A stretch of DNA of 64,000 bases, taken from the NCBI GenBank assembly GCA_049966015.1, contig JBMFVL010000001.1:6000-69999 (forward strand), read 5' to 3'. The notes under the pieces were generated by a model. It was not told where the DNA came from and ran no database searches. It worked only from the letters and a program-made list of their open reading frames with translations. Position numbers and translations under genes: made by a program. Below are positions 1 to 64,000 of the stretch, one piece after another. Positions within the stretch are counted from its first letter, which is position 1. Every line of letters begins with the position of its first letter. Origin of the DNA: Thermoplasmata archaeon (GTDB lineage Archaea > Thermoplasmatota > Thermoplasmata > Lutacidiplasmatales > JAMCUS01).

Positions 1-1
1 C

Positions 2-847
2 ATTGATCCGTTGGGGGAATTTACAGACATAGTAAATAAATTAGGGGGGGAAGTAGTGTATTTGAACACTGAAAAAGGCATAATTAATCCACTAGACCCT
101 AGAACTTCTTGGGGGGATATACATGAAAAAATAATACAAGTTAAAACTCTTTTAAAAACCATTTTTTCCTCACTCAATGATGAAGATTTAAGCAGTTTGG
201 ATAAAGTTTTATTTAATTTGTATAACAAATACAAAGAGCCTACTTTTTCTGATTTGCTTAGCATACTTAAAAATGAAGATATTAAATTGAAAAAAATTTT
301 ATCTACTTTCACTGAAGGATCTTTAGCTAAAAACAATTCACATACTTCAGTTTCTATAAACAAAAATCTAATTTCATTTTCACTTAAAAATATAAATCCT
401 GAGTTATTTTCTTTTTATATCACATTATCATTGAATTTTATATATGGTGTCATAAAAAAAACAAAAGGAAATAAAATTATTATAATTGATGAGGCACATT
501 ATATGCTAATAAATGATAGCACAAGCTGGTTTATGGAATATATGTCTAGGCATGTAAGGCATTATATGTGTGGCATTACCTTTGTTTCACAAAATGCAGA
601 AGATTTTCTATCTAATCATTATGGAAAAACAATTATTAACAATTCCTACATACAACTATTGTTTAGGCATGAGACTGTTAGCGAAAAAATGATTGACTTT
701 TATGGCCTTACATCAAACGACCAGAAATACATTTTGGAATCCAGAGGTGGAAAAAAGGATTCTTATTCAGAAGCTTTGATGAAAATAGGAACAGAGAGGA
801 TACCACTCCGGATTATTTCTACACCTATGGAACAGGAATTAGGTTAA
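2..847 (+). CDS. C-terminal part of an AAA-like ATPase of the VirB4/TrbE/HerA (DUF87) superfamily; the gene runs off the 5' window edge
   Basis: The reading frame is open from the window start. It contains a Walker B-like IIIIDEAHYML motif and a downstream ITFVSQNAEDF motif, typical of the C-terminal halves of conjugative or HerA-type ATPases. The start codon is not in the window. Confidence 0.4.
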   Translation: MDPLGEFTDIVNKLGGEVVYLNTEKGIINPLDPRTSWGDIHEKIIQVKTLLKTIFSSLNDEDLSSLDKVLFNLYNKYKEPTFSDLLSILKNEDIKLKKILSTFTEGSLAKNNSHTSVSINKNLISFSLKNINPELFSFYITLSLNFIYGVIKKTKGNKIIIIDEAHYMLINDSTSWFMEYMSRHVRHYMCGITFVSQNAEDFLSNHYGKTIINNSYIQLLFRHETVSEKMIDFYGLTSNDQKYILESRGGKKDSYSEALMKIGTERIPLRIISTPMEQELG

Positions 848-1743
848 ACATTCAACTCTATTTTAGTACCGCTTGTTGCATCAATTAATTTTTCACTCTT
901 ATCAGTTACAAATAACCACCTTGGAACCAGCAAACTCCCGATAAATTCAATATAAATATCTTCTTTCCTAACCTTTTCCTCATTTATTTTGTCTAGTATT
1001 AAATCGTATATACGATCCAACTTATATATTATTTTTAATATATTCAATACATCTATTTCTATATCTTCAATAATCGAGGAATCTTCGCTTGTTATAGGTG
1101 TTTTTGGGCTTTCTATAGTACCACTTCGTGCTTCTACTAAAAGTATCCCGCTTTTGTTTGGACCATTATAAGAAGGAGTATTGATCGTATACCTTAATTC
1201 TACATATTCATAGTAGGTTAGTTTAGATTCTACAACATTGCTTATACCATTATTCTTTTTTGCAGCTTCTTCATCAATCATTATTTTAACTTGGTATTGC
1301 TTTATTTTAATAGTGTGTGGATTTTCAGATTCGACTATAGGTACAAGTTTTAAAGAATATTTAGGATTGGTTGCCTTTTCTAAATCATCTACTTTGGATA
1401 CGGAACCTGTTAGTACATTACCTGTTTCAGTTTTGGCAGGTTGTACCTCTTTTGAATTGTCTTGGGATTGCTGTATGTGCAATTTTACTATATTATCTTT
1501 TTGTTTTTGAAGTAAACTGTTTGTGATAGTATTTAACAAAGAGATATCTCTTGAAACAATGCACAGTAGAGAATATTTATAAAATTTTTCATCATTTTTG
1601 ATAAAATCTAATAATTTTACACCTTCATATATATTTGTTATGTTGCATATGCCGTATTTTCCACCTTCAATGTATATATTATAAATTTCAGGAAATGGTT
1701 CATTGTTTTCTTTATTCGTTTGGTTATCCAATTCATCTGTCAT
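844..1743 (-). CDS. Hypothetical protein (299 aa), convergent with the ATPase fragment
   Basis: Long ORF with an acidic, Lys/Glu-rich sequence and no recognisable motifs. Confidence 0.35.
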   Translation of the reverse strand: MTDELDNQTNKENNEPFPEIYNIYIEGGKYGICNITNIYEGVKLLDFIKNDEKFYKYSLLCIVSRDISLLNTITNSLLQKQKDNIVKLHIQQSQDNSKEVQPAKTETGNVLTGSVSKVDDLEKATNPKYSLKLVPIVESENPHTIKIKQYQVKIMIDEEAAKKNNGISNVVESKLTYYEYVELRYTINTPSYNGPNKSGILLVEARSGTIESPKTPITSEDSSIIEDIEIDVLNILKIIYKLDRIYDLILDKINEEKVRKEDIYIEFIGSLLVPRWLFVTDKSEKLIDATSGTKIELNV

Positions 1744-1869
1744 ACATTATGCTTACATATTAAATTGTATTTAATTTTATCTATAGGTTTTTTCAATGTA
1801 TTTTTTCACAAATACATTTTCAGCAAACATATATATTGATAATTTCACATTCTTATAAATGTGATCTAA

Positions 1870-3147
1870 ATGAAGACAAGCAATATAAATAAATTTTATG
1901 AGCTATCTAGAGAAGATAGGATAAAAGCATTGCAAGAGTTTGCAGACCTTAACGGAGAGGACATTGCTTTGTTGAAAAATACAGGAGCCATAGATTTTAA
2001 TATAATAGATCATATGATTGAAAATGCTATTTCTGTTTTTCCTTTGCCCCTTGGTATTGCAACCAATTTTTTGATTAATGGAAAAGAAAAATTAATACCA
2101 ATGGCGATAGAAGAGACCTCTGTAGTGGCTGCTGCTTCACATGCAGCTAAAATAGCCAGGGAGATGGGTGGATTTAGAGCGGTATCAGGACCTCAACACA
2201 TGATAGGGCAGATTCAATTAACAAATGTTTTGAACCCTAATAATGCAAAAATAAAGATATACGAACATAAAGAGGAATTGATTAAAATAGCGGCTGAGAA
2301 GGACCAGCTTTTAAAGAAACTAGGAGGGGGTCCTGTTGATATTGATGTGAGGATTTTAGATAAAAATATGCTTGTGGTTCATATAATAGTCAATACCCTT
2401 GATGCAATGGGCGCAAATACAGTCAATACGATGGCAGAGGCCATTGCTCCAGTAATAAGTGATATTACAGGGGGAAAAATAAATCTGAAGATTATTTCAA
2501 ATTTAGCAGTATATCGGTTAGTACGTGCCTATGCAACGTTTAACAAGGACAAGTTGTCTAGAGGGGGTTATTCAGGAGAGGAAGTGGTTGATCGCATTAT
2601 AGATGCATATAGATTTGCCTATACGGACCCTTTCAGGTGCGCTACACATAACAAGGGCATTATGAATGGAATAAGTGCTGTTGTTATTGCAACCGGAAAT
2701 GATTTCAGGGCCATAGAAGCTGGTGCTCATGCGTATGCATCTTACACTGGATCATACAAGCCACTTACATCTTACGAGAAAGATGAGGATGGCAATTTAG
2801 TAGGTAGCATAGAACTCCCAATGGCTGTTGGCATTGTTGGTGGTGCTGTCTCTGTCCATCCTGTTGCTAAGTTATGTAAAAAAATACTTGATGTTAAGAC
2901 TGCAGCAGAACTTCAGGGAATTATTGCTTCAGTGGGATTGGCACAGAATTTTGCAGCACTTTATGCACTTACCACAGAAGGTATTCAGAAAGGCCATATG
3001 AGACTTCATGCTAGAAACATAGCCGTTTCAGTGGGTGCTGTAGGTGATGAGATAGACATCATAGCAAAGAAGATAACATCAGAAAATAATATTACCATGC
3101 CTAGAGCAAAAGAAATATTAGATGAATTGCATAAAAAAACAGATTGA
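1870..3147 (+). CDS. hmgA: 3-hydroxy-3-methylglutaryl-CoA reductase, class II (NAD(P)H)
   Basis: The 425-aa protein carries class II HMGR signatures (EETSVVAAASHAAK, DAMGAN, GTVGG-like VGIVGG) and has the Pseudomonas mevalonii/Thermoplasma-type length. Confidence 0.85.
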   Translation: MKTSNINKFYELSREDRIKALQEFADLNGEDIALLKNTGAIDFNIIDHMIENAISVFPLPLGIATNFLINGKEKLIPMAIEETSVVAAASHAAKIAREMGGFRAVSGPQHMIGQIQLTNVLNPNNAKIKIYEHKEELIKIAAEKDQLLKKLGGGPVDIDVRILDKNMLVVHIIVNTLDAMGANTVNTMAEAIAPVISDITGGKINLKIISNLAVYRLVRAYATFNKDKLSRGGYSGEEVVDRIIDAYRFAYTDPFRCATHNKGIMNGISAVVIATGNDFRAIEAGAHAYASYTGSYKPLTSYEKDEDGNLVGSIELPMAVGIVGGAVSVHPVAKLCKKILDVKTAAELQGIIASVGLAQNFAALYALTTEGIQKGHMRLHARNIAVSVGAVGDEIDIIAKKITSENNITMPRAKEILDELHKKTD

Positions 3148-3150
3148 AAA

Positions 3151-4056
3151 TCAATTATTAACCTTTTTTTTAAATACAAGCTTCATTCCACAATAGGGGC
3201 AATACTGGTAATTTTCATATACAATATTCCTGCAAGATGTGCATATATATGGTTCTAATTTATTTTCTGGCTTATTATTAATCTGTTTTGTTTCTTGGGA
3301 TATAGGCTTGTTGTTAGGGGAGATATTGCTAGGCAGTAGATTTGTCTGAACATTATTTGTATTTTGGTTTGATATTTGCTGTGTTGGCAAAGATTGCTGG
3401 GATTGTATTTTTTGTAATGGTTGTTGGGGTATTGATGTTTGTTGTATAGCTTGTTTAGTTGTATTTGGTATTTGCTGATTAGGGCTGTAAAAAGGCATGT
3501 TGTTATATTGATTATATTGAGTGCCTTGTTGCTGTAAAACATTTTGAGGAGGAACTTCTTGAGCAGGCTGTTTTATATTTTGTTGTATAGAATATTGTTG
3601 CTGTGGTTGTTGAGTGCTTGGTACATTATCTGTCAATTGGGAAAATATATCCTTGCTTGTGAGATTGCTTTTATTAATATTGTTGCTATCATGATATTCC
3701 AATTTCTTTTTTACCATATAGGCTAGTACACCAGGTAAAACAAGAGTAGAAAGAGTTGATAAAAGCAGGAAAGGAGTATTTATTAAAAACACCGCATTTT
3801 TGTAATCACTCGCTTTTATTAAATCAGATATCTGGCTTAGCAAATAGAAAGTGTAAGCTGCTGAAACAATGGGGAGGAACATTACGAATAGTATTAAATC
3901 ATATTGCAATGAAAAATTATTAAATAACAAAGAGGATCGAAAGAAAATATAAATGTATAAAAACATGGCAACTATTGAAACAACCATTGCAATATATATC
4001 GACATATTTTTTTGGGGTGAGATATTTTTTATATTTATGTTTTGTTCGTTCATCAT
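3151..4056 (-). CDS. Membrane protein with a long Gln/Asn/Pro-rich low-complexity region and a C-terminal CxxC...CxxC zinc ribbon
   Basis: Two or three hydrophobic helices at the N-terminus, then about 130 aa of Q/N-rich sequence (QQPQQQYSIQQN...), then CTSCRNIVYENYQYCPYCG at the C-terminus. Confidence 0.45.
   Translation of the reverse strand: MMNEQNINIKNISPQKNMSIYIAMVVSIVAMFLYIYIFFRSSLLFNNFSLQYDLILFVMFLPIVSAAYTFYLLSQISDLIKASDYKNAVFLINTPFLLLSTLSTLVLPGVLAYMVKKKLEYHDSNNINKSNLTSKDIFSQLTDNVPSTQQPQQQYSIQQNIKQPAQEVPPQNVLQQQGTQYNQYNNMPFYSPNQQIPNTTKQAIQQTSIPQQPLQKIQSQQSLPTQQISNQNTNNVQTNLLPSNISPNNKPISQETKQINNKPENKLEPYICTSCRNIVYENYQYCPYCGMKLVFKKKVNN
3164..3171. terminator. Oligo-T tract between convergent genes (hmgA + / Q-rich membrane protein -)
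   Basis: A T8 run lies 17 bp after the hmgA stop codon. Archaeal termination commonly occurs at oligo-T. Confidence 0.3.
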
Positions 4057-4183
4057 TAAATCCTATATGCAATAACAACTATTCTAATTTTTCTTTTTGG
4101 TTTTAGGTGCTATCACAAAATATTAATAAATATTTAATTAGATGTTGATAAAAATCACATGGAAAAACTTATTTGTTTTTATC

Positions 4184-4903
4184 TTATTTGTTTTTATCAA
4201 CCATTTTTTCAGCTCTTTTTATAATACCCAACAAAACTTCATTATCTTCTTCTGTGGGCCATGAAGATATCAATATTTTCCTGACATGCAAGAGCACTTT
4301 TTTTCTTCTGTTCACGGGATAATCTATTTTTTCCATCAAGTTTTCTATTTCCTGAACTAATATTCTATAGATCTTTCCATTCATTTTTTCATTTGGTACT
4401 GGAAGATCTTTTTTCATATAATTGGCCATGTACAGTTCATACAAAACTATTCCAACAGCATGTGATAGATTCATTACACCATAGGTAGGGTTGGTAGGAA
4501 TTGTTACTGTGAAATCGCACATGTTGAGCTCTTCATTTGTTAACCCGTTATCTTCAGTACCAAACAAGATAGCACCTGTTCCTTTTCTTAAAGAACTCAT
4601 ATATGCCAGTGTTCTTGGGGATATGGCACTCCTTAATATGTTCCTTTTGCTTTTGCTATTTACACCAGTTGTGCCTATTACAACATCTGAATTTGATATC
4701 GCTTCTTCTATACTATCTACGTATTTTGCTTTTTCTAATACTGGATATGCATGCATAGCACGTTTTCTAGCTTCTAAACCTATTTCTGTAAGAGGGGAGA
4801 CAATAACCATATTGGTAAAGCCAAAATTCATCATCACTCTTGCTATGGCTCCAATATTACCTTCGTATTTTGGCTTTACGATCACTACTTTGTATTTTAG
4901 CAT
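4184..4903 (-). CDS. SpoU/TrmH-family RNA 2'-O-methyltransferase (TrmJ-like)
   Basis: SPOUT N-terminus KYEGNIGAIARVMMNFG with a C-terminal trefoil-knot region; 239 aa. Confidence 0.65.
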   Translation of the reverse strand: MLKYKVVIVKPKYEGNIGAIARVMMNFGFTNMVIVSPLTEIGLEARKRAMHAYPVLEKAKYVDSIEEAISNSDVVIGTTGVNSKSKRNILRSAISPRTLAYMSSLRKGTGAILFGTEDNGLTNEELNMCDFTVTIPTNPTYGVMNLSHAVGIVLYELYMANYMKKDLPVPNEKMNGKIYRILVQEIENLMEKIDYPVNRRKKVLLHVRKILISSWPTEEDNEVLLGIIKRAEKMVDKNK

Positions 4904-4913
4904 GTTTATCCAC

Positions 4914-5876
4914 TTATGAAAATAAATGTTCTATTACCCAGTCAGCATTGTAGGGTATTAATTCTTCGTATTTTTGACCAGTTCCTAAAAAGTAAATTGG
5001 CTTCTGAAGGGCATATGCCACAGATAGTATTGATCCTCCTTTTATATCAACATCAACTTTTGTTAATATAGTACCTGATACCGGTACTGCTTCGTTAAAC
5101 TCTTTTACTTGATTGACTATATCATTCCCATTCAAGGAATCCCCTACCCATATGATAAGAGAAGGCTTTACAATTCTGTTGATTTTTTTCATTTCTTCCA
5201 TTAAATTAACATTTGTTTGCATTCTTCCAGCTGTGTCTATCAAAACAACCTCTTTTCCTTTTGATTTGGCATGCTCTACTGCATCATAAGCAACTGCAGA
5301 AGGGTCTGCTCCTGCACTGTGCTTTATAACCTTTATTCCTAATTTGTCAGCATGTATAGATATCTGCTCAATTGCACCGGCTCTGAATGTATCCCCTGCA
5401 GCAATGACACTCTGATAACCCTTATTTTTTAACATGTATGCAATTTTGGCTATAGTGGTTGTTTTTCCAGAACCGTTTATGCCTACAAACATAATAACAA
5501 CTGGTTTTGGATATTTTTCAATTTCTTTGAAAAAATCCATTTCACATTTTTTCAAAGAATTTCTTATGGATTCCTTAAATACTAACTCTACGACTTTTTC
5601 CCTATCCTTACCTATACCTATACGTTTGCCTTCTAAATCAGATTTTATATTGTTCTTAAAAGCTTCTACTGCATCCAATGCAACATCTGATTCTAAAAGT
5701 TCAACTTCAATATCTTCAAGAGCATTTTCAATAACTTTACCACTAATTTTAAAACCGATTTTGCTGGTATTAATGTCTACTGATTCTGACAAAGATTCTT
5801 TTTTTTCCTCTTCAGTCTCTTCTTTTATAATAATATCTTTTAATTTTTTCAACCCATTTTTTAATTTTTCAAACAT
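4914..5876 (-). CDS. ftsY: Signal recognition particle receptor FtsY
   Basis: SRP-GTPase motifs GINGSGKTTT, DTAGR and TKVD. Confidence 0.85.
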   Translation of the reverse strand: MFEKLKNGLKKLKDIIIKEETEEEKKESLSESVDINTSKIGFKISGKVIENALEDIEVELLESDVALDAVEAFKNNIKSDLEGKRIGIGKDREKVVELVFKESIRNSLKKCEMDFFKEIEKYPKPVVIMFVGINGSGKTTTIAKIAYMLKNKGYQSVIAAGDTFRAGAIEQISIHADKLGIKVIKHSAGADPSAVAYDAVEHAKSKGKEVVLIDTAGRMQTNVNLMEEMKKINRIVKPSLIIWVGDSLNGNDIVNQVKEFNEAVPVSGTILTKVDVDIKGGSILSVAYALQKPIYFLGTGQKYEELIPYNADWVIEHLFS

Positions 5877-6312
5877 TTGGTTTCCTCTGTGCCGATATCG
5901 TCCTCACAAGGGAATCTATTTCATTGTACCTTGCTTGCATTTCCTCATATCTTTTTTGTTCTGCCTCTTTTTTTGTTTTTAATTTAGATAATCTATCATC
6001 AATTAATTTATATGCCTTTTCAGGAGATGTTTCTACATAAATACCATTTCCTGTGCCCATTACTACTTTTGTAAGGTCTGTTACAGCAGTATGTACATAA
6101 ATGTCACCGCCTAATGGGAATAGAGACTCATCTAAGGGGTATTTTTCATTCATTTTTGATAGAAATTCTATCGCGTTCGTATTTTCCTCTATTAAATTAT
6201 CAAAAAGCTGAATTTCATCTTTCAATACTAACAATGCCTTACCCAGTTCATCAAGTTCTAGCAATAGTTTGTTCCACTCATTTTGGGTTATTTTAATTTC
6301 ATTTTGGTTCAT
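5869..6312 (-). CDS. pfdA: Prefoldin alpha subunit
   Basis: 147-aa coiled-coil protein with the characteristic central beta-hairpin region. It overlaps ftsY by 8 bp, the conserved archaeal pfdA-ftsY arrangement. Confidence 0.7.
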   Translation of the reverse strand: MNQNEIKITQNEWNKLLLELDELGKALLVLKDEIQLFDNLIEENTNAIEFLSKMNEKYPLDESLFPLGGDIYVHTAVTDLTKVVMGTGNGIYVETSPEKAYKLIDDRLSKLKTKKEAEQKRYEEMQARYNEIDSLVRTISAQRKPNV

Positions 6313-6501
6313 GTTATATCACATACTAACATACTATTACACATGAATATATATTTTTTCAGTTTTAAATGCTTATTGAGATTAAGTGGAAACCCATGAA
6401 AGATTTTATTATTTTTGTATGGTTTATAGAGATTGGTAATTACTAAAAACAATCATGCATTTTTGCTATAATAATAAATATTTATTAACATTCTAATAAA
6501 T

Positions 6502-7272
6502 ATGCTTTCACTTTGTTTTACTACGTACAATGTATCTCATATTGTAGGAGAATCCATGGAAAGTATCATTTCACCATTGATTAAATCTAGATATGAATTT
6601 GAGCTTTCTATAGTAGATAATTTGAGTACAGATAATACAGTACAGATCATTAAAAAAATACAGGAAAAATACAAAATAAAGGTTAACATTTATTCAAAAA
6701 AATGTATAAGAGGGGTTGGAAGGCAGGAAGCAGTTAATAGGGCTAATGGGGATTATGTAATCATAGGCATGGACCTAGACCAGATCTATTCAGATGATTG
6801 GATTGTTTACATTGATGAATTTTTCAAGGATCCTTTTTCCCCTTTATTTGCCATTCCAGATATGGCATGGGCCTCATATTTTGCAATAATGCCTAAAGAT
6901 TTGGCATTGAAAAATCCCATGCTTCCTGTCAATATAGCAGAAGATTTAGAATATAAAGAAAGGATTTATAAAAAAGCTAAATGCAGGGAAATGCATGGAA
7001 ATTTTGTTTTGAAGCATATACATGGAAAAATGCATAAACATTTACTCAATAGGTTGAGAAACCTTTTCTATGACTTGAGGGACCATATAGTTTTGGGATA
7101 TGGCCCGTTGACAATTATAGCAGATAGGCTTTTTATTGAAAAAAGGAACCCGTTATATATAGCATTGTACGTCTTTTTTATGCCATATGCAATGTTAAGT
7201 GCTTTAACTTTTTATAGATTGGATTATGAAAGGATATTTACTGGGGGATGGTATAGAAAAAAAAATAAATAG
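6502..7272 (+). CDS. Family 2 glycosyltransferase
   Basis: GT2 N-terminal pattern (TTYNVS ... ELSIVDNLSTDNT ... GDYVIIGMDLD). Confidence 0.55.
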   Translation: MLSLCFTTYNVSHIVGESMESIISPLIKSRYEFELSIVDNLSTDNTVQIIKKIQEKYKIKVNIYSKKCIRGVGRQEAVNRANGDYVIIGMDLDQIYSDDWIVYIDEFFKDPFSPLFAIPDMAWASYFAIMPKDLALKNPMLPVNIAEDLEYKERIYKKAKCREMHGNFVLKHIHGKMHKHLLNRLRNLFYDLRDHIVLGYGPLTIIADRLFIEKRNPLYIALYVFFMPYAMLSALTFYRLDYERIFTGGWYRKKNK

Positions 7273-7278
7273 AAAAAT

Positions 7279-8205
7279 TCATGCTTTTTGGGCTGCCATA
7301 TTGGCTGCCTTATTGATTTCCAGTAAGATTTTTGTTCTTTGCGTTTCTTCTTCGTGTATTTTTACCATTGCCTTTATTGATAAAACATAGCTAGCAGAGG
7401 TTATATCAGTTAAATTAACGGAAGGTTTTAAAATACCCTCCATTTCTGAAATCTTTTCTATGATCTTTTCCATTACATTTTCAATATTCATTTTTTTATC
7501 TACTTCATACCGTATTTTTATATAGCTGTGTTTTTCCTGGCTGTGATTAATAATTAAAGATTGTATGAATATGCTTGTTGGAATGAAAATTTGTTTGTTT
7601 TCTTCGTTTCTTAATACTACGTATATGTAGGATATATCCTCTATTGTCCCTGTATAACCAGGAGTAACGAAGTCTTGTGAATAAAATTTAGGGGAATAAG
7701 TAGGAGCAATTAAAGAATATTGCCATGTAACAAAGGTAATTTTATCACCAATTTTTAGATTTTTTACAAATAATATAATAAACCCTGCAAAAAGGTTAGA
7801 TAATACCGTTTGTGCTGCTAGCCCTATTACAATACCGGCAAATGCACCGCCTAGAACCAAACCAGATAAATCGATTTTTAACACGTAGAATATGATTATA
7901 AAAAGCAAGAAATATGCAATAACTTGAAAAACAAATTTAATTGACACAACCTCATGTTTCTTTAAAGAGCTCGATATCGTTTCCATTATTATTCCGATAA
8001 TATAGTTTATTACAAAATAACCTACCACAAAAATGATTATGGCAACTATGTATGTATTGATCTGGGAATATAATTTGCTAGTAACAGAAGATTTTTGTAA
8101 AATAAATACTGTCCCGAAAATTATGATAATACCAGCTATAAGAGCTAATAATCCGTACAATAACGTTGTTACGGTTCTTCTTGCTTTAACAATATTATTA
8201 CTCAT
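7279..8205 (-). CDS. Small-conductance mechanosensitive channel (MscS family)
   Basis: Three N-terminal TM helices followed by an MscS beta domain (IGDKITF ... GTIEDISYIYVVLRN). Confidence 0.7.
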   Translation of the reverse strand: MSNNIVKARRTVTTLLYGLLALIAGIIIIFGTVFILQKSSVTSKLYSQINTYIVAIIIFVVGYFVINYIIGIIMETISSSLKKHEVVSIKFVFQVIAYFLLFIIIFYVLKIDLSGLVLGGAFAGIVIGLAAQTVLSNLFAGFIILFVKNLKIGDKITFVTWQYSLIAPTYSPKFYSQDFVTPGYTGTIEDISYIYVVLRNEENKQIFIPTSIFIQSLIINHSQEKHSYIKIRYEVDKKMNIENVMEKIIEKISEMEGILKPSVNLTDITSASYVLSIKAMVKIHEEETQRTKILLEINKAANMAAQKA

Positions 8206-8226
8206 TTTTAATAAAAATTAAAAGGT

Positions 8227-9546
8227 TTATAGAATTCTTGAAATTTCTTTTTTCAATAATTCACCAGATTTGTCGTCCATTGCATACCTTACTCTCAATA
8301 TTGGTTTATTTACATGCACAATCTGGGATAGATTTATAGGCGTACCGGATATTACAACATCTGCATTTATCTTGTTTATGGTATCTTCTAGCTCTTGTAT
8401 TTGCTTTTTACTGTATCCCATAGCCGGCAATATTCCGCTTCCTATCAAGTGTGTATATTTTTTATAAACCTCTGCAATGCTTCCTACTGCGTATGGAACT
8501 GGATCAACAATACTCTTTACACCAAACTGTTTGGCAGCCAATGAAGCCGCGCCAAGTTTCATGCCACCATGGGTAACAGTGGGACCATCTTCCACTATTA
8601 TTGCATTTTTTCCTTTTGCCCCTTCTGAATTTTCCATGGTTATTAAAGACTGCGCTTCAATTACCTTTGCTTTAGGGTTAACTTCTTTCAGGTTGTTCTT
8701 AATAATATCTACGTCACTTTTGTTTGCTGTATTTACCTTATTTATTACTACAATATCTGCCATCCTGAAATTTGTTTCACCTGGATGATATTTTAGTTCG
8801 TGTCCGGCTCTGAACGGGTCTGCCACTACTATGTGCAAGTTTGGTTTGAAAAAGGGAATGTCATTGTTACCACCATCCCATAATATCACATCTGCTTCTT
8901 TTTCCGCTGCTCTTAGGATTTTTTCATAATCTACACCAGCATAAACAACTGTTTTATTTTCAAGATGGTGCTCATATTCTTCCCTTTCCTCTATTGTGCA
9001 CTTGAATTTATCCAAATCTTCAAACGTACTGAATCTTTCAACTGCTTGCTCTACCAGGTTTCCATATGGCATTGGATGCCTTACGACTACAACTTTTTTG
9101 TTCATTGCCCTTAACAGCTGTGCAATCATCCTTGTTGTCTGGCTTTTCCCACTCCCTGTCCTTACTGCACACACTGCTATGACAGGAACTTTAGAAGGCA
9201 GCATAACCTGGCTTGGTGAAAGCATCTTAAAAGACGCACCGTTTGCCAGGGCAATAGATGCACGGTTCATTACGTATTCGTGTGGAACATCGCTATATGA
9301 AAATACAACCTCATCTACCTTATATTTTTTTATCAGGTCAGGCAATTCGTTTTCTGGGTATATTTTAATGCCATTTGGATACATTGGACCGGCCAATTCT
9401 GGTGGATATACCCTGCCTTCTATGTTTGGTATCTGGGTTGCTGTAAATGCAACTACCTCATATTCGTTGTTATTTCTAAAAAAGGTATTAAAATCATGAA
9501 AATCTCTTCCTGCTGCACCCATTATTATTACTTTTTTCTTCACCAT
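8227..9546 (-). CDS. COG2403-family P-loop protein (cyclic 2,3-diphosphoglycerate synthetase-like)
   Basis: N-terminal Rossmann-like segment (KVIIMGAAGRD) and an internal P-loop (VRTGSGKSQTT). The roughly 440-aa size matches cDPGS-like proteins. The upstream Met at 9591 is an alternative start. Confidence 0.45.
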   Translation of the reverse strand: MVKKKVIIMGAAGRDFHDFNTFFRNNNEYEVVAFTATQIPNIEGRVYPPELAGPMYPNGIKIYPENELPDLIKKYKVDEVVFSYSDVPHEYVMNRASIALANGASFKMLSPSQVMLPSKVPVIAVCAVRTGSGKSQTTRMIAQLLRAMNKKVVVVRHPMPYGNLVEQAVERFSTFEDLDKFKCTIEEREEYEHHLENKTVVYAGVDYEKILRAAEKEADVILWDGGNNDIPFFKPNLHIVVADPFRAGHELKYHPGETNFRMADIVVINKVNTANKSDVDIIKNNLKEVNPKAKVIEAQSLITMENSEGAKGKNAIIVEDGPTVTHGGMKLGAASLAAKQFGVKSIVDPVPYAVGSIAEVYKKYTHLIGSGILPAMGYSKKQIQELEDTINKINADVVISGTPINLSQIVHVNKPILRVRYAMDDKSGELLKKEISRIL

Positions 9547-9697
9547 ATAAACACACCTACTCTTTTGCAGAGTATAAAGCGTAAAACTCAATTTAAATTT
9601 TTCCTATGATTTTAAGTATGTAATTTTTTTAAAACAATGTCCATTTTTAGTAAATTTATGCTTTTTATTGATTTTATATAATATACTTGAACAAATA

Positions 9698-10333
9698 TCA
9701 ATTACTAGTGAATAGATAATTACCTTTCATTTCAATGCACTTTTTTATTTTGCCTTTTATTTCTTTGGAGAGTTTATCAGTTTTTTTCAATATTGCAGGA
9801 TACCCTTTTTTAGATAGTTCTATAATATTTTCTAAATCCACTTTGTTTCCTATGCTATAAATATATTTACCATTTTCAACACCTATTATTTCATCTCCAT
9901 CATATAAATAGGAAATGCCTTTTTCTGCTCTTATATTTCCAATTAATTTTGATTTGGCTATTCCTATGGCAGGAGTATCAAGCAACACACCTATTACTGT
10001 TGCAATTCCAGCCCTTCTAGGATGTGCTATGCCCTGACCATCTACTAGTATAAAATCAGGCTTAAAAGGTCTTAAGGCTCTCAACATAGCAGGGGCTTCT
10101 CTTGCAAATAAATATCCAGGTATATATGGTAAGGGGTTGGAGGATAATGCTACGTTATACCTTGAAATTTTTTTTGATTTGTCTATGAATAATGCAATGC
10201 CTATAGCGTAGTTGTGCGTATAGGAAACATCAACGGCTGCAACTTTGCTTATTGCTTCAAGTTTTAAATTTGATATTACAATATTTTTAGAAATTAGCTC
10301 CTGTATTTTTTTATAAAAATACATATTATACAT
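9698..10333 (-). CDS. nfi: Endonuclease V (deoxyinosine 3' endonuclease)
   Basis: Conserved blocks AAVDVSY, PYIPGYLFAREAP and LVDGQGIAHPRRAGIA. Confidence 0.85.
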   Translation of the reverse strand: MYNMYFYKKIQELISKNIVISNLKLEAISKVAAVDVSYTHNYAIGIALFIDKSKKISRYNVALSSNPLPYIPGYLFAREAPAMLRALRPFKPDFILVDGQGIAHPRRAGIATVIGVLLDTPAIGIAKSKLIGNIRAEKGISYLYDGDEIIGVENGKYIYSIGNKVDLENIIELSKKGYPAILKKTDKLSKEIKGKIKKCIEMKGNYLFTSN

Positions 10334-11387
10334 TTTTTAACCCATATTTTTTTATGATTTCTACCAAACTGCTTTCGGTTTTTATTATCTGCATACCACT
10401 TGCTTTATTAATCCTGTTCATAATAGCCAATCCAATTCCACTATAGGGAAAGATTTGTATAAATCCTACTCTGGCGTTTTTATAGTCCAGTTTTCTTAAT
10501 GATTCAAATAAATTACGTGCTACTTCGTATAGGTTTTTTTCGCTCCCTAGTTTTATAACCTCGTTAACATTGTTTAATGCGTTTTCATCTGTGCACAGGA
10601 TGATGGCATTATTTAGCTTCTTTTTCTTTAACTTTTTTATAATATCATCGGTAACAATAAATAAAGGTGTACTAGGTGCATAATGCCTATACTTCATTCC
10701 TGGTGTAATGGCAATTTGGGCGTATTTTTCACCTTTGGAATATTCAGATATTGATATATTTCCAAATATTTTTTCTAATTCTTCAACGGTATATGCACCC
10801 GGTCTTAATATTTCAGGGGGGCTGGTTAAAAAGTTAAGTATAGTTGATTCTACACCAAAAAAAGCATCTCCGCCGTCTATAATTAAATCAACTTTACCAT
10901 ATAAGTCATCTATAACGCTTTCTACTTTGACCGGGCTTGGTTTTCCGGAAGAATTAGCGCTGGGGGCTGCTATAGGGCAACCGGAATATTTTATAAGGGA
11001 TAATGCAATAGGATGTGCAGGAACCCTAACTGCGATGCTTTCAAGGTTGGCAGATACTTCCATGGGTATTGCCTTTTTCTTTTTTAATACTATAGTTAAA
11101 GGTCCAGGCCATACTTTATTCAATTTATGCATTATTTTGTAAGGGGTATAAGCAACCTTTTTTAGGTTTTTTATACTATCTATATGGACAATAAGGGGAT
11201 TATCAGAGGGCCTACCTTTGGCCATGAATATTTTCTTTGCACTGTTACCATCATATGCATTTGCACCTATACCATAAACTGTTTCTGTTGGAAAAGCAAC
11301 GGTTCCACCTTTTTTTATTATATTACCTGCTATTTTCATTAATTCTTTTTCAGGTTTAACTGGATTTACTTTAATGATTTTAGTCAT
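10326..11387 (-). CDS. sua5: Threonylcarbamoyl-AMP synthase Sua5/TsaC with a C-terminal Sua5 domain
   Basis: YrdC fold at the N-terminus (GGTVAFPTETVYGIGANA); 353 aa including the Sua5 C-terminal domain. Confidence 0.8.
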   Translation of the reverse strand: MTKIIKVNPVKPEKELMKIAGNIIKKGGTVAFPTETVYGIGANAYDGNSAKKIFMAKGRPSDNPLIVHIDSIKNLKKVAYTPYKIMHKLNKVWPGPLTIVLKKKKAIPMEVSANLESIAVRVPAHPIALSLIKYSGCPIAAPSANSSGKPSPVKVESVIDDLYGKVDLIIDGGDAFFGVESTILNFLTSPPEILRPGAYTVEELEKIFGNISISEYSKGEKYAQIAITPGMKYRHYAPSTPLFIVTDDIIKKLKKKKLNNAIILCTDENALNNVNEVIKLGSEKNLYEVARNLFESLRKLDYKNARVGFIQIFPYSGIGLAIMNRINKASGMQIIKTESSLVEIIKKYGLKNV

Positions 11388-11393
11388 GGAACT

Positions 11394-12053
11394 TCAATAC
11401 CTTTTGCTTAATATAATGAACATTAACGCTAAAAACATTTCACTAATTGCAGAAGGTATTGCTAGGAGGTATATTTTTAAAAACAATGGCAACGATACCA
11501 ACATAAAAACAGATATTATGAATACTGGATAATAAATAGATTGCATCAATTTATAGGACTTTACTAATTTCCCAATCACATAACCAGATGTGGAAATAAT
11601 CATTGTAAATGATCCTGCGAACAATAAAGCTACAATGTACAGATAGCTGAATGTATAGGGCAAAATTATATAAAGCAGGCTACCTCCTTCTACAAAAGCA
11701 ATACCGGTAGAAAAGGAGATGCCATAATAAGGAATATACCTTTTCGGCTTGAAAATTCCTGCGTTTATTGCAACATAAATTAACAGTACATGCACCAATG
11801 AAATGAAAATAATAAGCATTATAGAAAATAACAAATCATAAGATGTTGCTATAGCAATTAAAGATGTAAGGGTAAAATAATACATGATAAAACCTGCAAA
11901 CACCCCCAAAACAAATAACACTGCATATAATTTTTGGGAATTTGAATGTAATCGTACCTTCTCATATGCTAGAAAATAATAGCTTATTGCTGCAAAGGCT
12001 AAAGAATATATATAATAGAAAAAGAGGGACACTTTACCCCACTTCAGCACCAT
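11394..12053 (-). CDS. Polytopic membrane protein, function unknown
   Basis: Six predicted TM helices. Overlaps the next ORF by 20 bp, suggesting an operon. Confidence 0.4.
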   Translation of the reverse strand: MVLKWGKVSLFFYYIYSLAFAAISYYFLAYEKVRLHSNSQKLYAVLFVLGVFAGFIMYYFTLTSLIAIATSYDLLFSIMLIIFISLVHVLLIYVAINAGIFKPKRYIPYYGISFSTGIAFVEGGSLLYIILPYTFSYLYIVALLFAGSFTMIISTSGYVIGKLVKSYKLMQSIYYPVFIISVFMLVSLPLFLKIYLLAIPSAISEMFLALMFIILSKRY

Positions 12054-12465
12054 AATTCTGTTTTTCTTGCAATTTGTTAGGTTTCGTGCTCATTTGAGGT
12101 ATGGGAATAGGAGGGGGGAGATGCAGATCCCTTGCTAGTATTACCACTTCTGTTAGGCAATTGGCTAATATAGTTCCATGGAGGTCTTGGACTATATCTG
12201 CAGGAATTTGTGATGTACTTTTCCATTCCTTTGTTATTTTTTTTGCATCACACTCAGCCATAATTAAATTGCCTTCAATGTTAATTACACCGAGATTGCC
12301 AAATGAAGACGTAAACCTAAAATCCACTGAAACTTCAGTTTCAGATATGTCGTTTAATAAAATTATTGAACTGCTATGATCTATTTTTATATTGACAACT
12401 TTTTCATTCCCTTTGGAAAATTTTTTACCTTCAATAGACTTGAATTCAATTATTTTTATAATCAT
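12034..12465 (-). CDS. Hypothetical protein (143 aa)
   Basis: ORF co-oriented and overlapping with the downstream membrane protein; no recognisable motif. Confidence 0.35.
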   Translation of the reverse strand: MIIKIIEFKSIEGKKFSKGNEKVVNIKIDHSSSIILLNDISETEVSVDFRFTSSFGNLGVINIEGNLIMAECDAKKITKEWKSTSQIPADIVQDLHGTILANCLTEVVILARDLHLPPPIPIPQMSTKPNKLQEKQNYGAEVG

Positions 12466-12510
12466 AATTTTACTTTATGCAATTGGTCCTATAAATAGCT
12501 GATGTATTAA

Positions 12511-13287
12511 CTACAACGTTGTTAATTTGCCTTCAAAAAATTTCTTTATTTTTTCTGGTACATTACCATGATAAGATACAAACTGTGCATTAGGAGTTTT
12601 GTTTATCATTTCTATGCCGATAGAATCTGTGAATTCTTGAAATCTGAATTGGGGCATTATGTGACCATAACATATATTTTTTTTAATAGCATGATCAGTG
12701 AACCTCGGCGCATAATGCCCTCCCCCTATGCCAATAGATACCTTGCATTCGTTGTCAGTATTATCTTTTTTAAGGTTTAAAATCGCACCTAAAATGATTT
12801 GGTGTGCATTTGTATCATTCCACTCTTTTTCTGTGCTTCCGGATTCTATGAAAAAGAGAGGAATGTTTATTGTTGGGCCATGATGTGTTGCTTCATAGCT
12901 TACGTTATAACCTTCTATTTTATGGCTATTCATATAAATAAGGGCTTTTCTCATTTGGAGAGGTGCTGCTATTGATAATTTATAGCTCATACCGCCGTAA
13001 GGATTGTTGGAAAAATTTCCTGTTGTATGAACTGTCAAACTTTTTATGTTTTTTTCACTTTTATGGATGGATGGAAAAACGAGGCATTCTACCTCTTCCT
13101 CTTTCAATATTTCTTCAACGAAATCTGCTTTGAGATGGTTGATAGATGAATGTATTATGCTGAATTCATTGCTTCTGTATAAGGTATACTCATCTTGCAT
13201 TTCTGTTGATAAATCAAGTTTGTTTTTTAGTTCTAAAAATATTTTTTTTGCTACATTGTCATTATCATCAATATAAATCCAAATCAT
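12511..13287 (-). CDS. dtdA: D-aminoacyl-tRNA deacylase, archaeal type
   Basis: Strong matches to the archaeal DtdA family: YEATHHGP, FFIESGSTEKEW and IGIGGGHYAP. Confidence 0.8.
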   Translation of the reverse strand: MIWIYIDDNDNVAKKIFLELKNKLDLSTEMQDEYTLYRSNEFSIIHSSINHLKADFVEEILKEEEVECLVFPSIHKSEKNIKSLTVHTTGNFSNNPYGGMSYKLSIAAPLQMRKALIYMNSHKIEGYNVSYEATHHGPTINIPLFFIESGSTEKEWNDTNAHQIILGAILNLKKDNTDNECKVSIGIGGGHYAPRFTDHAIKKNICYGHIMPQFRFQEFTDSIGIEMINKTPNAQFVSYHGNVPEKIKKFFEGKLTTL

Positions 13288-13452
13288 AGATACGTTTATT
13301 GCAATCGATATTATAGAGATTTCTTATTTTTTGCAAATTTGATGATTGAGTATACTTCATATATCTTGATTTGGAATACACCACTCATATTTTAGGGGAA
13401 AATTTATAAACGTTAAAGAAGTTTTGCATTTGGTTTTTGCTTGGTTAAATAT

Positions 13453-13524
13453 GCCGCTGTGGCTTAGTGGTATAGCGACTCCTTGGTAAGGAGTAGGTCG
13501 AGGGTTCAATTCCCTCCAGCGGCT
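13453..13524 (+). tRNA. tRNA-Thr (anticodon GGU)
   Basis: The sequence folds as a cloverleaf: acceptor GCCGCTG/CAGCGGC, anticodon stem ACTCC/GGAGT with loop TTGGTAA, T-arm GAGGG-TTCAATT-CCCTC. No intron. Confidence 0.8.
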
Positions 13525-13579
13525 TTTGTTGTTGCACTTTACATCAAAATATAAATACAGAAATCACTTAATAAAAAAT

Positions 13580-14890
13580 ATGCAAAGGAGTTATATTAAA
13601 GATATTACCAATGAATTGAATAACAAAGAGGTTAAAATTGCCGGTTTTTTGCAAGAAATAAGATCACTTAGCAAGCTTTCTTTTTTCATAGTGCGCGATA
13701 TAACAGGCACTGTCCAGTGCACATTAAAAAAAGCAAATATCGACGAAAACAGTTATAAAATATGGTCAAGTATCGAGAGGGAATCTGTAATTGAGGTTGT
13801 TGGTATTGTTAAGGTCGGTACTGAAGCCAAATCAGGAATAGAGATAGAAGTAAAAAACATTAATGTGGTTTCCCGTGCGCAGGTTCCTTTACCCTTGCCT
13901 GTTGTGGATAAGGTTAATGCTACATTAGATACAAGGTTGAACAATCGATTTCTAGATGTTAGAAAAGAAAGGATAGCCAAAATTTTTAAATTTAGGTCAG
14001 TGGTTATACAATACATAAGGGAATTTTTAATCTCAGAAGGTTTTATAGAAATTGAAACTCCCAAGATTGTTTCACAAGGTGCTGAAGGGGGAGCAACATT
14101 ATTCCCTATTGATTACTTCGGAAATAAAGCATACCTTGCGCAAAGCCCTCAACTTTATAAACAAATGGCAATGGCTTCAGGATTGGAAAGAGTTTTTGAA
14201 ATTTCACATGCTTTTAGGGCAGAACCCTCTGATACGATCAGGCATTTAACAGAATTCACATCATTGGATATTGAAATGTCATATATTGATAGTTCAGAAG
14301 ATGTCAGGAATATCTTGGAAAAAATGATTTTATATGTTGTGAATGCCATATCTGCAAAAAATATGGATATGGTTAATTCTTTAGGCATTGAAGTGCCTAA
14401 AATGATAACCCCATTCCCTAGAGTACAGTATGATGAATGCAAAAATATGTTATTACAAAAAGGTATTAATGTTTCAGATATTGGTTCAGAAGAAGAAAAA
14501 ATTTTGGGGCAGATAATATCAGAAAAATATGGTGCCGATTTTTACTTTATAACTGATTTTCCAGTAGAGGTTAAAAAAACAACTTTCTATGCAAAGAGGT
14601 TGGACAATAACCCTACTTTGACTGGCTATTTTGATTTGGAATTCAGGGGTATGGAAATAACTTCTGGTGGTCAAAGAGAACACCGTTACGATGTGCTTGT
14701 CTCCCAAATAAAAGAAGCGGGGTTATCTCCAGATTCTTTTGAAGGTTATTTAAAGGCCTTTAAGTATGGCATACCTACACATGGGGGTTTTGGATTCGGT
14801 GTAGATCGATTGATCCAGCAACTATTGAAAGAGACCAATATCAGAGAAGTTGTACTTTATCCTAGAGATAGATTTAGACTTGTACCGTAG
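13580..14890 (+). CDS. aspS: Aspartyl-tRNA synthetase (archaeal class IIb)
   Basis: Anticodon-binding OB fold at the N-terminus; class II motifs FRAE, QSPQLYKQ and GGFGFGVDRL. The annotated start was moved to the Met after the tRNA gene. Confidence 0.65.
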   Translation: MQRSYIKDITNELNNKEVKIAGFLQEIRSLSKLSFFIVRDITGTVQCTLKKANIDENSYKIWSSIERESVIEVVGIVKVGTEAKSGIEIEVKNINVVSRAQVPLPLPVVDKVNATLDTRLNNRFLDVRKERIAKIFKFRSVVIQYIREFLISEGFIEIETPKIVSQGAEGGATLFPIDYFGNKAYLAQSPQLYKQMAMASGLERVFEISHAFRAEPSDTIRHLTEFTSLDIEMSYIDSSEDVRNILEKMILYVVNAISAKNMDMVNSLGIEVPKMITPFPRVQYDECKNMLLQKGINVSDIGSEEEKILGQIISEKYGADFYFITDFPVEVKKTTFYAKRLDNNPTLTGYFDLEFRGMEITSGGQREHRYDVLVSQIKEAGLSPDSFEGYLKAFKYGIPTHGGFGFGVDRLIQQLLKETNIREVVLYPRDRFRLVP

Positions 14891-14980
14891 TTTTAGTTTA
14901 TAACTATATATTCATATATAGAATATGTAGATAAAAGATAAGGTAGCCCATAATGTAGTAAGGTTGCAGGTATATAGGAT

Positions 14981-16960
14981 ATGAATCAGGGGAATGATTT
15001 GATAGATTCTTTAAACAATGCAAAAATGTCTTCATTCCATTTTAAAACATGGTTTGTTTCAGGGATGGGTTTTTTCACAGATGCTTATGATCTTTTTATT
15101 ATTGGAATGGTTATTGCAATCCTCAAGGGCCCTTGGAACCTGACTACTTCTCAGATCGGTATATTGGGTAGCACTACCTTGTTATCCTCTGTTATCGGTG
15201 CACTTGTTTTCGGCCGATTGCTTGACAAATATGGGAGGAAGAGAATTTACGGTATAGAAGTCATGATACTAATCATAGGTGCTGTTTTTTCTGCATTCTC
15301 TCAAAATTTTGATCAGTTGTTGTTATGGAGGTTTGTTTTAGGTATAGGTATAGGAGGGGACTATTCAGCAAGCTCTATTATTATGAGTGAATATTCTAAC
15401 AGGCAAGACCGTGGGAAACTTGTTGGCATGGTTTTTTCAATGCAGAGCATAGGGCTGTTGGTAGGTCCTTTGATAACCATGCTCCTTTTAACATTGAATA
15501 CTCCTTTGGATTTGGCATGGAGATTGTTGCTAGCAATAGGTGCTATACCACCTTTGCTTGTAGTTTACTTTAGGAGGAATATAGATGAATCCCCTAGATA
15601 TCTTCTTAAAGTTAAAGGTGACATAGAAAATGCAAGATTAGCTACGTCCCATGTAACGAATGTTGATTCTTTGAATTCTAATGTTGTCAAAAAAGTTAAC
15701 GTTACACCAAAAATATTTGTTACCAATAAAAAATATTTCCTTCTTATATTGGCAACTTCTTTAACATGGTTTTTAATGGACTGGGCCTTTTACGGAAACT
15801 CTATTTCGTCATCAATAATATTCAAAGATATAAGCCCTACTATAACACTTTACCAAACTGCTTTATATACATTTATAATTTTTCTTGTTTTTGCATTCCC
15901 AGGATACTGGTTAGCTACTGCATACCTTGACAGGATTGGCAGATATCCTATACAGCTCGCTGGTTTTGCAGTTATGGGATTGGTTTACCTTTTAATAGGG
16001 TTATACCCTGTCATTATGGGTAATCTGTATTATTTTATATCTTTGTATGGTATAAGTTATTTTTTCATAGAGTTTGGTCCTAATGTAACGACGTTTGTAT
16101 ATCCTACTGAAGTATTTCCTGTTAGCGTTAGGGGCACAGGAGATGGGATTTCAGCTGCAGCTGGAAAGATGGGTGCCTTTACTGGAACCCTTGCTTTTCC
16201 GTTTTTGGTTTATTGGTATCATTTGAATGGTGTATTTGTTATATTGGGTATTATTTCTATAGTTGGATTGATTGTTTCAGCTTTGCTACTTCCTGAGCCA
16301 AAAAATAGGACTCTTGAAGATGTTTCTGGGGAAAACGAATTGGAAACGATAGTTACAAAATTTTCACCTGTGTTAATGAATCATATGGAATATGTTATAC
16401 AGGCAGATAATAAGCTGAAAGATTTGTTTAATAACCCATCATCAGATACTGTAGATCAAATAAAGAAACTTGAACATGAAGCAGATGTTGTTGTGCACAA
16501 TATCCACAACGATTTGATAAAAGCCAATATTTCGAGTACAACACGAACCGATATGGTATATTTAACTTCATCTATTGACGATATTATCGATGGAATAGAA
16601 TCGATTGCAGCTAGAATGAGAATATTCAATTATCCAAAAGTCAATCAAAATATATTTGACCTTATAGAGGTTATACATCAATCCAATTACCAGATCATGA
16701 ATGGCTTGAAGCATTTTGATGATTTACTGTTAGGGGATTCAAAAGATATTGAAAAAGTTTGCATAATAGTTAATACACTCGAAAATAAGGGTGATGATAT
16801 CCTGAGAAAAGCGTTGAAAGAACTATTCGATAATGAAAAAGACCCTGTAAAAATTATAGTTTATAAAGAGATTTACGAAAAGTTAGAAATGGTTACGGAT
16901 TCATGTGAAGATGTAACGGATGTCTTTATGGAAATGATAACAAGGTATAAAAAAAATTAG
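14981..16960 (+). CDS. Phosphate:H+ symporter (PHS/Pho84-type MFS) fused to a C-terminal PhoU-like/DUF47 helical domain
   Basis: The N-terminal roughly 450 aa have the MFS fold with the PHS signature GMGFFTDAYDLFIIGMV. The C-terminal roughly 200 aa are an all-helical, acidic domain with a PhoU/DUF47-like pattern (LEHEADVVVHNIHNDL ... DDIIDGIESIA). Confidence 0.6.
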   Translation: MNQGNDLIDSLNNAKMSSFHFKTWFVSGMGFFTDAYDLFIIGMVIAILKGPWNLTTSQIGILGSTTLLSSVIGALVFGRLLDKYGRKRIYGIEVMILIIGAVFSAFSQNFDQLLLWRFVLGIGIGGDYSASSIIMSEYSNRQDRGKLVGMVFSMQSIGLLVGPLITMLLLTLNTPLDLAWRLLLAIGAIPPLLVVYFRRNIDESPRYLLKVKGDIENARLATSHVTNVDSLNSNVVKKVNVTPKIFVTNKKYFLLILATSLTWFLMDWAFYGNSISSSIIFKDISPTITLYQTALYTFIIFLVFAFPGYWLATAYLDRIGRYPIQLAGFAVMGLVYLLIGLYPVIMGNLYYFISLYGISYFFIEFGPNVTTFVYPTEVFPVSVRGTGDGISAAAGKMGAFTGTLAFPFLVYWYHLNGVFVILGIISIVGLIVSALLLPEPKNRTLEDVSGENELETIVTKFSPVLMNHMEYVIQADNKLKDLFNNPSSDTVDQIKKLEHEADVVVHNIHNDLIKANISSTTRTDMVYLTSSIDDIIDGIESIAARMRIFNYPKVNQNIFDLIEVIHQSNYQIMNGLKHFDDLLLGDSKDIEKVCIIVNTLENKGDDILRKALKELFDNEKDPVKIIVYKEIYEKLEMVTDSCEDVTDVFMEMITRYKKN

Positions 16961-17739
16961 ATTTCCGCATCTTTTAATGCAGTATGACAAAGACAACTAT
17001 GATTTTTTGGTATGTTCGGAAGCATTTTTTCTAATATTTTCAATGTTTTGTCTACATTTTGTTTCATCGTTTCTGTTACTTCTTCTGCTGTAACATGGGA
17101 ATCCTTCCATGAATCATAATCCGTAACTGTAGCTATTGATAAATAGCATATTTCCATTTCCCTTGCCAATATAACTTCTGGAACCAGTGTCATTCCAATG
17201 ATATCTGCAAATGACCTGAACATATGGCTCTCTGCCCTTGTAGAGAACCGAGGGCCTTCGATACATACATAGTTTCCTTTGGGTTGGTACTTAATATTAA
17301 GTTCTTTGAGTGTATTTATTGCCAAACCCCTCAATTCTGGACAAAAAGGATCTGCCATTGAAATATGAATACTTTTACCACCGTTATAGAAAGAATAATC
17401 CCTTTTTTTTGTGAAATCTACAAATTGGTCAGGAATTACAATAGTGCCAGGTGAAAATTCTTCTTTAAGGGAACCAACTGTTTGTATGGATATTATCCTT
17501 TCCACACCTAAAGATTTGAAAGCGTATATATTGGCGCGGTAATTAACCATATGTGCTGGATATTCATGGTTAATGCCATGCCTTGCTATAAAATATATTT
17601 CATTATCATCTAATTTAAATTTATCAATAGAAGAAGAAGGCATTCCATAAGGAGTAGATATACTGATTGAATCTTTTTTTTCCATATTAGGAATGTTGTA
17701 AAAACCAGAACCACCAAAAATACCTATTTTTGTTGACAT
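16957..17739 (-). CDS. mtnP: 5'-methylthioadenosine/purine nucleoside phosphorylase
   Basis: PNP/MTAP family motifs IGIFGGSGF and the phosphate-binding region. Confidence 0.7.
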   Translation of the reverse strand: MSTKIGIFGGSGFYNIPNMEKKDSISISTPYGMPSSSIDKFKLDDNEIYFIARHGINHEYPAHMVNYRANIYAFKSLGVERIISIQTVGSLKEEFSPGTIVIPDQFVDFTKKRDYSFYNGGKSIHISMADPFCPELRGLAINTLKELNIKYQPKGNYVCIEGPRFSTRAESHMFRSFADIIGMTLVPEVILAREMEICYLSIATVTDYDSWKDSHVTAEEVTETMKQNVDKTLKILEKMLPNIPKNHSCLCHTALKDAEI

Positions 17740-17876
17740 GATTATAGCAAAGGATAACATTGATATAAATATTGCTTATCAAATAATATGATTAATTATG
17801 GATTTTAAATAGATAATATTGCCTCAACTTTCCTCACATAAGAAAAAAATATATTATAATAAAAGCTTTAAGGGTT

Positions 17877-18317
17877 GTGATTACTTTAAGGCAGTATTCA
17901 GATAGGTACATTAACGACATTATAGATATTGTAGCACGCAGTTTGAATGAGCATTACGATCCATCCATATATAAATCATTATCCCAATTCTGGCCAGATG
18001 GTTTTATAGTAGCTACATTGGATAACATTCAAGCGGTTGGCTTTTTATTGGGTGTAATTATCGATGGTGAAGAAACGCGTATACTAATGTTTGCAGTAAA
18101 AGAGGGGTATAGGAACCATGGTATAGGTAAAATGCTTATGAATACTTTTTTACAGTATAGCTCTAATATAGGGGCTAGACGGGTATCTTTAGAAGTCAGG
18201 GTTTCAAACGATGTGGCAATTAATTTTTATACTAAATTTGGTTTTACAAAAAAGAGTATTTTGCCCCATTATTATAGTGACGGGGAAGATGGATATCAAA
18301 TGGTAAAATATATGTGA
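17877..18317 (+). CDS. GNAT N-acetyltransferase (RimI/Ard1-like)
   Basis: 146-aa protein with acetyl-CoA-binding motif RNHGIGKMLM. Confidence 0.6.
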   Translation: MITLRQYSDRYINDIIDIVARSLNEHYDPSIYKSLSQFWPDGFIVATLDNIQAVGFLLGVIIDGEETRILMFAVKEGYRNHGIGKMLMNTFLQYSSNIGARRVSLEVRVSNDVAINFYTKFGFTKKSILPHYYSDGEDGYQMVKYM

Positions 18318-20008
18318 ATACAAGAGATATTGTGGTCATGCTAGAATATTTTGTTGATATATCCAATCCTAATACAAGGGTTGGGAAAGTTATACTTTCT
18401 GTTGATAAAAACCTAAATAAAGGGGAGAATATTACTGTATCTATACCTAACTGGACACCTGGATCCTATTTGATCAGGGATTTTGCTAGGAATATTGAAA
18501 AAATAAGTGTAGATAAGGGGATTATTGAGAAAATAGATAAGAATCATTGGATAATTTCCAAAACCAAAAATAAACAGATAAAAATTGAATATTTTGTTTA
18601 TATGGGAGAAAAGAGTGTTAGGACCTCTTACATGGACATATATCATGCTCAGATTATACCTCCATCTTCTTTTTTGTATATACCCGATCTTAGAAATGAA
18701 CCGTGCTTCATTAAGTTCATAATTCCATCTGGATGGACAATACATACTCCCCTAAAAAAAGATATGAACGGATTTTATGCAAATAATTATGATGAACTTG
18801 TAGATTCACCAATAGAGGCCGGTAAAAATATTGTTGTCAGAGATTTTAATATATATGGAAAAAAGCATAATGTAATATTTTGCAATGTTGGTGCGTATAC
18901 ATTGAGTAAATTGGTTAAAGATATTGATAAAATTACTAGAAAAATTTATAATATTTTTGGCGATTGGCCCAACAAAAGGGATTATTATTTTTTCATTCAT
19001 AATGGAGTAGGAGGGGGATTGGAGCATAACAACTCAAGCTCTATTACCATTCCTTTTGAATCCTCTTTTTCTCCTAAAGGGTATTATGGATTTATATCCA
19101 CAATTGCACATGAATATTTCCATATGTGGAATGTAAGGCATATGAGAACTGAAAAATTGATCAATTACGATTATGATCATGAAAATTATACAACCTTGCT
19201 TTGGTTCCATGAAGGCTTTACCAATTACTACGGGAATATAATACCAATAAAAGCAAATATCGTTGTAAAGGACCTATACCTTAACCATTTGGCAGATATC
19301 ATTACTTCATATTACAAATTTTATGGGAGGAATCTTCAAAGTTTGGCTTCCTCTAGTTTTGATGCATGGATAAAATTATACAGACCTAACGAAGAATCCC
19401 CGAATGCTACAATTTCATATTATACCATAGGGGAACTGGTTGCTTTTTTATTAAATGTTTATATGATCGATAATCATGGTTATGACCTTGATCATTTGAT
19501 GAATAACCTGTGGTTTAAATTCAAGGATAAAAGTATCCCGGAAAATGATTTTATAGATATAGTATCAGATATATTAAATGATAAGAAGGTCTCTAATTTG
19601 CTCTATGATTTTATATTTACTACCAATGAATTGCCTATAAAAGAATATTTTGGTAAAGCAGGGTTAGTTGTTAAAAAGTCATTAACCAAAGAGCCTTATA
19701 CAGGAATAGATTTTGCACCTAATAGCACGGTTGTAAAATATGTTCTTAGGGATTCTCCTGCTGAAAAAGCTGGTATCGTGCCATCAGATGAGCTTCTTTT
19801 TGTAGATGAATTAAGGGCAAAACCTGATAACATAAAGGATCTTTTTTACTCTACAGATAAAGATTATAATTTGGTTTTGTCTAGGGATGGCTTTTTAATT
19901 AAAACCACAATAAAAATAAACAGAAATATAGAAAAGTACGAACTAAAGGTTAATAAAAAGATGGATGGTAAAATATCTAAAACATATCATAAAATTTTTG
20001 ATTTATGA
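18314..20008 (+). CDS. M61-family zinc aminopeptidase with a C-terminal PDZ domain
   Basis: HExxH motif (HEYFHMWN) with a downstream Glu ligand region; C-terminal PDZ-like segment; 564 aa. Confidence 0.6.
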   Translation: MNTRDIVVMLEYFVDISNPNTRVGKVILSVDKNLNKGENITVSIPNWTPGSYLIRDFARNIEKISVDKGIIEKIDKNHWIISKTKNKQIKIEYFVYMGEKSVRTSYMDIYHAQIIPPSSFLYIPDLRNEPCFIKFIIPSGWTIHTPLKKDMNGFYANNYDELVDSPIEAGKNIVVRDFNIYGKKHNVIFCNVGAYTLSKLVKDIDKITRKIYNIFGDWPNKRDYYFFIHNGVGGGLEHNNSSSITIPFESSFSPKGYYGFISTIAHEYFHMWNVRHMRTEKLINYDYDHENYTTLLWFHEGFTNYYGNIIPIKANIVVKDLYLNHLADIITSYYKFYGRNLQSLASSSFDAWIKLYRPNEESPNATISYYTIGELVAFLLNVYMIDNHGYDLDHLMNNLWFKFKDKSIPENDFIDIVSDILNDKKVSNLLYDFIFTTNELPIKEYFGKAGLVVKKSLTKEPYTGIDFAPNSTVVKYVLRDSPAEKAGIVPSDELLFVDELRAKPDNIKDLFYSTDKDYNLVLSRDGFLIKTTIKINRNIEKYELKVNKKMDGKISKTYHKIFDL

Positions 20009-20022
20009 TAAAAAATTTGAAA

Positions 20023-20916
20023 TTAGCTTGAGGCTGTTTGGTTTGTATTAGATTGTATGGATACTACTGTTACATCAAAAGTTAAATCAACACCTACTAC
20101 TTGCTTATTGTAGTTAACTGTATATGTGGAATTGGAATAATTTATTCCGTATAGTATAAATGAATTGCCACTAAAATCTTTACCCATAATGTTTCCTATC
20201 ATTGAGGGGGTTACTAAGTTTTTAAGCATTATCGTAGTTCCAGAACTGTTAGATGTTATTCCTATTACTTCCATATTCCATGCATGGTAAGGATTTATTA
20301 TTTCGCCTATATATGGGGTAAACAATACAGAAATGTAACTTGAATTAACACTCATTATTGTATCGTTCCATCCCCAGTAAGGATCTTTAAACACAGCACC
20401 GATATCAGGGGGTTGGTTGGGATATAGCTTGGAATAGAAAGAGGTATTGTATGTTGCCATTGCAGATAGATTGCTTATAATAGGATAAGTTCTTATTAAA
20501 TTGGGGTTCATTTTTCCGTATCCTAGGGAGGGCGGAACCACAAATATTTTAGATTGATTAACAGACATTCCCAACAAGTTTTCCCAAAAGCCAGTTACTG
20601 TAATTATATATACATTGTTTCCACCACTGCTTCCTACATGTACTTTTAAAGGAGTATACTGATTGACACCCCTAAAAGTGAAGGAAACTGCTTTAGGATA
20701 AGACTGATTGTTTATTGCTACGCTGTACATAGAGGTATCAAATACCTGACCATTCGGCAAATATCCTATATAATTAACGCTTACATTGTCTCCTACTGCA
20801 ATTGTTATTGGAGGAGATACGGATGATGTTTGTTTAGGCATGTAGTAATATAGACCAGCTTCTACTGCAATACCTACTAAAATTACAACCACTATCGACA
20901 CATAATATTTGTTCAT
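20023..20916 (-). CDS. Membrane-anchored FKBP-type peptidyl-prolyl cis-trans isomerase with a C-terminal extension
   Basis: N-terminal TM anchor followed by FKBP motifs (GDNVSVNYIGYLPNGQVFDTS and VVPPSLGYG). Confidence 0.55.
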   Translation of the reverse strand: MNKYYVSIVVVILVGIAVEAGLYYYMPKQTSSVSPPITIAVGDNVSVNYIGYLPNGQVFDTSMYSVAINNQSYPKAVSFTFRGVNQYTPLKVHVGSSGGNNVYIITVTGFWENLLGMSVNQSKIFVVPPSLGYGKMNPNLIRTYPIISNLSAMATYNTSFYSKLYPNQPPDIGAVFKDPYWGWNDTIMSVNSSYISVLFTPYIGEIINPYHAWNMEVIGITSNSSGTTIMLKNLVTPSMIGNIMGKDFSGNSFILYGINYSNSTYTVNYNKQVVGVDLTFDVTVVSIQSNTNQTASS

Positions 20917-21025
20917 TGCCCAATCGTATCATTTTTTTGCATATAAATATTATGTTTATTAGATGTCAATACCGATGTAAACTATGCTTTATTGAATGGT
21001 GTGTTAATCAATAATCAACTACACT

Positions 21026-22012
21026 TTAATCTATACCCAATTTTATTTCTTTAAGGATTTTATTAACTTCACTAGGCAAGAGGTTATTTTTCATAGCATT
21101 TATAGACAAGTTAATACCCTTCAACACTCCTGAAAAAAAGGAGGAATTGTTTGAATCTTTTTTAATTGCGCTTTTTAATTTAAAATATTCAATTTGGGTC
21201 ATTTTTAATAAAAGTTTGCTTCTGTTTATTGGATAGACTCTGTTGAATATATAAGGGCTTAATCCTTCCTCTATTCCAGTATAGTAATAATTACCTCTGC
21301 TCAATGATTTTCTCTGTATATGTTTTACCATTGCACCTTTGAAATGTACACTTGAAAAATTTTTTTGATTTGCGTACAATGCTAACCTCTCTTCATATCT
21401 TAAACCGTTCAATGTAATTTCTTCAAGTAAAAAATTTTTTATAGCTTCTTTTTTTAGGCTCATATTTACACCTGCAATGGATATTGTTTGAATGATAACA
21501 CTTTCCTTTTTTTTATAGTAGGGATTTTTTACCACCATACCAGCAGAGGATATGTAGTCTTCATATTCAAGCATTATTGGGTTCAATGGAGGGTAATCAA
21601 CAAAGGTATCGATGAAAGATAAAATAGAACCATTTTTTCTTTTTACATTGTATGGAGGGGATACATCGCCGCTAGCTATTCCAACATTAGGATTATTTTG
21701 ATGTAAATTAACATGATCCTCAATAGCATTATCTGTAAGTATGGCATCTGCATCTGTATTTATGAGCAGATCCCCTTTAAAGTTCATTAATATAAGATTC
21801 ATTGCACGTTCAATATTCCCATAGTCTTGGTGAATAAGTTCTATATCCATTTTTTTGGAATATTCGTCTATTATTGGCAGTACATCCTCACTGGAATGCT
21901 TATAAACAATAAGTAATTTGAAATCTCTGTATCTTTGTTTAGCTAGGGATGATAAAGTGAGTCCTAATGTATCTTTGTCTTTGTAGACAGGAAGAGAAAC
22001 TGTTACATTCAT
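21026..22012 (-). CDS. Family 2 glycosyltransferase
   Basis: GT2-like N-terminus (VSLPVYKDKD ... D-rich motif INTDADAIL). Confidence 0.5.
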   Translation of the reverse strand: MNVTVSLPVYKDKDTLGLTLSSLAKQRYRDFKLLIVYKHSSEDVLPIIDEYSKKMDIELIHQDYGNIERAMNLILMNFKGDLLINTDADAILTDNAIEDHVNLHQNNPNVGIASGDVSPPYNVKRKNGSILSFIDTFVDYPPLNPIMLEYEDYISSAGMVVKNPYYKKKESVIIQTISIAGVNMSLKKEAIKNFLLEEITLNGLRYEERLALYANQKNFSSVHFKGAMVKHIQRKSLSRGNYYYTGIEEGLSPYIFNRVYPINRSKLLLKMTQIEYFKLKSAIKKDSNNSSFFSGVLKGINLSINAMKNNLLPSEVNKILKEIKLGID

Positions 22013-22032
22013 GATTAATCGATATTAAATGT

Positions 22033-22566
22033 TTAAATTTCAACGTTACCTTTAGATATTATCCAGTCACACCATAAGTCAGGTGGATGTTTGGATGGAG
22101 GGCATACAACCTCTTTAACAACTAAAGAAGGGTCTATCTCTTTAGCAAAGGATTGCAGATAACCTTTCCTTACAAAAACACACGGAAATTCACCTAAATT
22201 TTTCTTTATCCTTGTAGTTTGAATCCTACAGTTGTAGTTTTTTATTTCTACGTAATTGTCATTGTATATTATGTCTTTATTTTCCATGTATAAAAACCAA
22301 CCAGTCAGTTTCATGGCATTATAAAAATCTTTTAATGCATTGCCTGATGGCTCTATGTGTTTTTTTAGCCTTTTTCCTTCTAGTGCACCCATAATAGACC
22401 ATACTTCTTTGTCAATTTCAGTTGCGGATTCATTTCCGAATCTTTTTTCTATACCTAAAAAATATAACCCATCTACCCCCCATAAAGAAATCACATTTTC
22501 CAATAATATGGAAATTATTTTTTCCTTGGGCATGCTCATAAGGGTTTCTTTGTCTTTTTCATCCAT
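22033..22566 (-). CDS. Hypothetical protein (177 aa)
   Basis: Clean ORF with no recognisable motifs. Confidence 0.35.
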   Translation of the reverse strand: MDEKDKETLMSMPKEKIISILLENVISLWGVDGLYFLGIEKRFGNESATEIDKEVWSIMGALEGKRLKKHIEPSGNALKDFYNAMKLTGWFLYMENKDIIYNDNYVEIKNYNCRIQTTRIKKNLGEFPCVFVRKGYLQSFAKEIDPSLVVKEVVCPPSKHPPDLWCDWIISKGNVEI

Positions 22567-22650
22567 GTATTGAGTATTGCATTATAATATTTCTTTTTTT
22601 TTAATTGTTTATCGACAATTTTTATGTTTTTAAAGAACAAAAAAGATTTA

Positions 22651-22797
22651 TGGGAGCACTGGGAATTGAACCCAGGTCGGCGGGTAACTTCTTAGGGGAT
22701 CGATGCTCCAATTAATCATCATTTTTATTCAGATTACCCAAGTTTCTTCTTTTCCCCATAACTGGAGCCCGCTAGGATACCTCTACCCCATGCTCCC
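22651..22797 (-). tRNA. tRNA-Trp (anticodon CCA) with a 76-nt intron in the anticodon loop
   Basis: Minus-strand cloverleaf: acceptor GGGAGCA/TGCTCCC, anticodon stem GCGGG/CCCGC with loop CUCCAG[intron]A, T-arm CTGGG-TTCAATT-CCCAG. The intron (37/38 position) contains AUGAUGA and CUGA motifs. Confidence 0.75.
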
Positions 22798-22908
22798 ATG
22801 CACGTACATATTTTTGTATTGATATTTATAATTTTTTTATAAAATGGGCATAAACGAATCAAAACCAAAAAAATATATTGATATATTAGATATCATGTGT
22901 TGATTCTT

Positions 22909-23154
22909 ATGATGTTTGAAGTTACTATTAGTCTTAAAAAAGGTATATTTGATCCAGAAGGATATAACACTTTGAAAACCCTTAATATGCTTAACATAAA
23001 TGTAAAAAATGTATCTACTGCTAAGGTTTTTAGATTTGATGTTGACTCTAAAAATGAAAAAGATGGATATAATATAGTTAAATCAGCAGTTGATTCTTTG
23101 CTTGTAAACCCTGTTCTTCATGAGTATACCATAAAAAAGGTTGACGGACAATAG
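22909..23154 (+). CDS. purS: Phosphoribosylformylglycinamidine synthase subunit PurS
   Basis: About 80-aa PurS-like ferredoxin-fold protein (FEVTISLKKGIFDPEG ... VLHEY). Confidence 0.65.
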   Translation: MMFEVTISLKKGIFDPEGYNTLKTLNMLNINVKNVSTAKVFRFDVDSKNEKDGYNIVKSAVDSLLVNPVLHEYTIKKVDGQ

Positions 23155-23190
23155 ATAAATTTAAATTTAAAAGTTGCATAGTCCTAACTG

Positions 23191-23412
23191 ATGAAAAGTT
23201 ATTTGTTAATCAATTTCAATAGTGAAGGTGCTACTCCCTCCGAGATAATAAACAGATTGGTCACTTTGGGATTTAAGCCTATTACAGGTAATTACGATTT
23301 TGAGTATTCGTGGAAACGTGAGCCCTCTACAGATGAGGCAATAGAACTTGCAGACAAAGTTCATGAAATTTTGAAAGGGTATAATGTTATTTACAAAATG
23401 GAAACTATATAG
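23191..23412 (+). CDS. Small hypothetical protein (73 aa)
   Basis: ORF in operon position after purS; no motif. Confidence 0.3.
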   Translation: MKSYLLINFNSEGATPSEIINRLVTLGFKPITGNYDFEYSWKREPSTDEAIELADKVHEILKGYNVIYKMETI

Positions 23413-23515
23413 ATACTGTAGATTGTAATTAGCATTTTTGATTTTATACTTGTAGCTGTGTTTTAGATCGCTTTTTCTATTGGTTATTTATTTTTCGCTT
23501 TTAGACAAAAACACC

Positions 23516-23530
23516 TATTTTAAATAAAAT
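23516..23530 (+). promoter_or_regulatory. Putative BRE/TATA box for polB
   Basis: TATTTAAATAAAAT lies about 40 bp upstream of the polB ATG. Confidence 0.3.
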
Positions 23531-23567
23531 AGATATATCAAAAAAAACATAATAAAGTGGGATTAAA

Positions 23568-26165
23568 ATGAACGATGAAAAATATCGGGTTTGCCTTATT
23601 TCTGGAACATATAAAAGCAATAATGATGGCCCGGTAGTAGAATTATACGGTAGAACTGATACAGGCAAATCCATATTAATAAAATGCAGTAACTTCATTC
23701 CCTATTTTTATGTTGATTATGTCTTAGGTAAAGATTTTTTTGATAATCTTAAGCATGATAAAATAAGATATGTTGATCCAGAGTACATAGAATTAGGTAT
23801 CGAGGATAAAACAAGAAAATATGCACGCATAAATGCAAAAGAACCATATGACGTACCAGAATTAAGAAATTTTTTCATTAATGAAATTAAAAATAGGGGA
23901 TATTCTGTTGATAAATACACTATTTTAGCGGCGGATATACCTTTTTATCATCGCTTTATGTATGACCTTGATTTATCTCTGTTCGTTGAAGTAAAAGGCA
24001 AATTACTGGAAGATAAAAGCCATAATGTGGATATAGTTATCGGATTGGATGTTCCCAGTAGAATAGATAAAATAGAAACTTTAGATAACCTAAACATTAA
24101 AACATGTGAACCGTTTCCAGTTGATTTAACATATTTATCTTTTGATATAGAGAACAGCATTAAAACAGGGCATATATATGTTATTGGGCTGACAATATGG
24201 AGTAAAAAAAGTGGATTTAAAAAGGATAGTATAGCCATAAAAGATGTAGACTTTAATGACGGCAAACAATTAGACAATGCAGAAAAAGAACTTTTAAATG
24301 ATTTTGTAAGAAAAATTAAGGAAATAGACCCGGATATAATTACAGGGTATAACATAGGGGGATATGACATTCCATACCTCCAGCAAAGATGTGAAAAGCA
24401 TTCTATCCCATTGCTGATAGGCAGGGATAATTCAGCATTACGTTCTATAAAAAATTCAGAAAGAATGTGGTCTGTTTATGGCAGGGTATTTATAGATGCA
24501 TGGTGGGAAGCTAAAATTGAGTATAGGCCCAAGCAGGAAACATTGGACTATGTAGCTAAAAATTATCTGGGTGAAGGATTTAAAAAAATGGACGTGGCTA
24601 GACTAGAAATAGATAAGGAATGGTTGAAAGATAAGGCCAAAGTTATAGAATATTGTATTAATGATTCATATCTAGCACTTGAAATTTTGAAAAAAATTAG
24701 AGTAGTAGAAAAAGGAATAGATATGGGCATTGTATCTAAACTAGTGCTCGATGATGCTATTAATGGAAGAACTTCCTTGTTTATAGATTCTATACTTATA
24801 CGTGAAGCAGATAGAAATCATGTAGGAGTTCCCCTTAATACATATAATGTCCAGGATAGTGAGCAGATTATAGGGGGATATGTCCATGATATGGTACCCG
24901 GCTTATTCAAGTGGATTGTGGTTTTAGATTTTAAATCAATGTATCCAAGTATAATTATTTCTAAAAATATTTGCTTTACAACATTGAGTGCTAATGGGGA
25001 AATAGAAAGCCCCAATGGTATTAGATTTTTATCTAAAGATAAAAAGGTTGGACTTATACCTAAAATACTTACCCAGTTAATGACAGAAAGGGATTTTCAC
25101 AAAAGAATAGTGAGTGAATTGGATGACAAAATAAAAGTAGAAACAGATCCAGTAAAAATAGAGGCGTTAAGGGAGGACAAGGTATATCATGATGGTCTTC
25201 AAGGTGCTATAAAAATTTTAATGAATTCTTTTTATGGTGTATTTGCATCTTCTTTTTACAGGTTTACAGATAAAAAGATAGGTAATAGCATAACGGCTTT
25301 TGCAAGAGTACAGATAAAGAGTGTTATTGAACATATTCAAAGTGACGGATATGAAGTAATATATTCAGACACGGATAGTGTATTTATAAATACTGGAAAA
25401 AACAATTTAAATGATGCATTAGAAGTAGGCAAAAAATTTTCTTCTACATTTAGTAAGGAAGGAGTTCATTTAGACTTACAATACGTAATAGAAAGTTTTT
25501 TTAGCCATGGCAAAAAAAAGAGATATGTGGGTAGAGTAGTATGGAAAGATGGCAAAAGAATAAGGGATAAGAATGGTAAAGAATCCTATGAACTTATTGT
25601 AAGAGGATACGAAATGAGAAGATCTGATTCATTCGATTACCAAAGCTATGCATTGCAGGAAATTTTTAACGTTATTTTGAATGGTGAAACAAATCGTATA
25701 GTTGAAAAAGCAAGGCAACTTGTTAATGATGTGAGAGCAGGTAAAGTACCGGTAGAAAAATTGATTATATCAAAAGCAGTCAGGGAAGACCTAGATAGTT
25801 ATAAAGAAAAAGAAATGCCTTCATTAATAGTTTACAATAAATTAAAAGATATGGGTCATGTAGTAATACCTGGAATGAAAGTATCATGGATTGTTATAGA
25901 TGCTTCTAAAACACCCCAAAAAGTAGAACCCTACATTGATAATGTTCCTTTTGCATATAAGCCAGATTACGAATACTATGCCAAAAGAGTTGCGCAAACA
26001 ATTGCGAGGGCTACGGAGTATTTCAAATGTACAGAGGAAATCATTCTCAGAGGTACTAACCAATATACCTTCGATTTAGCCAATGATAAAAAGGATAAGG
26101 AGGAATCTCCGAGTAAAACACCAGAAAAGGTAAGAAAGACCAATAATTTGTATGATTATTTTTGA
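23568..26165 (+). CDS. polB: Family B DNA polymerase
   Basis: Exonuclease motifs (FDIE), polymerase motif A region, YSDTDS (motif C) and KKRY. 865 aa with no intein. Confidence 0.9.
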   Translation: MNDEKYRVCLISGTYKSNNDGPVVELYGRTDTGKSILIKCSNFIPYFYVDYVLGKDFFDNLKHDKIRYVDPEYIELGIEDKTRKYARINAKEPYDVPELRNFFINEIKNRGYSVDKYTILAADIPFYHRFMYDLDLSLFVEVKGKLLEDKSHNVDIVIGLDVPSRIDKIETLDNLNIKTCEPFPVDLTYLSFDIENSIKTGHIYVIGLTIWSKKSGFKKDSIAIKDVDFNDGKQLDNAEKELLNDFVRKIKEIDPDIITGYNIGGYDIPYLQQRCEKHSIPLLIGRDNSALRSIKNSERMWSVYGRVFIDAWWEAKIEYRPKQETLDYVAKNYLGEGFKKMDVARLEIDKEWLKDKAKVIEYCINDSYLALEILKKIRVVEKGIDMGIVSKLVLDDAINGRTSLFIDSILIREADRNHVGVPLNTYNVQDSEQIIGGYVHDMVPGLFKWIVVLDFKSMYPSIIISKNICFTTLSANGEIESPNGIRFLSKDKKVGLIPKILTQLMTERDFHKRIVSELDDKIKVETDPVKIEALREDKVYHDGLQGAIKILMNSFYGVFASSFYRFTDKKIGNSITAFARVQIKSVIEHIQSDGYEVIYSDTDSVFINTGKNNLNDALEVGKKFSSTFSKEGVHLDLQYVIESFFSHGKKKRYVGRVVWKDGKRIRDKNGKESYELIVRGYEMRRSDSFDYQSYALQEIFNVILNGETNRIVEKARQLVNDVRAGKVPVEKLIISKAVREDLDSYKEKEMPSLIVYNKLKDMGHVVIPGMKVSWIVIDASKTPQKVEPYIDNVPFAYKPDYEYYAKRVAQTIARATEYFKCTEEIILRGTNQYTFDLANDKKDKEESPSKTPEKVRKTNNLYDYF

Positions 26166-26209
26166 AATCATGCAAAGTTTTTAATAATGCAGTCAATTAA
26201 CAGATATTA

Positions 26210-27115
26210 ATGGTTTCGTTAAAAGCTAAAGTGGGCAATATTGAATTCAGAAATCCCTTTTTGTTAGCTTCTGGGGTATTGGACGAAACATATTATTCCA
26301 TGAAACGTGCATGGGATAATGAGGTAGGTGCAGTAGTAACAAAATCTATAAGCATAAATCCTTCGTATGGATATTCAGGGCCGAATATTTATGTTGGTAG
26401 AGGATTTGTATTAAATGCAATGGGGTTGCCTAATCCTGGAATTGAATTTTTCGAAACTGAATTGGAAAGATTGAAAAAAGAGAAGATACAGGTTATAGGG
26501 AGTATTTTTGGTTCTAAAGTAGAAGATTTTGTTTATTTAGCTAAAAAAGTGGCTAAACATTGTGATGCAGTTGAATTGAATTTAAGTTGCCCCCATGTAA
26601 AAGGTGTTGGTTCTGAAATAGGTTCAGATCCAGATATGGTTTATGAAATAGTTAAAGGTATTAAAAGTGAGGTTTCTATACCTGTTTGGGCTAAATTGAC
26701 TCCAAACATAGATAACATTGTAAAACTAGGAATGGCTGCCCAGGACGGTGGTGCTGATGGTGTAGTTGCTATAAACACTGTAAGGGCCATGCATATAGAC
26801 ATAAAAATGAAAAAACCAACACTTTTTAACAAGATCGGGGGTTTAAGTGGACCTGCTATTAAGCCTGTAGGCATTGCCTCTGTATACCTTCTGAAGAAAA
26901 ACCTACATATTCCAGTTGTAGGAGTTGGTGGAATTGAATCAATAGAGGATGTTTTAGAATATATTATGGCAGGAGCTTCAGCTGTACAGATTGGGTCAGC
27001 CATTGTTAACAAAGGGCTTGGGATTTTCCATTCACTGTCAGAGGATTTGTACATATATTTAGAAGATAACGGTTACAATGATATTTCATCACTTGTAGGT
27101 ATTGCACAGGATTGA
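26210..27115 (+). CDS. pyrD: Dihydroorotate dehydrogenase, catalytic subunit (class 1B)
   Basis: DHOD family TIM-barrel motifs (NAMGLPNPG, ELNLSCPH, GGIESIED). Confidence 0.85.
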   Translation: MVSLKAKVGNIEFRNPFLLASGVLDETYYSMKRAWDNEVGAVVTKSISINPSYGYSGPNIYVGRGFVLNAMGLPNPGIEFFETELERLKKEKIQVIGSIFGSKVEDFVYLAKKVAKHCDAVELNLSCPHVKGVGSEIGSDPDMVYEIVKGIKSEVSIPVWAKLTPNIDNIVKLGMAAQDGGADGVVAINTVRAMHIDIKMKKPTLFNKIGGLSGPAIKPVGIASVYLLKKNLHIPVVGVGGIESIEDVLEYIMAGASAVQIGSAIVNKGLGIFHSLSEDLYIYLEDNGYNDISSLVGIAQD

Positions 27116-27894
27116 TTTTTATGTATTACATAACTAAAGTTGAGGAGGTAATAAAAGAAGGGGAAGGGTTGACAACTATTAGATTTAGGTTACCTTTTAC
27201 CGCGTATCCCGGTCAATTTGTAATGGTATGGTTACCTGATGTGGATTCTGTACCGATGTCACTTTCTTATCTGGGGGATTTAAAAGGGATAACATCAAAA
27301 AGGATTGGAGAGGCAACGAGAAAAATAGAGAGCCTTAAGATAGGGGATATTATAGGAATAGATGGCCCCTTGGGCAATCATTTTAAATTAAGGGGTAAAA
27401 AAATATTGGTTATTGCCGGTGGAAGCGGTATTGCCTCTTTAATTACATTGGTTGAGTACGCCAAATCTTTGGGAAAAGAGGTTCATGTCATTTTTGGAAC
27501 TAAGACAAAAAGTGAGATCGTATTTGAAGAACGCATAAAAAACAATTCAGATGGGTATATTATTACTACAGATGACGGCAGTTACGGTAAGAAAGGAACT
27601 ACAATAGATGCATTATTTGAAATATTGGATCAGGGTTTCGATGAAATAATAACATGTGGACCAGAAGTGATGATGAAAAGGCTTTTTGAAATAAGCATAG
27701 AGAATAATATTTTATTCCAAGCAGCCGTTGAAAGGGTAATGAAATGTGGACATGGTATTTGTGATTCATGTAATTTTGGTGGTTTTCTTGTTTGCAAAGA
27801 TGGCCCTGTTTTTAATGAGAAGGATTTAATAAGCAATGAAGAATTTGGAAAATCCCGTTTGGATCGCTCTGGAAAGAGAATATTTTTAAGATGA
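27112..27894 (+). CDS. pyrK: Dihydroorotate dehydrogenase electron-transfer subunit
   Basis: FNR-like fold with a C-terminal 2Fe-2S cysteine cluster (CGHGICDSCNFGGFLVCKDG); overlaps pyrD by 4 bp. Confidence 0.8.
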   Translation: MIFMYYITKVEEVIKEGEGLTTIRFRLPFTAYPGQFVMVWLPDVDSVPMSLSYLGDLKGITSKRIGEATRKIESLKIGDIIGIDGPLGNHFKLRGKKILVIAGGSGIASLITLVEYAKSLGKEVHVIFGTKTKSEIVFEERIKNNSDGYIITTDDGSYGKKGTTIDALFEILDQGFDEIITCGPEVMMKRLFEISIENNILFQAAVERVMKCGHGICDSCNFGGFLVCKDGPVFNEKDLISNEEFGKSRLDRSGKRIFLR

Positions 27895-27973
27895 AACATA
27901 TAAAATATATACTAATACAAAAACAATAAATTTCAAAATTAATTTTAAATACTGGTTATATATTATTGATATT

Positions 27974-28699
27974 ATGCCAACAAAATACAATGTAAAATTG
28001 ATAGAAAAAATTCAAGCAGGGGACTCAATATATATATTGCGATTTGAAAGAGGTAATGGGTGGGATTTTGATTATCAACCAGGCCAGTTTGTGACTGCAT
28101 ATATTCCCAGAGAAGAAAAAGACAAACCTATGCTTATGAGGTCATATTCTATTGCCTCCTCTCCTTCCAACAAAAAGTTTTTTGAATTGTGCGTGAAGAA
28201 AGTGGAAGGGGGACCGGGTTCTACATATTTATGTACCAGGGAAGTGGGGGATATCGTTGAGTTTACTGCCCCTCTTGGAAAATTTACAATGAAAAATACA
28301 CCTAATAAGCATATGTTTATGGTAGCTACCGGAACAGGAATTGCTCCCTTCAAGTCAATGATAGAGTATATTTATGAGACCAATTCTATGCCTGGTAAAG
28401 AGATATGGTTGTTCTTCGGTGCTAGAACCCAGAAAGACCTTGTTTATAAGGAGTTATTTGAAAATTTAGCTTCTAAACATAAAAATTTCCATTACATTCC
28501 TTCATTGAGCAGGGAAGGTATGGATACTGGGTGGAAAGGAGAAAGAGGGCATATAGAAATTGCACTAGAAAAGCATTTAACTGAACCTAAAAATACAGAT
28601 ATATACATCTGTGGTCTGCCTTACATGGTAAATGAAACAATAGAACTTGGTGAAAAGAAAGGGGTACCTAAAGAGTTCATATTTACAGAAAGGTATTAA
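27974..28699 (+). CDS. FNR-family FAD/NAD(P)-binding oxidoreductase (standalone)
   Basis: Flavin-binding RSYSIAS motif and the GTGIAP NAD(P) motif. No Fe-S cysteine cluster. Confidence 0.6.
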   Translation: MPTKYNVKLIEKIQAGDSIYILRFERGNGWDFDYQPGQFVTAYIPREEKDKPMLMRSYSIASSPSNKKFFELCVKKVEGGPGSTYLCTREVGDIVEFTAPLGKFTMKNTPNKHMFMVATGTGIAPFKSMIEYIYETNSMPGKEIWLFFGARTQKDLVYKELFENLASKHKNFHYIPSLSREGMDTGWKGERGHIEIALEKHLTEPKNTDIYICGLPYMVNETIELGEKKGVPKEFIFTERY

Positions 28700-29034
28700 A
28701 TGCCTAGCATTCTCCTAGCTTCATCCGACATTTTATCGGGTGTCCATGGGGGATCCCAAACCAATTCTACTAAAACTTCTTTAACTCCTTTTATTTGCAT
28801 TAATTCGTTTTTGACTTCTTCAGATAACATATCTGCTAGAGGGCACCCTATTGCAGTTAATGTCATTTTAATTTCAACAACACCATCGTTGGAGATATTT
28901 AAATCGTATATTAACCCAAGATCAACGATATTAACTGGTATTTCTGGATCATAACATTTTTTAAGAGCGTTTATAATATCGTCTTTCTTTACAACAGTAT
29001 CTTTATTATCTTTGACATTATCATTACTTTTCAT
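28696..29034 (-). CDS. DUF59/MIP18-family Fe-S assembly protein
   Basis: 112-aa protein with the conserved TLTAIGCPLADML motif. Confidence 0.65.
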   Translation of the reverse strand: MKSNDNVKDNKDTVVKKDDIINALKKCYDPEIPVNIVDLGLIYDLNISNDGVVEIKMTLTAIGCPLADMLSEEVKNELMQIKGVKEVLVELVWDPPWTPDKMSDEARRMLGI

Positions 29035-29113
29035 TATTCATACACCTATAGATGTATTAGCAATAAGGATATATATTGTATTCTACAAAATTTCAAATTT
29101 CAATTATGTAAAT

Positions 29114-29121
29114 TTTATATA
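29114..29121 (+). promoter_or_regulatory. Putative TATA box for the riboswitch-thiamine transporter operon
   Basis: TTTATATA lies about 25 bp upstream of the first conserved riboswitch nucleotides. Confidence 0.3.
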
Positions 29122-29142
29122 CTTTTAAAATATGTTATGTTT

Positions 29143-29262
29143 AGGTTGGGGGAGCCTTCAAACAAGGCTGAGAGGATCGTGTGAATCGACCCCTATACAC
29201 CTGATCCAGGTAATGCTGGCGTAGGGAAACCCTTGTGTATGGTATACCCCTCCTGGGGATAA
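29143..29262 (+). promoter_or_regulatory. TPP (THI-box) riboswitch
   Basis: Conserved TPP aptamer elements in order: GGGGAGCC ... CTGAGAGG ... ACCCC ... ACCTGATCCAGGTAATGCTGGCGTAGGGAAACCC. The 3' segment CCCCTCCTGGGG lies just upstream of the ATG and could occlude the RBS. Confidence 0.8.
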
Positions 29263-29268
29263 TAAAAA

Positions 29269-30393
29269 ATGGATAAGATTGGTAAAAATTGGAAGTTTAA
29301 GATTTTAGTTGTTGTGGCTATTGTGGTATTAGCGACGGTATTTTATGAAGGATACGTGCTTTATGTACAAAATCAAAAGAGTTCTGAACCTACACTTGTG
29401 ATATACACATATGGATCGCTGTTCAAATACGGTGCCAATCCAAATGAAACAATGAATATCGTTTTCGGTACATTTGAAAAGAAATACCATGTAAATATAG
29501 AGATAGAATACCTGAATAACATTCTCCAGACTTTAGAATCCCAAAAATCGAATCCTCAGGCAGACCTTGTAATTGGTTTAAGTAATGTAGAGGCACCAAC
29601 AGCAATTGAGAATGGGTTATTGGATCCGTATAACTATACTAACGATATTCCTTCCTTTTTGATCAATGGCCTTAGCAGCACCCACTACCTTACACCATAT
29701 GAATATTCATATTTAGCAATTGACTATACCATGTCCTTTTATAACCAGACCAATGGAAATGTTAGCCATTCTAATTTTTTGAATTTCTTAAACAGTACAT
29801 GGGCAAAAAATTTAATTTTAGAATCTCCGTTGACAGATACAACAGGCACAAATTTTTTGATATGGCAGATCGCTTTCTATGAATATGTACTTCACGACAA
29901 TAATTGGATTAGCTGGTGGAAAAGCATAAAGAATTATGCACTGATTGAAAGTGACTGGAGTACTGCCTTTAACCTTTTTACCACAAGTAATAATCCCCAA
30001 CAGCTCGTAGCCAGTTATTCTACTGACCCAGCTTATGAAATATACAACAACGGTGCGATGAACGGTACATTTAGCTATAACAGCACATTGTCTTATTATA
30101 ACAATACATATTACGGTTGGGATACTATATTCGGTATAGGAATAGTGCATGGTTCCACCCATTTGCTTTTGGACCAGGAATTTATCAACTGGTTTTTAAG
30201 CGGAACTGTACAATCTCAAATTCCTTTAAATGAATGGGCATACCCTGCAAATAATACAGTTATGTTACCTCCTGCATATAAATATGCCGTGAATCCCTCT
30301 AATGTTGTTCCTTTAAACAATTACCTTACACAACAACAAATATATTCAAACATGACATCGTGGTTAGAACAATGGCAATTAGCAATGAGTTGA
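29269..30393 (+). CDS. ABC transporter substrate-binding protein (thiamine/TbpA-like), membrane-anchored
   Basis: N-terminal TM anchor plus periplasmic-binding fold. First gene after the TPP riboswitch, followed by a permease and an ATPase. Confidence 0.6.
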   Translation: MDKIGKNWKFKILVVVAIVVLATVFYEGYVLYVQNQKSSEPTLVIYTYGSLFKYGANPNETMNIVFGTFEKKYHVNIEIEYLNNILQTLESQKSNPQADLVIGLSNVEAPTAIENGLLDPYNYTNDIPSFLINGLSSTHYLTPYEYSYLAIDYTMSFYNQTNGNVSHSNFLNFLNSTWAKNLILESPLTDTTGTNFLIWQIAFYEYVLHDNNWISWWKSIKNYALIESDWSTAFNLFTTSNNPQQLVASYSTDPAYEIYNNGAMNGTFSYNSTLSYYNNTYYGWDTIFGIGIVHGSTHLLLDQEFINWFLSGTVQSQIPLNEWAYPANNTVMLPPAYKYAVNPSNVVPLNNYLTQQQIYSNMTSWLEQWQLAMS

Positions 30394-31964
30394 GATGGAA
30401 ACTGTTTAAATGGTTAGGCATTTTAGCAGTTTTATTGCCTTTTATTTTATTTTTGTTTGTGCCTTTAATCTATTCTATATATTATGTACATCCTTTTTAT
30501 ATATACACCTTTTTTAATACACCATACAAGATAAAAATTTTTGAATTTTCATTGGAAAATTCTATGATACAGGGATTTTTGAGTGCGTTATGCTCTTTTG
30601 CAATAGGATATCCTGTGGGAATTATAATAGGGTTGTATCAATTCAGGTTTAAGAAGATTGTTCTCACATTATCCTACATTGCTTTTTTTATGCCATCTAT
30701 TTTGATGGTTTTTGCGTTCATTGAATTTTTTTATTTATTTCACTTTTACAATTTTTTTGGATTGTACGGGATTATTTTGGTTAACACTACTTTTAATGCC
30801 CCATTGATAGCAATTTTCACATCGAGTTCTACAGATCATATACCTGTTTCTTTAATATACAGTGCCAGATTGCTTAAGGCAAATATCATTAAAATTTTTA
30901 GAAAAATTTATTTCCCCTACACATATGAATCTGCTTTAATAGGTTTTATATTGGCGTTTATTTATTCTTTCATGGGCTTTACAGCACCTCTTATGATAGG
31001 GGGAACTTCTAATTACACCATGGAAATATGGATATACATACTATACAAATCATTTTTTGATGTTAAAGGAGCGGTTACTGTTGCTTTATTGCAAATTCTA
31101 ATTTTAATTATACCTGTTGCCATATATTTTATTTTATCATCTAAATCAATGTATCTTTCAAATTTATCAAGGAAGAAAGATAACTTATATTCATCGGCTA
31201 ATTACAAAAAAAGCCTTGCTGCATATGTGTTAGTTTCTTTATATACACTGTTTATTTCAATTCCATTTTTTACTATATTATATTATACATTGTTAGGAAC
31301 AGGGAAATTATCAATTATACCATTTTTAACTTTATTCAGCAATATAACCACGTATAAGATAGGGGTGCCTTATGTTAATGTTATTATAAATTCCTTATTT
31401 TTTTCAAGTATTGCAATGTTTTTATCAATGGGAATATCATTGATAGTGCTTTATTTTGGTGAAGAACTTATATGGATTAAGATTTCTATTGTGCTTCCAT
31501 TGATCGTTTCACCCATAGTATTAGCATTGGTAAATTACATGTTTTATATCAACATTTTTATCAACGTTTGGCCTATAATTATTATAGCACAGACAATGGT
31601 GTCTTTACCTATCGTATCTAGACTCATTGATAACTCCATAAAAATGGTACCTAAAAATCTGGAGTATTCTGCTATGTTGCTACATACAAGCAAATCAGAC
31701 ATATTTTTTAAAATAAAATTACCTATAATTAAATACACATTGATATTATCATCAATGCTCTCTTTTGTTATGGCATTAGGGGAGTTTGGTGCAACTTTTT
31801 TTATATTTACACCATTATTCACAACTATTCCTGTAAGCATATATGAATTTCAAAGTTTGAGGAATTTCACTCTTGCTTACGCTTCAGCTTCTATATTGTT
31901 TGTTATTACTTTTGTAATTCTTTATACTGTTTTTAGCAAGGAGGCATATAAATGGCAAAACTAG
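30372..31964 (+). CDS. ABC transporter permease with duplicated 6-TM domains (ThiP/FbpB family)
   Basis: About 530 aa with two permease repeats, the same size class as ThiP. Confidence 0.6.
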   Translation: MAISNELRWKLFKWLGILAVLLPFILFLFVPLIYSIYYVHPFYIYTFFNTPYKIKIFEFSLENSMIQGFLSALCSFAIGYPVGIIIGLYQFRFKKIVLTLSYIAFFMPSILMVFAFIEFFYLFHFYNFFGLYGIILVNTTFNAPLIAIFTSSSTDHIPVSLIYSARLLKANIIKIFRKIYFPYTYESALIGFILAFIYSFMGFTAPLMIGGTSNYTMEIWIYILYKSFFDVKGAVTVALLQILILIIPVAIYFILSSKSMYLSNLSRKKDNLYSSANYKKSLAAYVLVSLYTLFISIPFFTILYYTLLGTGKLSIIPFLTLFSNITTYKIGVPYVNVIINSLFFSSIAMFLSMGISLIVLYFGEELIWIKISIVLPLIVSPIVLALVNYMFYINIFINVWPIIIIAQTMVSLPIVSRLIDNSIKMVPKNLEYSAMLLHTSKSDIFFKIKLPIIKYTLILSSMLSFVMALGEFGATFFIFTPLFTTIPVSIYEFQSLRNFTLAYASASILFVITFVILYTVFSKEAYKWQN

Positions 31965-32887
31965 AGCTTGTAGACATAAGCAAAAAATATGGAAATTGGA
32001 AACTAGGCCCGGTATCAGTTACATTAAATGACGACGAATCTTTGACTATTCTTGGCCCTACTGGTTCAGGAAAATCAACGTTGCTCAAAATTATTGCAGG
32101 CATAGAAATGCCTGATGATGGCAAGGTTTTGGTTGATGGAAAAGATATAACAAACTTGCCTATTTATGAAAGGGACATAGGTATGATTTTTCAGGATTAT
32201 TCTCTATTTCCGCATTTAACTGCAAAAGAAAATATTTATTTTGGCTTGGACAATATCCCGTTGAGTAACAATAAAAAGGAAAGTCTTTTTAATAACATTA
32301 TTAAAACTTTGCATATTGAAAAATTAATGAATAAGTATCCACATCAACTTTCAGGTGGAGAAAAACAAAGAATTGCAATTGCAAGATCAGTAGTAATGAA
32401 ACCTTCTTTTTTGCTTTGTGATGAACCTCTGTCTTCAGTTGATTCACGTACTAGGGAAGAACTTCGCAGTGAACTAAAATCTTTGCAATACACTGACCAT
32501 ATCCAGATGGTTTATGTTACACATGATCATCTTGAAGGGATGTTTATCGGTGACAAAATTATGATTATAAATGAAGGTAAAGTAGAACAAGTATCTTCTT
32601 CAACAGATATTTATATGCATCCGAAAACACCTTTTGTTGCGTGGTTTGTGGGATTGAATGTGTTAAATATTGATAATAAAAGAATTGCTGTTGACCCATT
32701 TGATATAGAAATATCAGATGACGGAATTATTGAAGGGCATGTAATATCAGGGAGATATATATACAATACATGGATAGGTTATGTGAAGGTAGGCAACCAG
32801 ATGATAAAATTGCAAAGTTATTCAGATCAATTAAAATACATTGGCAAGGATGTCAAAATAAAAATTAAAAGATACATAAATTTGTAA
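31952..32887 (+). CDS. ABC transporter ATP-binding protein with a C-terminal TOBE-like domain (ThiQ/PotA-like)
   Basis: Walker A GPTGSGKST, signature LSGGEKQR, Walker B LLCDEP; C-terminal extension. Confidence 0.8.
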   Translation: MAKLELVDISKKYGNWKLGPVSVTLNDDESLTILGPTGSGKSTLLKIIAGIEMPDDGKVLVDGKDITNLPIYERDIGMIFQDYSLFPHLTAKENIYFGLDNIPLSNNKKESLFNNIIKTLHIEKLMNKYPHQLSGGEKQRIAIARSVVMKPSFLLCDEPLSSVDSRTREELRSELKSLQYTDHIQMVYVTHDHLEGMFIGDKIMIINEGKVEQVSSSTDIYMHPKTPFVAWFVGLNVLNIDNKRIAVDPFDIEISDDGIIEGHVISGRYIYNTWIGYVKVGNQMIKLQSYSDQLKYIGKDVKIKIKRYINL

Positions 32888-33435
32888 GATTAAATAAAAT
32901 TACCATCTAACATCTTTATATTATATATTTGCCATTAAATTTGCCTTTTTTCGTAGTTGAATAAGCATGACAATAATAATAGAATTTATAAAAATATTAT
33001 AGCATATCTGAAATGTTTTACCAGTAACATTAAAAATCATATAACATGATTTATAAATTTTTCATTCATTTTTCTCGTTTTAATGGAAAATTGGTTTGAT
33101 ATATACCAAAAAAATAGGGATAGGTATAATTTCTCCACTTTATATAGGAAATTATTCAGAATACCACAAATTAACTCTATTTATATAATATAATGTATAC
33201 TTTTACTAGATCTTAAATATCATCTACAATTAGAATGTTAAGGCTTTACATCTATTTTTAATTTACAGCATAGTACGCGCCATTTAATCTTTAAAACTTA
33301 CTTATTATGTAACTATGATGACCAATGTAGCTAATATTTGCAACATATATGTGAAATAAAATAACAATGTTTGCGTAATAAAATTTAACACTTTATAAAA
33401 CTAAAAAAATTATAAAATTAAAAGGTTTTGTTGTT

Positions 33436-36400
33436 TTACATTGCCGGAGGCTGTTGCTGGTTCTGGTCTTGTACTGGAGGTGCCTGTTGCTCTGTGGGTT
33501 GTGCTTGCTCAGGTGCTGGGGGTGCTGTTGTGGGGGATTTGCCCTTTTTCTTCATCATCATGAATACTGCGACAACAATGATGACAATTATTACAATCAC
33601 TACTACTGCGTATATCAGATCATTGTTGCTGCTTGATGATGAGGTTGTAGTCTTGGTCGGTACTGTTGTGGTAACGGTTATTGTAACAGTGTTTGTTTTT
33701 ATTGTTGTACCTGCACTGTCTGTAACATTTACGTATGCTGTGTATGTTCCTGCCTTTGCATATTTATATGTGGTTGCGTTAGAAGAACTTGTCGTTGTGT
33801 TTCCATTTCCGAAGTAGTACTTGTATGTGTATGGAGCTACACCACCCTGGGCTGTAACATTGAAGTATACTGTTCCGTTTACAATTACGCTTGTTGGAGA
33901 TACCGTTAAAGTAGCTGTCAGCGGAGCAATCACTTTGGATATAACCAGTACATATTGTTGCTCCGTGGGTATGGGCATACCCTTGTAAGTGCTTGTTGCA
34001 TTGACCAATATACTTGTGTTGGCAGGAGTTGATGAACTAGTGCTTACAGTTACTTCAACAAAACCAGTTGCGTTGGTAGTTCCACTTGTAGCTGATAAGG
34101 ATATACCGTTTGCAGAGGGGGAAATGTAATAGCCACTCTGGTTAAGGGCAGCCAAGCTCAAAGATACAGGCATATTTGCCATCGGGCTACCTACCTGGTT
34201 AAGTATTTGGGCAGATATGTTAACGCTCTTTCCAATTACAACTACTCCACTTGAAGCATGTACATTTAGCATTGGCTGGTTATATGCCAGCGTTGTTCCT
34301 TGCTGCTCTATTGCAATTGAATTGAAACCGCTTATAGGACCGGCACCACCTGCAAATACCGTAGCTGTTAAGTAAAACTCTACGTTGGGTATTAGAGGTG
34401 TAAAGGCAGGCCATCCACCTGGTACCATGTTATACGTTTTCTTATTCTGTACGTATTTGTAGAAAACAGATCCGTTGAAGGTTATGTTGATGTACCCTGC
34501 AGATGTTGTATTTACAAATAGCTCATAGTTGCTGTCTACCACCTTTGTTCCTGTTATCGGGTTGGAAGAATCCTTTATTGCCTGGTACTGTACATTTGTT
34601 CCTGCTGTTACTGTTATGTTGCCCTGGTACCTGCCTGTGAGCTGTGTTAAGGTAAGCATGACAGGAGTGTTACTCACTGGCTTTCCTCCAGATGTAACAT
34701 GTATGCTTATCGGAATACTCTGATTCCAGTTTACGTTGTAAAAGTTGTTTGTGGGTGTAATCGTTGATGATACCACTACATTATCTGGTGTAGCACCACC
34801 TGCTGAAAATGGAATGTCTGTAAACTGGTTGCCTACATTGGGTAGGTAAGCTTCAAATCCACCTGCCAATGAAAGGTAAGCAGATGCCGCATGGAATCCC
34901 GATGGCTGTACAAACCCTTTGGAACCTACGAAATTGTAGTAGGACAACGTATTGTACCCGCTTGCAGCAGTTGCAAAGAACTCTAAAGGTACAGGGGATG
35001 TGCTTGTTACGCCTGCATAATTAACCCAGTTGACTTGCCTCATTATACCATATGCACCACCGGTAATCCACAAATAAAACACTTGCTGGTATGTGGGCAT
35101 GAAGGTATTCAATGCACTGCTTAGTGAATAACTTATATTGGCGTATCCAGCTGCATTGGTTGTTATTGAGTTTGTTTGTGTAGTCCCGTTCCAGAACATT
35201 GAACTATCGTAATACTGATAACCACTGGATAAAGCAGAGGGATTCACTATTCCTGGGAATCCATCTAGAACAGCAGGGCTTACTTGCTGGAAAGTAACTG
35301 GAATGTTTGGTTCACCTTTTCCAGTTGCTGTATTGACAGCCCTTACTACCACTGACAAATTTGAACTCAGACCTGCTGTCGGACTTAAGGATACAACTTG
35401 AAGTGTGTATGGAGGAACAGCACTGTTGCCAACCATGACCTCTGTGTTGTTTATAGCCATGTTCTCATATCCACCTTTGTAGGCTGTTGCAGTTATGTTA
35501 ACCAGTGTTCCTGGCATTGTGTTCTTTGCCGTGAACTCAAATTTGGCTATACCATTAGCATTTGTCAAACCACCTGGAACAGGGATCAATCCCTGGTCGG
35601 AGAACATACCAACCGTTGCTGCCACTACTGGCTTGCCATTAGAAGTTACCGATACGTTGAACGTATATGTTTGCCCTGGCCATACCGTATTGTTTGCTGG
35701 CAATCCGCTTATTGAAATATTCAGTTCTGGAAGATATCCAGGTATGAAAGACAATGGGGACACAACACCAGAAGCGTTTGTCAATGTCAAATATCCTGTA
35801 GAATTGGATATTGCATGAACTTGCTGCAATAATATCCCGCTTGTATCAAAATCCATGTAAGCAACCCCTGCTGGGAAATTACCTGCAGAAGGGTTTAGAT
35901 TCCATATAACTACAGAGGCATTTGCAACGCCTTTTCCACTGCTATCCACTACCCTGTAGGGAAGCACGTTGGTTGTGTTCATTGCCATTGTCGGCAATGT
36001 CCCGTGTGTTAATATCATCGTATTGCCTTCTACTGTCAGTGCAACGCTTGCATATGTAGGTACATACGTCACAGTGGATGTTGAATTTTCTGTTATCGAT
36101 GCCTGCAAAGTCACTTTATCAGTTGCAGCAGGTGGCAATTGCGAGAAGTTGAACTGGTCAGTACCATACGTGCCGTACACCTGCTGGACTATTCCATTAA
36201 CAATGGAGAAGTTCGTGGTGAACTGCCCTGCAATGTTGGTTGTACCTGTTTTGGAACCGAAGAACACCAATCCCAGTGGGTTGGCGCTCATTGACACTGT
36301 TGCACCCTGTATTGGCATACCATTGTCACCTGTAACGGTAACTGTTACATTTCCTGTGCTTCCACCTTTATATACATTCACGTTCTGGTCCAACTTAATG

Positions 36401-38370
36401 GTTGCATGCAAATGCACAGTAGTACTGCTTGCCACAGGGGCTTTGTAATTGCTCGGAACCAAGTTAGCAAAAGTCCACCCGTTGTTAACAGCAGGTGATG
36501 ATGAAGGACTTGCTACCCATCCACTCCAGTGCATAATACTGTAGGCATCTATATCATCAGATGAGTACAGCAATATGTATGGCAACTGCACTGCCAGTAT
36601 ACCTTCGGCCTCCTTTATTTCAGCTTGCCTTATAGAGGGATTCATTTGACTGTTGGATTCCGCAAGCAAATTATCAAAGGTTGCATTGAAGAACCCTTCG
36701 TAATTTGCCCCCACAGGAGGTTGCTGGCTTGATTGGAATAAGGAATATAACCAGGATGAGGGATCCCCTCCTGGTGCACTTAAAACCCATCCAAGGATGA
36801 ACATATCAAAGTTGTATGGGGGTGTGCTTATATCTGCAACGATTACGTTGAAATCCGTTGGTACTGCTTGCGCATCCAATCCAGCTTCTTGCATCCATTG
36901 CTGTATGTATTGCGCTGTGGTTGCCCTTATCGGATCGTATGATGCAGGTGGAACCAGTATGGGTATCTGCAAAACCGTGCCGTTGTACTCAAAGTAATTG
37001 TTTGGACCTGGTGTTTGCCCAGCATGCTGCAGAGTCATCCCAGGAACGGCCAACAGATCTTTATCTGCCTGGGTAATGTTGAATGTGTAAGGATACTGAG
37101 AATTTACAGATGCATTGTAATACGCCCCAGACATCGGTAATACTACATTTGTACCAGTTATACCGTATCCTTGAAGTATATTGGATAATATAAATTGCTT
37201 GTTTACCAAGTGTGCTACAGCTTGCCTGAATCCTATGTAATTAAATGGGGCTCTTCTCAAATTGAACGTCATGTAAAAGAACCCGAAAGAAGGTTCTAAA
37301 GATAATCCTATACCAGGAGTGGATTGCAATTGGCTTACGTATGAAGGAGGTATGGACCAGTCTACCAAATCGATTTCACCGCTCATCAATGCCAATACCG
37401 CTGAAGTAGTAGAACCGTATAATACATATTGGACTTCATTCATATGTGCCTGGAAAGAACCCATCCAGTAGTTGGGGTTGGCGTACATTATTGCACCTAC
37501 GTTAGGAGTCCATCCGCCTTGGTAAAACTGACCGCTTCCTATATCAGCTAAAGCGTACTTTGTACCACCTACACTAATATAACCACCATCCCAGGTGCTT
37601 ACAGCCCCATACATCTCACTGTTGTTATTAGACCACATGTGGTTCTGCCATATTTTTCCTGGTATCAGGTATTCAGTAAGGGTCATGTAATAAAACGGAG
37701 CATATGGTTGATTTAAATTGAAGACTACTACATTTCCAGTTGGACCTTTTGGCATCGTTACATTAGCTACAAATATACCTGCAGGTGTGCCTGTTGATAT
37801 TGTACCGTTTGTCAAGTATTTGATTGTGGATGCTGGAACAGGGCTACCAGATGGATTTACAGCTAATGGCAGCAGAGAGGGATTTGTGTTGGGTGAATTT
37901 ATGCCTACCTGGTATGAAACAAAAACATCCCATGCATCCAAATGTGTATTTGCAACTGATGATGCTGTTGCGTTGGTCATCATTGCCTGTGGAACGATCC
38001 ATGTAATGTTGGTTGCAAAGGTTACTGTGAATGATGTGAAGTTAGCATTTGGGGTTATGCTTGTGGCAGCCCAGTTCATGTAACCGTTGTTAGATATTGG
38101 AATGCTTGTTAACGAGTCGTAGAAGTAACCATAATAATTGGCATCCCATATACTGTTATCCAGTGGATTGAATGGATTCAATCCCGCAAAATCTTGTTGG
38201 TTACCAATAGTAAGAGTGCCGCTCGGTTTAATGTTGCTTTTAGGCTGTGCTGGATGTATAACCTGGTTTATTTTTGCAACATTAGGGGATGCAGCTGCAC
38301 TCAATGCGCTGCTCAACATTAAAAAAGTCGCTACGAAAGCTAGGCTCAACAATAAGTATCGTTTAATCAT
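33436..38370 (-). CDS. Giant cell-surface glycoprotein (1644 aa): signal peptide, OppA-like family-5 solute-binding domain, Ig/PKD-like repeats, Thr/Ser linker, C-terminal TM anchor and a Q/P-rich cytoplasmic tail
   Basis: Signal peptide MIKRYLLLSLAFVATFLMLSSALSAAAS. The first roughly 650 aa resemble SBP family 5 (GEIDLVDW ... FRQAVAHLVNKQ). A PKD-like repeat lies near the C-terminus (GTVYFNVTAQGGVAPYTYKYYFGNGNT). N-x-S/T sequons are very dense. The C-terminus reads TTTSSSSSNN - hydrophobic helix - KKKGK - QP-rich tail. Confidence 0.6.
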   Translation of the reverse strand: MIKRYLLLSLAFVATFLMLSSALSAAASPNVAKINQVIHPAQPKSNIKPSGTLTIGNQQDFAGLNPFNPLDNSIWDANYYGYFYDSLTSIPISNNGYMNWAATSITPNANFTSFTVTFATNITWIVPQAMMTNATASSVANTHLDAWDVFVSYQVGINSPNTNPSLLPLAVNPSGSPVPASTIKYLTNGTISTGTPAGIFVANVTMPKGPTGNVVVFNLNQPYAPFYYMTLTEYLIPGKIWQNHMWSNNNSEMYGAVSTWDGGYISVGGTKYALADIGSGQFYQGGWTPNVGAIMYANPNYWMGSFQAHMNEVQYVLYGSTTSAVLALMSGEIDLVDWSIPPSYVSQLQSTPGIGLSLEPSFGFFYMTFNLRRAPFNYIGFRQAVAHLVNKQFILSNILQGYGITGTNVVLPMSGAYYNASVNSQYPYTFNITQADKDLLAVPGMTLQHAGQTPGPNNYFEYNGTVLQIPILVPPASYDPIRATTAQYIQQWMQEAGLDAQAVPTDFNVIVADISTPPYNFDMFILGWVLSAPGGDPSSWLYSLFQSSQQPPVGANYEGFFNATFDNLLAESNSQMNPSIRQAEIKEAEGILAVQLPYILLYSSDDIDAYSIMHWSGWVASPSSSPAVNNGWTFANLVPSNYKAPVASSTTVHLHATIKLDQNVNVYKGGSTGNVTVTVTGDNGMPIQGATVSMSANPLGLVFFGSKTGTTNIAGQFTTNFSIVNGIVQQVYGTYGTDQFNFSQLPPAATDKVTLQASITENSTSTVTYVPTYASVALTVEGNTMILTHGTLPTMAMNTTNVLPYRVVDSSGKGVANASVVIWNLNPSAGNFPAGVAYMDFDTSGILLQQVHAISNSTGYLTLTNASGVVSPLSFIPGYLPELNISISGLPANNTVWPGQTYTFNVSVTSNGKPVVAATVGMFSDQGLIPVPGGLTNANGIAKFEFTAKNTMPGTLVNITATAYKGGYENMAINNTEVMVGNSAVPPYTLQVVSLSPTAGLSSNLSVVVRAVNTATGKGEPNIPVTFQQVSPAVLDGFPGIVNPSALSSGYQYYDSSMFWNGTTQTNSITTNAAGYANISYSLSSALNTFMPTYQQVFYLWITGGAYGIMRQVNWVNYAGVTSTSPVPLEFFATAASGYNTLSYYNFVGSKGFVQPSGFHAASAYLSLAGGFEAYLPNVGNQFTDIPFSAGGATPDNVVVSSTITPTNNFYNVNWNQSIPISIHVTSGGKPVSNTPVMLTLTQLTGRYQGNITVTAGTNVQYQAIKDSSNPITGTKVVDSNYELFVNTTSAGYINITFNGSVFYKYVQNKKTYNMVPGGWPAFTPLIPNVEFYLTATVFAGGAGPISGFNSIAIEQQGTTLAYNQPMLNVHASSGVVVIGKSVNISAQILNQVGSPMANMPVSLSLAALNQSGYYISPSANGISLSATSGTTNATGFVEVTVSTSSSTPANTSILVNATSTYKGMPIPTEQQYVLVISKVIAPLTATLTVSPTSVIVNGTVYFNVTAQGGVAPYTYKYYFGNGNTTTSSSNATTYKYAKAGTYTAYVNVTDSAGTTIKTNTVTITVTTTVPTKTTTSSSSSNNDLIYAVVVIVIIVIIVVAVFMMMKKKGKSPTTAPPAPEQAQPTEQQAPPVQDQNQQQPPAM

Positions 38371-38454
38371 ATTTCTTCCTCCAAAACTTAAGCGTTTTAT
38401 TCAATTATTGCTATATATAGTTTTCCATTTAATAACTTAAAATTAAATGAAAAG

Positions 38455-39348
38455 TTATAGATTTGAACCGTTTGAAGTCACATAAAGTTGGTTGTTATAC
38501 AAAACAAGCGTTTCCTCTGTTTGCGCCACCATACTTCCCTTCTTTTCTATTAAAATGGGATATGGCTTAATGTATGGCATTATTTTTTTTACAGCTTCAT
38601 TGCCATATTTTTTTTCTATCCATCTCATAGCAAAGGGCAACTTTCCGTACATTTCATACAGTTCTTTAACAATAGCATCACTTTTATTCGATATTTTTTT
38701 ATTGAACTGAAATATATTGCCGTTTATGCCGTTTTCTACATATCCGATACCATTGGTTGTAAAGGGCTCAATGGCATAGGCATGGTTGGAGTATAATTTT
38801 TCCAGTGTACTGGTTTTAATGTTCCAGATGGAAAGATTTGCGTGCAGTGAATAATTGTCTAACCCGTGCCCTGTTAAATTGGATATCGGTTTGTATCCCC
38901 ATTTCTTAATAGTATTTTCTATTTTTTCCCCGATGGAGGACAATCCTAGCACACCTTCATCAATAAGTTTTATTGCATTGTTTAAGGCTTCCTTTGATGC
39001 GTTTATTAAATCCTGGTATCTGTTTGTGCTTACCTCCACAGTTAGTGCTGTATCGGCAATGTATCCATCTATATGAACACCCAAATCTAGTTTTACTAAA
39101 TCACCTTTAGCAAAAGTTCTTTTGTCATTATAGGAGGGGGTATAGTGTGCTGCTTCTTCATTTATTGATAAGTTTACCGGAAATGCTATACCTCCAGAAT
39201 TATTCAATATGAACTCTTCAATTTTTTCTGCTACATTGTATGTTAGCTCCCCTTCTTTTATTAACTCTTTCCCATACATTTTTGCTTTAAAAGCAATTTT
39301 TCCTGCCTGTATATATTTCCCCAAAATAACATCGTTCATAGGTTCCAT
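38455..39348 (-). CDS. map: Methionine aminopeptidase, type 2 (archaeal)
   Basis: Pita-bread fold with metal ligand regions (DLVKLDLGVHIDGYIAD, HGLD, E-rich). Confidence 0.8.
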   Translation of the reverse strand: MEPMNDVILGKYIQAGKIAFKAKMYGKELIKEGELTYNVAEKIEEFILNNSGGIAFPVNLSINEEAAHYTPSYNDKRTFAKGDLVKLDLGVHIDGYIADTALTVEVSTNRYQDLINASKEALNNAIKLIDEGVLGLSSIGEKIENTIKKWGYKPISNLTGHGLDNYSLHANLSIWNIKTSTLEKLYSNHAYAIEPFTTNGIGYVENGINGNIFQFNKKISNKSDAIVKELYEMYGKLPFAMRWIEKKYGNEAVKKIMPYIKPYPILIEKKGSMVAQTEETLVLYNNQLYVTSNGSNL

Positions 39349-39437
39349 GTAGTATTGATTGATTATACTATATATAAGGATTCATTGCAATTCGATGCGT
39401 TAAATCTATAAATTTGAATTGCATGTTGTTTCTGTAT

Positions 39438-39539
39438 AGCCCCGTAGTGTAGTGGTCAATCATGCGGGACTCTGGAAGTTTATCTGGAGATATCCTGCGA
39501 CACAGGTTCGAATTGAAAAAGAAAATCCTGTCGGGGCTA
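39438..39539 (+). tRNA. tRNA-Gln (probable anticodon CUG) with apparent short insertions/introns
   Basis: Acceptor AGCCCCG/CGGGGCU (A1-U72 is typical of archaeal tRNA-Gln). T-stem ACAGG/CCTGT is perfect but encloses a 20-nt loop TTCGAATTGAAAAAGAAAAT. The anticodon region carries a duplicated CTCTGGA/ATCTGGAGA segment, consistent with a roughly 15-nt intron. Total length 102 nt. Confidence 0.6.
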
Positions 39540-39603
39540 TATTACTGAGCAAGTAAAGTAATAGTAATAAGTAATAAATACAATTATTATAATAAACAAT
39601 AAA

Positions 39604-40800
39604 ATGATAGAATGGTTAGCAAAGGAAGGAAAAATTCTTATGGTATCAAAAACCATAAGGGTTTTTGCATATGGTTTTTTTAGCATAGCACTGCCATTTT
39701 ATTTGAAATACCTGAATTATAGTGCTCTTTTTATAGGCGTTGTTATTACATTGGCTATTATTTTTAATGTACTTTATAATTTGGTAGTAAGTAAATATGC
39801 TGATAAATTGGGGAGAAGATTTTTTTTGCAAATTTTTTCTTTGTTTATGGTTGCGTCATCATTCCTTTTTTTGTTGCAAAATGTTTATTCAATCATTTTA
39901 GCTTCCATGCTAGGGATTATTAGCGTAACAGGTACAGAAACAGGGCCGTTCTTAAGCATAGAGCAATCTGCATTGACTAAATTTTCACCCTCTAATAAAA
40001 GAACACTTATGTTTAGCATTTATAATTTCTTGGGGTATGGGGCATCCAGTATAGGGTCACTTTTTGCTGGGATGCCTTTTTACTTTTTTACTACAAAATA
40101 TGCATTTTATTTTATTATTATTACCTATGGAATAGTTGGCTTTGTACTCTTTTTACTTTATTTCTTGGTGGGTAATAAATTAGAATTAGAAAACATTAAA
40201 AAGTCAGATTACCATATAGATGCAGAAACCAAAAAAATAATCTTAATGCTTTCATTGTTATTTTCTATTGATGCACTGGGAGGAGGGTTCATAGTGCAAT
40301 CAATTATAGCGCTGTGGTTAAATGCTAAATTTCATGTTGGCATTGGGCTTGTATCAATAATATTTTTTGTAGGTGGTATCATAACAGCCATCTCTTTTTT
40401 TGCTGCGGAATGGATAGCTAGGAAAATAGGACTTTTGAAAACGATGGTATTAACACATTTGATCTCAAATGTTTTCTTGATATTGGTGGCTTTTTCTAAT
40501 ATACTGGTTCTTGCAGTTGCCTTTTTATTTTTAAGGCAATCTGTATCTCAAATGGATGTGCCCACAAGGCAATCTTATATAATGGCTATTGTAAAACCAG
40601 AGGATAGGACTTCAACTTCATCCATTACAAACGTTTCTAGGGGATTGTCCCAGGGGATGAGCCCGTATTTATCTACATACGCTATTAGCATATCCGCCTT
40701 TTATGCCCCTTTTTTGTTATCAGGAGTTATAAAGATAGTATACGACGTATTAATATACTTAAAATTTAAAGATATAAAACCGCCTGAAGAAAAAACATAG
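39604..40800 (+). CDS. MFS transporter
   Basis: Twelve predicted TM helices with the MFS motif (GRR) between TM2 and TM3. Confidence 0.6.
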   Translation: MIEWLAKEGKILMVSKTIRVFAYGFFSIALPFYLKYLNYSALFIGVVITLAIIFNVLYNLVVSKYADKLGRRFFLQIFSLFMVASSFLFLLQNVYSIILASMLGIISVTGTETGPFLSIEQSALTKFSPSNKRTLMFSIYNFLGYGASSIGSLFAGMPFYFFTTKYAFYFIIITYGIVGFVLFLLYFLVGNKLELENIKKSDYHIDAETKKIILMLSLLFSIDALGGGFIVQSIIALWLNAKFHVGIGLVSIIFFVGGIITAISFFAAEWIARKIGLLKTMVLTHLISNVFLILVAFSNILVLAVAFLFLRQSVSQMDVPTRQSYIMAIVKPEDRTSTSSITNVSRGLSQGMSPYLSTYAISISAFYAPFLLSGVIKIVYDVLIYLKFKDIKPPEEKT

Positions 40801-40869
40801 TTTGTTAGCATTAATAATAATAGGTAATTATACAAAAAATTTTTAGATTAGTGAGCACTTTATATAAAT

Positions 40870-43722
40870 GTGAATAAAAACAAATTGTTAGATGACAGGA
40901 TTGTTTTGTACCTTTCTAATTTCGGAGGTAAAGGAAAGGTTGTAAAGCTTGAGCATTTAGCAGAGGTATTGGCTATACCTCTAATTGACTTAAAAGATTC
41001 TTTGTTTAGGTTGATGGAAAAAGATTTGATTGAAAAGGTTAATTTGAAGGATGTTGTTGCATTGAAGTTGACTAAAAATGGGGAGAAATATTCTAAAAAT
41101 TTAAATGAAGTTGATGTTGTAGAATGGATTTTTAATGCAGGCATTAAAGAGAATTTTGGAACAGAGCAAAAGGGGGAGGAAAAACTATATCTGATAGAAA
41201 ATGTGAATATTGAGAATATTTATAACTTATTTTATAAATTAGTTGATAGGGATGTTCAGGGATTGGTTATTTCCAGGCCAAGCAAGAAGGGATTGATAAA
41301 AAAAAGACCATATGTAAAATATTTCATGCTGACTACATCTCCAGGGGAATTCAACATTGACCCTACTAAGCTTATATCAATAATATCTACCATAACTACA
41401 GCCCTTCCTGAAAATGGTGTTCTTCTTTTTGATGGTATTGAATACCTTATAAGCCAGAATGGTGAAGAAAGCATCATTAAATTTATTCAACATACTATGG
41501 ATTACCTGATTTCCAAAAACATTACTTTGCTTTTGCCTGTGTTGCCCGATGCCATTTCTAAAAGGTCCCTTGCCTTGTTGGAAAGGGAAATGGAGATTAT
41601 AAAAAATGATGAGGATTTAACCTTAATTAAAAAACCAATTTTCAACAAAAAAAATGAGGATGTCCAGGATTTTGTAGATATGGTTTCATATCTGGAAACT
41701 ATTGAAAAGAATTTTAAAAATAAAGGTGAAGTTTTTTACATATGGGGTTTTTCAGGCGTTGGAAAAACTACACTGGTAAAAAAAGCAATATCTTCCTATA
41801 GGCATTTATTGATGTGGGTAGATGTTGGGGATGGTATATCAGAAAAGAGAATTCTGGAAGAATTGTCATACGATTTAACAGTAAATGGTTTTCCAATGCT
41901 AGAAAATTACCTTTCTACCGTTGATGTCGTTGACCCCTTGCATGTAACAGGTATACTTAAGGATATACTGGGTAGTTTAAAGAATGTTGTACTGGTGTTT
42001 GATAATATACATAATGCAGGAAAAGGTTTGATAGATATTGTTGATAATATTGCGAATATTTGCCATAACGATAAAATTGGCACATTATTTGTTATAAGCA
42101 GGGAGAGTAATAGTATGGATAAGCCTTTTTTTAACAAGATCTACTTAAATGGCTTTGACCTTAAAGGTGTTGAGGAGTTTCTATCTTCAAAAGGCATTAA
42201 TGATGTAGAAAGGGCAAAGAGATTATATGAAGCAACCTCTGGAAACCCTTTACTTATTAAATTAGTCTACAATCTAGAATCTATAGATAACGTAAAGATT
42301 ACCGTTTCAGATTATGTTAAGAAAATCATAGAAGAAACAGAGATAGAAAGTAAAGAAATTTTAGGTAGGTTGAGCGTTTATAGATATCCCGTTAGCATAA
42401 GAGCCATTGCATTTTCAGAAGAAGATAAAAGATTGGTTGACAAACTTGTAAAGGGGGGTTTTATACAAGAAAGCAAAAACGGATTGGTTGCCGTCCATGA
42501 TTTAATAAAAGATTATTTTATTAATTATAGTTCTAAAGAAAATTTGAACCGTTGGCATGATTTGGCAATTAAGCACTACCAGTACTTGATTTCGCAATCA
42601 GAGGATGAAAGGGGGTTCGTTTCCTATGAACTTGTATATCATACTCTGCATATAGGAGATTATTCAAATGCAAAAAAAACGATCGTTCAGAATTTTGTAG
42701 CCATTTTAGATGTTGGCCTAGGTAAGGATTTGATGAACCTTCTTAAAGATTTTGTTGATAAAAACAGGGAGGACTTGGAAATACAGCTATTGTATGCACA
42801 CCTTCTTGCAGAAAACCGTTCTTACGATGAATCTTTACAGTTGTACATAGATGTTTTGAATAAATTGCATAAATTACCTAAAACAATGGAGGTACTAATA
42901 AAAATTGGCAATATACATTCTAGAATTGCAGATATATTACTTTACAAAGAGAATATTGAAGATAGCATGAAAAATTATGAACACTGTTTGGATATCGGTT
43001 TTACCCTTTCTAATTATGACCTTCTAGCACATTCCTATATGGGATTGGGGAGTGTATATTTATATGAAAAAAAATATGAAATTTCTTACCAATATTATTC
43101 ACGCCTACTGGAACTTCTAGATAAATTGAAAGATCCTTATTTGGTAATAGATATATATAACAAAGTGGCCACTTTATTTTATCACTGGAATAGATACGAT
43201 GAAGCGATTGAATATTTGATGAAAGGTATAGAAGTTTGTGATAAATACTCGTTGAATTCCCATAAAGCGCAACTGTTTTTCATGCTGGGAAAGATTCAGG
43301 CATATATGAATAGATTGGATTATGCATTGTCTAATTTTTATAGCGCAAGGAAAGTACTTGTTAGGTATTCTAGAGAAAGGGATATTGCGAGGGTGGATTA
43401 TAACATTTCATTATTATTGTATTTGAAGGGAAAGATTATAGATTGTAACAAATTTTTGAATGAAGCAAAAAAAATAAAAAACATGGTTAAAGATGAGAAT
43501 TTTCAGCTTTATAGCTTGTGGATGGAAATGATAATATTAGGCATTAAAAAAGAGGAAAATATGTTGATCGAATACATAAAAAAATACAATAATAAAGAGA
43601 ATGCCTTGTTGATAAGTGCCTTTGAAAATAAAGATTATGGTAATGTTGAGGACAAACTTCACGACCCACTTCTAATGGAAATAAAGGATACTCTTAAATT
43701 TGTTAGTATGTTCCAAAAATAA
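40870..43722 (+). CDS. STAND-class P-loop NTPase: N-terminal wHTH, DUF835-like region, central NB-ARC/NACHT-like ATPase, C-terminal TPR repeats
   Basis: wHTH-like N-terminus. Walker A GFSGVGKTT, Walker B VVLVFDNIH, sensor-like TLFVISRE. More than 400 aa of TPR-like helical repeats at the C-terminus. 950 aa. Confidence 0.6.
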   Translation: MNKNKLLDDRIVLYLSNFGGKGKVVKLEHLAEVLAIPLIDLKDSLFRLMEKDLIEKVNLKDVVALKLTKNGEKYSKNLNEVDVVEWIFNAGIKENFGTEQKGEEKLYLIENVNIENIYNLFYKLVDRDVQGLVISRPSKKGLIKKRPYVKYFMLTTSPGEFNIDPTKLISIISTITTALPENGVLLFDGIEYLISQNGEESIIKFIQHTMDYLISKNITLLLPVLPDAISKRSLALLEREMEIIKNDEDLTLIKKPIFNKKNEDVQDFVDMVSYLETIEKNFKNKGEVFYIWGFSGVGKTTLVKKAISSYRHLLMWVDVGDGISEKRILEELSYDLTVNGFPMLENYLSTVDVVDPLHVTGILKDILGSLKNVVLVFDNIHNAGKGLIDIVDNIANICHNDKIGTLFVISRESNSMDKPFFNKIYLNGFDLKGVEEFLSSKGINDVERAKRLYEATSGNPLLIKLVYNLESIDNVKITVSDYVKKIIEETEIESKEILGRLSVYRYPVSIRAIAFSEEDKRLVDKLVKGGFIQESKNGLVAVHDLIKDYFINYSSKENLNRWHDLAIKHYQYLISQSEDERGFVSYELVYHTLHIGDYSNAKKTIVQNFVAILDVGLGKDLMNLLKDFVDKNREDLEIQLLYAHLLAENRSYDESLQLYIDVLNKLHKLPKTMEVLIKIGNIHSRIADILLYKENIEDSMKNYEHCLDIGFTLSNYDLLAHSYMGLGSVYLYEKKYEISYQYYSRLLELLDKLKDPYLVIDIYNKVATLFYHWNRYDEAIEYLMKGIEVCDKYSLNSHKAQLFFMLGKIQAYMNRLDYALSNFYSARKVLVRYSRERDIARVDYNISLLLYLKGKIIDCNKFLNEAKKIKNMVKDENFQLYSLWMEMIILGIKKEENMLIEYIKKYNNKENALLISAFENKDYGNVEDKLHDPLLMEIKDTLKFVSMFQK

Positions 43723-43749
43723 AAAATAATTCCTTGCCTATCTATAAAC

Positions 43750-44589
43750 ATGAAAAAAATTTTAGTTGTAGGATCAGGCATTATGGGGGCAGGCATTTCA
43801 GAGGTTTGTGCAATAAATGGATATGAAATATATATGTATGATATCCAACAAGCTTTTGTGGATAAAGGAATGGAAAATATAAAGCAAAGCTTAGAAAAAC
43901 TGCACAAAAAAGGGGTTGTTAATGAACAACCAGATGCGATTTTGAGCAGGATAACTCCTACAATTAATTTTAGCAATAACATTAACCCAGATATTATTAT
44001 TGAAGCCGCACCAGAAAACATTTCTATAAAAAAGAAAATTTTTTCAGAAGTATCAAAAACATATTCCAACGTAGAAATACTGGCTTCAACTACTTCTTCT
44101 TTATCTATAACTGAATTGGGATCTGTTACCCCTTTTCCAGACAGGGTAATAGGGCTTCATTTTTTCAATCCTGCTCCGATTATGAAGTTGGTAGAAATCA
44201 TTCCTGGATATATGACATCTAAAAACATTATAGAATCTTCAGAAAAATTCATTAAAACATTAAAGAAGGAGATAAGTTACTCTGCTGATCTTCCTGGTTT
44301 CGTTACATCTCGCATGATTGGGGTTATTGTCAATGAAGCGGCATGGATGTTATATGAATCGGTTTCATCCAAAGAGGAAATAGATAAAGGTATTGTACTT
44401 GGGCTCAACCATCCAATGGGTCCTTTGGCATTGGCAGATATGATAGGAATTGATACAGTATTGAAAATAATAGAGCGTTTATACACTGGCTTTGGAGACC
44501 CTAAATACAGGCCATGCCCTATTCTGTACAATATGGTCTATTCTAATAAGTTGGGCAAAAAAACAGGGGAAGGATTTTATAAATATTGA
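43750..44589 (+). CDS. hbd: 3-hydroxyacyl-CoA (3-hydroxybutyryl-CoA) dehydrogenase
   Basis: N-terminal NAD-binding motif ILVVGSGIMGAGI and 3HCDH C-terminal domain; 279 aa. Confidence 0.8.
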   Translation: MKKILVVGSGIMGAGISEVCAINGYEIYMYDIQQAFVDKGMENIKQSLEKLHKKGVVNEQPDAILSRITPTINFSNNINPDIIIEAAPENISIKKKIFSEVSKTYSNVEILASTTSSLSITELGSVTPFPDRVIGLHFFNPAPIMKLVEIIPGYMTSKNIIESSEKFIKTLKKEISYSADLPGFVTSRMIGVIVNEAAWMLYESVSSKEEIDKGIVLGLNHPMGPLALADMIGIDTVLKIIERLYTGFGDPKYRPCPILYNMVYSNKLGKKTGEGFYKY

Positions 44590-45098
44590 TTTTCTACTAC
44601 CATTTTACCTTTTTCTTTGGGTATGATTTTTAGTTTTCCATTATTATTTTCTTTAATAGCTTTTTCTGGGAATACATCGTGGAGAAATATTGCCAGGGCA
44701 GATATCTCTGAATGTGGTTGGTTGTATATAGCAACATTGTAGTTAGCTTTGAGGTATACTTCAATTGGCACTTTGGTTGCACCTATAACCACTAAAAGGT
44801 TATCCTCTTCTTTTTTAATTTGGTCCTTAACATCCCAGAGAGGTATACCGTACATGGTAAGATGTACAATAACACCTTTCCATGAATTTAATAATGTATG
44901 CCACTTATCCATGCCTTCCACTTGAAATGAACCGCCAAACCGTTCGTTTACACCTTTTATTGTTTTTTCAATACTTTTATCAGGTGGTGAGATGTATATC
45001 CCTCTGGCACCGAGAGCTCTTGCAACCAGTGCAGCATGTGTGGTGACACGCTTATCCCTGTCCATTCTATGACCTATCCTAAGAACATAAATATCCAA
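44577..45098 (-). CDS. tRNA (cytidine56-2'-O)-methyltransferase aTrm56
   Basis: About 170-aa SPOUT protein matching the aTrm56 family (RIGHRMDRDKRVTTHAALVARALGA ... VVIGATKVP). Confidence 0.7.
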   Translation of the reverse strand: MDIYVLRIGHRMDRDKRVTTHAALVARALGARGIYISPPDKSIEKTIKGVNERFGGSFQVEGMDKWHTLLNSWKGVIVHLTMYGIPLWDVKDQIKKEEDNLLVVIGATKVPIEVYLKANYNVAIYNQPHSEISALAIFLHDVFPEKAIKENNNGKLKIIPKEKGKMVVENQYL

Positions 45099-45113
45099 TT
45101 TATCACCGGTTAC

Positions 45114-45632
45114 TCACTTAAATTGTGAACCTTCAATACTTTCCCTTTTACCTATTTTATGTCCTTTAACTTCTAATTTGGTAGAACGCTTTGCAACCGC
45201 CTTTATTACCGAAGGGGATACCCCGACTTCTTTTGATATATCTGTATAAAATTTCCATTCGTTTCCTACTATTTTAAGTATTTTATTTTCTATTTCATTG
45301 AATTTAGAATTGCTTAGTGATGTTACATACATTATATCCACCATTTCAGATATGGGAGCCGTTATGTTTATTTGGAATGCACTATAATATGTCCTATATG
45401 CCTTCTCTGTTTGATTGTTTTGGTTTGTTTGCCATTTTACTTCAACTAGTTTTAATTTGTCTAGCAATGATACCGTAGATATTCCTTCTTCCCCGTATTT
45501 CTCTTTTATTATTGTTTCAGTTAGCCATTCATTGGATAACTCATTGAATAATCGCTTTTTGTTATTGCTATTTATTGTATGTATAATAAGAACCAGTTCA
45601 ACTGGGTCAGTTATAACTTTTATTCTATTCAT
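45114..45632 (-). CDS. Hypothetical protein (172 aa), possibly DNA-binding
   Basis: ORF with a basic C-terminal segment; no firm motif. Confidence 0.3.
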   Translation of the reverse strand: MNRIKVITDPVELVLIIHTINSNNKKRLFNELSNEWLTETIIKEKYGEEGISTVSLLDKLKLVEVKWQTNQNNQTEKAYRTYYSAFQINITAPISEMVDIMYVTSLSNSKFNEIENKILKIVGNEWKFYTDISKEVGVSPSVIKAVAKRSTKLEVKGHKIGKRESIEGSQFK

Positions 45633-45826
45633 TCATTACCGTATGGAGATATTAACTTAAAATTGTTTCTATATATTTTGACCATTCATTTTTAATAATG
45701 AGGTTGTTGAATTGGTTTCTATATGTAATGTATGGGATGTCATGTTGAATAATCAATTGCATATATTTTTGTGAACCTTTGTAAATAATAAACTTTTTAA
45801 GTTAAAACACGATTATGTCTTGGTGT

Positions 45827-45921
45827 GCGGGGGTTCTCGAGCTTGGCCAAAGGGGCAAGGCTTAGGACCTTGTTGCGTAGGCATTCGCCGGTTCAAAAAA
45901 TTGAAAATCCGGCCCCCCGCA
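45827..45921 (+). tRNA. tRNA-Leu (anticodon UAG) with an apparent roughly 10-nt insertion in the T-loop
   Basis: Type II tRNA: acceptor GCGGGGG/CCCCCGC, D-loop AGCTTGGCCAAAG, anticodon stem CAAGG/CCTTG with loop CTTAGGA, long variable arm. T-stem GCCGG/CCGGC encloses a 17-nt loop TTCAAAAAATTGAAAAT. Confidence 0.7.
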
Positions 45922-45986
45922 TTTCATAAAAAAGATTAAAATAAACATAACGGGATAAGCCATTGTATTTTGTAAGGTGTAAATAT

Positions 45987-48623
45987 ATGTCAGAAGATAG
46001 CACAGATTATTCTCCACAAAATGTGGAGCCAAAATGGCAACATTATTGGATTGATAATAAAATTTTTAAGTTTGATATCAGTTCGTCAAAACCTGTTTAT
46101 TCAATAGATAATCCACCTAGGTATACTTCAGGGCCATTGCATATGGGTCATGCTATAGGCTATTCTTTGATAGATATTGTAGCACGGTACAAACGTATGA
46201 GAGGTTATAATGTGTTCTTGCCTTTGTGCTTTGATGGCAATGGTATGCCTATAGAAGTAAAAGTTGAAAAAGAATTTTCAGTTAATAAAAACAATACAGA
46301 TAGGGATACATTGGTAAAGATGTGCTCGGATTATTCAAATTCAAATATAAAAGAGATGAAAGAGCAGTTCATAAAACTGGGAATAATGATGGATGAAAGT
46401 TTATATTACCAAACAGATAGCCCCGAATACAGAAAGTTTACTCAAATTACTTTTTTAAAGTTATATGAAAAAGGCCTAGTTTATAGGAAAGAACATCCTG
46501 TTATATGGTGCCCACATTGCGAAACTTCATTGTCAGCAGCCGATGTTGAGTACCATGATGAATCCAAAGAATTGTATTATGTTAAATTTCTAGGGGATGC
46601 TGAATTAGTTATAGCAACTACACGGCCTGAATTATTATCAACTTGCCAGCTTGTAGCAGTACATCCAGATGATGATAGATATAGAAACATCATTGGTAAA
46701 AAATTGAAAGTTCCTTTATTTGGTAGGGAGGTCCCAATAATAGCGGATGATAAAGTAGACCCTGATTTTGGCACAGGGGCTGTTATGATATGCACCTTCG
46801 GTGATAAAACAGATTTATACTGGGCTTATAAGTATAACTTAATTTTTATAAAAGGCATTGATGAAAAAGGCAAACTTACAGACGTTGCCGGAAAATATTC
46901 TGGATTGTACGTAAATGAAGGCAGAAAAGAAGTTGTCAATGATTTGAAAAAAGAAAATTACATTATTGACCAGAAAGTTATTAACCAAAGCGTAGGTACT
47001 TGTTGGAGGTGCCATACTCCTGTAGAATTTATAAACAAAACCAACTGGTTTTTGAAAACATTAGATTTTAAGCAATCCATAAAAGAGTTTAACGAAAAAA
47101 TAATCTGGCACCCAGACTATATGTCCAAAAGGCTTGAATCTTGGGTAGATTCTTTATTGTGGGATTGGTGTATTTCCAGGCAAAGATATTTTGCAACCCC
47201 TATACCTGTATGGATATGCAATAAATGCGATTTTGTATTGCCAGCCAAAGAAGAGGATTGTTATATAAATCCTTTGAAAAAAGAACCATATATTAAAAAA
47301 TGTCCGGTATGTGGAGGGGATATTGTTGGTTCTGATGAAGTATTTGATACATGGATGGATTCAAGCATAACACCCCTTTACAATACTTACTGGAAAAGGG
47401 ATTATGATCTTTTTAAAAAACTGTATCCAATGAGTCTGAGGCCCCAGAGTCATGATATTATAAGAACATGGGTGTTTTATACATTGCTTAGGAGTATCCA
47501 GATTACAAATGAGGCTCCCTGGAAAGAAATAATGATACACGGTTTTATAATGGCACCTGATGGATCGCCTATGCACGCTTCAGCAGGTAATGCAATAGAC
47601 CCTTTGCCAATAATAAGTGAATATGGTGCAGATGCATGGAGGTATTATACGTCTAAATGCAAATTGGGAGAAGATACTGCGTTTCAAATTAAAGATGTGC
47701 ACCATGGCAGAAAATTTGCTAACAAATATTTCAATATTATGAAATTTATATCACTTATGGTTAATTCTAATGGTTCATCGATTGATGTTGTAAATGAATA
47801 TATCATGCCACTTACAGATCGGTGGATTTTGTCTAGATACAGTGCTGTTTTGGAGGAAGTAACAGATTTCTATGATTCATACCAGTTTGACAAAGCAATA
47901 GCGTCAATAGAAAATTTCACCTGGCACGAGTTTGCTGATTTTTACATCGAAATGGTTAAAAAACGTGCTAAAGCAGGAGATAAAAATGCCCTTTATACGC
48001 TTTACAAAATAGGATTTGGAATAACACAAATGCTTGCACCCATAATGCCACATGTAACTGAAGATGTATTCCAGGAGATATTTAGAAAAGGTTATGCTTT
48101 TGATAGCATAGGGGTTACATTATGGAATGAATATTCATTTTTTGATAAAGAGGCCGTTAAAAAAGGAGAAATTGTTAAAAAGATTGTTTCCTCTGTGAGG
48201 GAGTTTAGTGGGGAAAAAAGAGTCCATAAGTTTAAGAAAATCATTTTGGTAGGGGAGATGGATCAAGAAATCAAGGAGGAAATTTTGGGGTTAAAGCATG
48301 TATTGTTATGTGATAATATAGAAATAAAAAATGCCGTGCAAACACATCAATTGCCTGTCAGTATAAAACTGAAAATGGATATTATAGGTAAGGAATATAG
48401 AAACAATACTATGAAAATTGTTTCATTGGTTTCTTCTAAATCCCTTGATGATTTATACAGTAACTTAAAGCAAAATGGGTATTTAGAACTCAAATTGGAG
48501 AATGATACAATAAGACTCCCTATTGATTATTTCAATATCCAGTTAATGAATTCAATCGACTCCGATAAGGTAGAAAAAGTAGATTCATCTCTTAACGACA
48601 TTTCAATTTATGCATCTTATTGA
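45987..48623 (+). CDS. leuS: Leucyl-tRNA synthetase-like class I aaRS (archaeal LeuRS architecture) with a degenerate KMSKS motif
   Basis: HIGH motif present (PLHMGHAIGY), and archaeal LeuRS-like N-terminus (KRMRGYNVFLPLCFDGNGMPIE). At the KMSKS position the sequence reads DGSPMHASAGNAIDP, followed by the conserved YGADAWRYY. The annotated start was moved downstream of the tRNA-Leu gene. Confidence 0.65.
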   Translation: MSEDSTDYSPQNVEPKWQHYWIDNKIFKFDISSSKPVYSIDNPPRYTSGPLHMGHAIGYSLIDIVARYKRMRGYNVFLPLCFDGNGMPIEVKVEKEFSVNKNNTDRDTLVKMCSDYSNSNIKEMKEQFIKLGIMMDESLYYQTDSPEYRKFTQITFLKLYEKGLVYRKEHPVIWCPHCETSLSAADVEYHDESKELYYVKFLGDAELVIATTRPELLSTCQLVAVHPDDDRYRNIIGKKLKVPLFGREVPIIADDKVDPDFGTGAVMICTFGDKTDLYWAYKYNLIFIKGIDEKGKLTDVAGKYSGLYVNEGRKEVVNDLKKENYIIDQKVINQSVGTCWRCHTPVEFINKTNWFLKTLDFKQSIKEFNEKIIWHPDYMSKRLESWVDSLLWDWCISRQRYFATPIPVWICNKCDFVLPAKEEDCYINPLKKEPYIKKCPVCGGDIVGSDEVFDTWMDSSITPLYNTYWKRDYDLFKKLYPMSLRPQSHDIIRTWVFYTLLRSIQITNEAPWKEIMIHGFIMAPDGSPMHASAGNAIDPLPIISEYGADAWRYYTSKCKLGEDTAFQIKDVHHGRKFANKYFNIMKFISLMVNSNGSSIDVVNEYIMPLTDRWILSRYSAVLEEVTDFYDSYQFDKAIASIENFTWHEFADFYIEMVKKRAKAGDKNALYTLYKIGFGITQMLAPIMPHVTEDVFQEIFRKGYAFDSIGVTLWNEYSFFDKEAVKKGEIVKKIVSSVREFSGEKRVHKFKKIILVGEMDQEIKEEILGLKHVLLCDNIEIKNAVQTHQLPVSIKLKMDIIGKEYRNNTMKIVSLVSSKSLDDLYSNLKQNGYLELKLENDTIRLPIDYFNIQLMNSIDSDKVEKVDSSLNDISIYASY

Positions 48624-48633
48624 GGCATGTAAC

Positions 48634-48822
48634 ATGGCAACTTTGGATGAGTTTGATTACAATAATACAAGGATTAACAAAAAAAATGATAATAACAAAA
48701 GCTATGATTCTATGGTTACAGAAAATATCTTGAGGTCAATTCAATGGGCAGAAAGGATTAACAAATTAGGTGTAATAAAGCAAAATGAGTCTATCAAAAA
48801 CCTGATAGAAAAAATGAAATAG
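48634..48822 (+). CDS. Small hypothetical protein (about 62 aa)
   Basis: Short ORF upstream of the pilin-like gene; weak. Confidence 0.2.
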   Translation: MATLDEFDYNNTRINKKNDNNKSYDSMVTENILRSIQWAERINKLGVIKQNESIKNLIEKMK

Positions 48823-48862
48823 AAAAGAATTAATAGAATGATTATAATAATTATATATATAG

Positions 48863-49762
48863 ATGATTAGGAATAGGAGGAAGAAGAAGGGGGTTGCTAG
48901 TGTTGTAGCTACCCTGTTTGCTATCATGCTAGGGGTTATTATAGTTAGCAATTATATTGCCACTGATTTGCCCCAATACGTTTACAATCAGGAGTATGAA
49001 CACAGTGTTTATGTGCAGAATCAGTTCATGAACATACAGGCTGCAATTATGCAGGAAATGCTTACCCACAATTCCCTTATAACCGTTTATACCCCTGTGA
49101 CGTTGGGCACTCCAGGTCTCCCTCCCTTTGCTTCTTCGAGTCCTGGTACGTTGACCATTGAAGGGTTGACTTACGGGCAGTCTAGTATAGATGTGAGTTA
49201 TTATCATCCAAACAATGGTGTAAAAGATAAAACTTTGCTTACTGAACCATTAGGTGATATTGTTCTGAACCAATTCAACAAATATTACCCTATGCAAATG
49301 TTTTATTACGAAGATGGCGCCATATTTGTTTCTCAGGGAAGTAATAATGTTGTTATGATAAGCGCTCCTGATATACAATTTAACCTTGTTCATGGCTCTG
49401 GTAACAGTTATGCTAATGTTTTAAACCTTAGCGTTATACAGATTATTTCCTCTGATCTTGCCCCATCTACAGGGAGTAACACGGTAGGAGTGGGTGTAAC
49501 AATGACAAACTTCGTTTCCAGTGTTAATCCTGGCAATCCTAATGGTGATGACGTATATGTTACAATTATCAGCCCTGTGGCTATTGCGTGGTACAATTAC
49601 TTCATGAGCGTTAAAGCACAACTTACAGGTGGAAATGGGAATTCCGCACAGAATGAACTTAAAGTTACCCTAAATTCTCCTACTAATGTTTTGATCAAGT
49701 TTAGGAATGTAGAAACACTTAATTTTTATGAAGCGTTTGTTACTGTAAAAATCCAGCAATGA
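48863..49762 (+). CDS. Archaeal type IV pilin-like protein (class III signal peptide)
   Basis: N-terminus RRKKKG|VASVVATLFAIMLGVIIV fits the prepilin peptidase (PibD/FlaK) cleavage pattern; the mature region is Gly/Asn/Thr-rich. Confidence 0.5.
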   Translation: MIRNRRKKKGVASVVATLFAIMLGVIIVSNYIATDLPQYVYNQEYEHSVYVQNQFMNIQAAIMQEMLTHNSLITVYTPVTLGTPGLPPFASSSPGTLTIEGLTYGQSSIDVSYYHPNNGVKDKTLLTEPLGDIVLNQFNKYYPMQMFYYEDGAIFVSQGSNNVVMISAPDIQFNLVHGSGNSYANVLNLSVIQIISSDLAPSTGSNTVGVGVTMTNFVSSVNPGNPNGDDVYVTIISPVAIAWYNYFMSVKAQLTGGNGNSAQNELKVTLNSPTNVLIKFRNVETLNFYEAFVTVKIQQ

Positions 49763-49772
49763 TTGTCATTAT

Positions 49773-51011
49773 TCAAAAATAATCTTCTAGTGCGTTAAAA
49801 AGGGTTTCCTCAATGCTTTTTTTGATGTCGTCTTCAAATTCTTTTACCAAATCAGGATATCTCTTTTTAACATGCATAACAATTTCTTCTATATTGAAAG
49901 ATGTAAGATTTTGCTGTGATAAATATTGTATGATGTCATCTATTGTATCATCTTTTATATCCGCTATTTTTTCTTTTGCTTTCCAGTTTCGGTACATCTT
50001 TTCTTCCATTTTTTTTCTCCATTCTTTCTCATATTTTTGCAGGAATTCTTTGCTGTAATCTTTGCTTTCTATTGATTCTGCTGCTACTTCTCCAGCTATT
50101 TTTCCGGATAAACATGCTGCATGTATACCACCCCCCGTTAATGGATCAATCATCCTTGCTGCATCTCCGACCAACATCAAGTTGTCCCTTACTACGCTAT
50201 CCAAAGGCTTGGATACGGATACTGCTCCGCCCACCATATCTATCTTCTTTCCTTTGCTCAATCCTGGCATTCTGCTTATGAATTCATCTAACATTCTCTT
50301 GGTATCCCCTTTATTTTTTAAAAACTTGAGCTCAATACCTATCCCCACATTGGCTACCCCTTCTCCCTTAGGAAATACCCAAACATAGCCTCCTGGTGCA
50401 AAAGACCCTATGTAGAAATCAGTATAGTTCGGATTGCATTCTATTCCAGCCATTCTATACTGCAAGCATGATACTTCATCATTGGTCTTTAAAAGAGTAT
50501 TTAATCCACCCCATCTTCCGACCTGGGACTCAAATCCATCTGCGCCTATAATCATTTTAGCATTTATCCTGAAGTTTTCACCCATGTGCTTTGCCTTTAC
50601 ACCGGTTATTTTGTTTCCTTCTTTTATTAGATCTATAGCTGCAGTTTTTACCAGATAACGTGCTCCTGCCTTTGCCGCTTCTATTGCTAGAGCTTTATCA
50701 AATTGATCTCTTTCGATTATAAGGCCACCTTCCCTATTAACCATGGTCGTATCCACTTCTACATGGTTTAGTTTGGGAGAAAATACCCTTATACCATTGA
50801 CTTCATTTGCAATCCATTTTTTATCTCTCTGTATACCTACTTCCTCTAGCCAGTATTTTGAAATTCCTTCTCCGCATCTTACAGGGGAACCTATTTCCTG
50901 CCTTTTCTCTACTACCACTACATCCTTACCTTTGGAAGCTGCACGTTTAGCGGCCATGCTCCCACCAGGGCCTGCACCTACCACCAAAACATCACAGGAT
51001 ATATCATTCAT
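49773..51011 (-). CDS. Geranylgeranyl reductase family flavoprotein (digeranylgeranylglycerophospholipid reductase)
   Basis: FAD motif VLVVGAGPGGSMAA, RCGEG motif and GGR-family length. Start chosen at the internal Met (MNDISCD); the ORF is open up to 51107. Confidence 0.75.
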   Translation of the reverse strand: MNDISCDVLVVGAGPGGSMAAKRAASKGKDVVVVEKRQEIGSPVRCGEGISKYWLEEVGIQRDKKWIANEVNGIRVFSPKLNHVEVDTTMVNREGGLIIERDQFDKALAIEAAKAGARYLVKTAAIDLIKEGNKITGVKAKHMGENFRINAKMIIGADGFESQVGRWGGLNTLLKTNDEVSCLQYRMAGIECNPNYTDFYIGSFAPGGYVWVFPKGEGVANVGIGIELKFLKNKGDTKRMLDEFISRMPGLSKGKKIDMVGGAVSVSKPLDSVVRDNLMLVGDAARMIDPLTGGGIHAACLSGKIAGEVAAESIESKDYSKEFLQKYEKEWRKKMEEKMYRNWKAKEKIADIKDDTIDDIIQYLSQQNLTSFNIEEIVMHVKKRYPDLVKEFEDDIKKSIEETLFNALEDYF

Positions 51012-51101
51012 TTTGATTTGCACCTTTATACATCTTTTCATTGTTTTTGTGTTAATTAATTTTGTCATAAATATTATGTAGTTAAAATAACTACATATTT
51101 T

Positions 51102-51860
51102 ATGCAAACGTTAGACAAATTGGCTTCTATACTTGGGCCAGATGTGTTAAGGGAATACAACGAAGCACTTGACCTTTTGCAAACTACGGGATTAACATTA
51201 TATGAAGCTAAAACATATTTGGCTCTCATTGTCAAAGGATATGGAGAAGTATCAGTTATTGCTGCAACTGCAAATATTCCCAGGACATCTGCATATAAAT
51301 CATTAGAATCTTTAAGGGATAAAGGATATATTTATTCTGAAAATGGAAGACCCGTAGTATACAAGCCATATTCCCCTCTGGATGTTTCTGAAAAAATAAT
51401 AGATAAAATAAAGAATGTATTCCAAAAATTGAATGACTTGAGAAATGTAGTGGAAGAGGTTGGAGATCTGGAAGTTGTTTATATGATAAAAGGTTTTGAT
51501 GAAGTTATAGAAAAAATAAAGGACATTCTAAACGCTTCTACTAGAAAATTTGTAATATCTTCCCCTAAATTTAATGTTATTCGTGACCAAATAGAGAAAG
51601 AGCTTGACAAGGCTTTAAAGAGGGGAGTTAATATAATAATTATACATCCACCTTTCCAAAGAGTTCCTCAAAATGTAGAATCTTATATAAAAGACGATCT
51701 GATAACTACAGACGTGTTAGGTGATTCAGAACAGGCACTTTTAGCTGGACCGGATCTTAGCATAGCTGGATATACCAACAATCCAATATTGGCAGAGCAT
51801 CTTGAAGCGTTTATATCCTCTTTGATAGATTTCGCAAAAATGAAGAAAAATAAAGAATAG
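51102..51860 (+). CDS. TrmB-family transcriptional regulator
   Basis: N-terminal wHTH LTLYEAKTYLALIVKGYGEVSVIAATANIPRTSAYKSLESLRDKGYI. Confidence 0.7.
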   Translation: MQTLDKLASILGPDVLREYNEALDLLQTTGLTLYEAKTYLALIVKGYGEVSVIAATANIPRTSAYKSLESLRDKGYIYSENGRPVVYKPYSPLDVSEKIIDKIKNVFQKLNDLRNVVEEVGDLEVVYMIKGFDEVIEKIKDILNASTRKFVISSPKFNVIRDQIEKELDKALKRGVNIIIIHPPFQRVPQNVESYIKDDLITTDVLGDSEQALLAGPDLSIAGYTNNPILAEHLEAFISSLIDFAKMKKNKE

Positions 51861-51914
51861 TTAGTCAATAGATAGCCTATTATATCCCTTAAGTTTTTTT
51901 ATTTTTGTTGGTGC

Positions 51915-52505
51915 TTGATGATAGGCATTTATGCAACCTCTCTTGATGACTCTTTTGAAACAATAAATATATTGCGTGAAAGGAAAATACCATTCAAATT
52001 GTTAGATGATTTCAATAACATTCCTGTAGATGTTACAATAGTTATAATGTTTCCTCAAGGGTGTATTGTTGGAAAAGAATTTAAAATAACAGTAGGGTTA
52101 AAAGCAGGCATCCTTGTTGACCTTGCTTTGGCTGTTATAAATGGAAAAAAAGCAGAAAAGATTATATTAGGAATAGACCCTGGCCCATATCCAGCCATGG
52201 CGACAATTATAAACAATGTTGTTATGGATGTAGAACAATTTTACAACATGAACAAGATGGTGGATAAGGTTAAATCATATAGGTATATTTCTAACAAAAT
52301 AATATTGAAAATTGGTAATGGTGATCCAGTTTATGGTCAAAGAATAATTAAAAAATTACATACAGTTGTGGATGAAACCATCATTGTAAATGAAAAAAAC
52401 ACTTCTAAAATTGCGAATAAATTTGATATTCCCTATTCTTCCAATGATGAAAAAAGGGTAAGACGCAATAAAGGTGCCGCTATTGCCATAGGGCTTGCAG
52501 ACTAA
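51915..52505 (+). CDS. Hypothetical protein (196 aa)
   Basis: ORF with a GIDPGPY segment reminiscent of RNase-H-fold nucleases; weak. Confidence 0.3.
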   Translation: MMIGIYATSLDDSFETINILRERKIPFKLLDDFNNIPVDVTIVIMFPQGCIVGKEFKITVGLKAGILVDLALAVINGKKAEKIILGIDPGPYPAMATIINNVVMDVEQFYNMNKMVDKVKSYRYISNKIILKIGNGDPVYGQRIIKKLHTVVDETIIVNEKNTSKIANKFDIPYSSNDEKRVRRNKGAAIAIGLAD

Positions 52506-52552
52506 ACCGATAGCAAATTAAAAATACCATTTTATCGATGTTGGTAGTATAT

Positions 52553-52637
52553 GCAGGGGTAGTCAAGCTTGGTCAAAGGCGCCAGACTAAGGATCTGGTC
52601 TTATAGAAGTCCGTGAGTTCAAATCTCACCCCCTGCA
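52553..52637 (+). tRNA. tRNA-Leu (type II); the anticodon loop reads CUAAGGA, so the apparent anticodon is AAG
   Basis: Acceptor GCAGGGG/CCCCTGC, D-loop AGCTTGGTCAAAG, anticodon stem CCAGA/TCTGG, long variable arm, T-arm GTGAG-TTCAAAT-CTCAC. Confidence 0.7.
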
Positions 52638-52755
52638 TCAATATTTTAAGAAAGATTTTTGAAATACTTTGTGTAATTAAAAACCAGGAGATTTTAATAA
52701 GTTTAAATCAGTATAATCAAAAATATTTTTGGTAAAATAAAAATTTAAAAAATGT

Positions 52756-53880
52756 TTAAAGTGGATTTCCACAGTTGGGACAAAATTTGCTTCCTGGTTG
52801 GTAGGGAGTATTGCACTTGGGGCATTTGGGCAGTTCTTGAGGCTGCTGAACAACAGGCTGCTCTAAAAGAGTTCCACAATTAGGACAAAATTTTGCAGTG
52901 GAAGATACTGCCGCACCACATTTAGGGCATGTTTTAGTCGGTGCTGGAGTCGCACCAGCACCTGGTGCAGGTGCACCCATTGCTTGAGGGCTAGCCATCT
53001 GTCCCATCATCATATATCCCATTCCAATACCAGCACCTAAACCTACACCAGTTGATGCTGCACCAGCAGTTGGATTTTTGGCTGCATCTACCATAGCTCT
53101 TCCTGCTTGGTATTGCATATAATTAACACCCAGCACACCCATTGAGGCACGCTCATCAACAGCTTTTTGCACTTCTTCTGGCAAAACAATGTTTAAACCA
53201 GATATTTTGTCAATTGCAATTCCGTATTGGTCAAAATTTTCTTTGGTTCTACCCAATACCATTTGTTCTATGGTTGTAAGAGAAGAAGGAATGTCTAATA
53301 CAGACATGCCATTCTCTTTCATTTTACCTAGTGCTTCATAAATTATAATTACTAACTGGTCTTTTAATCTATCCTCGACTTCCCCAGAGGTTTCTACGTT
53401 AAACGTTCCGACAAACTGGTTTATAAAATTTTCAGGATTGGAAACTTTATACCTGAATTCACCAAAAAGTTTGAGGTTTACAACTCCAAAAGTTGGATCC
53501 CTAAATGCATAGGGTTCCTTGCTTCCAAATTTCCCATCAATTATTCTTTTCTGGATATAATAAACTTCGGCTTGCTGCCTGACACCAGATAATTCATTCA
53601 CCAATTTTCCTAGTATGGGAGCATTAAGGGAGGTCAATGCATACCTGTTAGGCTGATCTAAATATCCTATTGCTTTTCCATCTCTAAAGAACACTGCTAT
53701 TTCATCTTCTCTGACAATTATGTTGTCATTCCATTGGATGTTCCTTGGGACCTTCCACATGATATTCCCTTGTTTATACTGGTTATCCCATGCAACAGTC
53801 ATGGAACCAGTAAACAACCCCTGCTTATTATTAGCTGTTGATACAGAATCTTTCCTTCCTCCAAATAACATTTTACTCAC
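52756..53880 (-). CDS. SPFH (band-7/stomatin-like) domain protein with a Gly/Met/Ala/Pro-rich linker and a C-terminal double zinc ribbon (COG4260-like)
   Basis: SPFH core of about 250 aa, then CPKCGAAVSSTAKFCPNCG and CPKCNTPYQPGSKFCPNCG. Confidence 0.6.
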   Translation of the reverse strand: MSKMLFGGRKDSVSTANNKQGLFTGSMTVAWDNQYKQGNIMWKVPRNIQWNDNIIVREDEIAVFFRDGKAIGYLDQPNRYALTSLNAPILGKLVNELSGVRQQAEVYYIQKRIIDGKFGSKEPYAFRDPTFGVVNLKLFGEFRYKVSNPENFINQFVGTFNVETSGEVEDRLKDQLVIIIYEALGKMKENGMSVLDIPSSLTTIEQMVLGRTKENFDQYGIAIDKISGLNIVLPEEVQKAVDERASMGVLGVNYMQYQAGRAMVDAAKNPTAGAASTGVGLGAGIGMGYMMMGQMASPQAMGAPAPGAGATPAPTKTCPKCGAAVSSTAKFCPNCGTLLEQPVVQQPQELPKCPKCNTPYQPGSKFCPNCGNPL

Positions 53881-53890
53881 CTTTTTATTT

Positions 53891-54415
53891 TTAATATGCC
53901 TTTATATTTTTCACTTCATTAAGCCTGTTAGAAAAAATCGTCTCTACATTTGACAGTTTGGTCATGATATCGTTGACAGAACTTATAAATTTGCTTTTTT
54001 CGTTGATAGACTTCAGTGTAGGTATAGTATCCAATATGCTTTTTACATTTGTTCCCAACTGGTAGTCGTATTCGTATAACCTTTCTTCTATTTCAGGTGT
54101 TACTTTGATGTCCCATGAAATACCGCTATACCCTAGAGTCATATGCCTTATTTTTCCTTCTATATCCTGGATTGTAAATATGAGTTTTCCGATCGAATGT
54201 AGCATATCATTATCAGGGTGATCAACGATTGAACTTCTTACTTCATCAAGCTGGCTCTTTCCACTTCTTAGCATATCTGCAATTTGGTTTCTAAGTATGT
54301 TGTCCGCGTTCCTGAGATCTTCACCTCTCCTATAACCAGAATATCCAGGTATGAGTAGCTGTATTTTTTTAATTGCACCTCTATCTTCTTCTATTTTATC
54401 TCTAATGTCTACCAT
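53891..54415 (-). CDS. Hypothetical helical protein (174 aa) immediately upstream of the SPFH gene
   Basis: 10-bp gap and same strand, so probably co-transcribed; predicted mostly alpha-helical. Confidence 0.4.
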   Translation of the reverse strand: MVDIRDKIEEDRGAIKKIQLLIPGYSGYRRGEDLRNADNILRNQIADMLRSGKSQLDEVRSSIVDHPDNDMLHSIGKLIFTIQDIEGKIRHMTLGYSGISWDIKVTPEIEERLYEYDYQLGTNVKSILDTIPTLKSINEKSKFISSVNDIMTKLSNVETIFSNRLNEVKNIKAY

Positions 54416-54518
54416 TAGATTACCTCATATTTACAATTTGATTATTACTATTTTAACTTATTGATTTACAAGAAATTATATATAGCAAAATATAAAATAT
54501 AAAAAGTTGGATAATATC

Positions 54519-55475
54519 TTAAATGCTAGTGTTTGCTTTTAGTATTTCCATTATTGGCCCATAATGATTTCTTATTGTTATCGGTGTAACATGTGCTATC
54601 TTTGCAATTTTATCTTGGCTCAGCTCTATCCCCAGTTGCAAGGCAGTTATATATGTTACCGTTGCTACGATCCCTTGTGGGAGAACACTTGATACCTGAT
54701 ACTTTTCCTTGACAATTTGCAAATATTTATTTATCATTTTTCTAGCTTCTACCGAAAGTTGTAATTCATCTGAAAATCTGGAAACAAAATCTTCAGGGCT
54801 AAGCAAGGGGATTTTCAACTTCAGCAATCTGTTGATTGTAGAGTATGCCCTTGTAATTTCAATCCTTGATGACTTGGAATACTCCGATATTTCTCTGATT
54901 GTTCTTGGGACATTTTTCATTCTAGAAGCTGCATATATGGAAGCTGCTACCAAAGAAGTTATTTTTTTGCCGTGTGTCATATTGGTTTTTGTAGCCCTTT
55001 TGTATATATCGAAAGCTTCTTCCTTGACTTCTTTAGATATGTTCATTACAGCACATATCCTGTTAAGTTCGTTGTAAGCAGTTGTAAGGTTCCTTTGCTG
55101 CCCCTTTGCATTTTTAATTCTTTGATTAAGAACCCTTAAGTTGGAGAACTTGGATATTGTGTGGTTGGACAATTTATTCCCATGTATATCCCTCTTGTCT
55201 TTACCTATTTCACTATCCAATGTAGAAAAAGGCACGCTCGAATTTGAAAAGTCACCGTATCCAATGCCTTCTGTATTTTGGTTAAAATCTATGAACTCTC
55301 CTTCGTCAATGAATAAATTTTCAGCAATAACCAATCCACAATTCTGGCATATAAGTTCGCTTGAGATTTTGTCCCTTACAACATTTTTGCTGTTGCATTC
55401 TGGGCATTGATGCATGTTAATATAATCTTTCTGATTATTTGTTTCCATATACTTTTCTTTAATCTTTCCGTTCAT
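54519..55475 (-). CDS. tfb: Transcription initiation factor IIB
   Basis: N-terminal zinc ribbon CPECNSKNVV...CQNCG, B-reader/linker and two cyclin-like repeats. The start is uncertain; the ORF is open to 55541. Confidence 0.8.
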   Translation of the reverse strand: MNGKIKEKYMETNNQKDYINMHQCPECNSKNVVRDKISSELICQNCGLVIAENLFIDEGEFIDFNQNTEGIGYGDFSNSSVPFSTLDSEIGKDKRDIHGNKLSNHTISKFSNLRVLNQRIKNAKGQQRNLTTAYNELNRICAVMNISKEVKEEAFDIYKRATKTNMTHGKKITSLVAASIYAASRMKNVPRTIREISEYSKSSRIEITRAYSTINRLLKLKIPLLSPEDFVSRFSDELQLSVEARKMINKYLQIVKEKYQVSSVLPQGIVATVTYITALQLGIELSQDKIAKIAHVTPITIRNHYGPIMEILKANTSI

Positions 55476-55544
55476 CTTACTCACCCTATTTCTTAATATA
55501 AAATATGAATAATTTATAGTTTGTTTGTACTTTTTGTACAAACA

Positions 55545-56291
55545 TCAAAAATTGGTAGAAATTACATCTTTGTTGGATAAGGCATTCAAAAGCCTATTTT
55601 TTACCTTGCCGTTTATAAGGCTTCCATGGATTCCAATTTCTGAGAGGTTTTGCATTACTTCTATTTTTTTAAGAATTCCCCCTGTTGCATCACTATCTTT
55701 TTTCCATGCTACTATCTCTTTGGGATTAACCTCGTTTAAATCAGGAATCAATTTTTTATTCTTACTAAATACTCCATCGATATCCGAAACAAATATAACT
55801 TTTTCTGGTTTGAGGTTTTTAGCTAGATGCAGGATTATGTCATCTCCAGAGATGATAGAAAAATTCCAATGGGTGTCTAGGGCAACATCTCCAAACAATA
55901 CAGGAGTAATTTGTTTTTCAACCAATGTTTTTATTATTTCTATGTCAAAACTTAAAATATTACCTTTTTCCATAATTACAATAGCCCTTGGTGGTATAGA
56001 AATTGCATTTAATTTAGCTTTCTTTGATGTGTTCAATATTTCATAATTGAGCTGTAAAACATCTAAGGATACTTGTGATACTGCATTATAATCGTATACT
56101 GCATTTTTTCCTATTCCCGCTTGCTTGGCTATGATGTGCCCATACGAACCTGCACCATGGACAAGGATTACCTGCTGTTTCGATTTAACTATTTCTTTTA
56201 TCAAGTCCCCTGCAATTTTTTTGTTGAATGTCTTATAGTCAGATTTATTTGTTATTACACTACCACCTAATTTTATAATGTACATATCCAT
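55545..56291 (-). CDS. ipk: Isopentenyl phosphate kinase (amino-acid-kinase fold)
   Basis: IIKLGGSVIT ... VILVHGAGSYGH; 248 aa, the same size as MJ0044/Ta0103-type IPK. Confidence 0.7.
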   Translation of the reverse strand: MDMYIIKLGGSVITNKSDYKTFNKKIAGDLIKEIVKSKQQVILVHGAGSYGHIIAKQAGIGKNAVYDYNAVSQVSLDVLQLNYEILNTSKKAKLNAISIPPRAIVIMEKGNILSFDIEIIKTLVEKQITPVLFGDVALDTHWNFSIISGDDIILHLAKNLKPEKVIFVSDIDGVFSKNKKLIPDLNEVNPKEIVAWKKDSDATGGILKKIEVMQNLSEIGIHGSLINGKVKNRLLNALSNKDVISTNF

Positions 56292-56294
56292 CCA

Positions 56295-57050
56295 TTAACT
56301 GTACATCGCTTTAGAATCGTTGGTTTGGGTTGTAGCATGCTTTTGAATCATCTTTATCTGGTTTTCTATTTTTTCAGCTTCTTCTATAAGTGGAACCGGA
56401 TCAACTTTAGTTTTCAACAAAACTGTATTAATAATGTCTATTACCTTAGCAGCAGCTCTTGCATCCGGATATTCTTTGTGCGCTTCTGCTAAAAAAGATA
56501 TAACATCGTAGTCAATCCTTTTTCCTTCGTTTAACAATACACCGGATACTCCACTTATCACTCCTTCTATCAAAGGAGTAACGTTGGGTTCTATATATAA
56601 CTCCCTAGCTCTTTTAGTAGAAGCTGCACCATATACCTTTGGAGTAATATTCTCCTCGTTTTCATTTACAAGACCACCGGGTGAAATTATCATTGAACAT
56701 TTTTGTTCTTTAGCCCAATCTAGCATGGAGTGAGCAATTGCCCTTATCATATGCTGTGGGGGTTGAAATTCAGATAAAAATACAACCAATTTATCAACGG
56801 AATGGTCGTTTTTCGCAGTTCTTGTACCAGCATATATTCTAACGGGATTCAAAGGTTCCCCTTCTTTAACCAATGAAACAGGAGGAAATGAATCAGATTC
56901 CATTACACCTATTTGCTCCATATCTATTATATTTATTATGTAATTAGCGACTATAGAGCTTACTAACCCTACCGTAGGAAAACCATCAATTATTATTGCA
57001 TTTGTATGATCTTGCCTTTTCATTTCAAATATTTCAATATCCTCTGCCAT
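56295..57050 (-). CDS. PAC2-family proteasome assembly chaperone (PbaA/B-like)
   Basis: Characteristic N-terminal IIDGFPTVGLVSSI motif; about 250 aa. Confidence 0.6.
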   Translation of the reverse strand: MAEDIEIFEMKRQDHTNAIIIDGFPTVGLVSSIVANYIINIIDMEQIGVMESDSFPPVSLVKEGEPLNPVRIYAGTRTAKNDHSVDKLVVFLSEFQPPQHMIRAIAHSMLDWAKEQKCSMIISPGGLVNENEENITPKVYGAASTKRARELYIEPNVTPLIEGVISGVSGVLLNEGKRIDYDVISFLAEAHKEYPDARAAAKVIDIINTVLLKTKVDPVPLIEEAEKIENQIKMIQKHATTQTNDSKAMYS

Positions 57051-57151
57051 TTTATTTACCCTCTTGCTAATGATTTATTGATTTTTATTTATCGATACAT
57101 ACTATAATATTTTTTTCACATATTTTTTGGTTTTTTGCATTAACATGCTTA

Positions 57152-58570
57152 TCATTCTACACAGCAACTCATTTTAGATATATCCCTGACAAAAGACTGC
57201 GCTGCCAACTTTATCCCTTCTGAAAAAGAGGGAAATATATGGCTGGTAGAGATTATGTCTTCGTAGGTAAATCCGTATTTTACAGCATATGCCCCTTCAG
57301 TTATTATGTCAGTGGCAGAAGGGGACATTATATGCATGCCTACAATTTTGTGTGTATTTTGGTCTGCAATGATCTTTATTAATCCATCTGTTTCATCCAC
57401 TATAGAAGCTTTGGTAAGGTTTTTTAATGAAAAGGTCCTCGTTAAACATGCCCCCTTTTTCTCATTGTATTCTTTTTCAGTGTATCCAACACCTGCTATC
57501 TGTGGCTTGGTAAACACTGCCCATACGGCAGAGTTGTAATCTATATGCTCTTCTACACCAAATATGTTCATAGCAGCAATAACACCTTCCCTTGCAGCTA
57601 GCGTTTCTAGATAAAGGTGTTTAGATGTGCAATCCCCAGCTGCATAAACATTTTCAGCAGAGGATTTCATTGTGCTATCAACTAGAATATACCCGTATTT
57701 ATTTTTATCAATACCAGCATTTTCCAATTGCAAAAAATCAGTGTTTGGAGACCTGTTAGTTGCAATGAGTAGTTCATCAGATTCTATTGTATCAATGCCA
57801 TTTGGCGTATCAATTTGCACCTTTTTCATACCTTCTTTTTCAGATAAATTCAAAATATTTGCGTTGAAATAAAATTTTATTCCCTCTTTCTCTAATTTTT
57901 GTTTTATTGCTTCTATAATTTCTGGTTCAGTATTTAAATGAATTCCGTGTCTGGCAATGATTGATACTTCAGACCCAAAGTGTAGAAAGGCCTGTCCTAT
58001 TTCAAGTGCTATTGCACCTGCACCTATTATTGTAATTCTCCTTGGAAGCTTATAAATATCCCATACAGTGTTGCTTGTCAGGTATTTTACATTTTCAATC
58101 CCTGGGATTGACGGAATTGAAGGTGTAGACCCTGTAGCTATTATTATGTTATATCCATATAGTTGAGTAATATCATTTCCGTTAACCACTTCTATAATAT
58201 TATTGCTTTTAAATTTTCCTTTGCCTTTGTATACATCTACATTTTTATAATTTTCAATTACTTTTTCGTATTTATCTATTCTTGAATTGTTAACAAATTG
58301 CCTTAACCCCTGCATAAGATTATCAAAATCAAATTTAACATTTGAAGCACCAATTCCTTTTATTGATGGATGGAGGGGTGTATAAACAGAATGGGATGCT
58401 TCTAAAAAATACTTGGATGGAACACAACCAACATTCACACAGGTTCCGCCTATGGGGCCAATACCGACCATTGCAATTTTTGCTTGACTTGAGGTTAATT
58501 CGCTTGCTTTTATCGTTGCAGAAAAGGCTGCTGCACCATTGCCGATAATTATCAGATCATATTCTCTCAT
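57152..58570 (-). CDS. merA: Mercuric reductase (pyridine nucleotide-disulfide oxidoreductase)
   Basis: Redox-active disulfide GGTCVNVGCVPSK, FAD and NAD(P) Rossmann motifs, and the C-terminal Cys pair (SCCVE) diagnostic of MerA. No fused HMA domain. Confidence 0.65.
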   Translation of the reverse strand: MREYDLIIIGNGAAAFSATIKASELTSSQAKIAMVGIGPIGGTCVNVGCVPSKYFLEASHSVYTPLHPSIKGIGASNVKFDFDNLMQGLRQFVNNSRIDKYEKVIENYKNVDVYKGKGKFKSNNIIEVVNGNDITQLYGYNIIIATGSTPSIPSIPGIENVKYLTSNTVWDIYKLPRRITIIGAGAIALEIGQAFLHFGSEVSIIARHGIHLNTEPEIIEAIKQKLEKEGIKFYFNANILNLSEKEGMKKVQIDTPNGIDTIESDELLIATNRSPNTDFLQLENAGIDKNKYGYILVDSTMKSSAENVYAAGDCTSKHLYLETLAAREGVIAAMNIFGVEEHIDYNSAVWAVFTKPQIAGVGYTEKEYNEKKGACLTRTFSLKNLTKASIVDETDGLIKIIADQNTHKIVGMHIMSPSATDIITEGAYAVKYGFTYEDIISTSHIFPSFSEGIKLAAQSFVRDISKMSCCVE

Positions 58571-58573
58571 CGG

Positions 58574-58807
58574 TCATTCTACCTTTCTAATCTGTGCTTT
58601 GTAAGGGGAATCTTTGCTGAAAACTGGCAATTTAACCAAATCATGTGGCGATAGTGTTTCACTTTCTATAAACAAAGTAGCAATACCATCGTCAAGGGAA
58701 ACATTAACCTCTTTCGCACCGGCTTTCTCTAGATTGCTTTTCACAGTGTAAACACAATCCTCGCATGTCATACCAAAAATTTTCAATGTTACTTTATGAA
58801 CATTCAT
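58574..58807 (-). CDS. Heavy-metal-associated (HMA) domain protein (MerP/NmerA-like metallochaperone)
   Basis: GMTCEDC metal-binding motif; 77 aa; 3 bp upstream of merA on the same strand. Confidence 0.65.
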   Translation of the reverse strand: MNVHKVTLKIFGMTCEDCVYTVKSNLEKAGAKEVNVSLDDGIATLFIESETLSPHDLVKLPVFSKDSPYKAQIRKVE

Positions 58808-58943
58808 AGAAAGTTTATTTTGAAATAATATATAAAGATTACGTATTTATATATACATTTAAATTAAAATATTCAACATAAAATTTTGCAGATATTTGCT
58901 ATCATTATAGAAATCATTTTAATTTAGAATCGCGATATAGCAA

Positions 58944-59996
58944 ATGGATTCAAATATAATAAAAACTCAAAAAGTTTGGTGTTATGATAAAAATCCATTT
59001 AAAAAAGGTGTAAAAATGTCTAAGAGATATAATAAGAAAAAAGGGGATTTGCCAGAAAAGATGGACATAAAAGATCTTCTTTATAAAAAATGGGCATCGG
59101 AAAAGGATTCTGCTGCAATTGAAAGATTTTTGGATGAAACATCACCTAAATCTGATAATGAGCTAAAAGAAATATTGGAAGGATTTTATACCAATAAAAG
59201 TAAATATGCTTTGAAAAGGGAACTTACTCCAGCAGAAAAAGCACAAAACCTTATGTATGATGCATGGGCTGAGCCAGACAAGAAAAAAAGAATTAAAATG
59301 GCAAAAAAAGCACTTGAAATATCCCAGGACTGCCCAGATGCATATTATCTTTTAGCAGAATATTCTGATGATGTTAAAGAGGCTGAGGCTTTTTTTGAAA
59401 AGGGGGTCAAGGCAGGGGAAAGATTACTAGGAGAAGATTTCATAAAAAGCAAGGAAGGCAATTTTTGGAAGATTGTCAGGACTAGACCATATATGCGTGC
59501 ACTTTTTGGATATGCAAATGCATTATCATTTCAAGGTAAAAGGGAGGAAGCAATTAAAGTATATCAACGTATGTTAACCCTTAACCCTTCCGATAATCAG
59601 GGTGCTAGGTATCAGCTGCTTATAGAGTTAATGAGAGCTGGAATGAAAGACAAAGTAGAGGAATTATTCAAGAAGTATGAAGATGAGGGGGCTCCTGATT
59701 GGTTGTACAATAAAGCTCTCTGGAACTATATCGTTAATGGGGATACCCCAGATTCTGAAAAACTTTTGGAAGATGCCTTGAATTCTAATCCTTATTTCAT
59801 TGTATACATGGCAGGGATTAAAAAATTACCTCGTACAATTCCTAAAAATATTAACAATGCTAAAGAAAGCGAAGCTGTTTCATATATCTATTCTACATAC
59901 GATATTTGGAACAATGCAAAAGGTGCATGGGAGTGGTTGCTTAAAACTTCTTCAAATATACTGAACGAAAAGTATGGAAAGGATGTAAAACATTAG
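58944..59996 (+). CDS. Hypothetical TPR-like helical protein
   Basis: Repeated helical-hairpin pattern (AYYLLAEYS ... EEAIKVYQRMLTLNPSDNQGARYQL). Confidence 0.35.
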   Translation: MDSNIIKTQKVWCYDKNPFKKGVKMSKRYNKKKGDLPEKMDIKDLLYKKWASEKDSAAIERFLDETSPKSDNELKEILEGFYTNKSKYALKRELTPAEKAQNLMYDAWAEPDKKKRIKMAKKALEISQDCPDAYYLLAEYSDDVKEAEAFFEKGVKAGERLLGEDFIKSKEGNFWKIVRTRPYMRALFGYANALSFQGKREEAIKVYQRMLTLNPSDNQGARYQLLIELMRAGMKDKVEELFKKYEDEGAPDWLYNKALWNYIVNGDTPDSEKLLEDALNSNPYFIVYMAGIKKLPRTIPKNINNAKESEAVSYIYSTYDIWNNAKGAWEWLLKTSSNILNEKYGKDVKH

Positions 59997-60003
59997 CCAT
60001 ATT

Positions 60004-61812
60004 TTATTTAAATTTATTGAAAAAAGATACAGTTTCATTGAACTGCCTTACTATATGCTCTTTTTCCCTGAACCCATGCTTTTCCCTTGGAAATACTATT
60101 AAGTGTACCTCTTTACCTTTTTCTTTGAGAAATCTGTAATATTCGTAGTACTGTCCTATAGGTACATAGGGATCGTTTATTCCGTGCATTAATAGTATTG
60201 GTGTTTTTATATCGTGTTTTATGTGTATAGGGGAATATTCTATATATTTATTAAAATTATAGGGGTCATCATCTAGATGTATTTTGTCCCATTCATATAA
60301 ATTGCTTGTTCCATGAAAACTCAGCCAATTTGATATACCGAATAGGGATACAGATGCCTTGAATATATCCGTTTTTACTATTGCAAGTGCAGATATGTAT
60401 CCACCGTAAGATCCACCGGTTATGTACAACCTATCAGTTTTTACTTTTCCAGATCTTTTTATATATTCAATCCCAGAGATTATATCCTCAAAGTCTTTTC
60501 CTCCCAGATCACCCCTGTTAGATTCTGCATATTTCCTTCCCTTACCTACACTACCCCTGTAATTAGGCATAAAAACAGAGAATCCTTTGCCCATATATAT
60601 TGAGGTCCTATCCAAAAAGGAGGAATAAGAAAAAGATGTGGGACCGCCATGCACGTATACAATCAATGGGTCATCTGGATTTTTTACTCTTAATATGCCA
60701 TAGCATTTAAGGCCGTCGATGCTCTGCCACTCAACTATTTCAGAGGGGTAAGATTCTAGTTCTTTGAGAGATTCATTGATGTTGGACCTTTTTTCTTTTT
60801 CAGAAATTATAAAAATTTCAGGGGGGAGAGCATCGCTGGAATAGGAAAATGCAATCGTATTCTGTTCTATTGAAAATGAAGGAGAATATACTGGATATAC
60901 TATCCCCTTCCCTTTCCATAAAATTTTTTTTGTGCTTAAATTTACAATAGAAAAAGTCGTTTTTTCATTTTTTAATGCAACAATGCTTTCCCCATCTATT
61001 GTTTTTGAAAACTCTACATGTGAAAAGCTTGCTTCTTCCCCTTCAGTTATGTTTTCTGGTTTGTCACCATTTAGAAGTATTATATCCCCCGAAACTACAT
61101 CCCTATCGCTCATTATAGATTCAATGAAGACAATTTGATTTTCTTTTGAAATCTTCACTTTCCCTATTTGCCTAAAACCTGGTTCATAAAGGATTTCATA
61201 TCTCCCATCCATTTCAATTCTAGCCAATTTAGTTTTATACCAATAACTTTCCTGGGGTTTTTCAGATATTACCGCAATTATGTTTTCACCATTTGTGTCA
61301 AATTCCCATATCTGTATTTTGTTTGTGATTTTTTTAATACCGCTTGAAAAATCAATGATATACAGATCATCGTATTCATCAGATTCCTCATAATAATATG
61401 CGTCATCCTCTTTTTCTTCTTTCTTTACATGCCCTGAAAAAAGGATTTTTTCATCGTGCCATTTTGCTGATTCGATTTCACCTGAAAATGTTATTGGCAA
61501 ATTGTTTTTTGTATTTACATTGAAAACATTTATTGTGCTTCCTTCCACATACAGCAATTTTCCATTATGGAATGAAAGGGAATGTATCCCATATCCTTCT
61601 ATTCTTTGTATTTCATTCAACGAAGAATCGTAAACAACAACATAGGTCTTTTCCTTGGTTTTTTTATATTCCCTATAATTATCGGAGAGTATAGCTGCAA
61701 CATATTTCCCAGAATTGCATAAAACTACTTCGTTTATGTTTTTTATGTTTAAATAATCAGTGATTGTTTGATCTTTCATGTTAATAGATTTAATTACCAG
61801 TATTAAAAACAT
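60004..61812 (-). CDS. S9-family serine peptidase (acylaminoacyl-peptidase/dipeptidyl peptidase-like) with an N-terminal beta-propeller
   Basis: C-terminal alpha/beta hydrolase with nucleophile elbow GGSYGGY, the catalytic Asp/His region (HGINDPYVP ... KHGF) and an N-terminal propeller-like region. Confidence 0.7.
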   Translation of the reverse strand: MFLILVIKSINMKDQTITDYLNIKNINEVVLCNSGKYVAAILSDNYREYKKTKEKTYVVVYDSSLNEIQRIEGYGIHSLSFHNGKLLYVEGSTINVFNVNTKNNLPITFSGEIESAKWHDEKILFSGHVKKEEKEDDAYYYEESDEYDDLYIIDFSSGIKKITNKIQIWEFDTNGENIIAVISEKPQESYWYKTKLARIEMDGRYEILYEPGFRQIGKVKISKENQIVFIESIMSDRDVVSGDIILLNGDKPENITEGEEASFSHVEFSKTIDGESIVALKNEKTTFSIVNLSTKKILWKGKGIVYPVYSPSFSIEQNTIAFSYSSDALPPEIFIISEKEKRSNINESLKELESYPSEIVEWQSIDGLKCYGILRVKNPDDPLIVYVHGGPTSFSYSSFLDRTSIYMGKGFSVFMPNYRGSVGKGRKYAESNRGDLGGKDFEDIISGIEYIKRSGKVKTDRLYITGGSYGGYISALAIVKTDIFKASVSLFGISNWLSFHGTSNLYEWDKIHLDDDPYNFNKYIEYSPIHIKHDIKTPILLMHGINDPYVPIGQYYEYYRFLKEKGKEVHLIVFPREKHGFREKEHIVRQFNETVSFFNKFK

Positions 61813-61844
61813 TCTGCAATAAAATTTTTATATTCACGTAGTTA

Positions 61845-62999
61845 TTATTTCATTTTTTTTCTAAATAATATATAATATAACAACGGGTCCAAGAGGTTTA
61901 TTGCGCCTCCTAACATGGGTGGTAAATCTATGCTATATGCCATCATATTGCCAGCAATGGGAGGAGAGAGTGCGGAAAAACCAGTCCTGGTAAAGGAAGT
62001 TGCACCCGAAGTTGTTGCACGTTCGCTTTCATCTACAATCCCCATGGAAAAGGATTGCCTAACAGGAACCGCACCCATTTGGAATCCATTCCTTAAAACG
62101 AACAAGAAAGCAGTAAGATACAGCAAGGGGCTTAAAGCTATTAAAATAAGGGAGATAGAGGATATTACCCTAGACCAAACAATCGTTTTAAGTTCATTCT
62201 CCTTTTTTATGATTATGGGAATAAGTAACATCATTATGGTTGTAAAAATATTTGCAACCCCAAATATTATTCCTATTTGCCCTGCATTTAAGCCAAATTT
62301 AATATAGAACCATAACGAAAAAATCGGACCTATCATTCCCGCACCTATACCTGCAGGTATTGTCGGGAGGGATAATTTTATTATGTTTTTCCACGACATT
62401 TTTGGCAGAATATGTTTGCTTCTGAGCATGGTATCTTTGATAAGCATTGTAATACCTGCACCTATAATACCTAATAAAGATGCCAAATAAAAAAGCAAAA
62501 ATACATTGATTTTTAAAAGGTCAAAAACACTTATAGTAAAAGCCCCAATAACACTGGATATCATTCCTATAGCGGAAGCCATGCCCAGCACGCGTGAAAA
62601 GTTTTCCCTTTTTGTGTATTCAGTAACCATAGCGCTTTGGATAGCCCCAAAGGGACCGCCTGAACCAATCGGGCCACCACCCGAACCGGTAAATCCACCA
62701 AATCCAGATAGTAGAGAAAGCATCAGGAGGTTATTTGTCTTCAGAAATAAAAAGGAGGATATTCCAAATAATATAAAAAGAATAAAAAGTACTTTTTTTC
62801 TACCGTAATGATCGGCAATCATGGAAAGAACCAGGGCAAGTGATGCATTAAGTATTATTGCAGCCCCAAGTATTATTCCTATAAATAGATAGGAATATCC
62901 TATTGATTTTAAATATATACTTAGCAATACGTTGAGAAAGCCGTAACTATAGCTCAGCAACGCTCTTGCGCCAATGATCTTTTTTACGTTGCCATCCAT
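61845..62999 (-). CDS. MFS transporter
   Basis: Twelve predicted TM helices with a Gly-rich central loop. Confidence 0.55.
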   Translation of the reverse strand: MDGNVKKIIGARALLSYSYGFLNVLLSIYLKSIGYSYLFIGIILGAAIILNASLALVLSMIADHYGRKKVLFILFILFGISSFLFLKTNNLLMLSLLSGFGGFTGSGGGPIGSGGPFGAIQSAMVTEYTKRENFSRVLGMASAIGMISSVIGAFTISVFDLLKINVFLLFYLASLLGIIGAGITMLIKDTMLRSKHILPKMSWKNIIKLSLPTIPAGIGAGMIGPIFSLWFYIKFGLNAGQIGIIFGVANIFTTIMMLLIPIIIKKENELKTIVWSRVISSISLILIALSPLLYLTAFLFVLRNGFQMGAVPVRQSFSMGIVDESERATTSGATSFTRTGFSALSPPIAGNMMAYSIDLPPMLGGAINLLDPLLYYILFRKKMK

Positions 63000-63088
63000 T
63001 TGATCAACTTATTTTGTTAAATATTATAATATAAGGATATTTCAAATCTTTTGATTTGTATAATTTGAACCCATTACTTTCAAAATCC

Positions 63089-63571
63089 TCAATTATGGTT
63101 TCTTTCTTTACGCGCATTGGTGGCCCCAAATAACCTTTTTTCGTTGAAATCCATTATAGCAAAATATTTTTTGGTTATATTGCCTATTGCCTTTATAACA
63201 GATTCCTTGCATCCTTGCCTTGATCCATGGTAAACATTGGACATAAATGTAAGGTCATAACCACCTTCAGAAAAATTGCATAAATTCGCCTTTTTTGTTA
63301 TGATTCCTAGCTTATTAAGTTCAGTGAAGTACGTTGGGTTTATGTCTATTGCGGTAAAAGATTTACCATATTTAAAAAATCCTTTTGAAAAGAACCCATC
63401 ACATCCTAAATCAACAATATCCCACTCTTTTTTAATTTCTAAAAACCCCATAATTTCTTTTATATCATATGCATTTGGACGCATTAAAGCCCCGTACCAG
63501 TGGTGCCTGTGCATTCCATTATGCTGTGCCTCGTTGTTTTCTTTCATACATGTCACCAATAAATATATCAT
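63089..63571 (-). CDS. Small class I SAM-dependent methyltransferase
   Basis: Motif I-like VDLGCDGF; 160 aa. Confidence 0.4.
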   Translation of the reverse strand: MIYLLVTCMKENNEAQHNGMHRHHWYGALMRPNAYDIKEIMGFLEIKKEWDIVDLGCDGFFSKGFFKYGKSFTAIDINPTYFTELNKLGIITKKANLCNFSEGGYDLTFMSNVYHGSRQGCKESVIKAIGNITKKYFAIMDFNEKRLFGATNARKERNHN

Positions 63572-63597
63572 CTATAAGTGACATATATATAAACTAT

Positions 63598-63936
63598 TTA
63601 AGAATTTAGGTTTTCAATATGAGGGATAATATCATCTATCAATTTTTTCATTATCTTGAGCTGATTTTTATGGTTGATCAGAAAATCCTTTCCTTTTTCT
63701 GTTATATAATAAATTTTAATTGCTCTTCCCGTCTCACTTTTTGAATCTTCATTCCTTATGCAACCTTTCCTTTCTAAAGATTTTAGGATTACATAAATCA
63801 TACCCGGAGGCATACGCCCCTCTAACTTTTCAGATATTTTTTTTTCTATTGCATATCCGTGTAAAGGACCATCTACTAACAGCTCCTTTGTAATTAAAAT
63901 AGATATAATGCCCTTTAACATTTTTTCTCTTGTCAT
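63598..63936 (-). CDS. PadR-family transcriptional regulator
   Basis: wHTH region with LHGYAIEKKI ... MIYVILKSLERKG typical of PadR. Confidence 0.7.
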   Translation of the reverse strand: MTREKMLKGIISILITKELLVDGPLHGYAIEKKISEKLEGRMPPGMIYVILKSLERKGCIRNEDSKSETGRAIKIYYITEKGKDFLINHKNQLKIMKKLIDDIIPHIENLNS

Positions 63937-64000
63937 GACTAAAATAATTTATGTTGTTCATGCTATAAATAACTTATCCATTATATGATATTAACATTTT

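Follow-up and report, generated by a model that had tools for sequence, protein, structure and literature searches.

A tRNA-Trp intron with the layout of a double box C/D guide and an unusual terminal motif in a Thermoplasmata archaeon

A box C/D guide that directs Cm34 and Um39 was described in the intron of archaeal tRNA-Trp in 2000-2001 and was shown in Haloferax volcanii (summarized in PMC2584109, PMC4090602, and PMC7994747). Here, we analyzed a 64,000-nucleotide stretch of DNA from a Thermoplasmata archaeon, referred to as the window, in which an initial annotation had reported a tRNA-Trp gene whose intron looked like the same device. The G+C content of the window is 33.7%. The locus raises two linked questions: whether this intron guides 2′-O-methylation of the exons that flank it, and whether the divergent boxes at its ends can support that activity. 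We addressed these questions by reading the gene and its splice sites directly, by searching for boxes and guides in register with their targets, by comparing the arrangement with shuffled sequences, and by examining conservation and covariation among related introns.

The tRNA-Trp gene and its splice sites

The pre-tRNA-Trp(CCA) gene is complete and occupies 147 nt at 22651..22797 on the minus strand, where a 71-nt mature tRNA is interrupted at the canonical 37/38 position by a 76-nt intron (22686..22761, minus strand). These coordinates, proposed by the initial annotation, proved exact both by direct reading and by comparison with the Rfam tRNA model RF00005. Once a long anticodon-loop insert was permitted, a permissive Rfam scan matched RF00005 to 22797..22651 (minus strand) over all 71 model positions, with 46 bits and an E value of 1.3e-8. 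Neither ARAGORN nor the Rfam scan at the gathering threshold detected a tRNA at 22797..22651; standard bacterial-mode tRNA finders miss the gene, and the genome would then seem to be without tRNA-Trp.

The 5′ exon (positions 1-37, 36 nt; 22762..22797, minus strand) ends in GCGGG-CU-CCA-G37 and includes the anticodon C34 C35 A36 (22765..22763, minus strand). The 3′ exon (positions 38-73, 35 nt; 22651..22685, minus strand) starts with A38-CCCGC, and CCA is not encoded in it. Two flanking elements on the minus strand were read directly: a TATA-like element, TTATAAATA (22823..22831), 26-34 nt upstream of the tRNA 5′ end, which is likely, judging from its sequence and position, the archaeal promoter of the gene, and a T6 run (22639..22644), 7 nt past the tRNA 3′ end, which likely acts as its archaeal oligo-T terminator. 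The gene stands by itself, flanked by a PurS gene (22897..23154, plus strand) and a DUF6125 gene (22033..22566, minus strand), and no open reading frame (ORF) of at least 80 amino acids overlaps it on either strand.

The initial annotation had proposed a search for a bulge-helix-bulge (BHB) at the predicted junctions. A BHB is present there, in relaxed rather than strict form. The standard archaeal geometry sets nucleotides 32-35 (CUCC) of the central helix opposite GAAG (22691..22688, minus strand, within a 3′ side that spans 22685..22691), with three positions paired and C34·A mismatched; the two 3-nt bulges are A36 G37^U (22763..22761, minus strand) and UU^A38 (22687..22685, minus strand). 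The mismatched CUCC/GAAG helix was found in 55 of 67 family members among the matches listed and is therefore the family norm rather than a defect of this gene. The outer helix, h′, consists of a single U-A pair, two mismatches, and a 5-bp stem formed by GGGGA (22753..22757, minus strand) and UCCCC (22695..22699, minus strand), two strands that also pair in the minimum free energy (MFE) structure from RNAfold. As modeled, this stem provides the C-helix of the terminal k-turn and also forms part of the BHB helix h′. The BHB conformation lies 5 kcal/mol above the MFE structure in the nearest-neighbor model, a difference that is decisive neither way.

Boxes, guides, and targets

In RNA sense, the intron reads UUAU-GGGGA-A-AAGAAGA-AACUUGGGUAAU-CUGA-AUAAAA-AUGAUGA-UUAAUUGGAGCA-UCGA-UCCCC-UAAGAAGUU. 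To locate boxes, we searched each of approximately 125 tRNA-Trp introns for the longest ungapped duplex that includes C34 or nucleotide 39. Counting from the intron base paired with that nucleotide, we read out the 4-mer that begins five nucleotides downstream, and then the 7-mer that precedes this 4-mer at a distance of 12 nt. For the window, this search returned AAGAAGA with CUGA for C39 (8 bp) and AUGAUGA with UCGA for C34 (10 bp). For Thermoplasmata, Archaeoglobi, and Thermococci, it returned, for boxes C, D′, C′, and D in turn, UGAUUA, UGAUGA, or UGAGGA; CUGA or CCGA; UGAUGA; and AUGA or CUGA. Given these boxes and their 12-nt spacers, the intron has the organization of a regular double-guide C/D sRNA, in which the D′ guide is directed to C39 and the D guide to C34.

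The internal boxes are canonical. Box D′ (CUGA, 22732..22729) and box C′ (AUGAUGA, 22722..22716), both on the minus strand, match the family consensus at all invariant columns and are separated by the 6-nt linker AUAAAA (22723..22728, minus strand), which is the D′-C′ arrangement that had been recognized beforehand. Upstream of box D′, the 12-nt D′ guide AACUUGGGUAAU (22733..22744, minus strand) forms eight contiguous pairs with G(-3)U(-2)U(-1)A38 C39 C40 C41 G42, giving an 8-bp duplex with UUGGGUAAU in which the fifth nucleotide upstream of CUGA, a G, is opposite C39 (22684), its predicted target. The 12-nt D guide UUAAUUGGAGCA (22704..22715, minus strand) forms ten contiguous pairs with G31 C32 U33 C34 C35 A36 G37 U(+1) U(+2) A(+3), a 10-bp duplex with UAAUUGGAGC; here the fifth nucleotide upstream of UCGA, also a G, is opposite C34 (22765), the predicted 2′-O-methylation target. 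The heptamer UUGGAGC, previously singled out as guide sequence, is present within it (22711..22705) and pairs with G31-G37. Both spacers in the window are exactly 12 nt. The initial annotation had suggested a guide for positions 34 and 39 of the same tRNA, and C34 and C39 both occupy the methylation-determining fifth nucleotide; that part of the proposal stands, but position 39 is a C, so the modification predicted there is Cm39 and not Um39.

The terminal boxes are non-canonical. Box C, AAGAAGA (22745..22751, minus strand), lies exactly 12 nt upstream of the D′ box and, in the MAFFT alignment described below, falls in register under AUGAUUA/GUGAUGA of the 65 relatives. Relative to the consensus RUGAUGA, it has A for U at position 2 (loop L3) and A for U at position 5 (3b), and it retains G49-A50 for the tandem sheared G·A pairs. 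Box D, UCGA (22700..22703, minus strand), stands in place of the consensus CUGA and of the AUGA of Thermoplasmata and also retains its G-A; the U at position 1 (4n) forms a G·U pair with G6 of box C, and the C at position 2 (3n) is opposite A5 of box C. These are not the terminal boxes first put forward, AUGGGGA (22759..22753) and CUAA (22695..22692). Those strings are present, but they belong to the terminal stem and BHB helix: they lie 20 nt rather than 12 nt from D′ and C′, are without the box G-A dinucleotides, place no target at the fifth nucleotide, and align with the stem columns of the relatives.

To evaluate how often such an arrangement arises by chance, we generated 200,000 dinucleotide-preserving shuffles of the intron, each kept inside its real exons. 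A duplex of 7 bp or more that set C34 opposite the fifth nucleotide before an NNGA arose in 3.1% of the 200,000 shuffles, and C39 was in register with an NNGA in 0.7%; both were in register in 34 of the 200,000 (0.017%). When xxGAxGA heptamers 12 nt upstream were added to the two registers, the count fell to 0 of 200,000. The arrangement found in the intron thus far exceeds chance expectation.

We consider it very probable that the intron is a box C/D guide RNA for Cm34 and Cm39 of its own pre-tRNA-Trp. In the sequence of events that we propose, the 147-nt pre-tRNA-Trp would be transcribed and its intron would adopt a box C/D sRNA fold containing two k-turn-type motifs, a terminal one of AAGAAGA and UCGA closed by GGGGA/UCCCC and an internal C′/D′ one of AUGAUGA and CUGA. 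By homology, L7Ae, Nop5, and fibrillarin would assemble on both motifs; a Pfam scan of 27 of the 58 ORFs in the window found none of the three proteins among them. Each 12-nt spacer could then base-pair with one half of the anticodon arm in an unspliced pre-tRNA-Trp, either its own molecule or another. With the D′ guide lying on G(-3) to G42, C39 would be presented opposite the fifth nucleotide upstream of CUGA, and with the D guide lying on G31 to A(+3), the wobble base C34 would be presented opposite the fifth nucleotide upstream of UCGA, so placed that fibrillarin could make Cm39 and Cm34. Since the duplexes each use three intron nucleotides and open the anticodon stem and the splice-site structure, methylation would have to precede splicing. 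Thereafter, the anticodon arm would refold into the relaxed BHB, with bulges AG^U and UU^A and helix CUCC/GAAG, the C/D terminal stem would serve as the outer helix, and the splicing endonuclease would excise the intron. We infer the assembly on the terminal motif, the two methylations, and this order of events from the geometry of the intron and from its relatives.

It is also conceivable that the excised intron acts mainly on other RNAs, such as rRNA, and matches its own exons only secondarily. For H. volcanii, in vitro results favor a trans-acting ribonucleoprotein (RNP) (PMC2584109), and in several archaea tRNA introns form stable circles after excision (PMC7994747). Against this reading, both guides fit the tRNA-Trp anticodon arm, and because each duplex includes three intron nucleotides, the best substrate is the unspliced pre-tRNA-Trp; moreover, covariation across the family, described below, couples the guides with positions of their own introns. 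We therefore regard action mainly on other RNAs as extremely improbable. No rRNA lies within the 64-kb window.

Conservation, covariation, and the terminal motif

Relatives were collected with an exon-anchored pattern scan, taking one genome per species, which located at least 119 loci. From the matches listed, we obtained 65 de-duplicated introns with the canonical layout, mostly from Thermoplasmata metagenome-assembled genomes (MAGs) and including that of Oxyplasma meridianum, with exons near-identical to those of the window. A profile built from these 65 introns, with the window excluded, produced a single significant match in the 64 kb, at 22746..22696 (minus strand; 22 bits, E 6e-6), with D′, C′, and D in the assigned register. 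Together with the layout of boxes and guides, this match bears out the earlier suggestion that the device known from Haloferax recurs in this Thermoplasmatales-like genome. The profile is sequence-only because the RNAalifold consensus of the intron alignment gave zero base pairs. The runner-up in the window (52444..52459, E 0.75) is a weak match inside an ORF and was dismissed as chance.

None of the C/D families in Rfam matched the intron at the gathering threshold; the C/D models scored 11-20 bits with E values of at least 1, the best being snoZ101 (19.6 bits, threshold 44), sR20 (14.3, threshold 44), sR3 (11.4, threshold 41), and sR39 (11.2, threshold 50). Rfam is without any model for the tRNA-Trp intron guide family.

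A MAFFT alignment of 67 anticodon arms with their introns, drawn from the matches listed, placed AAGAAGA under AUGAUUA/GUGAUGA and UCGA under AUGA/CUGA. All eight G-A positions across the four boxes are invariant in these 67 sequences, the window included, and 64 of the 65 relatives among the matches listed have a C-D′ spacer of 12 nt. Pairing between guides and intron nucleotides covaries. Among the matches listed, the D guide meets the first intron nucleotides (columns 12-14 against 59-61) as UA in 53, CG in 10, and AU in 3 sequences at the first column pair, as UA in 36, GC in 17, and CG in 11 at the second, and as AU in 49 and GC in 17 at the third. The D′ guide meets the last intron nucleotide (columns 38 and 95) as CG in 60, UA in 3, and AU in 2 of the matches listed, the two A-U cases being the window and a sister species. 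Overall, 88% of guide/target cells are paired among the matches listed, compared with 29-43% after shifting the partners by one to three columns. Because the search pattern itself fixed the exon targets, these positions are uninformative for covariation. Within the terminal motif, position 6 of box C and position 1 of box D are UA in 42, GC in 23, and GU in 2 of the matches listed and are unpaired in none, the GU pair being confined to the window and its sister. This covariation confirms the k-turn register, in which G3 of box C faces A4 of box D, A4 faces G3, position 5 faces D2, and position 6 pairs with D1.

The sister species was found by scanning metagenomes with the lineage-specific T-loop GGGTTCAATTCC, which yielded one true relative, L122; seven other matches to this T-loop were unrelated. 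L122 is 88% identical to the window at the DNA level over 5.8 kb, with gene order conserved. The two differ at 0 of 71 positions in the tRNA exons and at 1 of 76 in the intron, the sole change (A to U, 22728) falling in the D′-C′ linker, compared with 12 of 99 in the 5′ flank, 29 of 84 in the 3′ flank, and approximately 8% in the neighboring ORFs. The 43 bases around the TATA-like element (22850..22808) contain one difference, and the remaining flank diverges. At 12% divergence, the binomial probability of at most one change in 76 intron bases is 7e-4. The unusual boxes are kept in both species and are therefore conserved rather than a private mutation. As the variant is present in only one close relative, there is no covariation within the lineage. 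The neighboring DUF6125 gene was also tried as a route to relatives; the next homologue, in a Thermoplasmatota MAG, is only 62% identical and its locus is without an adjoining tRNA-Trp gene, which indicates that the lineage is thinly sampled.

This pattern of conservation bears on the idea that the intron is a former C/D guide that has become an inert, spliced-out spacer, conserved through the needs of splicing or a low local mutation rate. Loss would be tolerable in principle, as the intron of H. volcanii and its methylations are dispensable (Joardar 2008, as summarized in PMC4090602). However, splicing requires the terminal BHB alone and not the 60 internal bases, and 75 of the 76 intron bases are conserved against flanks that diverge by 12-35%. 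No box has lost its G-A dinucleotide, the two spacers and the two guide duplexes are intact, and the change in the D′ guide matches the altered 3′ end of the intron, a C-G pair in relatives having become A-U here. We consider an inert intron very unlikely.

What is unusual about this intron is its terminal motif. In box C of the window, A occupies position 2, where all 65 relatives among the matches listed have U, and also position 5, where 61 of the 65 have U. In box D, the window has C at position 2, against U in 64 of the 65, and U at position 1, against A or C in the relatives. Read as a k-turn, the motif has an AAA loop and normal 1b·1n G·A and 2b·2n A·G pairs, followed by A·C rather than U·U at 3b·3n and by G·U at 4b:4n. 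The terminal boxes keep the correct spacing, stem, and alignment, and G·A, A·G, and 4b:4n pairing is retained; they differ at three positions that are invariant or near-invariant in relatives (U2 to A, U5 to A, and D2 U to C). Such changes could mean that the guide is only half active, with the C′/D′ motif directing one methylation and the terminal motif binding L7Ae and Nop5 badly, so that the C34 guide is decaying or poor; the three altered positions, invariant or near-invariant in the 65 relatives among the matches listed, point this way, as does the local profile alignment, which stops short of box C positions 1-5. Yet the C34 duplex is the longer of the two (10 bp), with its 12-nt spacer and fifth-nucleotide register intact, both G-A dinucleotides and the 4b:4n pair are kept, and the sister species, otherwise 12% diverged, has the identical sequence in both terminal boxes and the D guide. 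The H. volcanii guide works with terminal boxes that are degenerate too, GGACGA and CCGA (PMC2584109, Additional file 4), and, in exchange experiments by the Lilley laboratory, L7Ae folded every Kt-7/box C/D hybrid given to it, whatever the behavior of that hybrid in Mg2+ alone (PMC5689011; PMC4382518). A half-active guide accordingly seems unlikely to us.

Because L7Ae folds such hybrids and the H. volcanii boxes are similarly degenerate, we think, by analogy, that the AAGAAGA/UCGA motif works. The bulged strand resembles that of Kt-7 of Haloarcula marismortui, a ribosomal k-turn that is bound by L7Ae (PMC3884654; PMC5689011). Like Kt-7, the window motif has a 3-nt purine loop ending in A, followed by G-A and by A at 3b (GAA-GA-A in Kt-7, AAA-GA-A in the window); unlike Kt-7, which has G at 3n and C:G at 4b:4n, it has C at 3n and G·U at 4b:4n. 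The likeness is one of local sequence only and extends neither to descent nor to context. This Kt-7-like terminal spelling is absent from the 65 relatives among the matches listed and from the 26 published tRNA-Trp introns. On balance, it seems reasonably likely that, in the lineage of the window and its sister, a working box C/D RNP assembles on a terminal k-turn whose box C is free of uridine. If functional, such a k-turn would broaden the natural sequence space of C/D motifs, and the terminal motif might be the weaker assembly site, so that the two methylations would follow a set order. The conserved uridine-free box C and UCGA box D thus offer a natural test of how much sequence variation L7Ae and Nop5 tolerate at a terminal k-turn.

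Comparison with known systems

Beyond Kt-7, the intron can be compared with three known systems. Generic archaeal C/D sRNAs (the Pyrococcus sR families in Rfam) share with the intron a core of approximately 55-60 nt, RUGAUGA/CUGA-type boxes, two 12-nt guides, the fifth-nucleotide rule, and the L7Ae/Nop5/fibrillarin machinery that we expect here, but they derive from free-standing genes and have mostly rRNA targets.

In H. volcanii (Clouet d'Orval 2001; Singh 2004; as summarized in PMC2584109 and PMC4090602), the intron likewise sits at 37/38 of tRNA-Trp(CCA), with a terminal stem around box C, guide, D′, linker, C′, guide, and box D; the D′ guide is directed to position 39 and the D guide to C34, intron nucleotides take part in both duplexes, and the terminal boxes are degenerate with the G-A dinucleotides retained. 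The H. volcanii intron differs in its length of 103 nt, its long D′-C′ hairpin, and its longer D′ guide, compared with 76 nt, a 6-7 nt linker, and strict 12-nt spacers in the window. Position 39 is U in H. volcanii and C in the window, and the box spellings differ. Function was demonstrated experimentally in H. volcanii, whereas we infer it for the window.

The third comparison is with the Thermoplasmatales introns. Grosjean (2008) listed the intron guide for 26 archaea in Additional file 4 and referred to at least 29 archaea in the main text (PMC2584109). The file includes Thermoplasma acidophilum, T. volcanium, Ferroplasma acidarmanus, and Picrophilus torridus, all four with UGAUUA as box C, AUGA as box D, a D′ guide to position 39, and a D guide to C34 (PMC2584109). 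These four introns, and those of approximately 45 Thermoplasmata MAGs and O. meridianum among the matches listed, share with the window the host tRNA, near-identical exons, the box order, the 12-nt spacers, the targets, and the relaxed BHB with CUCC/GAAG. They differ in having UGAUUA and AUGA, with U·U at 3b·3n and U-A at 4b:4n, where the window has AGAAGA and UCGA, with A·C and G·U. Their terminal stem is UAUGGG/CCCAUA, whereas that of the window is GGGGA/UCCCC and lies 2 nt further from the usual position of the boxes. The D′-C′ linker of the window, counted as 7 nt in this comparison, is the longest among the matches listed, relatives having 3-6 nt. The intron 3′ end is GUU in the window and GAG in the Thermoplasmatales relatives, and the guide of the window has changed to match.

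The mechanism and its occurrence in Thermoplasmatales are already catalogued, such that an intron of this kind is expected here and brings nothing conceptually new. The value of the locus lies mostly in correct annotation, in which the intron should be labeled a C/D guide sRNA predicted to direct Cm34 and Cm39. On the evidence of its sequence, we assign the intron to the known tRNA-Trp intron guide family as another member, alongside those of H. volcanii and the Thermoplasmatales.

The tRNA-Trp gene and its upstream block

The tRNA-Trp gene at window positions 22651-22797 (minus strand) was detected neither by ARAGORN run with bacterial settings nor by the Rfam scan at gathering thresholds; as a result, annotating this MAG in the routine way would leave it with no tRNA-Trp gene. 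Upstream of the gene, a 43-nt block, GTTTATGCCCATTTTATAAAAAAATTATAAATATCAATACAAAAATA (window 22808-22850, minus strand), shows a single difference from the sister species, which is 88% identical, and the more distal upstream sequence diverges between the two. This pattern is consistent with a promoter containing two TATA-like runs.

Other genes in the window

Rfam identifies a TPP riboswitch at 29138-29244 (plus strand; 72 bits), and 24 nt downstream of it begins a three-gene operon (29269-32887, plus strand) that encodes a 374-aa protein, a double BPD_transp_1 permease, and an ABC ATPase. The Pfam search returned no match to the 374-aa protein, even at an E value of 0.01. The operon probably specifies an ABC importer for thiamine, with a binding protein that falls outside all described families. 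The largest stretch of the window in which no ORF reaches 70 aa (32888-33435; 548 nt) precedes a very long ORF of 1644 aa (33436-38370, minus strand).

The window also holds a 239-aa ORF resembling SpoU-family 2′-O-methyltransferases (4184-4903, minus strand), which adjoins a 320-aa protein with an SRP54-type GTPase domain and a prefoldin, and a series of housekeeping genes for RNA and translation functions (9698-13287, minus strand) comprising endonuclease V, Sua5, D-aminoacyl-tRNA deacylase, tRNA-Thr, and a class II aaRS. Fibrillarin, Nop5, and L7Ae were not found among the 27 of 58 window ORFs scanned with Pfam.

tRNA-Trp introns of other archaea

Among the matches listed from our pattern scan of archaeal tRNA-Trp intron loci (L-numbers), a crenarchaeal-type layout was seen in many MAGs of Thermoproteota, Desulfurococcales, and Sulfolobales (L005, L006, L013, L027, L034, L047, L058, L093, L096, L098, L118, and others). 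These introns retain only the C39 guide, a D′-like box (CUGA, AUGA, UCGA, or GAGA), a short hairpin, GAUGA, and the C34 guide; among these listed matches, neither a terminal box C nor a terminal box D could be recognized at the expected spacing.

A further layout was observed, again among the matches listed, in Micrarchaeota (L029, 2367-2470, plus strand; L107; L119) and Altiarchaeales (L066, 7694-7798, minus strand; L120), where the intron carries near its 5′ end the C34 guide with a D-like box (CAGA, CGGA, or CUGA), followed by a hairpin and a box C-like AUGAAGA or AUGACGA. In Micrarchaeota the C39 guide comes after this element, and no D′ is recognizable. The layout in both lineages appears to be the usual box order circularly permuted.

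Within Thermoplasmata, one subgroup (L008, L020, L023, L024, L039, L049, L060, L070, L075, L089, and L090), which includes Oxyplasma meridianum, has the D guide GACUGGAACU in our alignment of relatives' guides and targets (A2, among the matches listed). This guide places an A opposite C32 of the subgroup's own anticodon loop, GGCUCCAG (column 6 versus column 67), and the guide duplex retains this A·C mismatch across the subgroup among the matches listed. The published Thermoplasma introns (PMC2584109, Additional file 4) have this same D guide.

Follow-up and report, generated by a model that had tools for sequence, protein, structure and literature searches.

A stalked, membrane-anchored solute-binding protein of an acidophilic Thermoplasmata archaeon as a candidate tethered receptor and surface coat component

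The binding proteins of ABC importers are usually pictured as compact and close to the membrane, and orphan binding proteins commonly serve permeases encoded elsewhere. The anchored type of Sulfolobus and Aeropyrum has an overall size of about 600–900 aa. Its OppA-class binding proteins possess an SPase-I signal, a glycosylated S/T linker and a C-terminal TM helix (PMC3387779), and for the S. solfataricus and A. pernix proteins this description is given there as a summary of Elferink 2001, Gogliettino 2010 and Balestrieri 2011. Several binding proteins can also feed one permease, as DppA1-A5 feed DppBCDF in the account given by PMC4206461, and PepT-family binding proteins are expressed in peptidolytic Cuniculiplasma (PMC7285479).

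The window analysed here is a stretch of 64,000 nucleotides from an acidophilic Thermoplasmata MAG. Its largest gene, correctly named as such by the first-pass annotation, is a real single ORF of 1644 aa on the minus strand (33436..38370), and the runner-up encodes 950 aa. The exact protein is found in NCBI as MGC8580760.1, labelled "ABC transporter substrate-binding protein", from a 'Thermoplasmata archaeon' MAG, which agrees roughly with the taxon guessed earlier. An 84-bp gap, in which the TATA-like box lies, separates the gene from the upstream MetAP gene. The promoter, SD and terminator calls below were made by inspection, without an archaeal promoter tool.

38411..38420, minus strand: TATA-like box ctatatatag, candidate promoter, 41-50 nt 5' of the start codon
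38378..38382, minus strand: GGAGG, Shine-Dalgarno-like, 8-12 nt 5' of the ATG
33402..33435, minus strand: T-rich stretch that follows the stop codon directly, candidate terminator of archaeal type

A sister strain keeps the gene in synteny, as an orthologue of 90% identity. The dN/dS against the sister strain is 0.079 for the whole gene, 0.089 for the head and 0.03–0.11 for stalk segments, to be compared with 0.02–0.13 for the housekeeping neighbours. Purifying selection acts along the entire length of the gene. Diversifying selection of a surface antigen was rejected, since dN/dS is 0.03–0.16 in every segment. The GC content of the gene is 43% (versus 33%), and its GC3 (0.39) and GC2 (0.46) are the highest among the 49 window ORFs compared. 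The GC2 value is due to the charge-poor, S/T/A/G/P-rich composition, which is common to the other extracytoplasmic proteins of the window, and the raised GC3, which the composition argument does not cover, may reflect expression level. Horizontal transfer was not favoured for this GC bump, because synteny and neighbour-level conservation are found in the sister strain and composition explains GC2.

The protein is divided into the following parts, all encoded on the minus strand.

38287..38370, minus strand: Sec-type signal peptide, residues 1 to ~28 (MIKR, hydrophobic core, LSAAAS), from sequence and an AF2 helix
36436..38223, minus strand: SBP head, family-5 cluster C (OppA/DppA/AppA-type), residues ~50-645, from Pfam, PDB, AF2 and Foldseek
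36199..36423, minus strand: first Ig-like (Big_1-like) domain, residues 650-724, Big_1 30 bits, under the gathering score of 34.9
34282..36198, minus strand: stalk specific to the lineage, residues 725-1363, modelled with low confidence as beta-rich
33919..34281, minus strand: beta-sandwich module, MG4/Big_1-like, residues 1364-1484, AF2 pLDDT ~90
33664..33918, minus strand: PKD domain, residues 1485-1569, from Pfam and PDB PKD matches
33619..33663, minus strand: Thr/Ser-rich linker, residues ~1570-1584, ending TTTVPTKTTTSSSSSNND, from sequence
33553..33618, minus strand: C-terminal TM helix, residues ~1585-1606, from a hydropathy scan and an AF2 helix at 1583-1608
33439..33552, minus strand: Pro/Gln-rich cytoplasmic tail, residues 1607-1644 (38 aa), from sequence

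In the AF2 model of residues 1–660 (pLDDT 82.6, pTM 0.81), the signal peptide forms a helix at residues 2–26 followed by a disordered segment, and its sequence is 100% identical in the orthologue. The 1644-aa protein has no lipobox, because it has no Cys at all. Anchoring as a lipoprotein, by Tat or by archaeosortase was rejected on the grounds that Cys, RR and a CTERM motif are all absent and that the tail is long. The resemblance of the ~650-aa N-terminal domain to family-5 SBPs, claimed from the sequence alone, is borne out by profile, AF2 model and Foldseek together. The domain aligns to SBP_bac_5 (PF00496) at residues 175–548 with E=1e-42 (147.1 bits, gathering score 32.4). The best Foldseek match is B. 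subtilis AppA 1xoc (E=1.5e-34, TM by target 0.87), and further matches are DppA, GbpA, NikZ and oligosaccharide-binding proteins (E ~1e-34, TM by target 0.80–0.87). Against the PDB, Foldseek gave 172 matches at E<=1e-3, and all 50 listed are cluster C binding proteins. By model and structural search, the head has the bilobate cluster C fold including the extra domain. GbpA, AppA, OppA and DppA were also matched by sequence in the PDB at 1e-14 to 1e-10. The head scores far under the cut-offs of the NCBIfam equivalogs SapA, Opp4A, NikA and DppA, and therefore no specific orthology is assigned.

The head keeps the hallmark residues of the family, including N65, D148, G280, R382, Y478-D479-P480-x-R482 and W528. 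Among 111 positions conserved in relatives encoded within opp operons, 74 (67%) are kept, core motifs included. The same measure is 76–95% in other orphans and at least 71% in operonic relatives, so the head lies below all of them except the stalk-less P0028, and it is the most divergent head among the stalked members. P0028 is also its closest relative (46–48% identity), and is likewise an orphan, with neither a stalk nor a C-terminal anchor. In the HMMER alignment to GbpA, which was read by eye and is not structural, two peptide-terminus positions are Pro in the 1644-aa protein. The aligned Arg and Asp of DppA are the residues that bind the peptide termini. These residues are seemingly not conserved, and the ligand class is thus not transferable to the head.

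Between the end of the head (~645) and the linker (~1570), the stalk comprises about 920 aa, mostly beta-sandwich. The first Ig-like domain (AF2 pLDDT ~80–94) forms with the head a module conserved across the stalked family, and BLASTP alignments to the giant members reach residues ~696–723. Residues 1364–1484 score 24.4 bits with MG4, just under the gathering score of 24.7, and the PKD domain (match 1486–1566) scores 31.6 bits with PKD_4 and 28.8 bits with PKD, both over the gathering scores. In an exhaustive representative search, thousands of PKD-repeat proteins matched the PKD segment only, and a word-indexed search with the stalk found PKD proteins only. For residues 725–1363 the PDB holds no sequence homologue, and among the best 150 of 1.84 billion representatives searched the protein's own cluster alone matches. 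About 200 aa of this part (residues ~1019–1216) are aromatic/Gly-rich and have no confident structure in the AF2 model. The domain-by-domain structure prediction that had been recommended thus succeeded for the head, but the stalk came out mostly at low confidence (pLDDT 52.9), and only residues 650–724, 1364–1484 and the PKD domain are reasonably confident beta-sandwiches. Foldseek with the stalk model returned generic MG-domain strings (TM ~0.12), a search that is uninformative because the prediction is of low confidence. The internal repeats are weakly similar to one another (best E ~4e-4), on which ground a recent tandem duplication was rejected. Of the roughly 800 aa of Ig/PKD-like repeats described earlier, three confident beta-sandwiches including the PKD domain are found, but Big_1 and MG4 stay under their gathering scores and the repeats resemble one another weakly. 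The stalk would be extended and, were every module ~95 aa, could measure as much as roughly 30 nm.

The Thr/Ser stalk, single C-terminal TM helix and Gln/Pro-rich tail of the earlier description are all present. The KKKGK after the TM helix fits the positive-inside rule and hence indicates a type-I topology, and together with 33 Pro/Gln-rich residues it makes up the tail. The near-invariant C-terminal peptide of the tail is QPTEQQAPPVQDQNQQQPPAM; across the 8 members of the cluster whose sequence extends to the C-terminus, the final 21 residues, QPTEQQAPP(V/A)QDQNQQQPPAM, differ by one V/A exchange only. Outside the lineage, the tails of relatives are short and strongly basic. No CTERM model (PGF-, PEF- or VPXXXP-CTERM) was among the NCBIfam matches and no CTERM-type motif precedes the TM helix; the 38 aa that follow the helix are also unlike archaeosortase substrates.

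This anatomy could also be that of an adhesin or sensor, whose head would bind a ligand on partner cells, on surfaces or in the biofilm matrix, or would signal its occupancy into the cell through the Pro/Gln tail, with no uptake. A long Ig/PKD stalk with a distal binding domain is the usual adhesin design, the near-invariance of the tail in all variants seen sets it apart from the short basic tails of relatives, and SBPs act as chemoreceptor ligands in other systems, in the account given by PMC13556227. However, no signalling domain is present, the tail is limited to 38 aa, the SBP gene adjoins no genes for chemotaxis or two-component systems, and the architecture is indistinguishable from that of operon-encoded relatives. 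We regard this reading as very unlikely.

The first-pass annotation had stated that no ABC permease or ATPase is adjacent. Literally this is wrong, as a fused permease and an ATPase lie 548 bp past the 3' end of the SBP gene and are transcribed convergently.

29138..32887, plus strand: thiamine-type ABC importer, convergent neighbour and not part of the SBP gene, from profiles and riboswitch
29138-29244, plus strand: TPP riboswitch RF00059, 72.2 bits
29269-30393, plus strand: ThiB-like binding protein, 374 aa, ThiB subfamily
30360-31964, plus strand: fused 2x BPD_transp_1 permease, Thi/Fbp-type, by profile
31952-32887, plus strand: ABC ATPase without an oligo_HPY domain, by profile

The point behind the statement holds, since tblastn with OppB/C/D/F of relatives found no Opp-type permease or ATPase within the 64-kb window, and none is present in the sister-strain locus (25 kb). 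The neighbouring ABC genes have a ThiB-like protein and a TPP riboswitch of their own and form a separate system, in which the ThiB role belongs to the 374-aa protein; the 1644-aa protein is of a different SBP family. A role of the 1644-aa protein as binding component for the permease and ATPase at 30360-32887 is suggested by proximity only. The permease, of Thi/Fbp type with two fused domains, is not OppB/OppC, the ATPase has no oligo_HPY domain, the system is convergent with the SBP gene, and none of the 80 related loci shows such linkage. This partnership is effectively refuted, and we hold it to be almost certainly wrong.

The SBP5 head, Ig-like stalk and C-terminal TM helix recur together in Thermoplasmata-related archaea, in proteins of 890–2202 aa. 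About 45 proteins of 890–990 aa and the giants have SBP_bac_5, Big_1-type domains and a C-terminal TM helix, and a C-terminal TM-like segment is found in all complete members of at least 885 aa except L064. The 80 loci compared are from species-representative genomes, nearly all Thermoplasmata-related, and 23 of them encode giants (at least 1400 aa by definition, 1420–2202 aa in fact). The number of beta-sandwich modules in the stalk varies across the family from three to over fifteen. By its predicted domain order of head, first Ig-like domain, further beta-sandwiches and TM helix, the 1644-aa protein is a member of this family. BLASTP alignments to the 23 giants cover the head, and many of them enter the first Ig domain. 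In a crude NJ tree the giants that are orphans group into coherent clades, namely DHVE2 and the lineage of the 1644-aa protein. In the databases the stalked relatives are labelled only 'ABC transporter substrate-binding protein' or 'Ig-like domain-containing protein', and no paper was found that describes them; as far as could be found, the stalked SBP5 design is widespread in archaea but undescribed.

Pairing of homologues with opp permease genes, which had been put forward as a check, was found for 42 of the 62 informative relatives (those with enough flanking DNA, counted from the table of 80 loci), whose genes lie directly upstream of oppB-oppC-oppD-oppF-type genes. An Opp-type permease is located within ~0.8 kb in 12/22 giants and 30/40 mid-size members. 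For example, P0003 (1559 aa) and P0033 (903 aa) are directly 5' of oppB-oppC-oppD-oppF-type genes with oligo_HPY ATPases. The remaining relatives are orphans like the 1644-aa protein, and in some cases the same MAG also encodes an operonic paralogue (L085 with L068, L035 with L075, L070 with L051 and L065 with L060). The permeases in the opp operons of relatives are oversized and have large extra domains.

The surface character of the protein was considered together with a structural role. N-X-S/T sequons number 41, in line with the "dozens" noted earlier, against 26.3 ± 4.5 expected from 2000 composition-preserving shuffles, and 38 of the 41 are common to the orthologue. The density is one per 40 residues overall, with 1.6 per 100 aa in the head, 3.1–5.6 in the stalk and ~3.1 in residues 725–1363. 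Charged residues account for 7.2%, versus 22–30% in cytoplasmic neighbours. As judged from the sequence, this charge-poor, Cys-free and sequon-dense make-up is that expected of the extracellular proteins of an acidophile. The designation as a surface glycoprotein is accordingly well supported as a prediction, by export signal, type-I anchor, sequon density and composition, and the protein would probably be glycosylated in the cell.

A structural coat protein, S-layer-like or part of an 'exterior protein layer', would have the same character, and its head would serve as a canopy or as a passive nutrient- or ion-binding surface with no delivery. The figure of one sequon per 40 aa matches that quoted for thermoacidophile S-layer proteins, and in an S-layer-less Asgard archaeon the dominant glycoprotein is an SBP of oligopeptide type (PMC11284389). 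S-layer-less Thermoplasmatales have a dense and non-crystalline ~20-nm glycoprotein layer of as yet unassigned composition (PMC12448462). The gene is seemingly monocistronic, has a TATA-like box and an SD to itself and is surrounded by housekeeping genes; housekeeping genes also surround the Aciduliprofundum member, which adjoins a glycosyltransferase. The conserved sequons, the top-ranking GC3 and GC2 and the stable clades of orphan giants point in the same direction, and the invariant tail could tie the protein to something intracellular. The coherent clades would also fit a long-standing non-transport function. On the other side, no S-layer family appears among Pfam or NCBIfam matches at E<=1, there is no archaeosortase sorting signal, two thirds of the architectural relatives sit in opp operons, and most of the GC elevation follows from a composition rich in Ser/Thr/Ala/Gly/Pro and poor in charge. 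Purifying selection is equally strong on head and stalk, and the head keeps the conserved core of the family, which argues against a coat role because a mere spacer cap would not need either. A purely structural function is rather unlikely in our judgement.

We favour, as fairly probable, a role as a glycosylated and tethered receptor that supplies an Opp-type importer whose genes lie elsewhere, and that is also part of the surface glycoprotein coat. The protein would be exported through Sec and its signal peptide removed by SPase I. Up to 41 sequons would be glycosylated, more densely on the stalk than on the head, and the C-terminal helix would hold the protein in the membrane with the conserved Pro/Gln tail in the cytoplasm. 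The N-terminal Venus-flytrap head would catch an oligomeric nutrient outside the cell and pass it to a permease/ATPase of the Opp type whose genes are at another place in the genome. Because acidophilic Thermoplasmata are peptidolytic, peptides are the most likely ligand, with oligosaccharides possible too. Orphans beside operonic paralogues in one MAG fit several binding proteins sharing one permease. The size and glycan load lead us to propose that the 1644-aa protein is also a constituent of the coat. A rigid 30-nm stalk would hold the head off the membrane permease, so that the transport model needs hinges or a folded-back stalk. Also weighing against this model are the absence of Opp-type genes from the window and from the sister-strain locus, the divergence of the head, the Pro at the two peptide-terminus positions, and the orphan, stalk-less state of the closest head relative P0028. 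The first-pass annotation had proposed an OppA fold co-opted into an S-layer-like glycoprotein. Its anatomy and surface character stand, but co-option without a transporter is not the most economical reading, because the same architecture recurs, mostly upstream of opp genes.

The stalked design raises the question of how a ligand is handed over to a permease from a head tethered tens of nanometres away. Cryo-ET shows an exterior protein layer on wall-less acidophilic Thermoplasmata that is not yet assigned to genes, and the 1644-aa protein is a specific candidate component of it. A tentative extension, to which we give a low probability, is that the orphan giants (the 1644-aa protein and the DHVE2/Aciduliprofundum clade) are principal envelope components of Thermoplasmata; they could form the ~20-nm layer of S-layer-less Thermoplasmatales or the S-layer of DHVE2. 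If this is true, nutrient-binding heads on glycosylated stalks form a canopy over the cell, their tails link it to the interior, and the envelope doubles as a nutrient-capture device. If the protein is merely another tethered OppA, it is ordinary, and the main value of the analysis is the corrected annotation context, in which the ABC neighbours are a thiamine importer.

Compared with known systems, the head has the fold and Pfam family of the bacterial cluster C proteins (AppA 1xoc, E. coli/Yersinia DppA and H. parasuis GbpA), and NikA/NikZ and the oligosaccharide-binding proteins of Vibrio and Thermotoga likewise share the fold. Identity to these is 15–19%; they have ~500 aa, versus ~600 aa for the head, and unlike the 1644-aa protein they are soluble or lipid-anchored and stalk-less. 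S-layer glycoproteins built from Ig-like domains, such as Haloferax csg and SlaB of Sulfolobales, are also secreted, highly N-glycosylated strings of beta-sandwiches (PMC3387779) with C-terminal membrane anchorage and usually monocistronic genes. In contrast to them, the 1644-aa protein has neither an S-layer profile match nor a PGF-CTERM-type signal, and a complete binding protein of the transporter type makes up its N-terminal third. The stalked SBP5 relatives (DHVE2/Aciduliprofundum, Methanomassiliicoccales, 'Methanobacteriota' and others) share the signal, the head, a homologous first Big_1-like domain, a variable beta-sandwich stalk and the C-terminal TM helix. Their head identity to the 1644-aa protein is at most 32%, the stalk past the first Ig domain is not alignable, and they are 14–23% charged with short basic tails, whereas the 1644-aa lineage is 7% charged with a Pro/Gln tail. 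The OppA-class proteins of Sulfolobus/Saccharolobus solfataricus and Aeropyrum pernix have the same SPase-I-type signal, Opp-type domain, S/T linker and single TM helix, and they too are surface glycoproteins of an acidophile or thermophile, as is predicted for the 1644-aa protein. They are crenarchaeal, and no counterpart to the Pro/Gln tail is reported there. In them the linker directly follows the binding domain, whereas the 1644-aa protein inserts about 920 residues at this place, which roughly triples its size.

The giant SBP protein is encoded by a single unbroken ORF of 1644 codons (33436–38370, minus strand), which is the largest gene in the window, as the first-pass annotation had stated; the runner-up encodes 950 aa. 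The identical public protein is MGC8580760.1, recorded on a 105-kb contig as 'MAG: ABC transporter substrate-binding protein [Thermoplasmata archaeon]', a generic annotation already given by NCBI. Seven other sequences belong to its 90%-identity cluster, and an orthologue is located on a sister-strain contig (L001) with conserved gene order. Given a TATA-like box and GGAGG upstream, the gene appears to have its own promoter, and a T-run directly follows its stop codon. The GC content of the gene is 43% (41–46%) versus about 33% in the flanks, and its GC2 (0.46) and GC3 (0.39) are the highest among the 49 window ORFs compared. Most of this local rise occurs because amino-acid composition acts through codon position 2.

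Amino-acid identity to the sister strain is 90%, as in housekeeping neighbours, and dN/dS is 0.079 (head 0.089, stalk segments 0.03–0.11, tail 0.16), within the range of these neighbours (0.02–0.13). Judged by this comparison, the gene is neither decaying nor diversifying. Its dS is 0.77, that of ThiB 0.74 and that of most neighbours about 0.45. For the signal-peptide codons 1–27 (38290–38370, minus strand), dS between the two strains is 0.06 versus 0.77 gene-wide, which, over these 27 codons only, suggests nucleotide-level constraint around the translation start.

Domain anatomy of the giant SBP protein (33436–38370, minus strand)
Residues 1 to ~28: Sec-type signal (MIKR, hydrophobic core, LSAAAS)
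Residues ~50–645: family-5 solute-binding domain, the head (Pfam, PDB matches, AlphaFold2, Foldseek)
Residues 650–724: Ig-like domain, confidently modelled, Big_1 score just under threshold
Residues 725–1363: middle stalk, beta-rich in a low-confidence model only
Residues 1364–1484: MG4-like beta-sandwich, confident model
Residues 1485–1569: PKD domain, Pfam score above threshold
Between PKD domain and TM helix: Thr/Ser linker
Residues ~1585–1606: TM helix, KKKGK next
33 residues after KKKGK: Pro/Gln-rich tail

The signal has no twin-arginine motif, and the protein contains no cysteine and is therefore not a lipoprotein. The N-terminal ABC family-5 domain claimed earlier was borne out. The head matches Pfam SBP_bac_5 with E=1e-42 (147 bits; threshold 32.4) and has sequence matches to GbpA, AppA, OppA and DppA in PDB. 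Its AlphaFold2 model, built from a 60-sequence alignment, reached pLDDT 82.6 and pTM 0.81. Foldseek superposed this model on AppA, DppA, GbpA, NikZ and chitin- and mannan-oligosaccharide binding proteins (E ~1e-34; TM by target up to 0.87) at only 15–19% identity, which makes the modelled family-5 fold of the head certain, but not its ligand class.

The Ig/PKD-like repeats described earlier hold for residues 650–724, 1364–1484 and 1485–1569, but for residues 725–1363 only as a low-confidence beta-rich model, in which about 200 aromatic/Gly-rich residues (1019–1216) show no confident structure. Apart from its PKD domain, the stalk has no sequence homologue in PDB; of the 150 top-ranked hits from 1.84 billion representative proteins, only those in its own cluster match it. 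The Thr/Ser stretch, the single C-terminal TM helix and the short Gln/Pro-rich tail were all found as described. The tail ends with QPTEQQAPPVQDQNQQQPPAM (residues 1624–1644; 33439–33501, minus strand), which differs at a single V/A site among the eight members of the cluster reaching the C-terminus, whereas the membrane-proximal tail segment is variable. Relatives outside the lineage carry short basic tails instead.

It had also been claimed that no ABC permease or ATPase is adjacent. This was a factual error, since a 534-aa permease with two BPD_transp_1 domains and an ATPase are encoded 548 bp past the 3' end of the gene. They follow a TPP riboswitch (RF00059; 29138–29244, plus strand; 72.2 bits, gathering score 54.3) in an operon (29269–32887, plus strand) ordered ThiB-subfamily binding protein, fused permease, ATPase, and transcribed convergently to the giant SBP gene. 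From its gene content, this operon is predicted to be a self-contained, riboswitch-controlled archaeal thiamine ABC importer; it is absent from the neighbourhood of all relatives of the giant SBP gene. The claim stands for the transporter class: no Opp-type permease was detectable within the 64-kb window, and the giant SBP gene is therefore an orphan for its class. The spacer between the convergent genes (32888–33435; 548 bp, 21–29% GC) is long for a compact archaeal genome and contains no ORF of at least 80 aa and no Rfam family at the gathering threshold.

Several other genes of the window were recorded. A 659-aa MFS/Sugar_tr transporter (14981–16960, plus strand) carries a PhoU_div (DUF47) domain fused at its C-terminus, an architecture of which we know of no description. 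The 950-aa protein (40870–43722, plus strand) combines DUF835, a P-loop NTPase (AAA_22/NB-ARC-like) and TPR repeats in a STAND-like architecture, with 87.5% identity in the sister strain and the highest dN/dS (0.133) of the genes compared. An ORF near the window start (11–847, plus strand) matches a TraG/AAA_10 P-loop domain; it may belong to a conjugative or integrated element, or be left over from one.

A head-only search returned 83 proteins, about 45 of which are 890–990-aa proteins from MAGs of Thermoplasmata, 'Methanobacteriota' and Euryarchaeota, with SBP_bac_5, Big_1/Invasin_D3/CarboxypepD_reg-type domains, a C-terminal TM and a basic tail. Another of the 83, a close stalk-less protein of 737 aa (P0028; 46–48% identity), orphan in four contexts, has neither stalk nor C-terminal anchor and has lost the YDPxR motif of the family. 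This closest relative of the head adjoins IS605 OrfB/TnpB and DDE transposase genes (L003 4124–9752, 9917–12130). When species-representative genomes were scanned with the family alignment, 80 loci were kept, nearly all Thermoplasmata-related (DHVE2/Aciduliprofundum, Methanomassiliicoccales, Proteinoplasmatales, unclassified Thermoplasmata) and none from cultured Thermoplasmatales. They include 23 genes for giants of 1420–2202 aa, with a C-terminal TM in every complete one. Homology to the giant SBP protein spans the head and often the first Ig domain; the remaining stalk is lineage-specific.

The pairing of homologues with opp permease genes, proposed earlier as a check, was found in part. 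By our count, an Opp-type permease lies directly downstream in 12 of 22 giants and 30 of 40 mid-size members with informative flanks, and ATPases lie 3.4–5 kb beyond it. Two such operons, read gene by gene, contain oppB, oppC and two ABC_tran+oligo_HPY ATPases. The remaining members are orphans among housekeeping genes; the best full-length matches to the head (31–32%) come from one group of these, a coherent DHVE2 clade. Four MAGs have an orphan and an operonic member together. The head keeps 74 of the 111 positions conserved among operonic relatives, the fewest of all stalked members; hallmark motifs are retained, and charged residues account for many of the losses, which is what acid adaptation would be expected to produce. 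Opp permeases are usually about 300 aa, but oversized ones were seen beside stalked binding proteins (L002 15762–17972; L007 10803–15003; L021 13207–15582), OppC-type of 736–791 aa and OppB-type of 648 aa, one with a PQQ-like beta-propeller. They may be extracytoplasmic platforms matched to these binding proteins.

On the most economical reading, which we consider probable, the giant SBP protein is a membrane-tethered, putatively glycosylated binding receptor of the Opp class, carried on a long stalk. Most members of its Thermoplasmata-wide family have their importer genes alongside; the giant SBP protein would represent this family as an orphan in an acidophile, and its partner permease would presumably be encoded elsewhere in the genome. 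Peptides are the likeliest ligands, given that a peptidolytic lifestyle and expression of PepT-family binding proteins are known from acidophilic Thermoplasmatales (PMC7285479). M61 and S9 peptidases encoded in the window lend weak support, and the modelled head fold would suit oligosaccharide binders equally.

The dozens of N-glycosylation sequons noted earlier were confirmed: 41 N-X-S/T sites versus 26.3±4.5 in shuffles, with a higher density in the stalk than in the head. An orthologue at 90% identity shares 38 of these sites. Only 7.2% of residues are charged, compared with 11% in the ThiB-like protein, 8.4% in a membrane-anchored FKBP and 22–30% in cytoplasmic proteins; the low charge of the window's extracytoplasmic proteins is a signature of the exposed proteome of an acidophile. 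This 297-aa FKBP-type prolyl isomerase (20023–20916, minus strand) has an N-terminal hydrophobic anchor and 3.7 sequons per 100 aa, and with its low charge is therefore probably an extracellular, glycosylated foldase. A comparable 294-aa FKBP gene lies on the P0028 contig (L003 304–1188).

In Thermoplasma acidophilum, Vinogradov et al. (2012) reportedly identified five surface glycoproteins rich in Asn. A mainly structural role, as an S-layer-like coat component, is unlikely for the giant SBP protein, although its one sequon per 40 residues agrees with the density given for S-layer proteins of thermoacidophiles (PMC11284389), the dominant glycoprotein of an S-layer-less Asgard archaeon is an oligopeptide-type binding protein (PMC11284389), and S-layer-less Thermoplasmatales have a dense ~20-nm non-crystalline glycoprotein layer of not yet assigned composition (PMC12448462). 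We likewise doubt that orphan giants are the main envelope component. The receptor and structural readings are compatible, not exclusive, since a tethered binding protein, if abundant, would be a coat constituent by default. The observations of the first-pass annotation were largely confirmed apart from the adjacent ABC genes, and its interpretation was partly supported.

Read as a tethered receptor, the giant SBP protein is a stalked giant form of the C-terminally anchored archaeal OppA-class binding proteins. Its basic design is common to those of Sulfolobus and Aeropyrum, documented as a signal, an OppA-type domain, a glycosylated S/T linker and a C-terminal TM (PMC3387779). In contrast, the long beta-sandwich spacer is new here, and the conserved Pro/Gln cytoplasmic tail is new in this lineage.

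Follow-up and report, generated by a model that had tools for sequence, protein, structure and literature searches.

The window examined here, a 64,000-nucleotide stretch of archaeal DNA, contains a tRNA-Gln gene with far more bases in its T-loop than a canonical tRNA, and the question raised by this locus is whether the surplus is an intron that is spliced out, a part of the mature molecule, or a sign of a decaying gene. The original prediction, which was made from the letters alone, had proposed two introns. Our preferred reading, held at a probability of roughly 0.78, is that the locus encodes a twice-spliced tRNA-Gln(CUG), in which the T-loop insert is a relaxed bulge-helix-bulge (BHB) intron at position 59/60 and belongs to a clade-specific family.

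Anatomy and conservation of the tRNA-Gln gene

Both the identity of the gene and its predicted extent of 102 nt, for a mature tRNA of about 73 nt, were confirmed. The Rfam tRNA model RF00005 matched exactly this span with 41.3 bits (gathering score 29, local E = 8.6e-08, model positions 1-71), and the length divides into 73 nt of exon, 16 nt of intron 1 and 13 nt of intron 2 (Table 1). The Rfam match was obtained with permissive filters only, the gene being missed at the gathering threshold with default filters, and its alignment has two large insertions, with 19 nt in place of 3 model positions in the anticodon loop and 14 nt in place of 1 in the T-loop. Running ARAGORN with intron options, as had been recommended, gave a divided result: no call was made on the intact locus (default, -i, -i0,40, -ps, -ps80), but deletion of 13 nt from the T-loop led to a call of tRNA-Gln(ctg) with a 16-nt intron in the anticodon loop. 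The cloverleaf is intact in both the sequence and the Rfam alignment, with an A1-U72 pair followed by A73, and the anticodon CUG lies in a 7-nt loop once the intron is removed (ARAGORN). An A1-U72 first pair is a feature of archaeal tRNA-Gln that is read by GatDE. The terminal CCA is not encoded.

Table 1. Coordinates of the two insert-bearing tRNA genes and their parts, numbered from the first letter of the window.
Feature	Position	Strand	Description and basis
TATA-box-like TATAAAT	39407..39413	+	Centred ~28 nt before the tRNA 5' end; candidate promoter of archaeal type; read from sequence
tRNA-Gln(CUG) gene	39438-39539	+	102 nt; Rfam, and ARAGORN after insert removal; exon/intron 1/exon/intron 2/exon: AGCCCCGTAGTGTAGTGGTCAATCATGCGGGACTCTGG/AAGTTTATCTGGAGAT/ATCCTGCGACACAGGTTCGAA/TTGAAAAAGAAAA/TCCTGTCGGGGCTA
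Exon 1, positions 1-37	39438..39475	+	Acceptor 5' strand, D-arm, anticodon stem 5' strand, loop to G37; Rfam tRNA alignment, ARAGORN after insert removal, identical in sister lineage
Intron 1, 16 nt	39476..39491	+	AAGTTTATCTGGAGAT; canonical 37/38; hBHBh'-capable; ARAGORN i(39,16)
Exon 2, positions 38-59	39492..39512	+	Anticodon stem 3' strand, 4-nt variable loop, T-stem 5' strand, T-loop U54-A59
Intron 2, 13 nt	39513..39525	+	TTGAAAAAGAAAA; T-loop 59/60; relaxed hBH/BHL motif
Exon 3, positions 60-73	39526..39539	+	U60, T-stem 3' strand, acceptor 3' strand, discriminator A73
tRNA-Leu(UAG), second hidden gene	45827..45921	+	95 nt; 17-nt T-loop TTCAAA/AAATTGAAAA/T; custom scan, and ARAGORN after removal
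10-nt T-loop intron of tRNA-Leu(UAG), 59/60	45898..45907	+	AAATTGAAAA; BHL

The insertion in the anticodon arm is real but is one nucleotide longer than the approximately 15 nt first suggested. Intron 1 can be drawn by hand as a 3-4-3 bulge-helix-bulge with cuts at 37/38, in which C32-U35 (CUCU) pair with intronic GGAG in the central helix, the 5' bulge GGA consists of G36-G37 and intron A1, the 3' bulge AUA consists of intron A15-U16 and A38, and the inner helix h' has 2 bp (AG/CU). In the minimum free energy (MFE) fold of the region the helix runs on through G36, G37 and intron A1, and the 5' bulge is lost. The direct repeat that had been noticed here is genuine; UCUGGA, which is complementary to itself if G-U pairs are counted, occurs twice because of the pairing between the anticodon loop and the 3' part of intron 1. 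Positions 1 and 13 of the intron vary in the sister variants, one of which has a U.U mismatch in the central helix.

For the T-loop, a perfect 5-bp T-stem (ACAGG/CCTGT) enclosing 20 nt had been described, with about 13 nt that could be removed, and deletion of 13 nt at any of four equivalent offsets indeed restores TTCGAAT. On sequence alone the boundaries of intron 2 may therefore lie anywhere from 57/58 to 60/61; the geometry picks 59/60, the T-arm position that is structurally equivalent to 37/38. The loop parses as UUCG/AAU/UGAAAA/AGAA/AAU. With the T-stem as outer helix, U54 and U55 each pair with an intronic A and C56 pairs with G, followed by a G57.A mismatch, which gives a short, A-U rich central helix (3 bp plus the mismatch). 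The last two A of the intron and U60 form an AAU bulge directly 5' of the T-stem 3' strand, and the 5' cut position, after A59, is two nucleotides past helix position 4. The search for a relaxed BHB motif that had been advised was thus positive at this site (an hBH/BHL motif of helix and AAU bulge), and its modelled geometry would put the cuts at 59/60, where the small intron had been expected, giving a predicted exon junction of GGTTCGAA/TCCTGT. A strict hBHBh' test found no inner helix h', there being at most one U-A pair closing a GAAA loop. An earlier scan for BHB motifs in general, which required 3 or more of 4 helix pairs and 2 or more outer pairs, had returned dozens of spurious sites and was replaced by this explicit geometry.

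The MFE fold of the T-arm reproduces both the helix between U54U55C56 and intronic GAA and the AAU bulge, with a pairing probability for the helix of ~0.45 in the full precursor. Taken by itself, this geometry is only weakly non-random: it arises in 4% of random 13-mers of genome composition and in 10% of sequences obtained by shuffling the insert. As U54, U55 and C56 are invariant, the helix offers no covariation signal.

A sister lineage, with a MetAP 91% identical to that of the window, has the tRNA-Gln gene in the same syntenic position in six independent assemblies, which come from JGI, ENA and Logan samples. The sister gene matches the window at each of the 73 exon positions, as against 80-91% identity in the neighbouring coding and intergenic DNA, and the chance of this at a background of 0.9 is 0.9^73, or ~5e-4. 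Such identity is more than chance, and the comparison indicates that the gene is under selection with the insert in place. The upstream stretch with the TATA-like element is also conserved, and the 3' flank has diverged. Intron 2 is likewise identical (13/13) in the six sister assemblies; this was set aside as evidence, since its probability is ~0.25 at 90% background identity.

When spliced in silico, the tRNA-Gln is identical at 69 of 73 positions to an intron-less tRNA-Gln(CUG) from another Thermoplasmatota MAG, and all four differences belong to two compensatory T-stem pairs. A pattern search with the D-arm returned ~120 archaeal tRNA-Gln genes in which this arm is identical; all have 7-nt T-loops, reading TTCGAAT throughout, and none carries a T-loop insert, while a 37/38 intron is present in only a handful. 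Apparent T-loops of 22 or 30 nt in this panel, and cases that could not be parsed, were parser artefacts arising from a mismatched T-stem. The exact exons had no match in species-representative genomes, indicating that the lineage is absent among the representatives, and a metagenome scan for T-arm inserts of at least 3 nt in this tRNA-Gln returned just one contig, which was already known. One further sequence (L127) shares the 5' exon, which is followed by a long insertion that runs off the contig end.

T-loop inserts in other tRNA genes of the clade

A custom scan looked for TTCRA and additional bases within a 5-bp T-stem, with an acceptor 3' strand downstream of the stem and the complement of that strand upstream. 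It covered 1.0 Mb of DNA, and candidates were verified by ARAGORN after in-silico removal of the extra bases. The positive control was recovered, together with three more genes in the clade and one in an unrelated lineage.

ARAGORN did not report the tRNA-Leu(UAG) gene in the window, and a search of a 191-nt slice with Rfam at a cutoff as loose as E<=10 failed to recover it. Its insert pairs in a 4-bp helix, UUCA/UGAA, all Watson-Crick, with an AAU bulge, and the same structure is present in the MFE fold (-9.7 kcal/mol); an inner helix of the strict hBHBh' kind is impossible in it. The predicted exon junction is GGTTCAAA/TCCGGC. The sister lineage (L135) has an identical copy. A more distant orthologue (L136), located upstream of a ValRS gene whose product is 58% identical, has a 13-nt insert, ATAATATTGAAAA, in which UGAAAA is kept and the loop part differs from that of the 10-nt insert in both length and sequence, and its acceptor stem shows a compensatory change from G6:C67 to A6:U67. 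This divergence of the Leu inserts looks like intron evolution. The remaining gene is a tRNA-Ser(UGA) from a lineage with 54% MetAP identity (L009), and carries a 15-nt insert, TTACAATAAGGAAAA, with a UUCA/GGAA helix of 3 bp plus A.G and again an AAU bulge. Removal of the insert from the Leu and Ser genes gave a canonical T-loop and an ARAGORN call.

All four inserts (Gln, the two Leu and Ser) are at the same position and end in GAAAA directly before U60, an ending that has a probability of ~1.5e-5 for three independent tRNAs even with an A-rich insert composition. The spacing of the predicted second cut is also constant, the 5' site after N59 being 2 nt beyond helix position 4 in Gln, Leu and Ser alike. 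T-loop inserts are present in 4/7 tRNA loci of the clade, compared with 1/132 in 812 kb of other archaea sampled (Fisher P = 1e-5, or 2e-4 without the gene that triggered the search). The three clade genes with plain T-loops are those for Thr, Trp and Leu-AAG. Rfam with permissive filters recovered Gln and Trp, and missed Leu(UAG) and the Leu and Ser genes of the relatives. ARAGORN -i reported no tRNA on the contigs of the relatives, so a T-loop insert conceals every tRNA present there. In the next-closest lineages (L137-L141) the genes for Met, Lys and Asn tRNAs have T-loops of normal form, and no further inserts were found in these or in the 10 kb beyond the window start (L142).

The insert in tRNA-Gln is thus not a one-off; going by these sequences it is a member of a clade-wide set of T-loop mini-introns, and this strengthens the intron reading.

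Host lineage and comparison with known tRNA introns

The window sequence matches MAG GCA_049967995.1 (contig JBMFRP010000003.1) and has a G+C content of ~33%. The closest named relatives of its MetAP are Thermoplasmatota or Thermoplasmata MAGs, at no more than 54% identity; for ValRS, identity is 90% to the sister lineage, 58% to a single relative and ~50% to all others, which are annotated as Methanomassiliicoccales or Thermoplasmata. The best match of its digeranylgeranylglycerophospholipid reductase is a Thermoplasmatales-specific NCBIfam model, and among the other genes of the window are one for a class-II HMG-CoA reductase and large metabolic ones. Because of MetAP, ValRS, the reductase model and the class-II HMG-CoA reductase, the host is assigned as a deep-branching, uncultured Thermoplasmata archaeon from a hot spring, and on these markers it is neither DPANN nor TACK. 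An origin in DPANN/ARMAN, hinted at by tRNA-Leu(AAG) and by the ARMAN-2 precedent described below, was ruled out by the same markers together with the large metabolic genes.

This placement bears out the remark in the original prediction that such introns are not typical of euryarchaeal tRNAs. Records of 59/60 introns and of hBH/BHL motifs come mainly from Crenarchaeota and Nanoarchaeota, whereas euryarchaeal tRNA genes are described as having a single canonical BHB intron (PMC4090602), and Cluster II Euryarchaeota as encoding only the alpha'2 type of the splicing endonuclease EndA (PMC5829648). The EndA of T. acidophilum is an alpha'2 enzyme of 'narrow' specificity (PMC6379350), and alpha4 and alpha'2 enzymes are described as requiring a strict motif and are reported not to process relaxed ones (PMC6379350, PMC5829648, PMC3239211). 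A Thermoplasmata host, with the narrow alpha'2 EndA expected of it, would therefore count against excision of a relaxed intron. An HMM built from PDB-verified EndA sequences gave no match in six-frame translations of the window, of the contigs of the sister lineage and the relatives and of the additional 10 kb of the source record (L001-L012, L133-L137 and L142).

The closest precedent is the pre-tRNA-Cys(GCA) of ARMAN-2 (Candidatus Micrarchaeum acidiphilum; Fujishima et al. 2011), which has a 13-nt hBH intron at 59/60 that is cleaved in vitro by an epsilon2 EndA (PMC3239211). Compared by description, the insert in tRNA-Gln shares with it the 59/60 position, the length of 13 nt, the relaxed hBH/BHL motif, the T-stem as outer helix and an acidic habitat. 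ARMAN-2 differs in being a DPANN host with a dedicated epsilon2 EndA that carries a specificity loop, whereas here the host belongs to the Thermoplasmata and cleavage is predicted; moreover, the inserts described here form a GAAAA/U60 family that goes down to 10 nt, and the one in tRNA-Gln accompanies a canonical intron.

Thermoproteales, other Crenarchaeota, Thaumarchaeota and Nanoarchaeota resemble the window in having two introns per gene (37/38 plus a non-canonical one), 59/60 as a listed site, hBH/HBh' motifs and related introns across isoacceptors, as far as the sources describe them (Marck & Grosjean 2003 and Sugahara et al. 2008 as summarised in PMC4090602; tRNAscan-SE 2.0, PMC8450103). 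According to these summaries, the Thermoproteales and allied multi-intron lineages differ in their (alpha-beta)2 EndA with a crenarchaeal specificity loop and in their many intron positions, whereas the introns of the present clade are so far at 59/60 only, shorter and A-rich.

Two euryarchaeal cases are also informative. The pre-tRNA-Glu(UUC) of Methanopyrus kandleri (Kaneta et al. 2018, PMC5829648) combines a canonical and a relaxed intron, as tRNA-Gln does, and raises the same issue for an enzyme without a specificity loop. Its relaxed intron differs in being an HBh' motif in the D-loop rather than in the T-loop and in lacking a different element, and M. kandleri belongs to Cluster I and has an (alpha-beta)2 enzyme, whereas the Thermoplasmata are in Cluster II. 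The second is a tRNA-Arg(GCG) in a Methanosarcinales MAG (L074, 2262-2367), which has a 33-nt intron at 59/60 and is like the clade inserts in its position, in coming from a Cluster II euryarchaeon and in a central helix, UUCA/UGAA, that adjoins the T-stem. It differs in forming a strict hBHBh' of 3-4-3 layout whose inner helix is long, whereas the clade inserts are without an inner helix, and it is plausibly cleavable by a narrow-specificity enzyme, judging from the modelled motif.

A full-text literature search found no report of T-loop introns in Thermoplasmata. The insert in tRNA-Gln is thus an intron of a familiar kind, met in a lineage where it was not expected. What is unusual about the inserts of this clade is their length of 10-15 nt, their common GAAAA/U signature, the single recurrent position and, in tRNA-Gln, the canonical intron alongside. 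The minimum intron length given in a 2014 review was 11 nt (PMC4090602), and the 10-nt Leu example is shorter.

Proposed processing of the inserts and its significance

In the proposed pathway a functional, promoter-equipped tRNA-Gln gene would be transcribed into a precursor that needs two splicings. GGAG of intron 1 would pair with C32-U35 and give a standard bulge-helix-bulge. For intron 2 the T-stem would serve as the outer helix, and the 3' GAA would pair with C56-U55-U54; the 3' cut site would then fall inside the 3-nt bulge (two A and U60), and the 5' cut site after A59, at a symmetric distance in the remaining loop, making an hBH or bulge-helix-loop substrate. EndA would cut both introns and an RtcB-type ligase would presumably join the exons. 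Splicing would restore the 7-nt loop UUCGAAU, and only then could the T-arm fold, be modified (e.g. at C56 by the aTrm56 encoded nearby) and dock on the D-loop. The insert would belong to a family of 10-15-nt T-loop introns with GAAAA before U60, found in tRNA-Gln, tRNA-Leu(UAG) and tRNA-Ser(UGA) of a low-G+C clade.

A rival reading accepts that the inserts are removed, but by means other than an EndA of broadened specificity: a narrow alpha'2 enzyme might cut at the 3' bulge, with another nuclease or trimming completing the removal, or a dedicated activity might read GAAAA/U. Such processing is improbable in our estimation, and we know of no precedent in archaea for a two-step or dedicated pathway of this kind. 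It would account for the conservation of the GAAAA/U sequence of bulge and helix strand beyond what BHB recognition is known to need, and it fits both the alpha'2 EndA expected in Thermoplasmata (PMC6379350) and the A. fulgidus alpha'2 enzyme, which cleaves a relaxed motif mainly at the bulge (PMC5829648). However, the conservation of GAA is fully accounted for by its pairing with the invariant U54U55C56, the AA may stem from common descent or from local duplication of the intron, and the spacing is the exact ruler of EndA (4 helix positions, then a cut after the second nucleotide). It is somewhat less probable again that the inserts are retained and that the mature tRNAs of the clade work with expanded T-loops of 17-22 nt. 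Positions 59 and 60 of tRNA bulge out of the T-loop core; from tRNA structure, 59/60 would be the least disruptive place for an insertion in the loop, and selection clearly acts on the genes with the insert present. Against retention, the conserved part of the insert is complementary to U54-U55-C56, and pairing between them would sequester nucleotides on which the T-loop fold and the G18/G19 elbow contacts depend; moreover, orthologues differ in the length of the insert (10 vs 13 nt), and removal gives the exact canonical loop in every case. To our knowledge, no cytoplasmic tRNA has a T-loop of 17-22 nt.

Least probable of all, and very unlikely, is that the locus is a decaying pseudogene or the remnant of a mobile-element integration, with CAG codons being read in this A+T-rich genome by tRNA-Gln(UUG). 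The rejection of the locus by standard tRNA finders, the low-complexity, A-rich insert that resembles a local duplication (UUGAAAA + AGAAAA) and the rarity of CAG codons expected at 33% G+C would all agree with decay. The gene nevertheless matches the sister lineage at every exon position against a background divergence of ~10%, its cloverleaf, A1-U72 pair and A73 are intact, and the upstream TATA-like region is conserved; furthermore, the same architecture recurs in the Leu and Ser genes, with the compensatory change in the Leu acceptor stem having been made across a ValRS divergence to 58% identity.

If the inserts are a T-loop intron family with relaxed motifs, then the endonuclease of the clade would accept relaxed motifs, and the data suggest an ability in tRNA splicing that is unexpected in this part of the archaeal tree. 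We regard as evenly balanced the wider proposal that, in a thermoacidophilic low-G+C Thermoplasmata clade, a large share of the tRNAs (4/7 loci) carries 59/60 BHL introns with the GAAAA/U60 signature, and that either a broad-specificity EndA has evolved or been acquired or the alpha'2 enzyme handles relaxed motifs. An acquired enzyme may possibly have come from co-resident ARMAN/Micrarchaeota or from Crenarchaeota.

A practical consequence concerns annotation. None of the four insert-bearing genes was found by ARAGORN, and Rfam found tRNA-Gln alone, with permissive filters. Since standard tools miss such genes, estimates of tRNA complement, completeness and codon capacity would be too low for such MAGs unless intron-aware tools are used.

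The wider interest lies in the enzyme. Relaxed, non-canonically placed tRNA introns are taken as the marker of a broad EndA, as in Crenarchaeota, other TACK archaea, Nanoarchaeota and ARMAN-2. The Thermoplasmata, like the remaining Cluster II euryarchaea, are the textbook counter-example, in that their enzyme is narrow and their tRNA introns are single and canonical. A family of T-loop mini-introns in the Thermoplasmata would therefore provide a concrete test of the model of EndA/intron co-evolution, and the prediction concerns one gene: the type of EndA, and whether or not it has the lysine-bearing insertion loop. The Leu insert, with 10 nt, a 4-bp helix and one bulge, would be a minimal natural substrate for the way in which the enzyme measures its cut sites. 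If the reading is true, either a new broad EndA or a permissive alpha'2 enzyme would break the coupling that has been proposed between the type of EndA and the type of intron.

Possible alternative fold of the T-loop insert and the neighbouring aTrm56 gene

The first repeat copy in the tRNA-Gln(CUG) T-loop could also form an alternative hairpin (UUCG-AAU-UGAA), which contains a G.U pair and has a predicted energy of -3.3 kcal/mol, as compared with -5.1 kcal/mol for the bulge-helix-loop register. The insert (39513-39525) resembles a tandem duplication of the unit inserted in tRNA-Leu(UAG), UUGAAAA followed by AGAAAA. The two genes carrying T-loop introns flank the gene for aTrm56, the tRNA C56 2'-O-methyltransferase. 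In the modelled precursor tRNAs C56, the target of this enzyme, would be paired with an intronic G, and from this pairing we infer that splicing would have to precede its modification by aTrm56.

Features of the window and of related contigs
Feature	Position	Accession	Strand	Source
tRNA-Trp(CCA), 76-nt intron at 37/38	22651-22797		-	window
TPP riboswitch (Rfam RF00059, 72.2 bits)	29138-29244		+	window
aTrm56	44577-45098		-	window
tRNA-Leu(AAG)	52552-52639		+	window
tRNA-Arg(GCG), 33-nt intron at 59/60	L074 2262-2367	CAZENX010000008.1	+	Methanosarcinales MAG
tRNA-Gln 5' exon	L127 6138-6378	JBMFNP010000069.1	+	Thermoplasmata MAG KM4338-14
IS605/TnpB (Cas12f-like) genes or fragments	L007-L012 about 7000-8240; L135 9474-9719			relatives (MetAP 54% identical); sister lineage
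Mobile-element-like block	L142 10901-20900	JBMFRP010000003.1

Other tRNA genes and a riboswitch

The tRNA-Trp(CCA) gene was not reported by ARAGORN in default mode or with the Rfam default filters, and the initial signal at the locus was a weak tmRNA match. Its intron contains box C/D-like motifs (AUGAUGA ... CUGA), is matched weakly by C/D sRNA families and is, judging from its sequence, the classic euryarchaeal tRNA-Trp guide-RNA intron. The tRNA-Leu(AAG) gene has a normal T-loop (TTCAAAT). Its anticodon places an A at wobble position 34, which is unusual for an archaeon; archaea, to our knowledge, do not carry out A34-to-I editing. The same oddity has been described in ARMAN-4 and ARMAN-5 (PMC3239211). 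The TPP riboswitch lies upstream of an ORF at 29269-30393.

Mobile elements and gene order in relatives

Gene order downstream of MetAP is not constant across the contigs of relatives. IS605/TnpB genes or fragments adjoin MetAP in the 54% relatives, and in the sister lineage they lie between the ArsR-family gene and tRNA-Leu(UAG). The L142 block, within the 10 kb that precede the window start, encodes a TraG/DUF87-type ATPase, a 1427-aa ORF and a DDE transposase, and is mobile-element-like.

Related tRNA genes in other archaea

The tRNA-Gln 5' exon of MAG KM4338-14 is identical to that of the window. Directly after the anticodon it is followed by a G+C-rich stretch of over 200 nt that reaches the contig end; possible readings of this stretch are a very long intron, a split gene and an integrated element. 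The intron of the Methanosarcinales tRNA-Arg(GCG) has a strict hBHBh' motif, with a UUCA/UGAA helix, AUU and AGC bulges and a long inner helix. T-loop introns are therefore found in a further Cluster II euryarchaeon as well, where the motif is canonical.

Follow-up and report, generated by a model that had tools for sequence, protein, structure and literature searches.

A PH0952-type STAND ATPase with an additional inactivated KaiC-like domain in a Thermoplasmata archaeon

In this study, we analyzed a gene within a 64,000-nucleotide stretch of DNA of a Thermoplasmata archaeon (contig JBMFVL010000001.1; hereafter the window) and found that it encodes a genuine archaeal signalling ATPase of 950 residues and of the PH0952 type, with an extra dead KaiC-like domain behind its head (Table 1). 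The product is probably a signal-transducing STAND ATPase of the PH0952 clade, in which a KaiC-like DUF835 domain without catalytic function ('iKaiC') was inserted next to the winged helix-turn-helix (wHTH) effector. It is best read as a ligand-gated STAND regulator with an effector composed of the wHTH and an iKaiC interaction module. The protein is a rare variant of a regulator type that is already known. The tripartite layout that a first-pass annotation had described for the 950-residue protein was recovered by profiles and by the structure model, with the N-terminal module, the STAND NOD and the TPR array all in place. No experiments on any family member or on any DUF835 protein were found in the searchable literature.

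Table 1. Features of the gene and of its upstream region, in window positions.
Feature	Residues	Position	Strand	Description
Conserved upstream region, putative promoter/operator		40814..40869	+	Holds AAAAAATTTTT palindrome and TTTATATA box
Whole gene, wHTH-DUF835-NOD-arm-TPR protein of 950 aa		40870..43722	+	GTG start, TAA stop
N-terminal winged helix-turn-helix	1-95	40870..41154	+	Core helices 3-18, 27-34 and 38-50, wing strands 54-59 and 62-67 followed by two helices
DUF835, inactivated KaiC-like (RecA-fold) domain	104-252	41179..41625	+	Between disordered linkers 87-103 and 257-268
STAND nucleotide-binding domain (NBD)	268-426	41671..42147	+	Walker A GFSGVGKTT 293-301, Walker B VVLVFDN 373-379, sensor-1 R411
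STAND helical domain and winged-helix domain (WHD)	431-489 and 492-553	42160..42528	+	Model secondary structure, motif conservation, PH0952 alignment
Helical arm (HD2)	556-614	42535..42711	+	Three helices from WHD to first TPR in the model; corresponds to the PH0952 arm (PMC6468293)
TPR sensor array	618-950	42721..43719	+	17 helices, ~8 repeats and a cap

The central region, previously proposed to be a P-loop STAND module, indeed aligns to STAND NTPases, with profile and Foldseek matches to PH0952 (PDB 6mfv) and Apaf-1. It combines a P-loop NBD, a helical domain bearing the GxP motif, a WHD with its His and the sensor-1 arginine, which are the features of STAND proteins. Walker A, Walker B, the sensor-1 Arg, the GxP motif and the MHD-like His are all conserved among relatives, including SGNPLL (residues 457-462) and VHD (542-544) in 28 relatives and an invariant R411 (28/28 aligned sequences). 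The second acidic residue of Walker B is an Asn (D-N), a minority variant common to 4/27 relatives. Sequence and structure searches both place PH0952 of Pyrococcus horikoshii nearest among known proteins. A phmmer search reached 6mfv with E=1.7e-6 over residues 283-807, and the family profile, run against PDB chains, gave 9.4e-49 for 6mfv, 2e-13 for Roq1, 2e-5 for MalT, 0.03 for Apaf-1 and 0.04 for AfsR. Foldseek aligned 6mfv over ~700 columns (E=7.2e-21, TM 0.63) and Apaf-1 with 3e-9. By profile E-values and Foldseek, PH0952 is a nearer neighbor of the NOD than the Apaf-1, MalT, NLR or AfsR clades are. PH0952 has been described as a predicted transcription factor whose effector is an ArsR-like wHTH and which shares a mechanism of double autoinhibition with MalT (PMC6468293). 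At the C-terminus, a TPR_12 match (54 bits in 3 stretches; Pfam), the helices of the model and Foldseek matches to LGN, Rap and consensus-TPR structures agree with the TPR array that had been predicted.

Relatives were collected by an exhaustive HMMER search of 1.84 billion representative proteins; word-indexed searches with the full protein, its N-terminal 265 aa or the family alignment returned almost only three close orthologues, and a GTDB genome scan with the single protein only one distant DUF835 locus. In the exhaustive search, DUF835 was combined with a PH0952-type NOD in only ~9 clusters, every named one from Thermoplasmata's phylum, Thermoplasmatota, while 95 of the best 150 matches were NOD-only proteins. 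A sample of NOD-only relatives (n=56; 55 from the HMMER search plus P0004) has a common conserved N-terminal wHTH signature and matches NB-ARC (49/56), TPR_MalT (44/56) and HTH_Crp_2 (21/56). Since such proteins predominate and share the wHTH signature and the NB-ARC and TPR_MalT matches, wHTH-NOD-TPR is the parent layout. Three proteins with the fusion, P0010, P0151 and P0032, retain the same wHTH signature upstream of DUF835, so that DUF835 is an insertion. A single origin of the fusion was recovered in 0/200 (NOD) and 0/300 (DUF835) bootstraps of neighbor-joining trees, in which deep nodes are unresolved. The genome that harbors the window also contains a diverged paralogue of the gene.

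The segment behind the wHTH had been described as DUF835-like, RecA-like and motif-less. The Pfam search bears this out: PF05763 matches with 84 bits (gathering score 33.1) over 131/136 profile positions, and the domain has a KaiC/RecA-like alpha/beta fold without the Walker A P-loop. Its conserved motifs are GL.I[ST]R, WLT, LDG[IL]EYL..N and LLERE. DUF835 is C-terminal in 44 of 47 DUF835-only proteins, and in other proteins it is preceded by REC, PAS, GAF, HisKA_7TM, MEDS, SAP, a TFIIB zinc ribbon or a DnaA-type AAA+ domain. Its place after sensor domains is that of an output module, and DUF835 is listed as an output domain of archaeal response regulators (Galperin et al., 2018, PMC5847659). 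In STAND proteins, the effector position is N-terminal and adjoins the NOD (PMC6468293). From its position, DUF835 may thus contribute to the output of the window protein, or it could instead serve as a second input. In the latter case it would be a regulatory domain that receives a signal, for instance on binding a partner protein or KaiC-family ATPase, and thereby controls the wHTH or NOD, by analogy with the inhibitory proteins MalK and MalY acting on MalT. We consider this improbable: DUF835 lies between effector and NOD with flexible linkers on either side and could occlude either, and MalT-type STANDs are controlled by inhibitory protein partners (PMC10427625, PMC6468293), but the protein already possesses a TPR sensor, and two serial inputs without an output would be odd for a domain that elsewhere follows REC, PAS, GAF and 7TM inputs at the C-terminus.

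An N-terminal wHTH had also been proposed, and its fold is fully kept in the predicted structure with high model confidence. However, recognition helix and wing have a net charge of 0 in the window protein's clade versus +5.5 in the parent family; the wing is 6 residues shorter, and the basic residues by which both elements are marked in the parent family are mostly gone. With these residues mostly lost, DNA binding is less secure here than for PH0952. These losses also bear on an apoptosome-like platform, an explanation that we regard as unlikely, in which iKaiC would be the true effector: the STAND oligomer formed on activation would nucleate a DUF835 ring or recruit a KaiC-family ATPase and in this way feed archaeal KaiC-based signalling, and the wHTH would be vestigial or make protein contacts, so that the protein would not be a DNA-binding regulator at all. 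The clade's wHTH, which has lost most of its relatives' basic recognition-helix and wing residues, is consistent with such a platform, whereas the intact wHTH fold, a segment 1-76 that is still net positive (+4) and the strongly basic wHTH retained by other fusion members speak against it. RecA and KaiC folds form rings via the face that bears the nucleotide site. The best-conserved DUF835 residues (D188-G189-x-E191-Y192-L193...N197) sit at this former nucleotide-site face, and structural neighbors of the domain include the pseudo-ATPase ring subunits Elp4/5/6 and RAD51 paralogues, both of which favor the platform. Downstream of the gene for P0011, one of the fusion relatives, lie another STAND-TPR gene and a gene for a KaiC-family ATPase whose Walker motifs are intact. 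KaiC-like ATPases were proposed to be signalling hubs of archaea (Makarova et al., 2017, cited in PMC5847659). Nevertheless, P0011 is a single case, and a single-probe test found no KaiC-family ATPase within the 64-kb window.

For the ligand-gated regulator with a combined wHTH and iKaiC effector, the following mechanism can be proposed. At rest, the NOD would be closed with ADP, with His543 as the MHD-like residue, and the TPR array would pack back onto the NBD, the arrangement of PH0952 and MalT. Binding of a ligand to the TPR array would release the autoinhibition, ADP would be swapped for ATP, and the NOD would multimerize and thereby gather the N-terminal wHTH-iKaiC modules. The clustered wHTH heads might then bind DNA by avidity, similar to the cooperative activation by MalT, while the iKaiC domains might self-associate or dock a KaiC-family partner via the conserved surface of the former nucleotide site. 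The D-N variant of Walker B probably slows ATP hydrolysis and would lengthen the ON state.

As had been noted, the gene lies among housekeeping genes; it is syntenic in orthologous loci, and its context is stable and non-mobile. The region directly upstream of the start codon is 100% identical in the orthologous locus L001 (locus identity 87%), and the sequence just ahead of it has diverged from L001 and carries an 11-nt indel. This 56-nt region may function as a promoter or operator. A scan for sigma-70 promoters and terminators gave counts at chance, the sigma-70 model being uninformative for an archaeon. Across relatives, no conserved neighboring target gene was found. The neighboring hbd gene was rejected as a conserved functional partner; a metagenome scan via hbd returned only hbd genes of <=49% identity from unrelated organisms with no STAND gene nearby, which says little on the stability of the locus in close relatives.

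The first-pass annotation had left it open whether the gene encodes a STAND regulator or a single-gene defence system. The first part of this alternative is favored, with PH0952 as best match; the second is disfavored by PADLOC, Foldseek and genomic context. An effector-NOD-TPR layout is common to Avs proteins. It is this overall match, together with the large single-gene protein, the patchy, lineage-restricted family and the diverged paralogue, that could suggest an Avs-like system in which the TPR array senses a viral protein and the N-terminal module executes abortive infection. We consider this very improbable. PADLOC assigned no defence family and gave only a weak generic TPR match (E=0.0017); nuclease, protease, SIR2, TIR and pore-forming effectors are all absent (Pfam); and neither the top 50 Foldseek matches nor the PDB profile matches contain an Avs structure, with PH0952 best and MalT and AfsR far weaker in the comparison that had been suggested. 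The orthologous loci are syntenic with housekeeping genes, and distant relatives lie among metabolic genes and not in defence islands, so that the proposed neighborhood comparison revealed neither defence islands nor a conserved target. Searches of viral contigs, plasmids and phages returned no relatives. Avs membership was rejected for want of an Avs HMM match, a toxic effector and a defence-island or mobile location. Nothing points to an antiviral defence gene, and genes with the present architecture should be left out of counts of Avs-type defence genes.

Signal transduction in archaea is still poorly understood. To our knowledge, none of the PH0952-type STAND regulators has a known ligand or target, PH0952 included (for PH0952: PMC6468293). 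Since iKaiC here occupies the effector slot of a molecular switch that is well understood, it may work by induced proximity or oligomerization, and the fusion offers a soluble single-polypeptide system for studying iKaiC. It is tempting to speculate, with considerable doubt, that iKaiC is the true effector and, upon ligand-triggered STAND oligomerization, forms a ring like those of RecA or binds a KaiC-family ATPase. If iKaiC were an effector of this kind, the family would physically link two large and mostly uncharacterized signalling systems of archaea, the STAND switches and the KaiC-like hub network that has been proposed, and would for the first time give functional access to DUF835, which many archaeal sensors carry as their output domain. 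The practical effect on annotation is modest: labels such as 'DUF835 domain-containing' or 'TPR repeat' protein fall short for these genes, whose products are better described as PH0952-like STAND regulators that carry an iKaiC module.

Among known systems, PH0952 shares the N-terminal wHTH, the NBD-HD-WHD unit, the helical arm and the TPR sensor with the window protein, as well as the Walker A/B, sensor-1, GxP and WHD His motifs. The two differ in Walker B (D-D in PH0952, D-N here) and in the wHTH, which is less basic and has a shorter wing in the window protein. Moreover, the wHTH of PH0952 runs directly into the NOD, whereas a 150-residue iKaiC domain and two flexible linkers part them here; therefore, the window protein is a variant architecture and not a canonical member of the clade, of which it keeps the arm and the C-terminal TPR array. 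DUF835 response-regulator and sensor proteins (REC-DUF835, PAS-DUF835, 7TM-DUF835) have the same Pfam family, motifs and P-loop-less KaiC-like fold, but carry the domain C-terminally after the receiver or sensor, while in the window protein it lies near the N-terminus, ahead of a STAND NOD. PMC5847659 does not list a DUF835-STAND NOD combination. The first-pass annotation had equated the layout with those of MalT, AfsR/SARP and Avs, which is true of the generic architecture and not of family membership, as defining features are missing and PH0952 is closest. AfsR/SARP proteins likewise possess an N-terminal DNA-binding domain, a STAND NTPase and C-terminal TPRs; this assignment was rejected because an OmpR-type wHTH (Trans_reg_C) and a BTAD match were not detected, and the NCBIfam AfsR model scored 16.8 bits (cutoff 1430) on the TPR only. 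Avs proteins have the generic effector-NTPase-TPR-like sensor layout in common with the window protein. MalT is a ligand-gated ADP/ATP switch with oligomerization-dependent DNA binding. Membership in MalT/LuxR was rejected, with no GerE match and a TPR_MalT score of 26.8 bits (cutoff 45); MalT lacks a KaiC-like domain, and its DNA-binding domain is a C-terminal LuxR-type HTH and not an N-terminal wHTH. Nevertheless, with its STAND NOD, arm and TPR-like (SUPR) sensor, MalT is the best mechanistic analogue of the window protein.

The STAND gene is one uninterrupted open reading frame, and 2.85 kb of open frame at about 32% G+C far exceeds chance. A database entry identical to its product is named 'MAG: DUF835 domain-containing protein [Thermoplasmata archaeon]', and two orthologues of equal length share 89% and 87% identity with it. 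Pfam searches, called for by the first-pass annotation, placed DUF835 far above its cutoff and NB-ARC exactly at it. On Pfam alone, the STAND assignment would have been thin, and therefore further tests were needed. Two AlphaFold2 models, one of residues 1-265 (33-sequence alignment, pLDDT 88) and one of the full-length protein (28 sequences, pLDDT 80), agree on the domain layout. In an alignment with 27 relatives all STAND core motifs were retained, among them the three quoted in the first-pass annotation. Frame, Pfam matches, models and motifs thus bear out the tripartite STAND protein proposed there, with an N-terminal domain, a P-loop centre and TPRs. The sole motif deviation is the D-N of Walker B, which four of the 27 relatives share and which is D-D in most. 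In STAND and AAA+ proteins the second acidic residue of Walker B is the catalytic base; since it is N here, ATP hydrolysis is probably slow.

Features of the window, of the STAND protein (residues) and of loci of relatives
Feature	Position	Strand	Evidence
TPP riboswitch RF00059	29138-29244	+	72 bits, gathering score 54
1644-aa surface protein	33436-38370	-	SBP_bac_5 solute-binding domain, Big_1/PKD Ig-like domains
Conserved upstream 56 nt	40814-40869	+	L001 9945-10000
STAND gene, 950 aa	40870-43722	+	start GTG
172-aa PF09824 protein (archaeal 'ArsR transcriptional regulator')	45114-45632	-	end-to-end match, 160 bits
299-aa ORF	48863-49762	+	no Pfam match
wHTH	residues 1-95		models
Disordered linker	residues 87-103		models; overlaps wHTH tail
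DUF835, alpha/beta domain	residues 104-252		models; Pfam 115-241, 84 bits (E=1e-23), cutoff 33.1
Disordered linker	residues 257-268		models
NBD	residues 268-426		models
AAA_22	residues 288-409		Pfam 30.1 bits, cutoff 27
NB-ARC	residues 283-339		57 residues only; Pfam 23.5 bits, cutoff 23.5
Walker A			GFSGVGKTT, alignment
Walker B			VVLVFDN, alignment
Sensor-1	Arg411		invariant, alignment
GxP motif			SGNPLL, alignment
Helical domain	residues 431-489		models
Winged-helix domain	residues 492-553		models
MHD-like His	His543		in WHD, alignment
Three-helix arm	residues 556-614		models
17 TPR-type helices	residues 618-950		models
TPR_12	3 stretches		Pfam 54 bits, cutoff 30.1
Fusion P0011 and two following genes	L011 2482-8476
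Paralogue P0151	L013 8001-10925

By its NOD the protein belongs to the STAND superfamily and, within it, to the clade of PH0952 from Pyrococcus horikoshii (PDB 6mfv), the sole solved non-TPR relative by sequence (aligned residues 283-807). A family profile without the TPR region matched 6mfv at E=9.4e-49, followed by the plant NLR Roq1 (2e-13), MalT (2e-5), Apaf-1 (0.03) and AfsR (0.04), and no Avs protein was among these PDB matches. With the full model, Foldseek likewise ranked 6mfv best (E=7e-21, TM 0.63 over ~700 columns), with SAMD9 and Apaf-1 next at about 1e-9 to 1e-10, ahead of generic TPR proteins; Avs, MalT and AfsR, against which the first-pass annotation had proposed to compare the model, were absent from the top 50. 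PH0952 is predicted to be a transcription factor, in which an ArsR-like wHTH at the N-terminus, the effector, is followed by NOD, arm and TPR sensor; the protein was placed between the Apaf-1 and MalT clades (Lisa et al., PMC6468293). The window protein is a variant and not a canonical member of this clade, because its wHTH does not sit directly on the NOD. Membership of the Avs, MalT/LuxR and AfsR/SARP groups was ruled out, as the protein lacks the defining features for which it was tested.

The gene order, M24 peptidase, MFS transporter, STAND gene, hbd, aTrm56, PF09824 ArsR-type regulator and class I aminoacyl-tRNA synthetase, agrees with the earlier placement among housekeeping genes and recurs in L001 and L002, two loci carrying the 87%-identity orthologue P0003. 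The PF09824 gene, two genes downstream of the STAND gene, keeps its place in both. hbd (3-hydroxyacyl-CoA dehydrogenase) follows on the same strand after 27 nt, a gap without a T-rich terminator. The 56 nt before the start codon are 100% identical to L001 (proteins 87%) amid diverged intergenic sequence with an 11-nt indel, which suggests a putative dedicated promoter or operator. This region contains a AAAAAATTTTT palindrome and, only 10 nt ahead of the GTG, a TTTATATA box, whose short distance from this codon rules it out as TATA box for any transcript that includes the start.

Elsewhere in the window lies the TPP element. Riboswitches are uncommon in archaea, but Thermoplasmata belong to the few lineages in which TPP elements are known, and the element thus fits the origin of the window. 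Besides a stalk rich in Thr and Ser, the surface protein has a membrane anchor at its C-terminus; its gene, syntenic in L001 beside ABC-transporter genes, has a G+C of 0.42-0.45 against ~0.31 in the flanks, a difference that could stem from amino-acid bias or a foreign origin. The 299-aa ORF, conserved in position in L001 and L002, begins with MIRNRRKKKGVASVVATLFAIMLGVIIV, which looks like a putative archaeal class III (type IV pilin-like) signal peptide.

Around the distant fusion relatives lie mostly unrelated metabolic genes: peptidases and UbiX/UbiA at P0009, ADP-forming acetyl-CoA synthetase at P0010, pyruvate-ferredoxin oxidoreductase and transketolase at P0151. Neither a conserved partner gene nor a defence island was found across these loci, that of P0011 and that of the window protein. 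PADLOC gave only a weak generic TPR match, and searches of IMG/VR contigs, of plasmids and of phages yielded no relatives. The first-pass annotation had left open a regulator or a single-gene defence or signalling system. A PH0952-type regulator is favoured; Avs-like defence, whose tripartite layout the protein shares, is very improbable, given that these searches and loci yielded no PADLOC defence family, no Avs match and no defence island.

When residues 1-610 were compared exhaustively by phmmer with 1.84 billion representative proteins, 1421 of them matched; the best 150 comprised 95 NOD-only proteins, 47 DUF835-only proteins and eight with DUF835 followed by this NOD. P0151, a ninth fusion, was placed among the 47 because its NOD is too degenerate to score. 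In a NOD-only sample (n=56; 55 from the search plus P0004) the N-terminal winged-helix signature ...TQxGIA...VSRxLKxL...RRRKxYFLTxxG is conserved, and Pfam found NB-ARC in 49/56, TPR_MalT in 44/56 and HTH_Crp_2 in 21/56, which makes them wHTH-NOD-TPR proteins like PH0952. The same signature precedes DUF835 in the fusions P0010, P0151 and P0032; DUF835 has thus been inserted between the NOD and the wHTH, the ancestral effector. The earlier reading of a wHTH followed by DUF835 holds, but DUF835 does not belong to a new N-terminal module. All fusion members with a source name are from Thermoplasmata or Thermoplasmatota MAGs. In crude NJ trees the window protein and P0009, its only full-length relative (37% identity), form a long-branched clade (79% support). 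A single origin received no bootstrap support (NOD 0/200, DUF835 0/300), and given the poor resolution of deep nodes, repeated origin is only a possibility. P0151 (974 aa, wHTH-DUF835-NOD) is a paralogue from the same MAGs as the window protein, to which it is 21% identical, with a degenerate NOD (Walker A GIPKSGKTS; GRYPF for GxP, Gly lost; VNK for the MHD-like VHD, His lost) and no TPR match in Pfam; insensitive to nucleotide, it might act as a partner of the window protein or as its decoy.

PF05763 (DUF835) was designated iKaiC, an inactivated KaiC-like domain, and is listed as an archaeal response-regulator output domain, e.g. REC-DUF835 and REC-PAS-PAS-DUF835 (PMC5847659). Our observations agree with this designation and with the earlier call 'RecA-like but motif-less'. 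The DUF835 profile matched FlaH (4yds) over the Walker-B strand (E=0.0026), and the best-conserved residues, D188-G189-x-E191-Y192-L193...N197, lie on and after that strand. The first strand (LYLIE, 106-110) reaches the first helix through only three residues (NVN), and GK[ST] is absent from this domain and from the family consensus, features with which DUF835 is predicted to be incapable of canonical nucleotide binding. Among the DUF835-only proteins of the best 150 matches, DUF835 lies within 30 residues of the C-terminus in 44/47, an output slot, behind REC, PAS, GAF, HisKA_7TM, MEDS, SAP, TFIIB zinc ribbon or DnaA-type AAA+ domains. The STAND effector slot is at the protein's end, adjoining the NOD (PMC6468293). 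Judged by position, both contexts concordantly suggest an output or effector module; that iKaiC, lying next to the NOD, instead supplies a second input is improbable.

The wHTH itself is altered. The clade of the window protein lacks the basic RRRK motif of the wing, whose hairpin is shorter by six residues than in relatives, and its recognition helix plus wing carry a net charge of 0 to -2 versus +5.5 +/- 2.9 in 22 relatives. With these losses, DNA binding is still plausible, though less certain than in the parent family, and may depend on avidity in an oligomer. The same losses would suit a vestigial wHTH with iKaiC as sole real effector, which we consider unlikely; segment 1-76 still has a net charge of +4.

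We favour a PH0952/MalT-type switch. Starting from the observed architecture and motifs, the protein would rest as an ADP-bound closed monomer, autoinhibited by arm and TPR array. A ligand on the TPR array would release autoinhibition, permitting nucleotide exchange and then multimerisation, and the multimer would bring the wHTH-iKaiC modules into proximity. The wHTH heads could then bind DNA cooperatively, and the iKaiC domains might associate with one another or dock onto a KaiC-family protein via the conserved face around what was once the nucleotide site. At L011, P0011 is followed by an NB-ARC-TPR STAND gene (same strand, start overlapping the P0011 stop) and then, on that strand too, by the gene of a KaiC-family ATPase of 243 aa, whose Walker A and B are intact; at no other locus seen did a KaiC gene adjoin a DUF835-STAND gene. 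The 64-kb window holds no further DUF835 or NOD gene and no KaiC relative detectable with the L011 probe.

The parent family is already described; the DUF835-STAND fusion is the rare variant, with about nine 50%-identity clusters. The combination is absent from PMC5847659, which discusses DUF835, and may be mentioned in the primary iKaiC description. The fusion joins two archaeal signalling modules in testable form. Double autoinhibition, by the arm and by NBD-sensor contacts, is common to PH0952 and MalT (PMC6468293), and we propose that the window protein works in a similar manner. Whereas in PH0952 the wHTH abuts the NOD, here DUF835 stands between the two.
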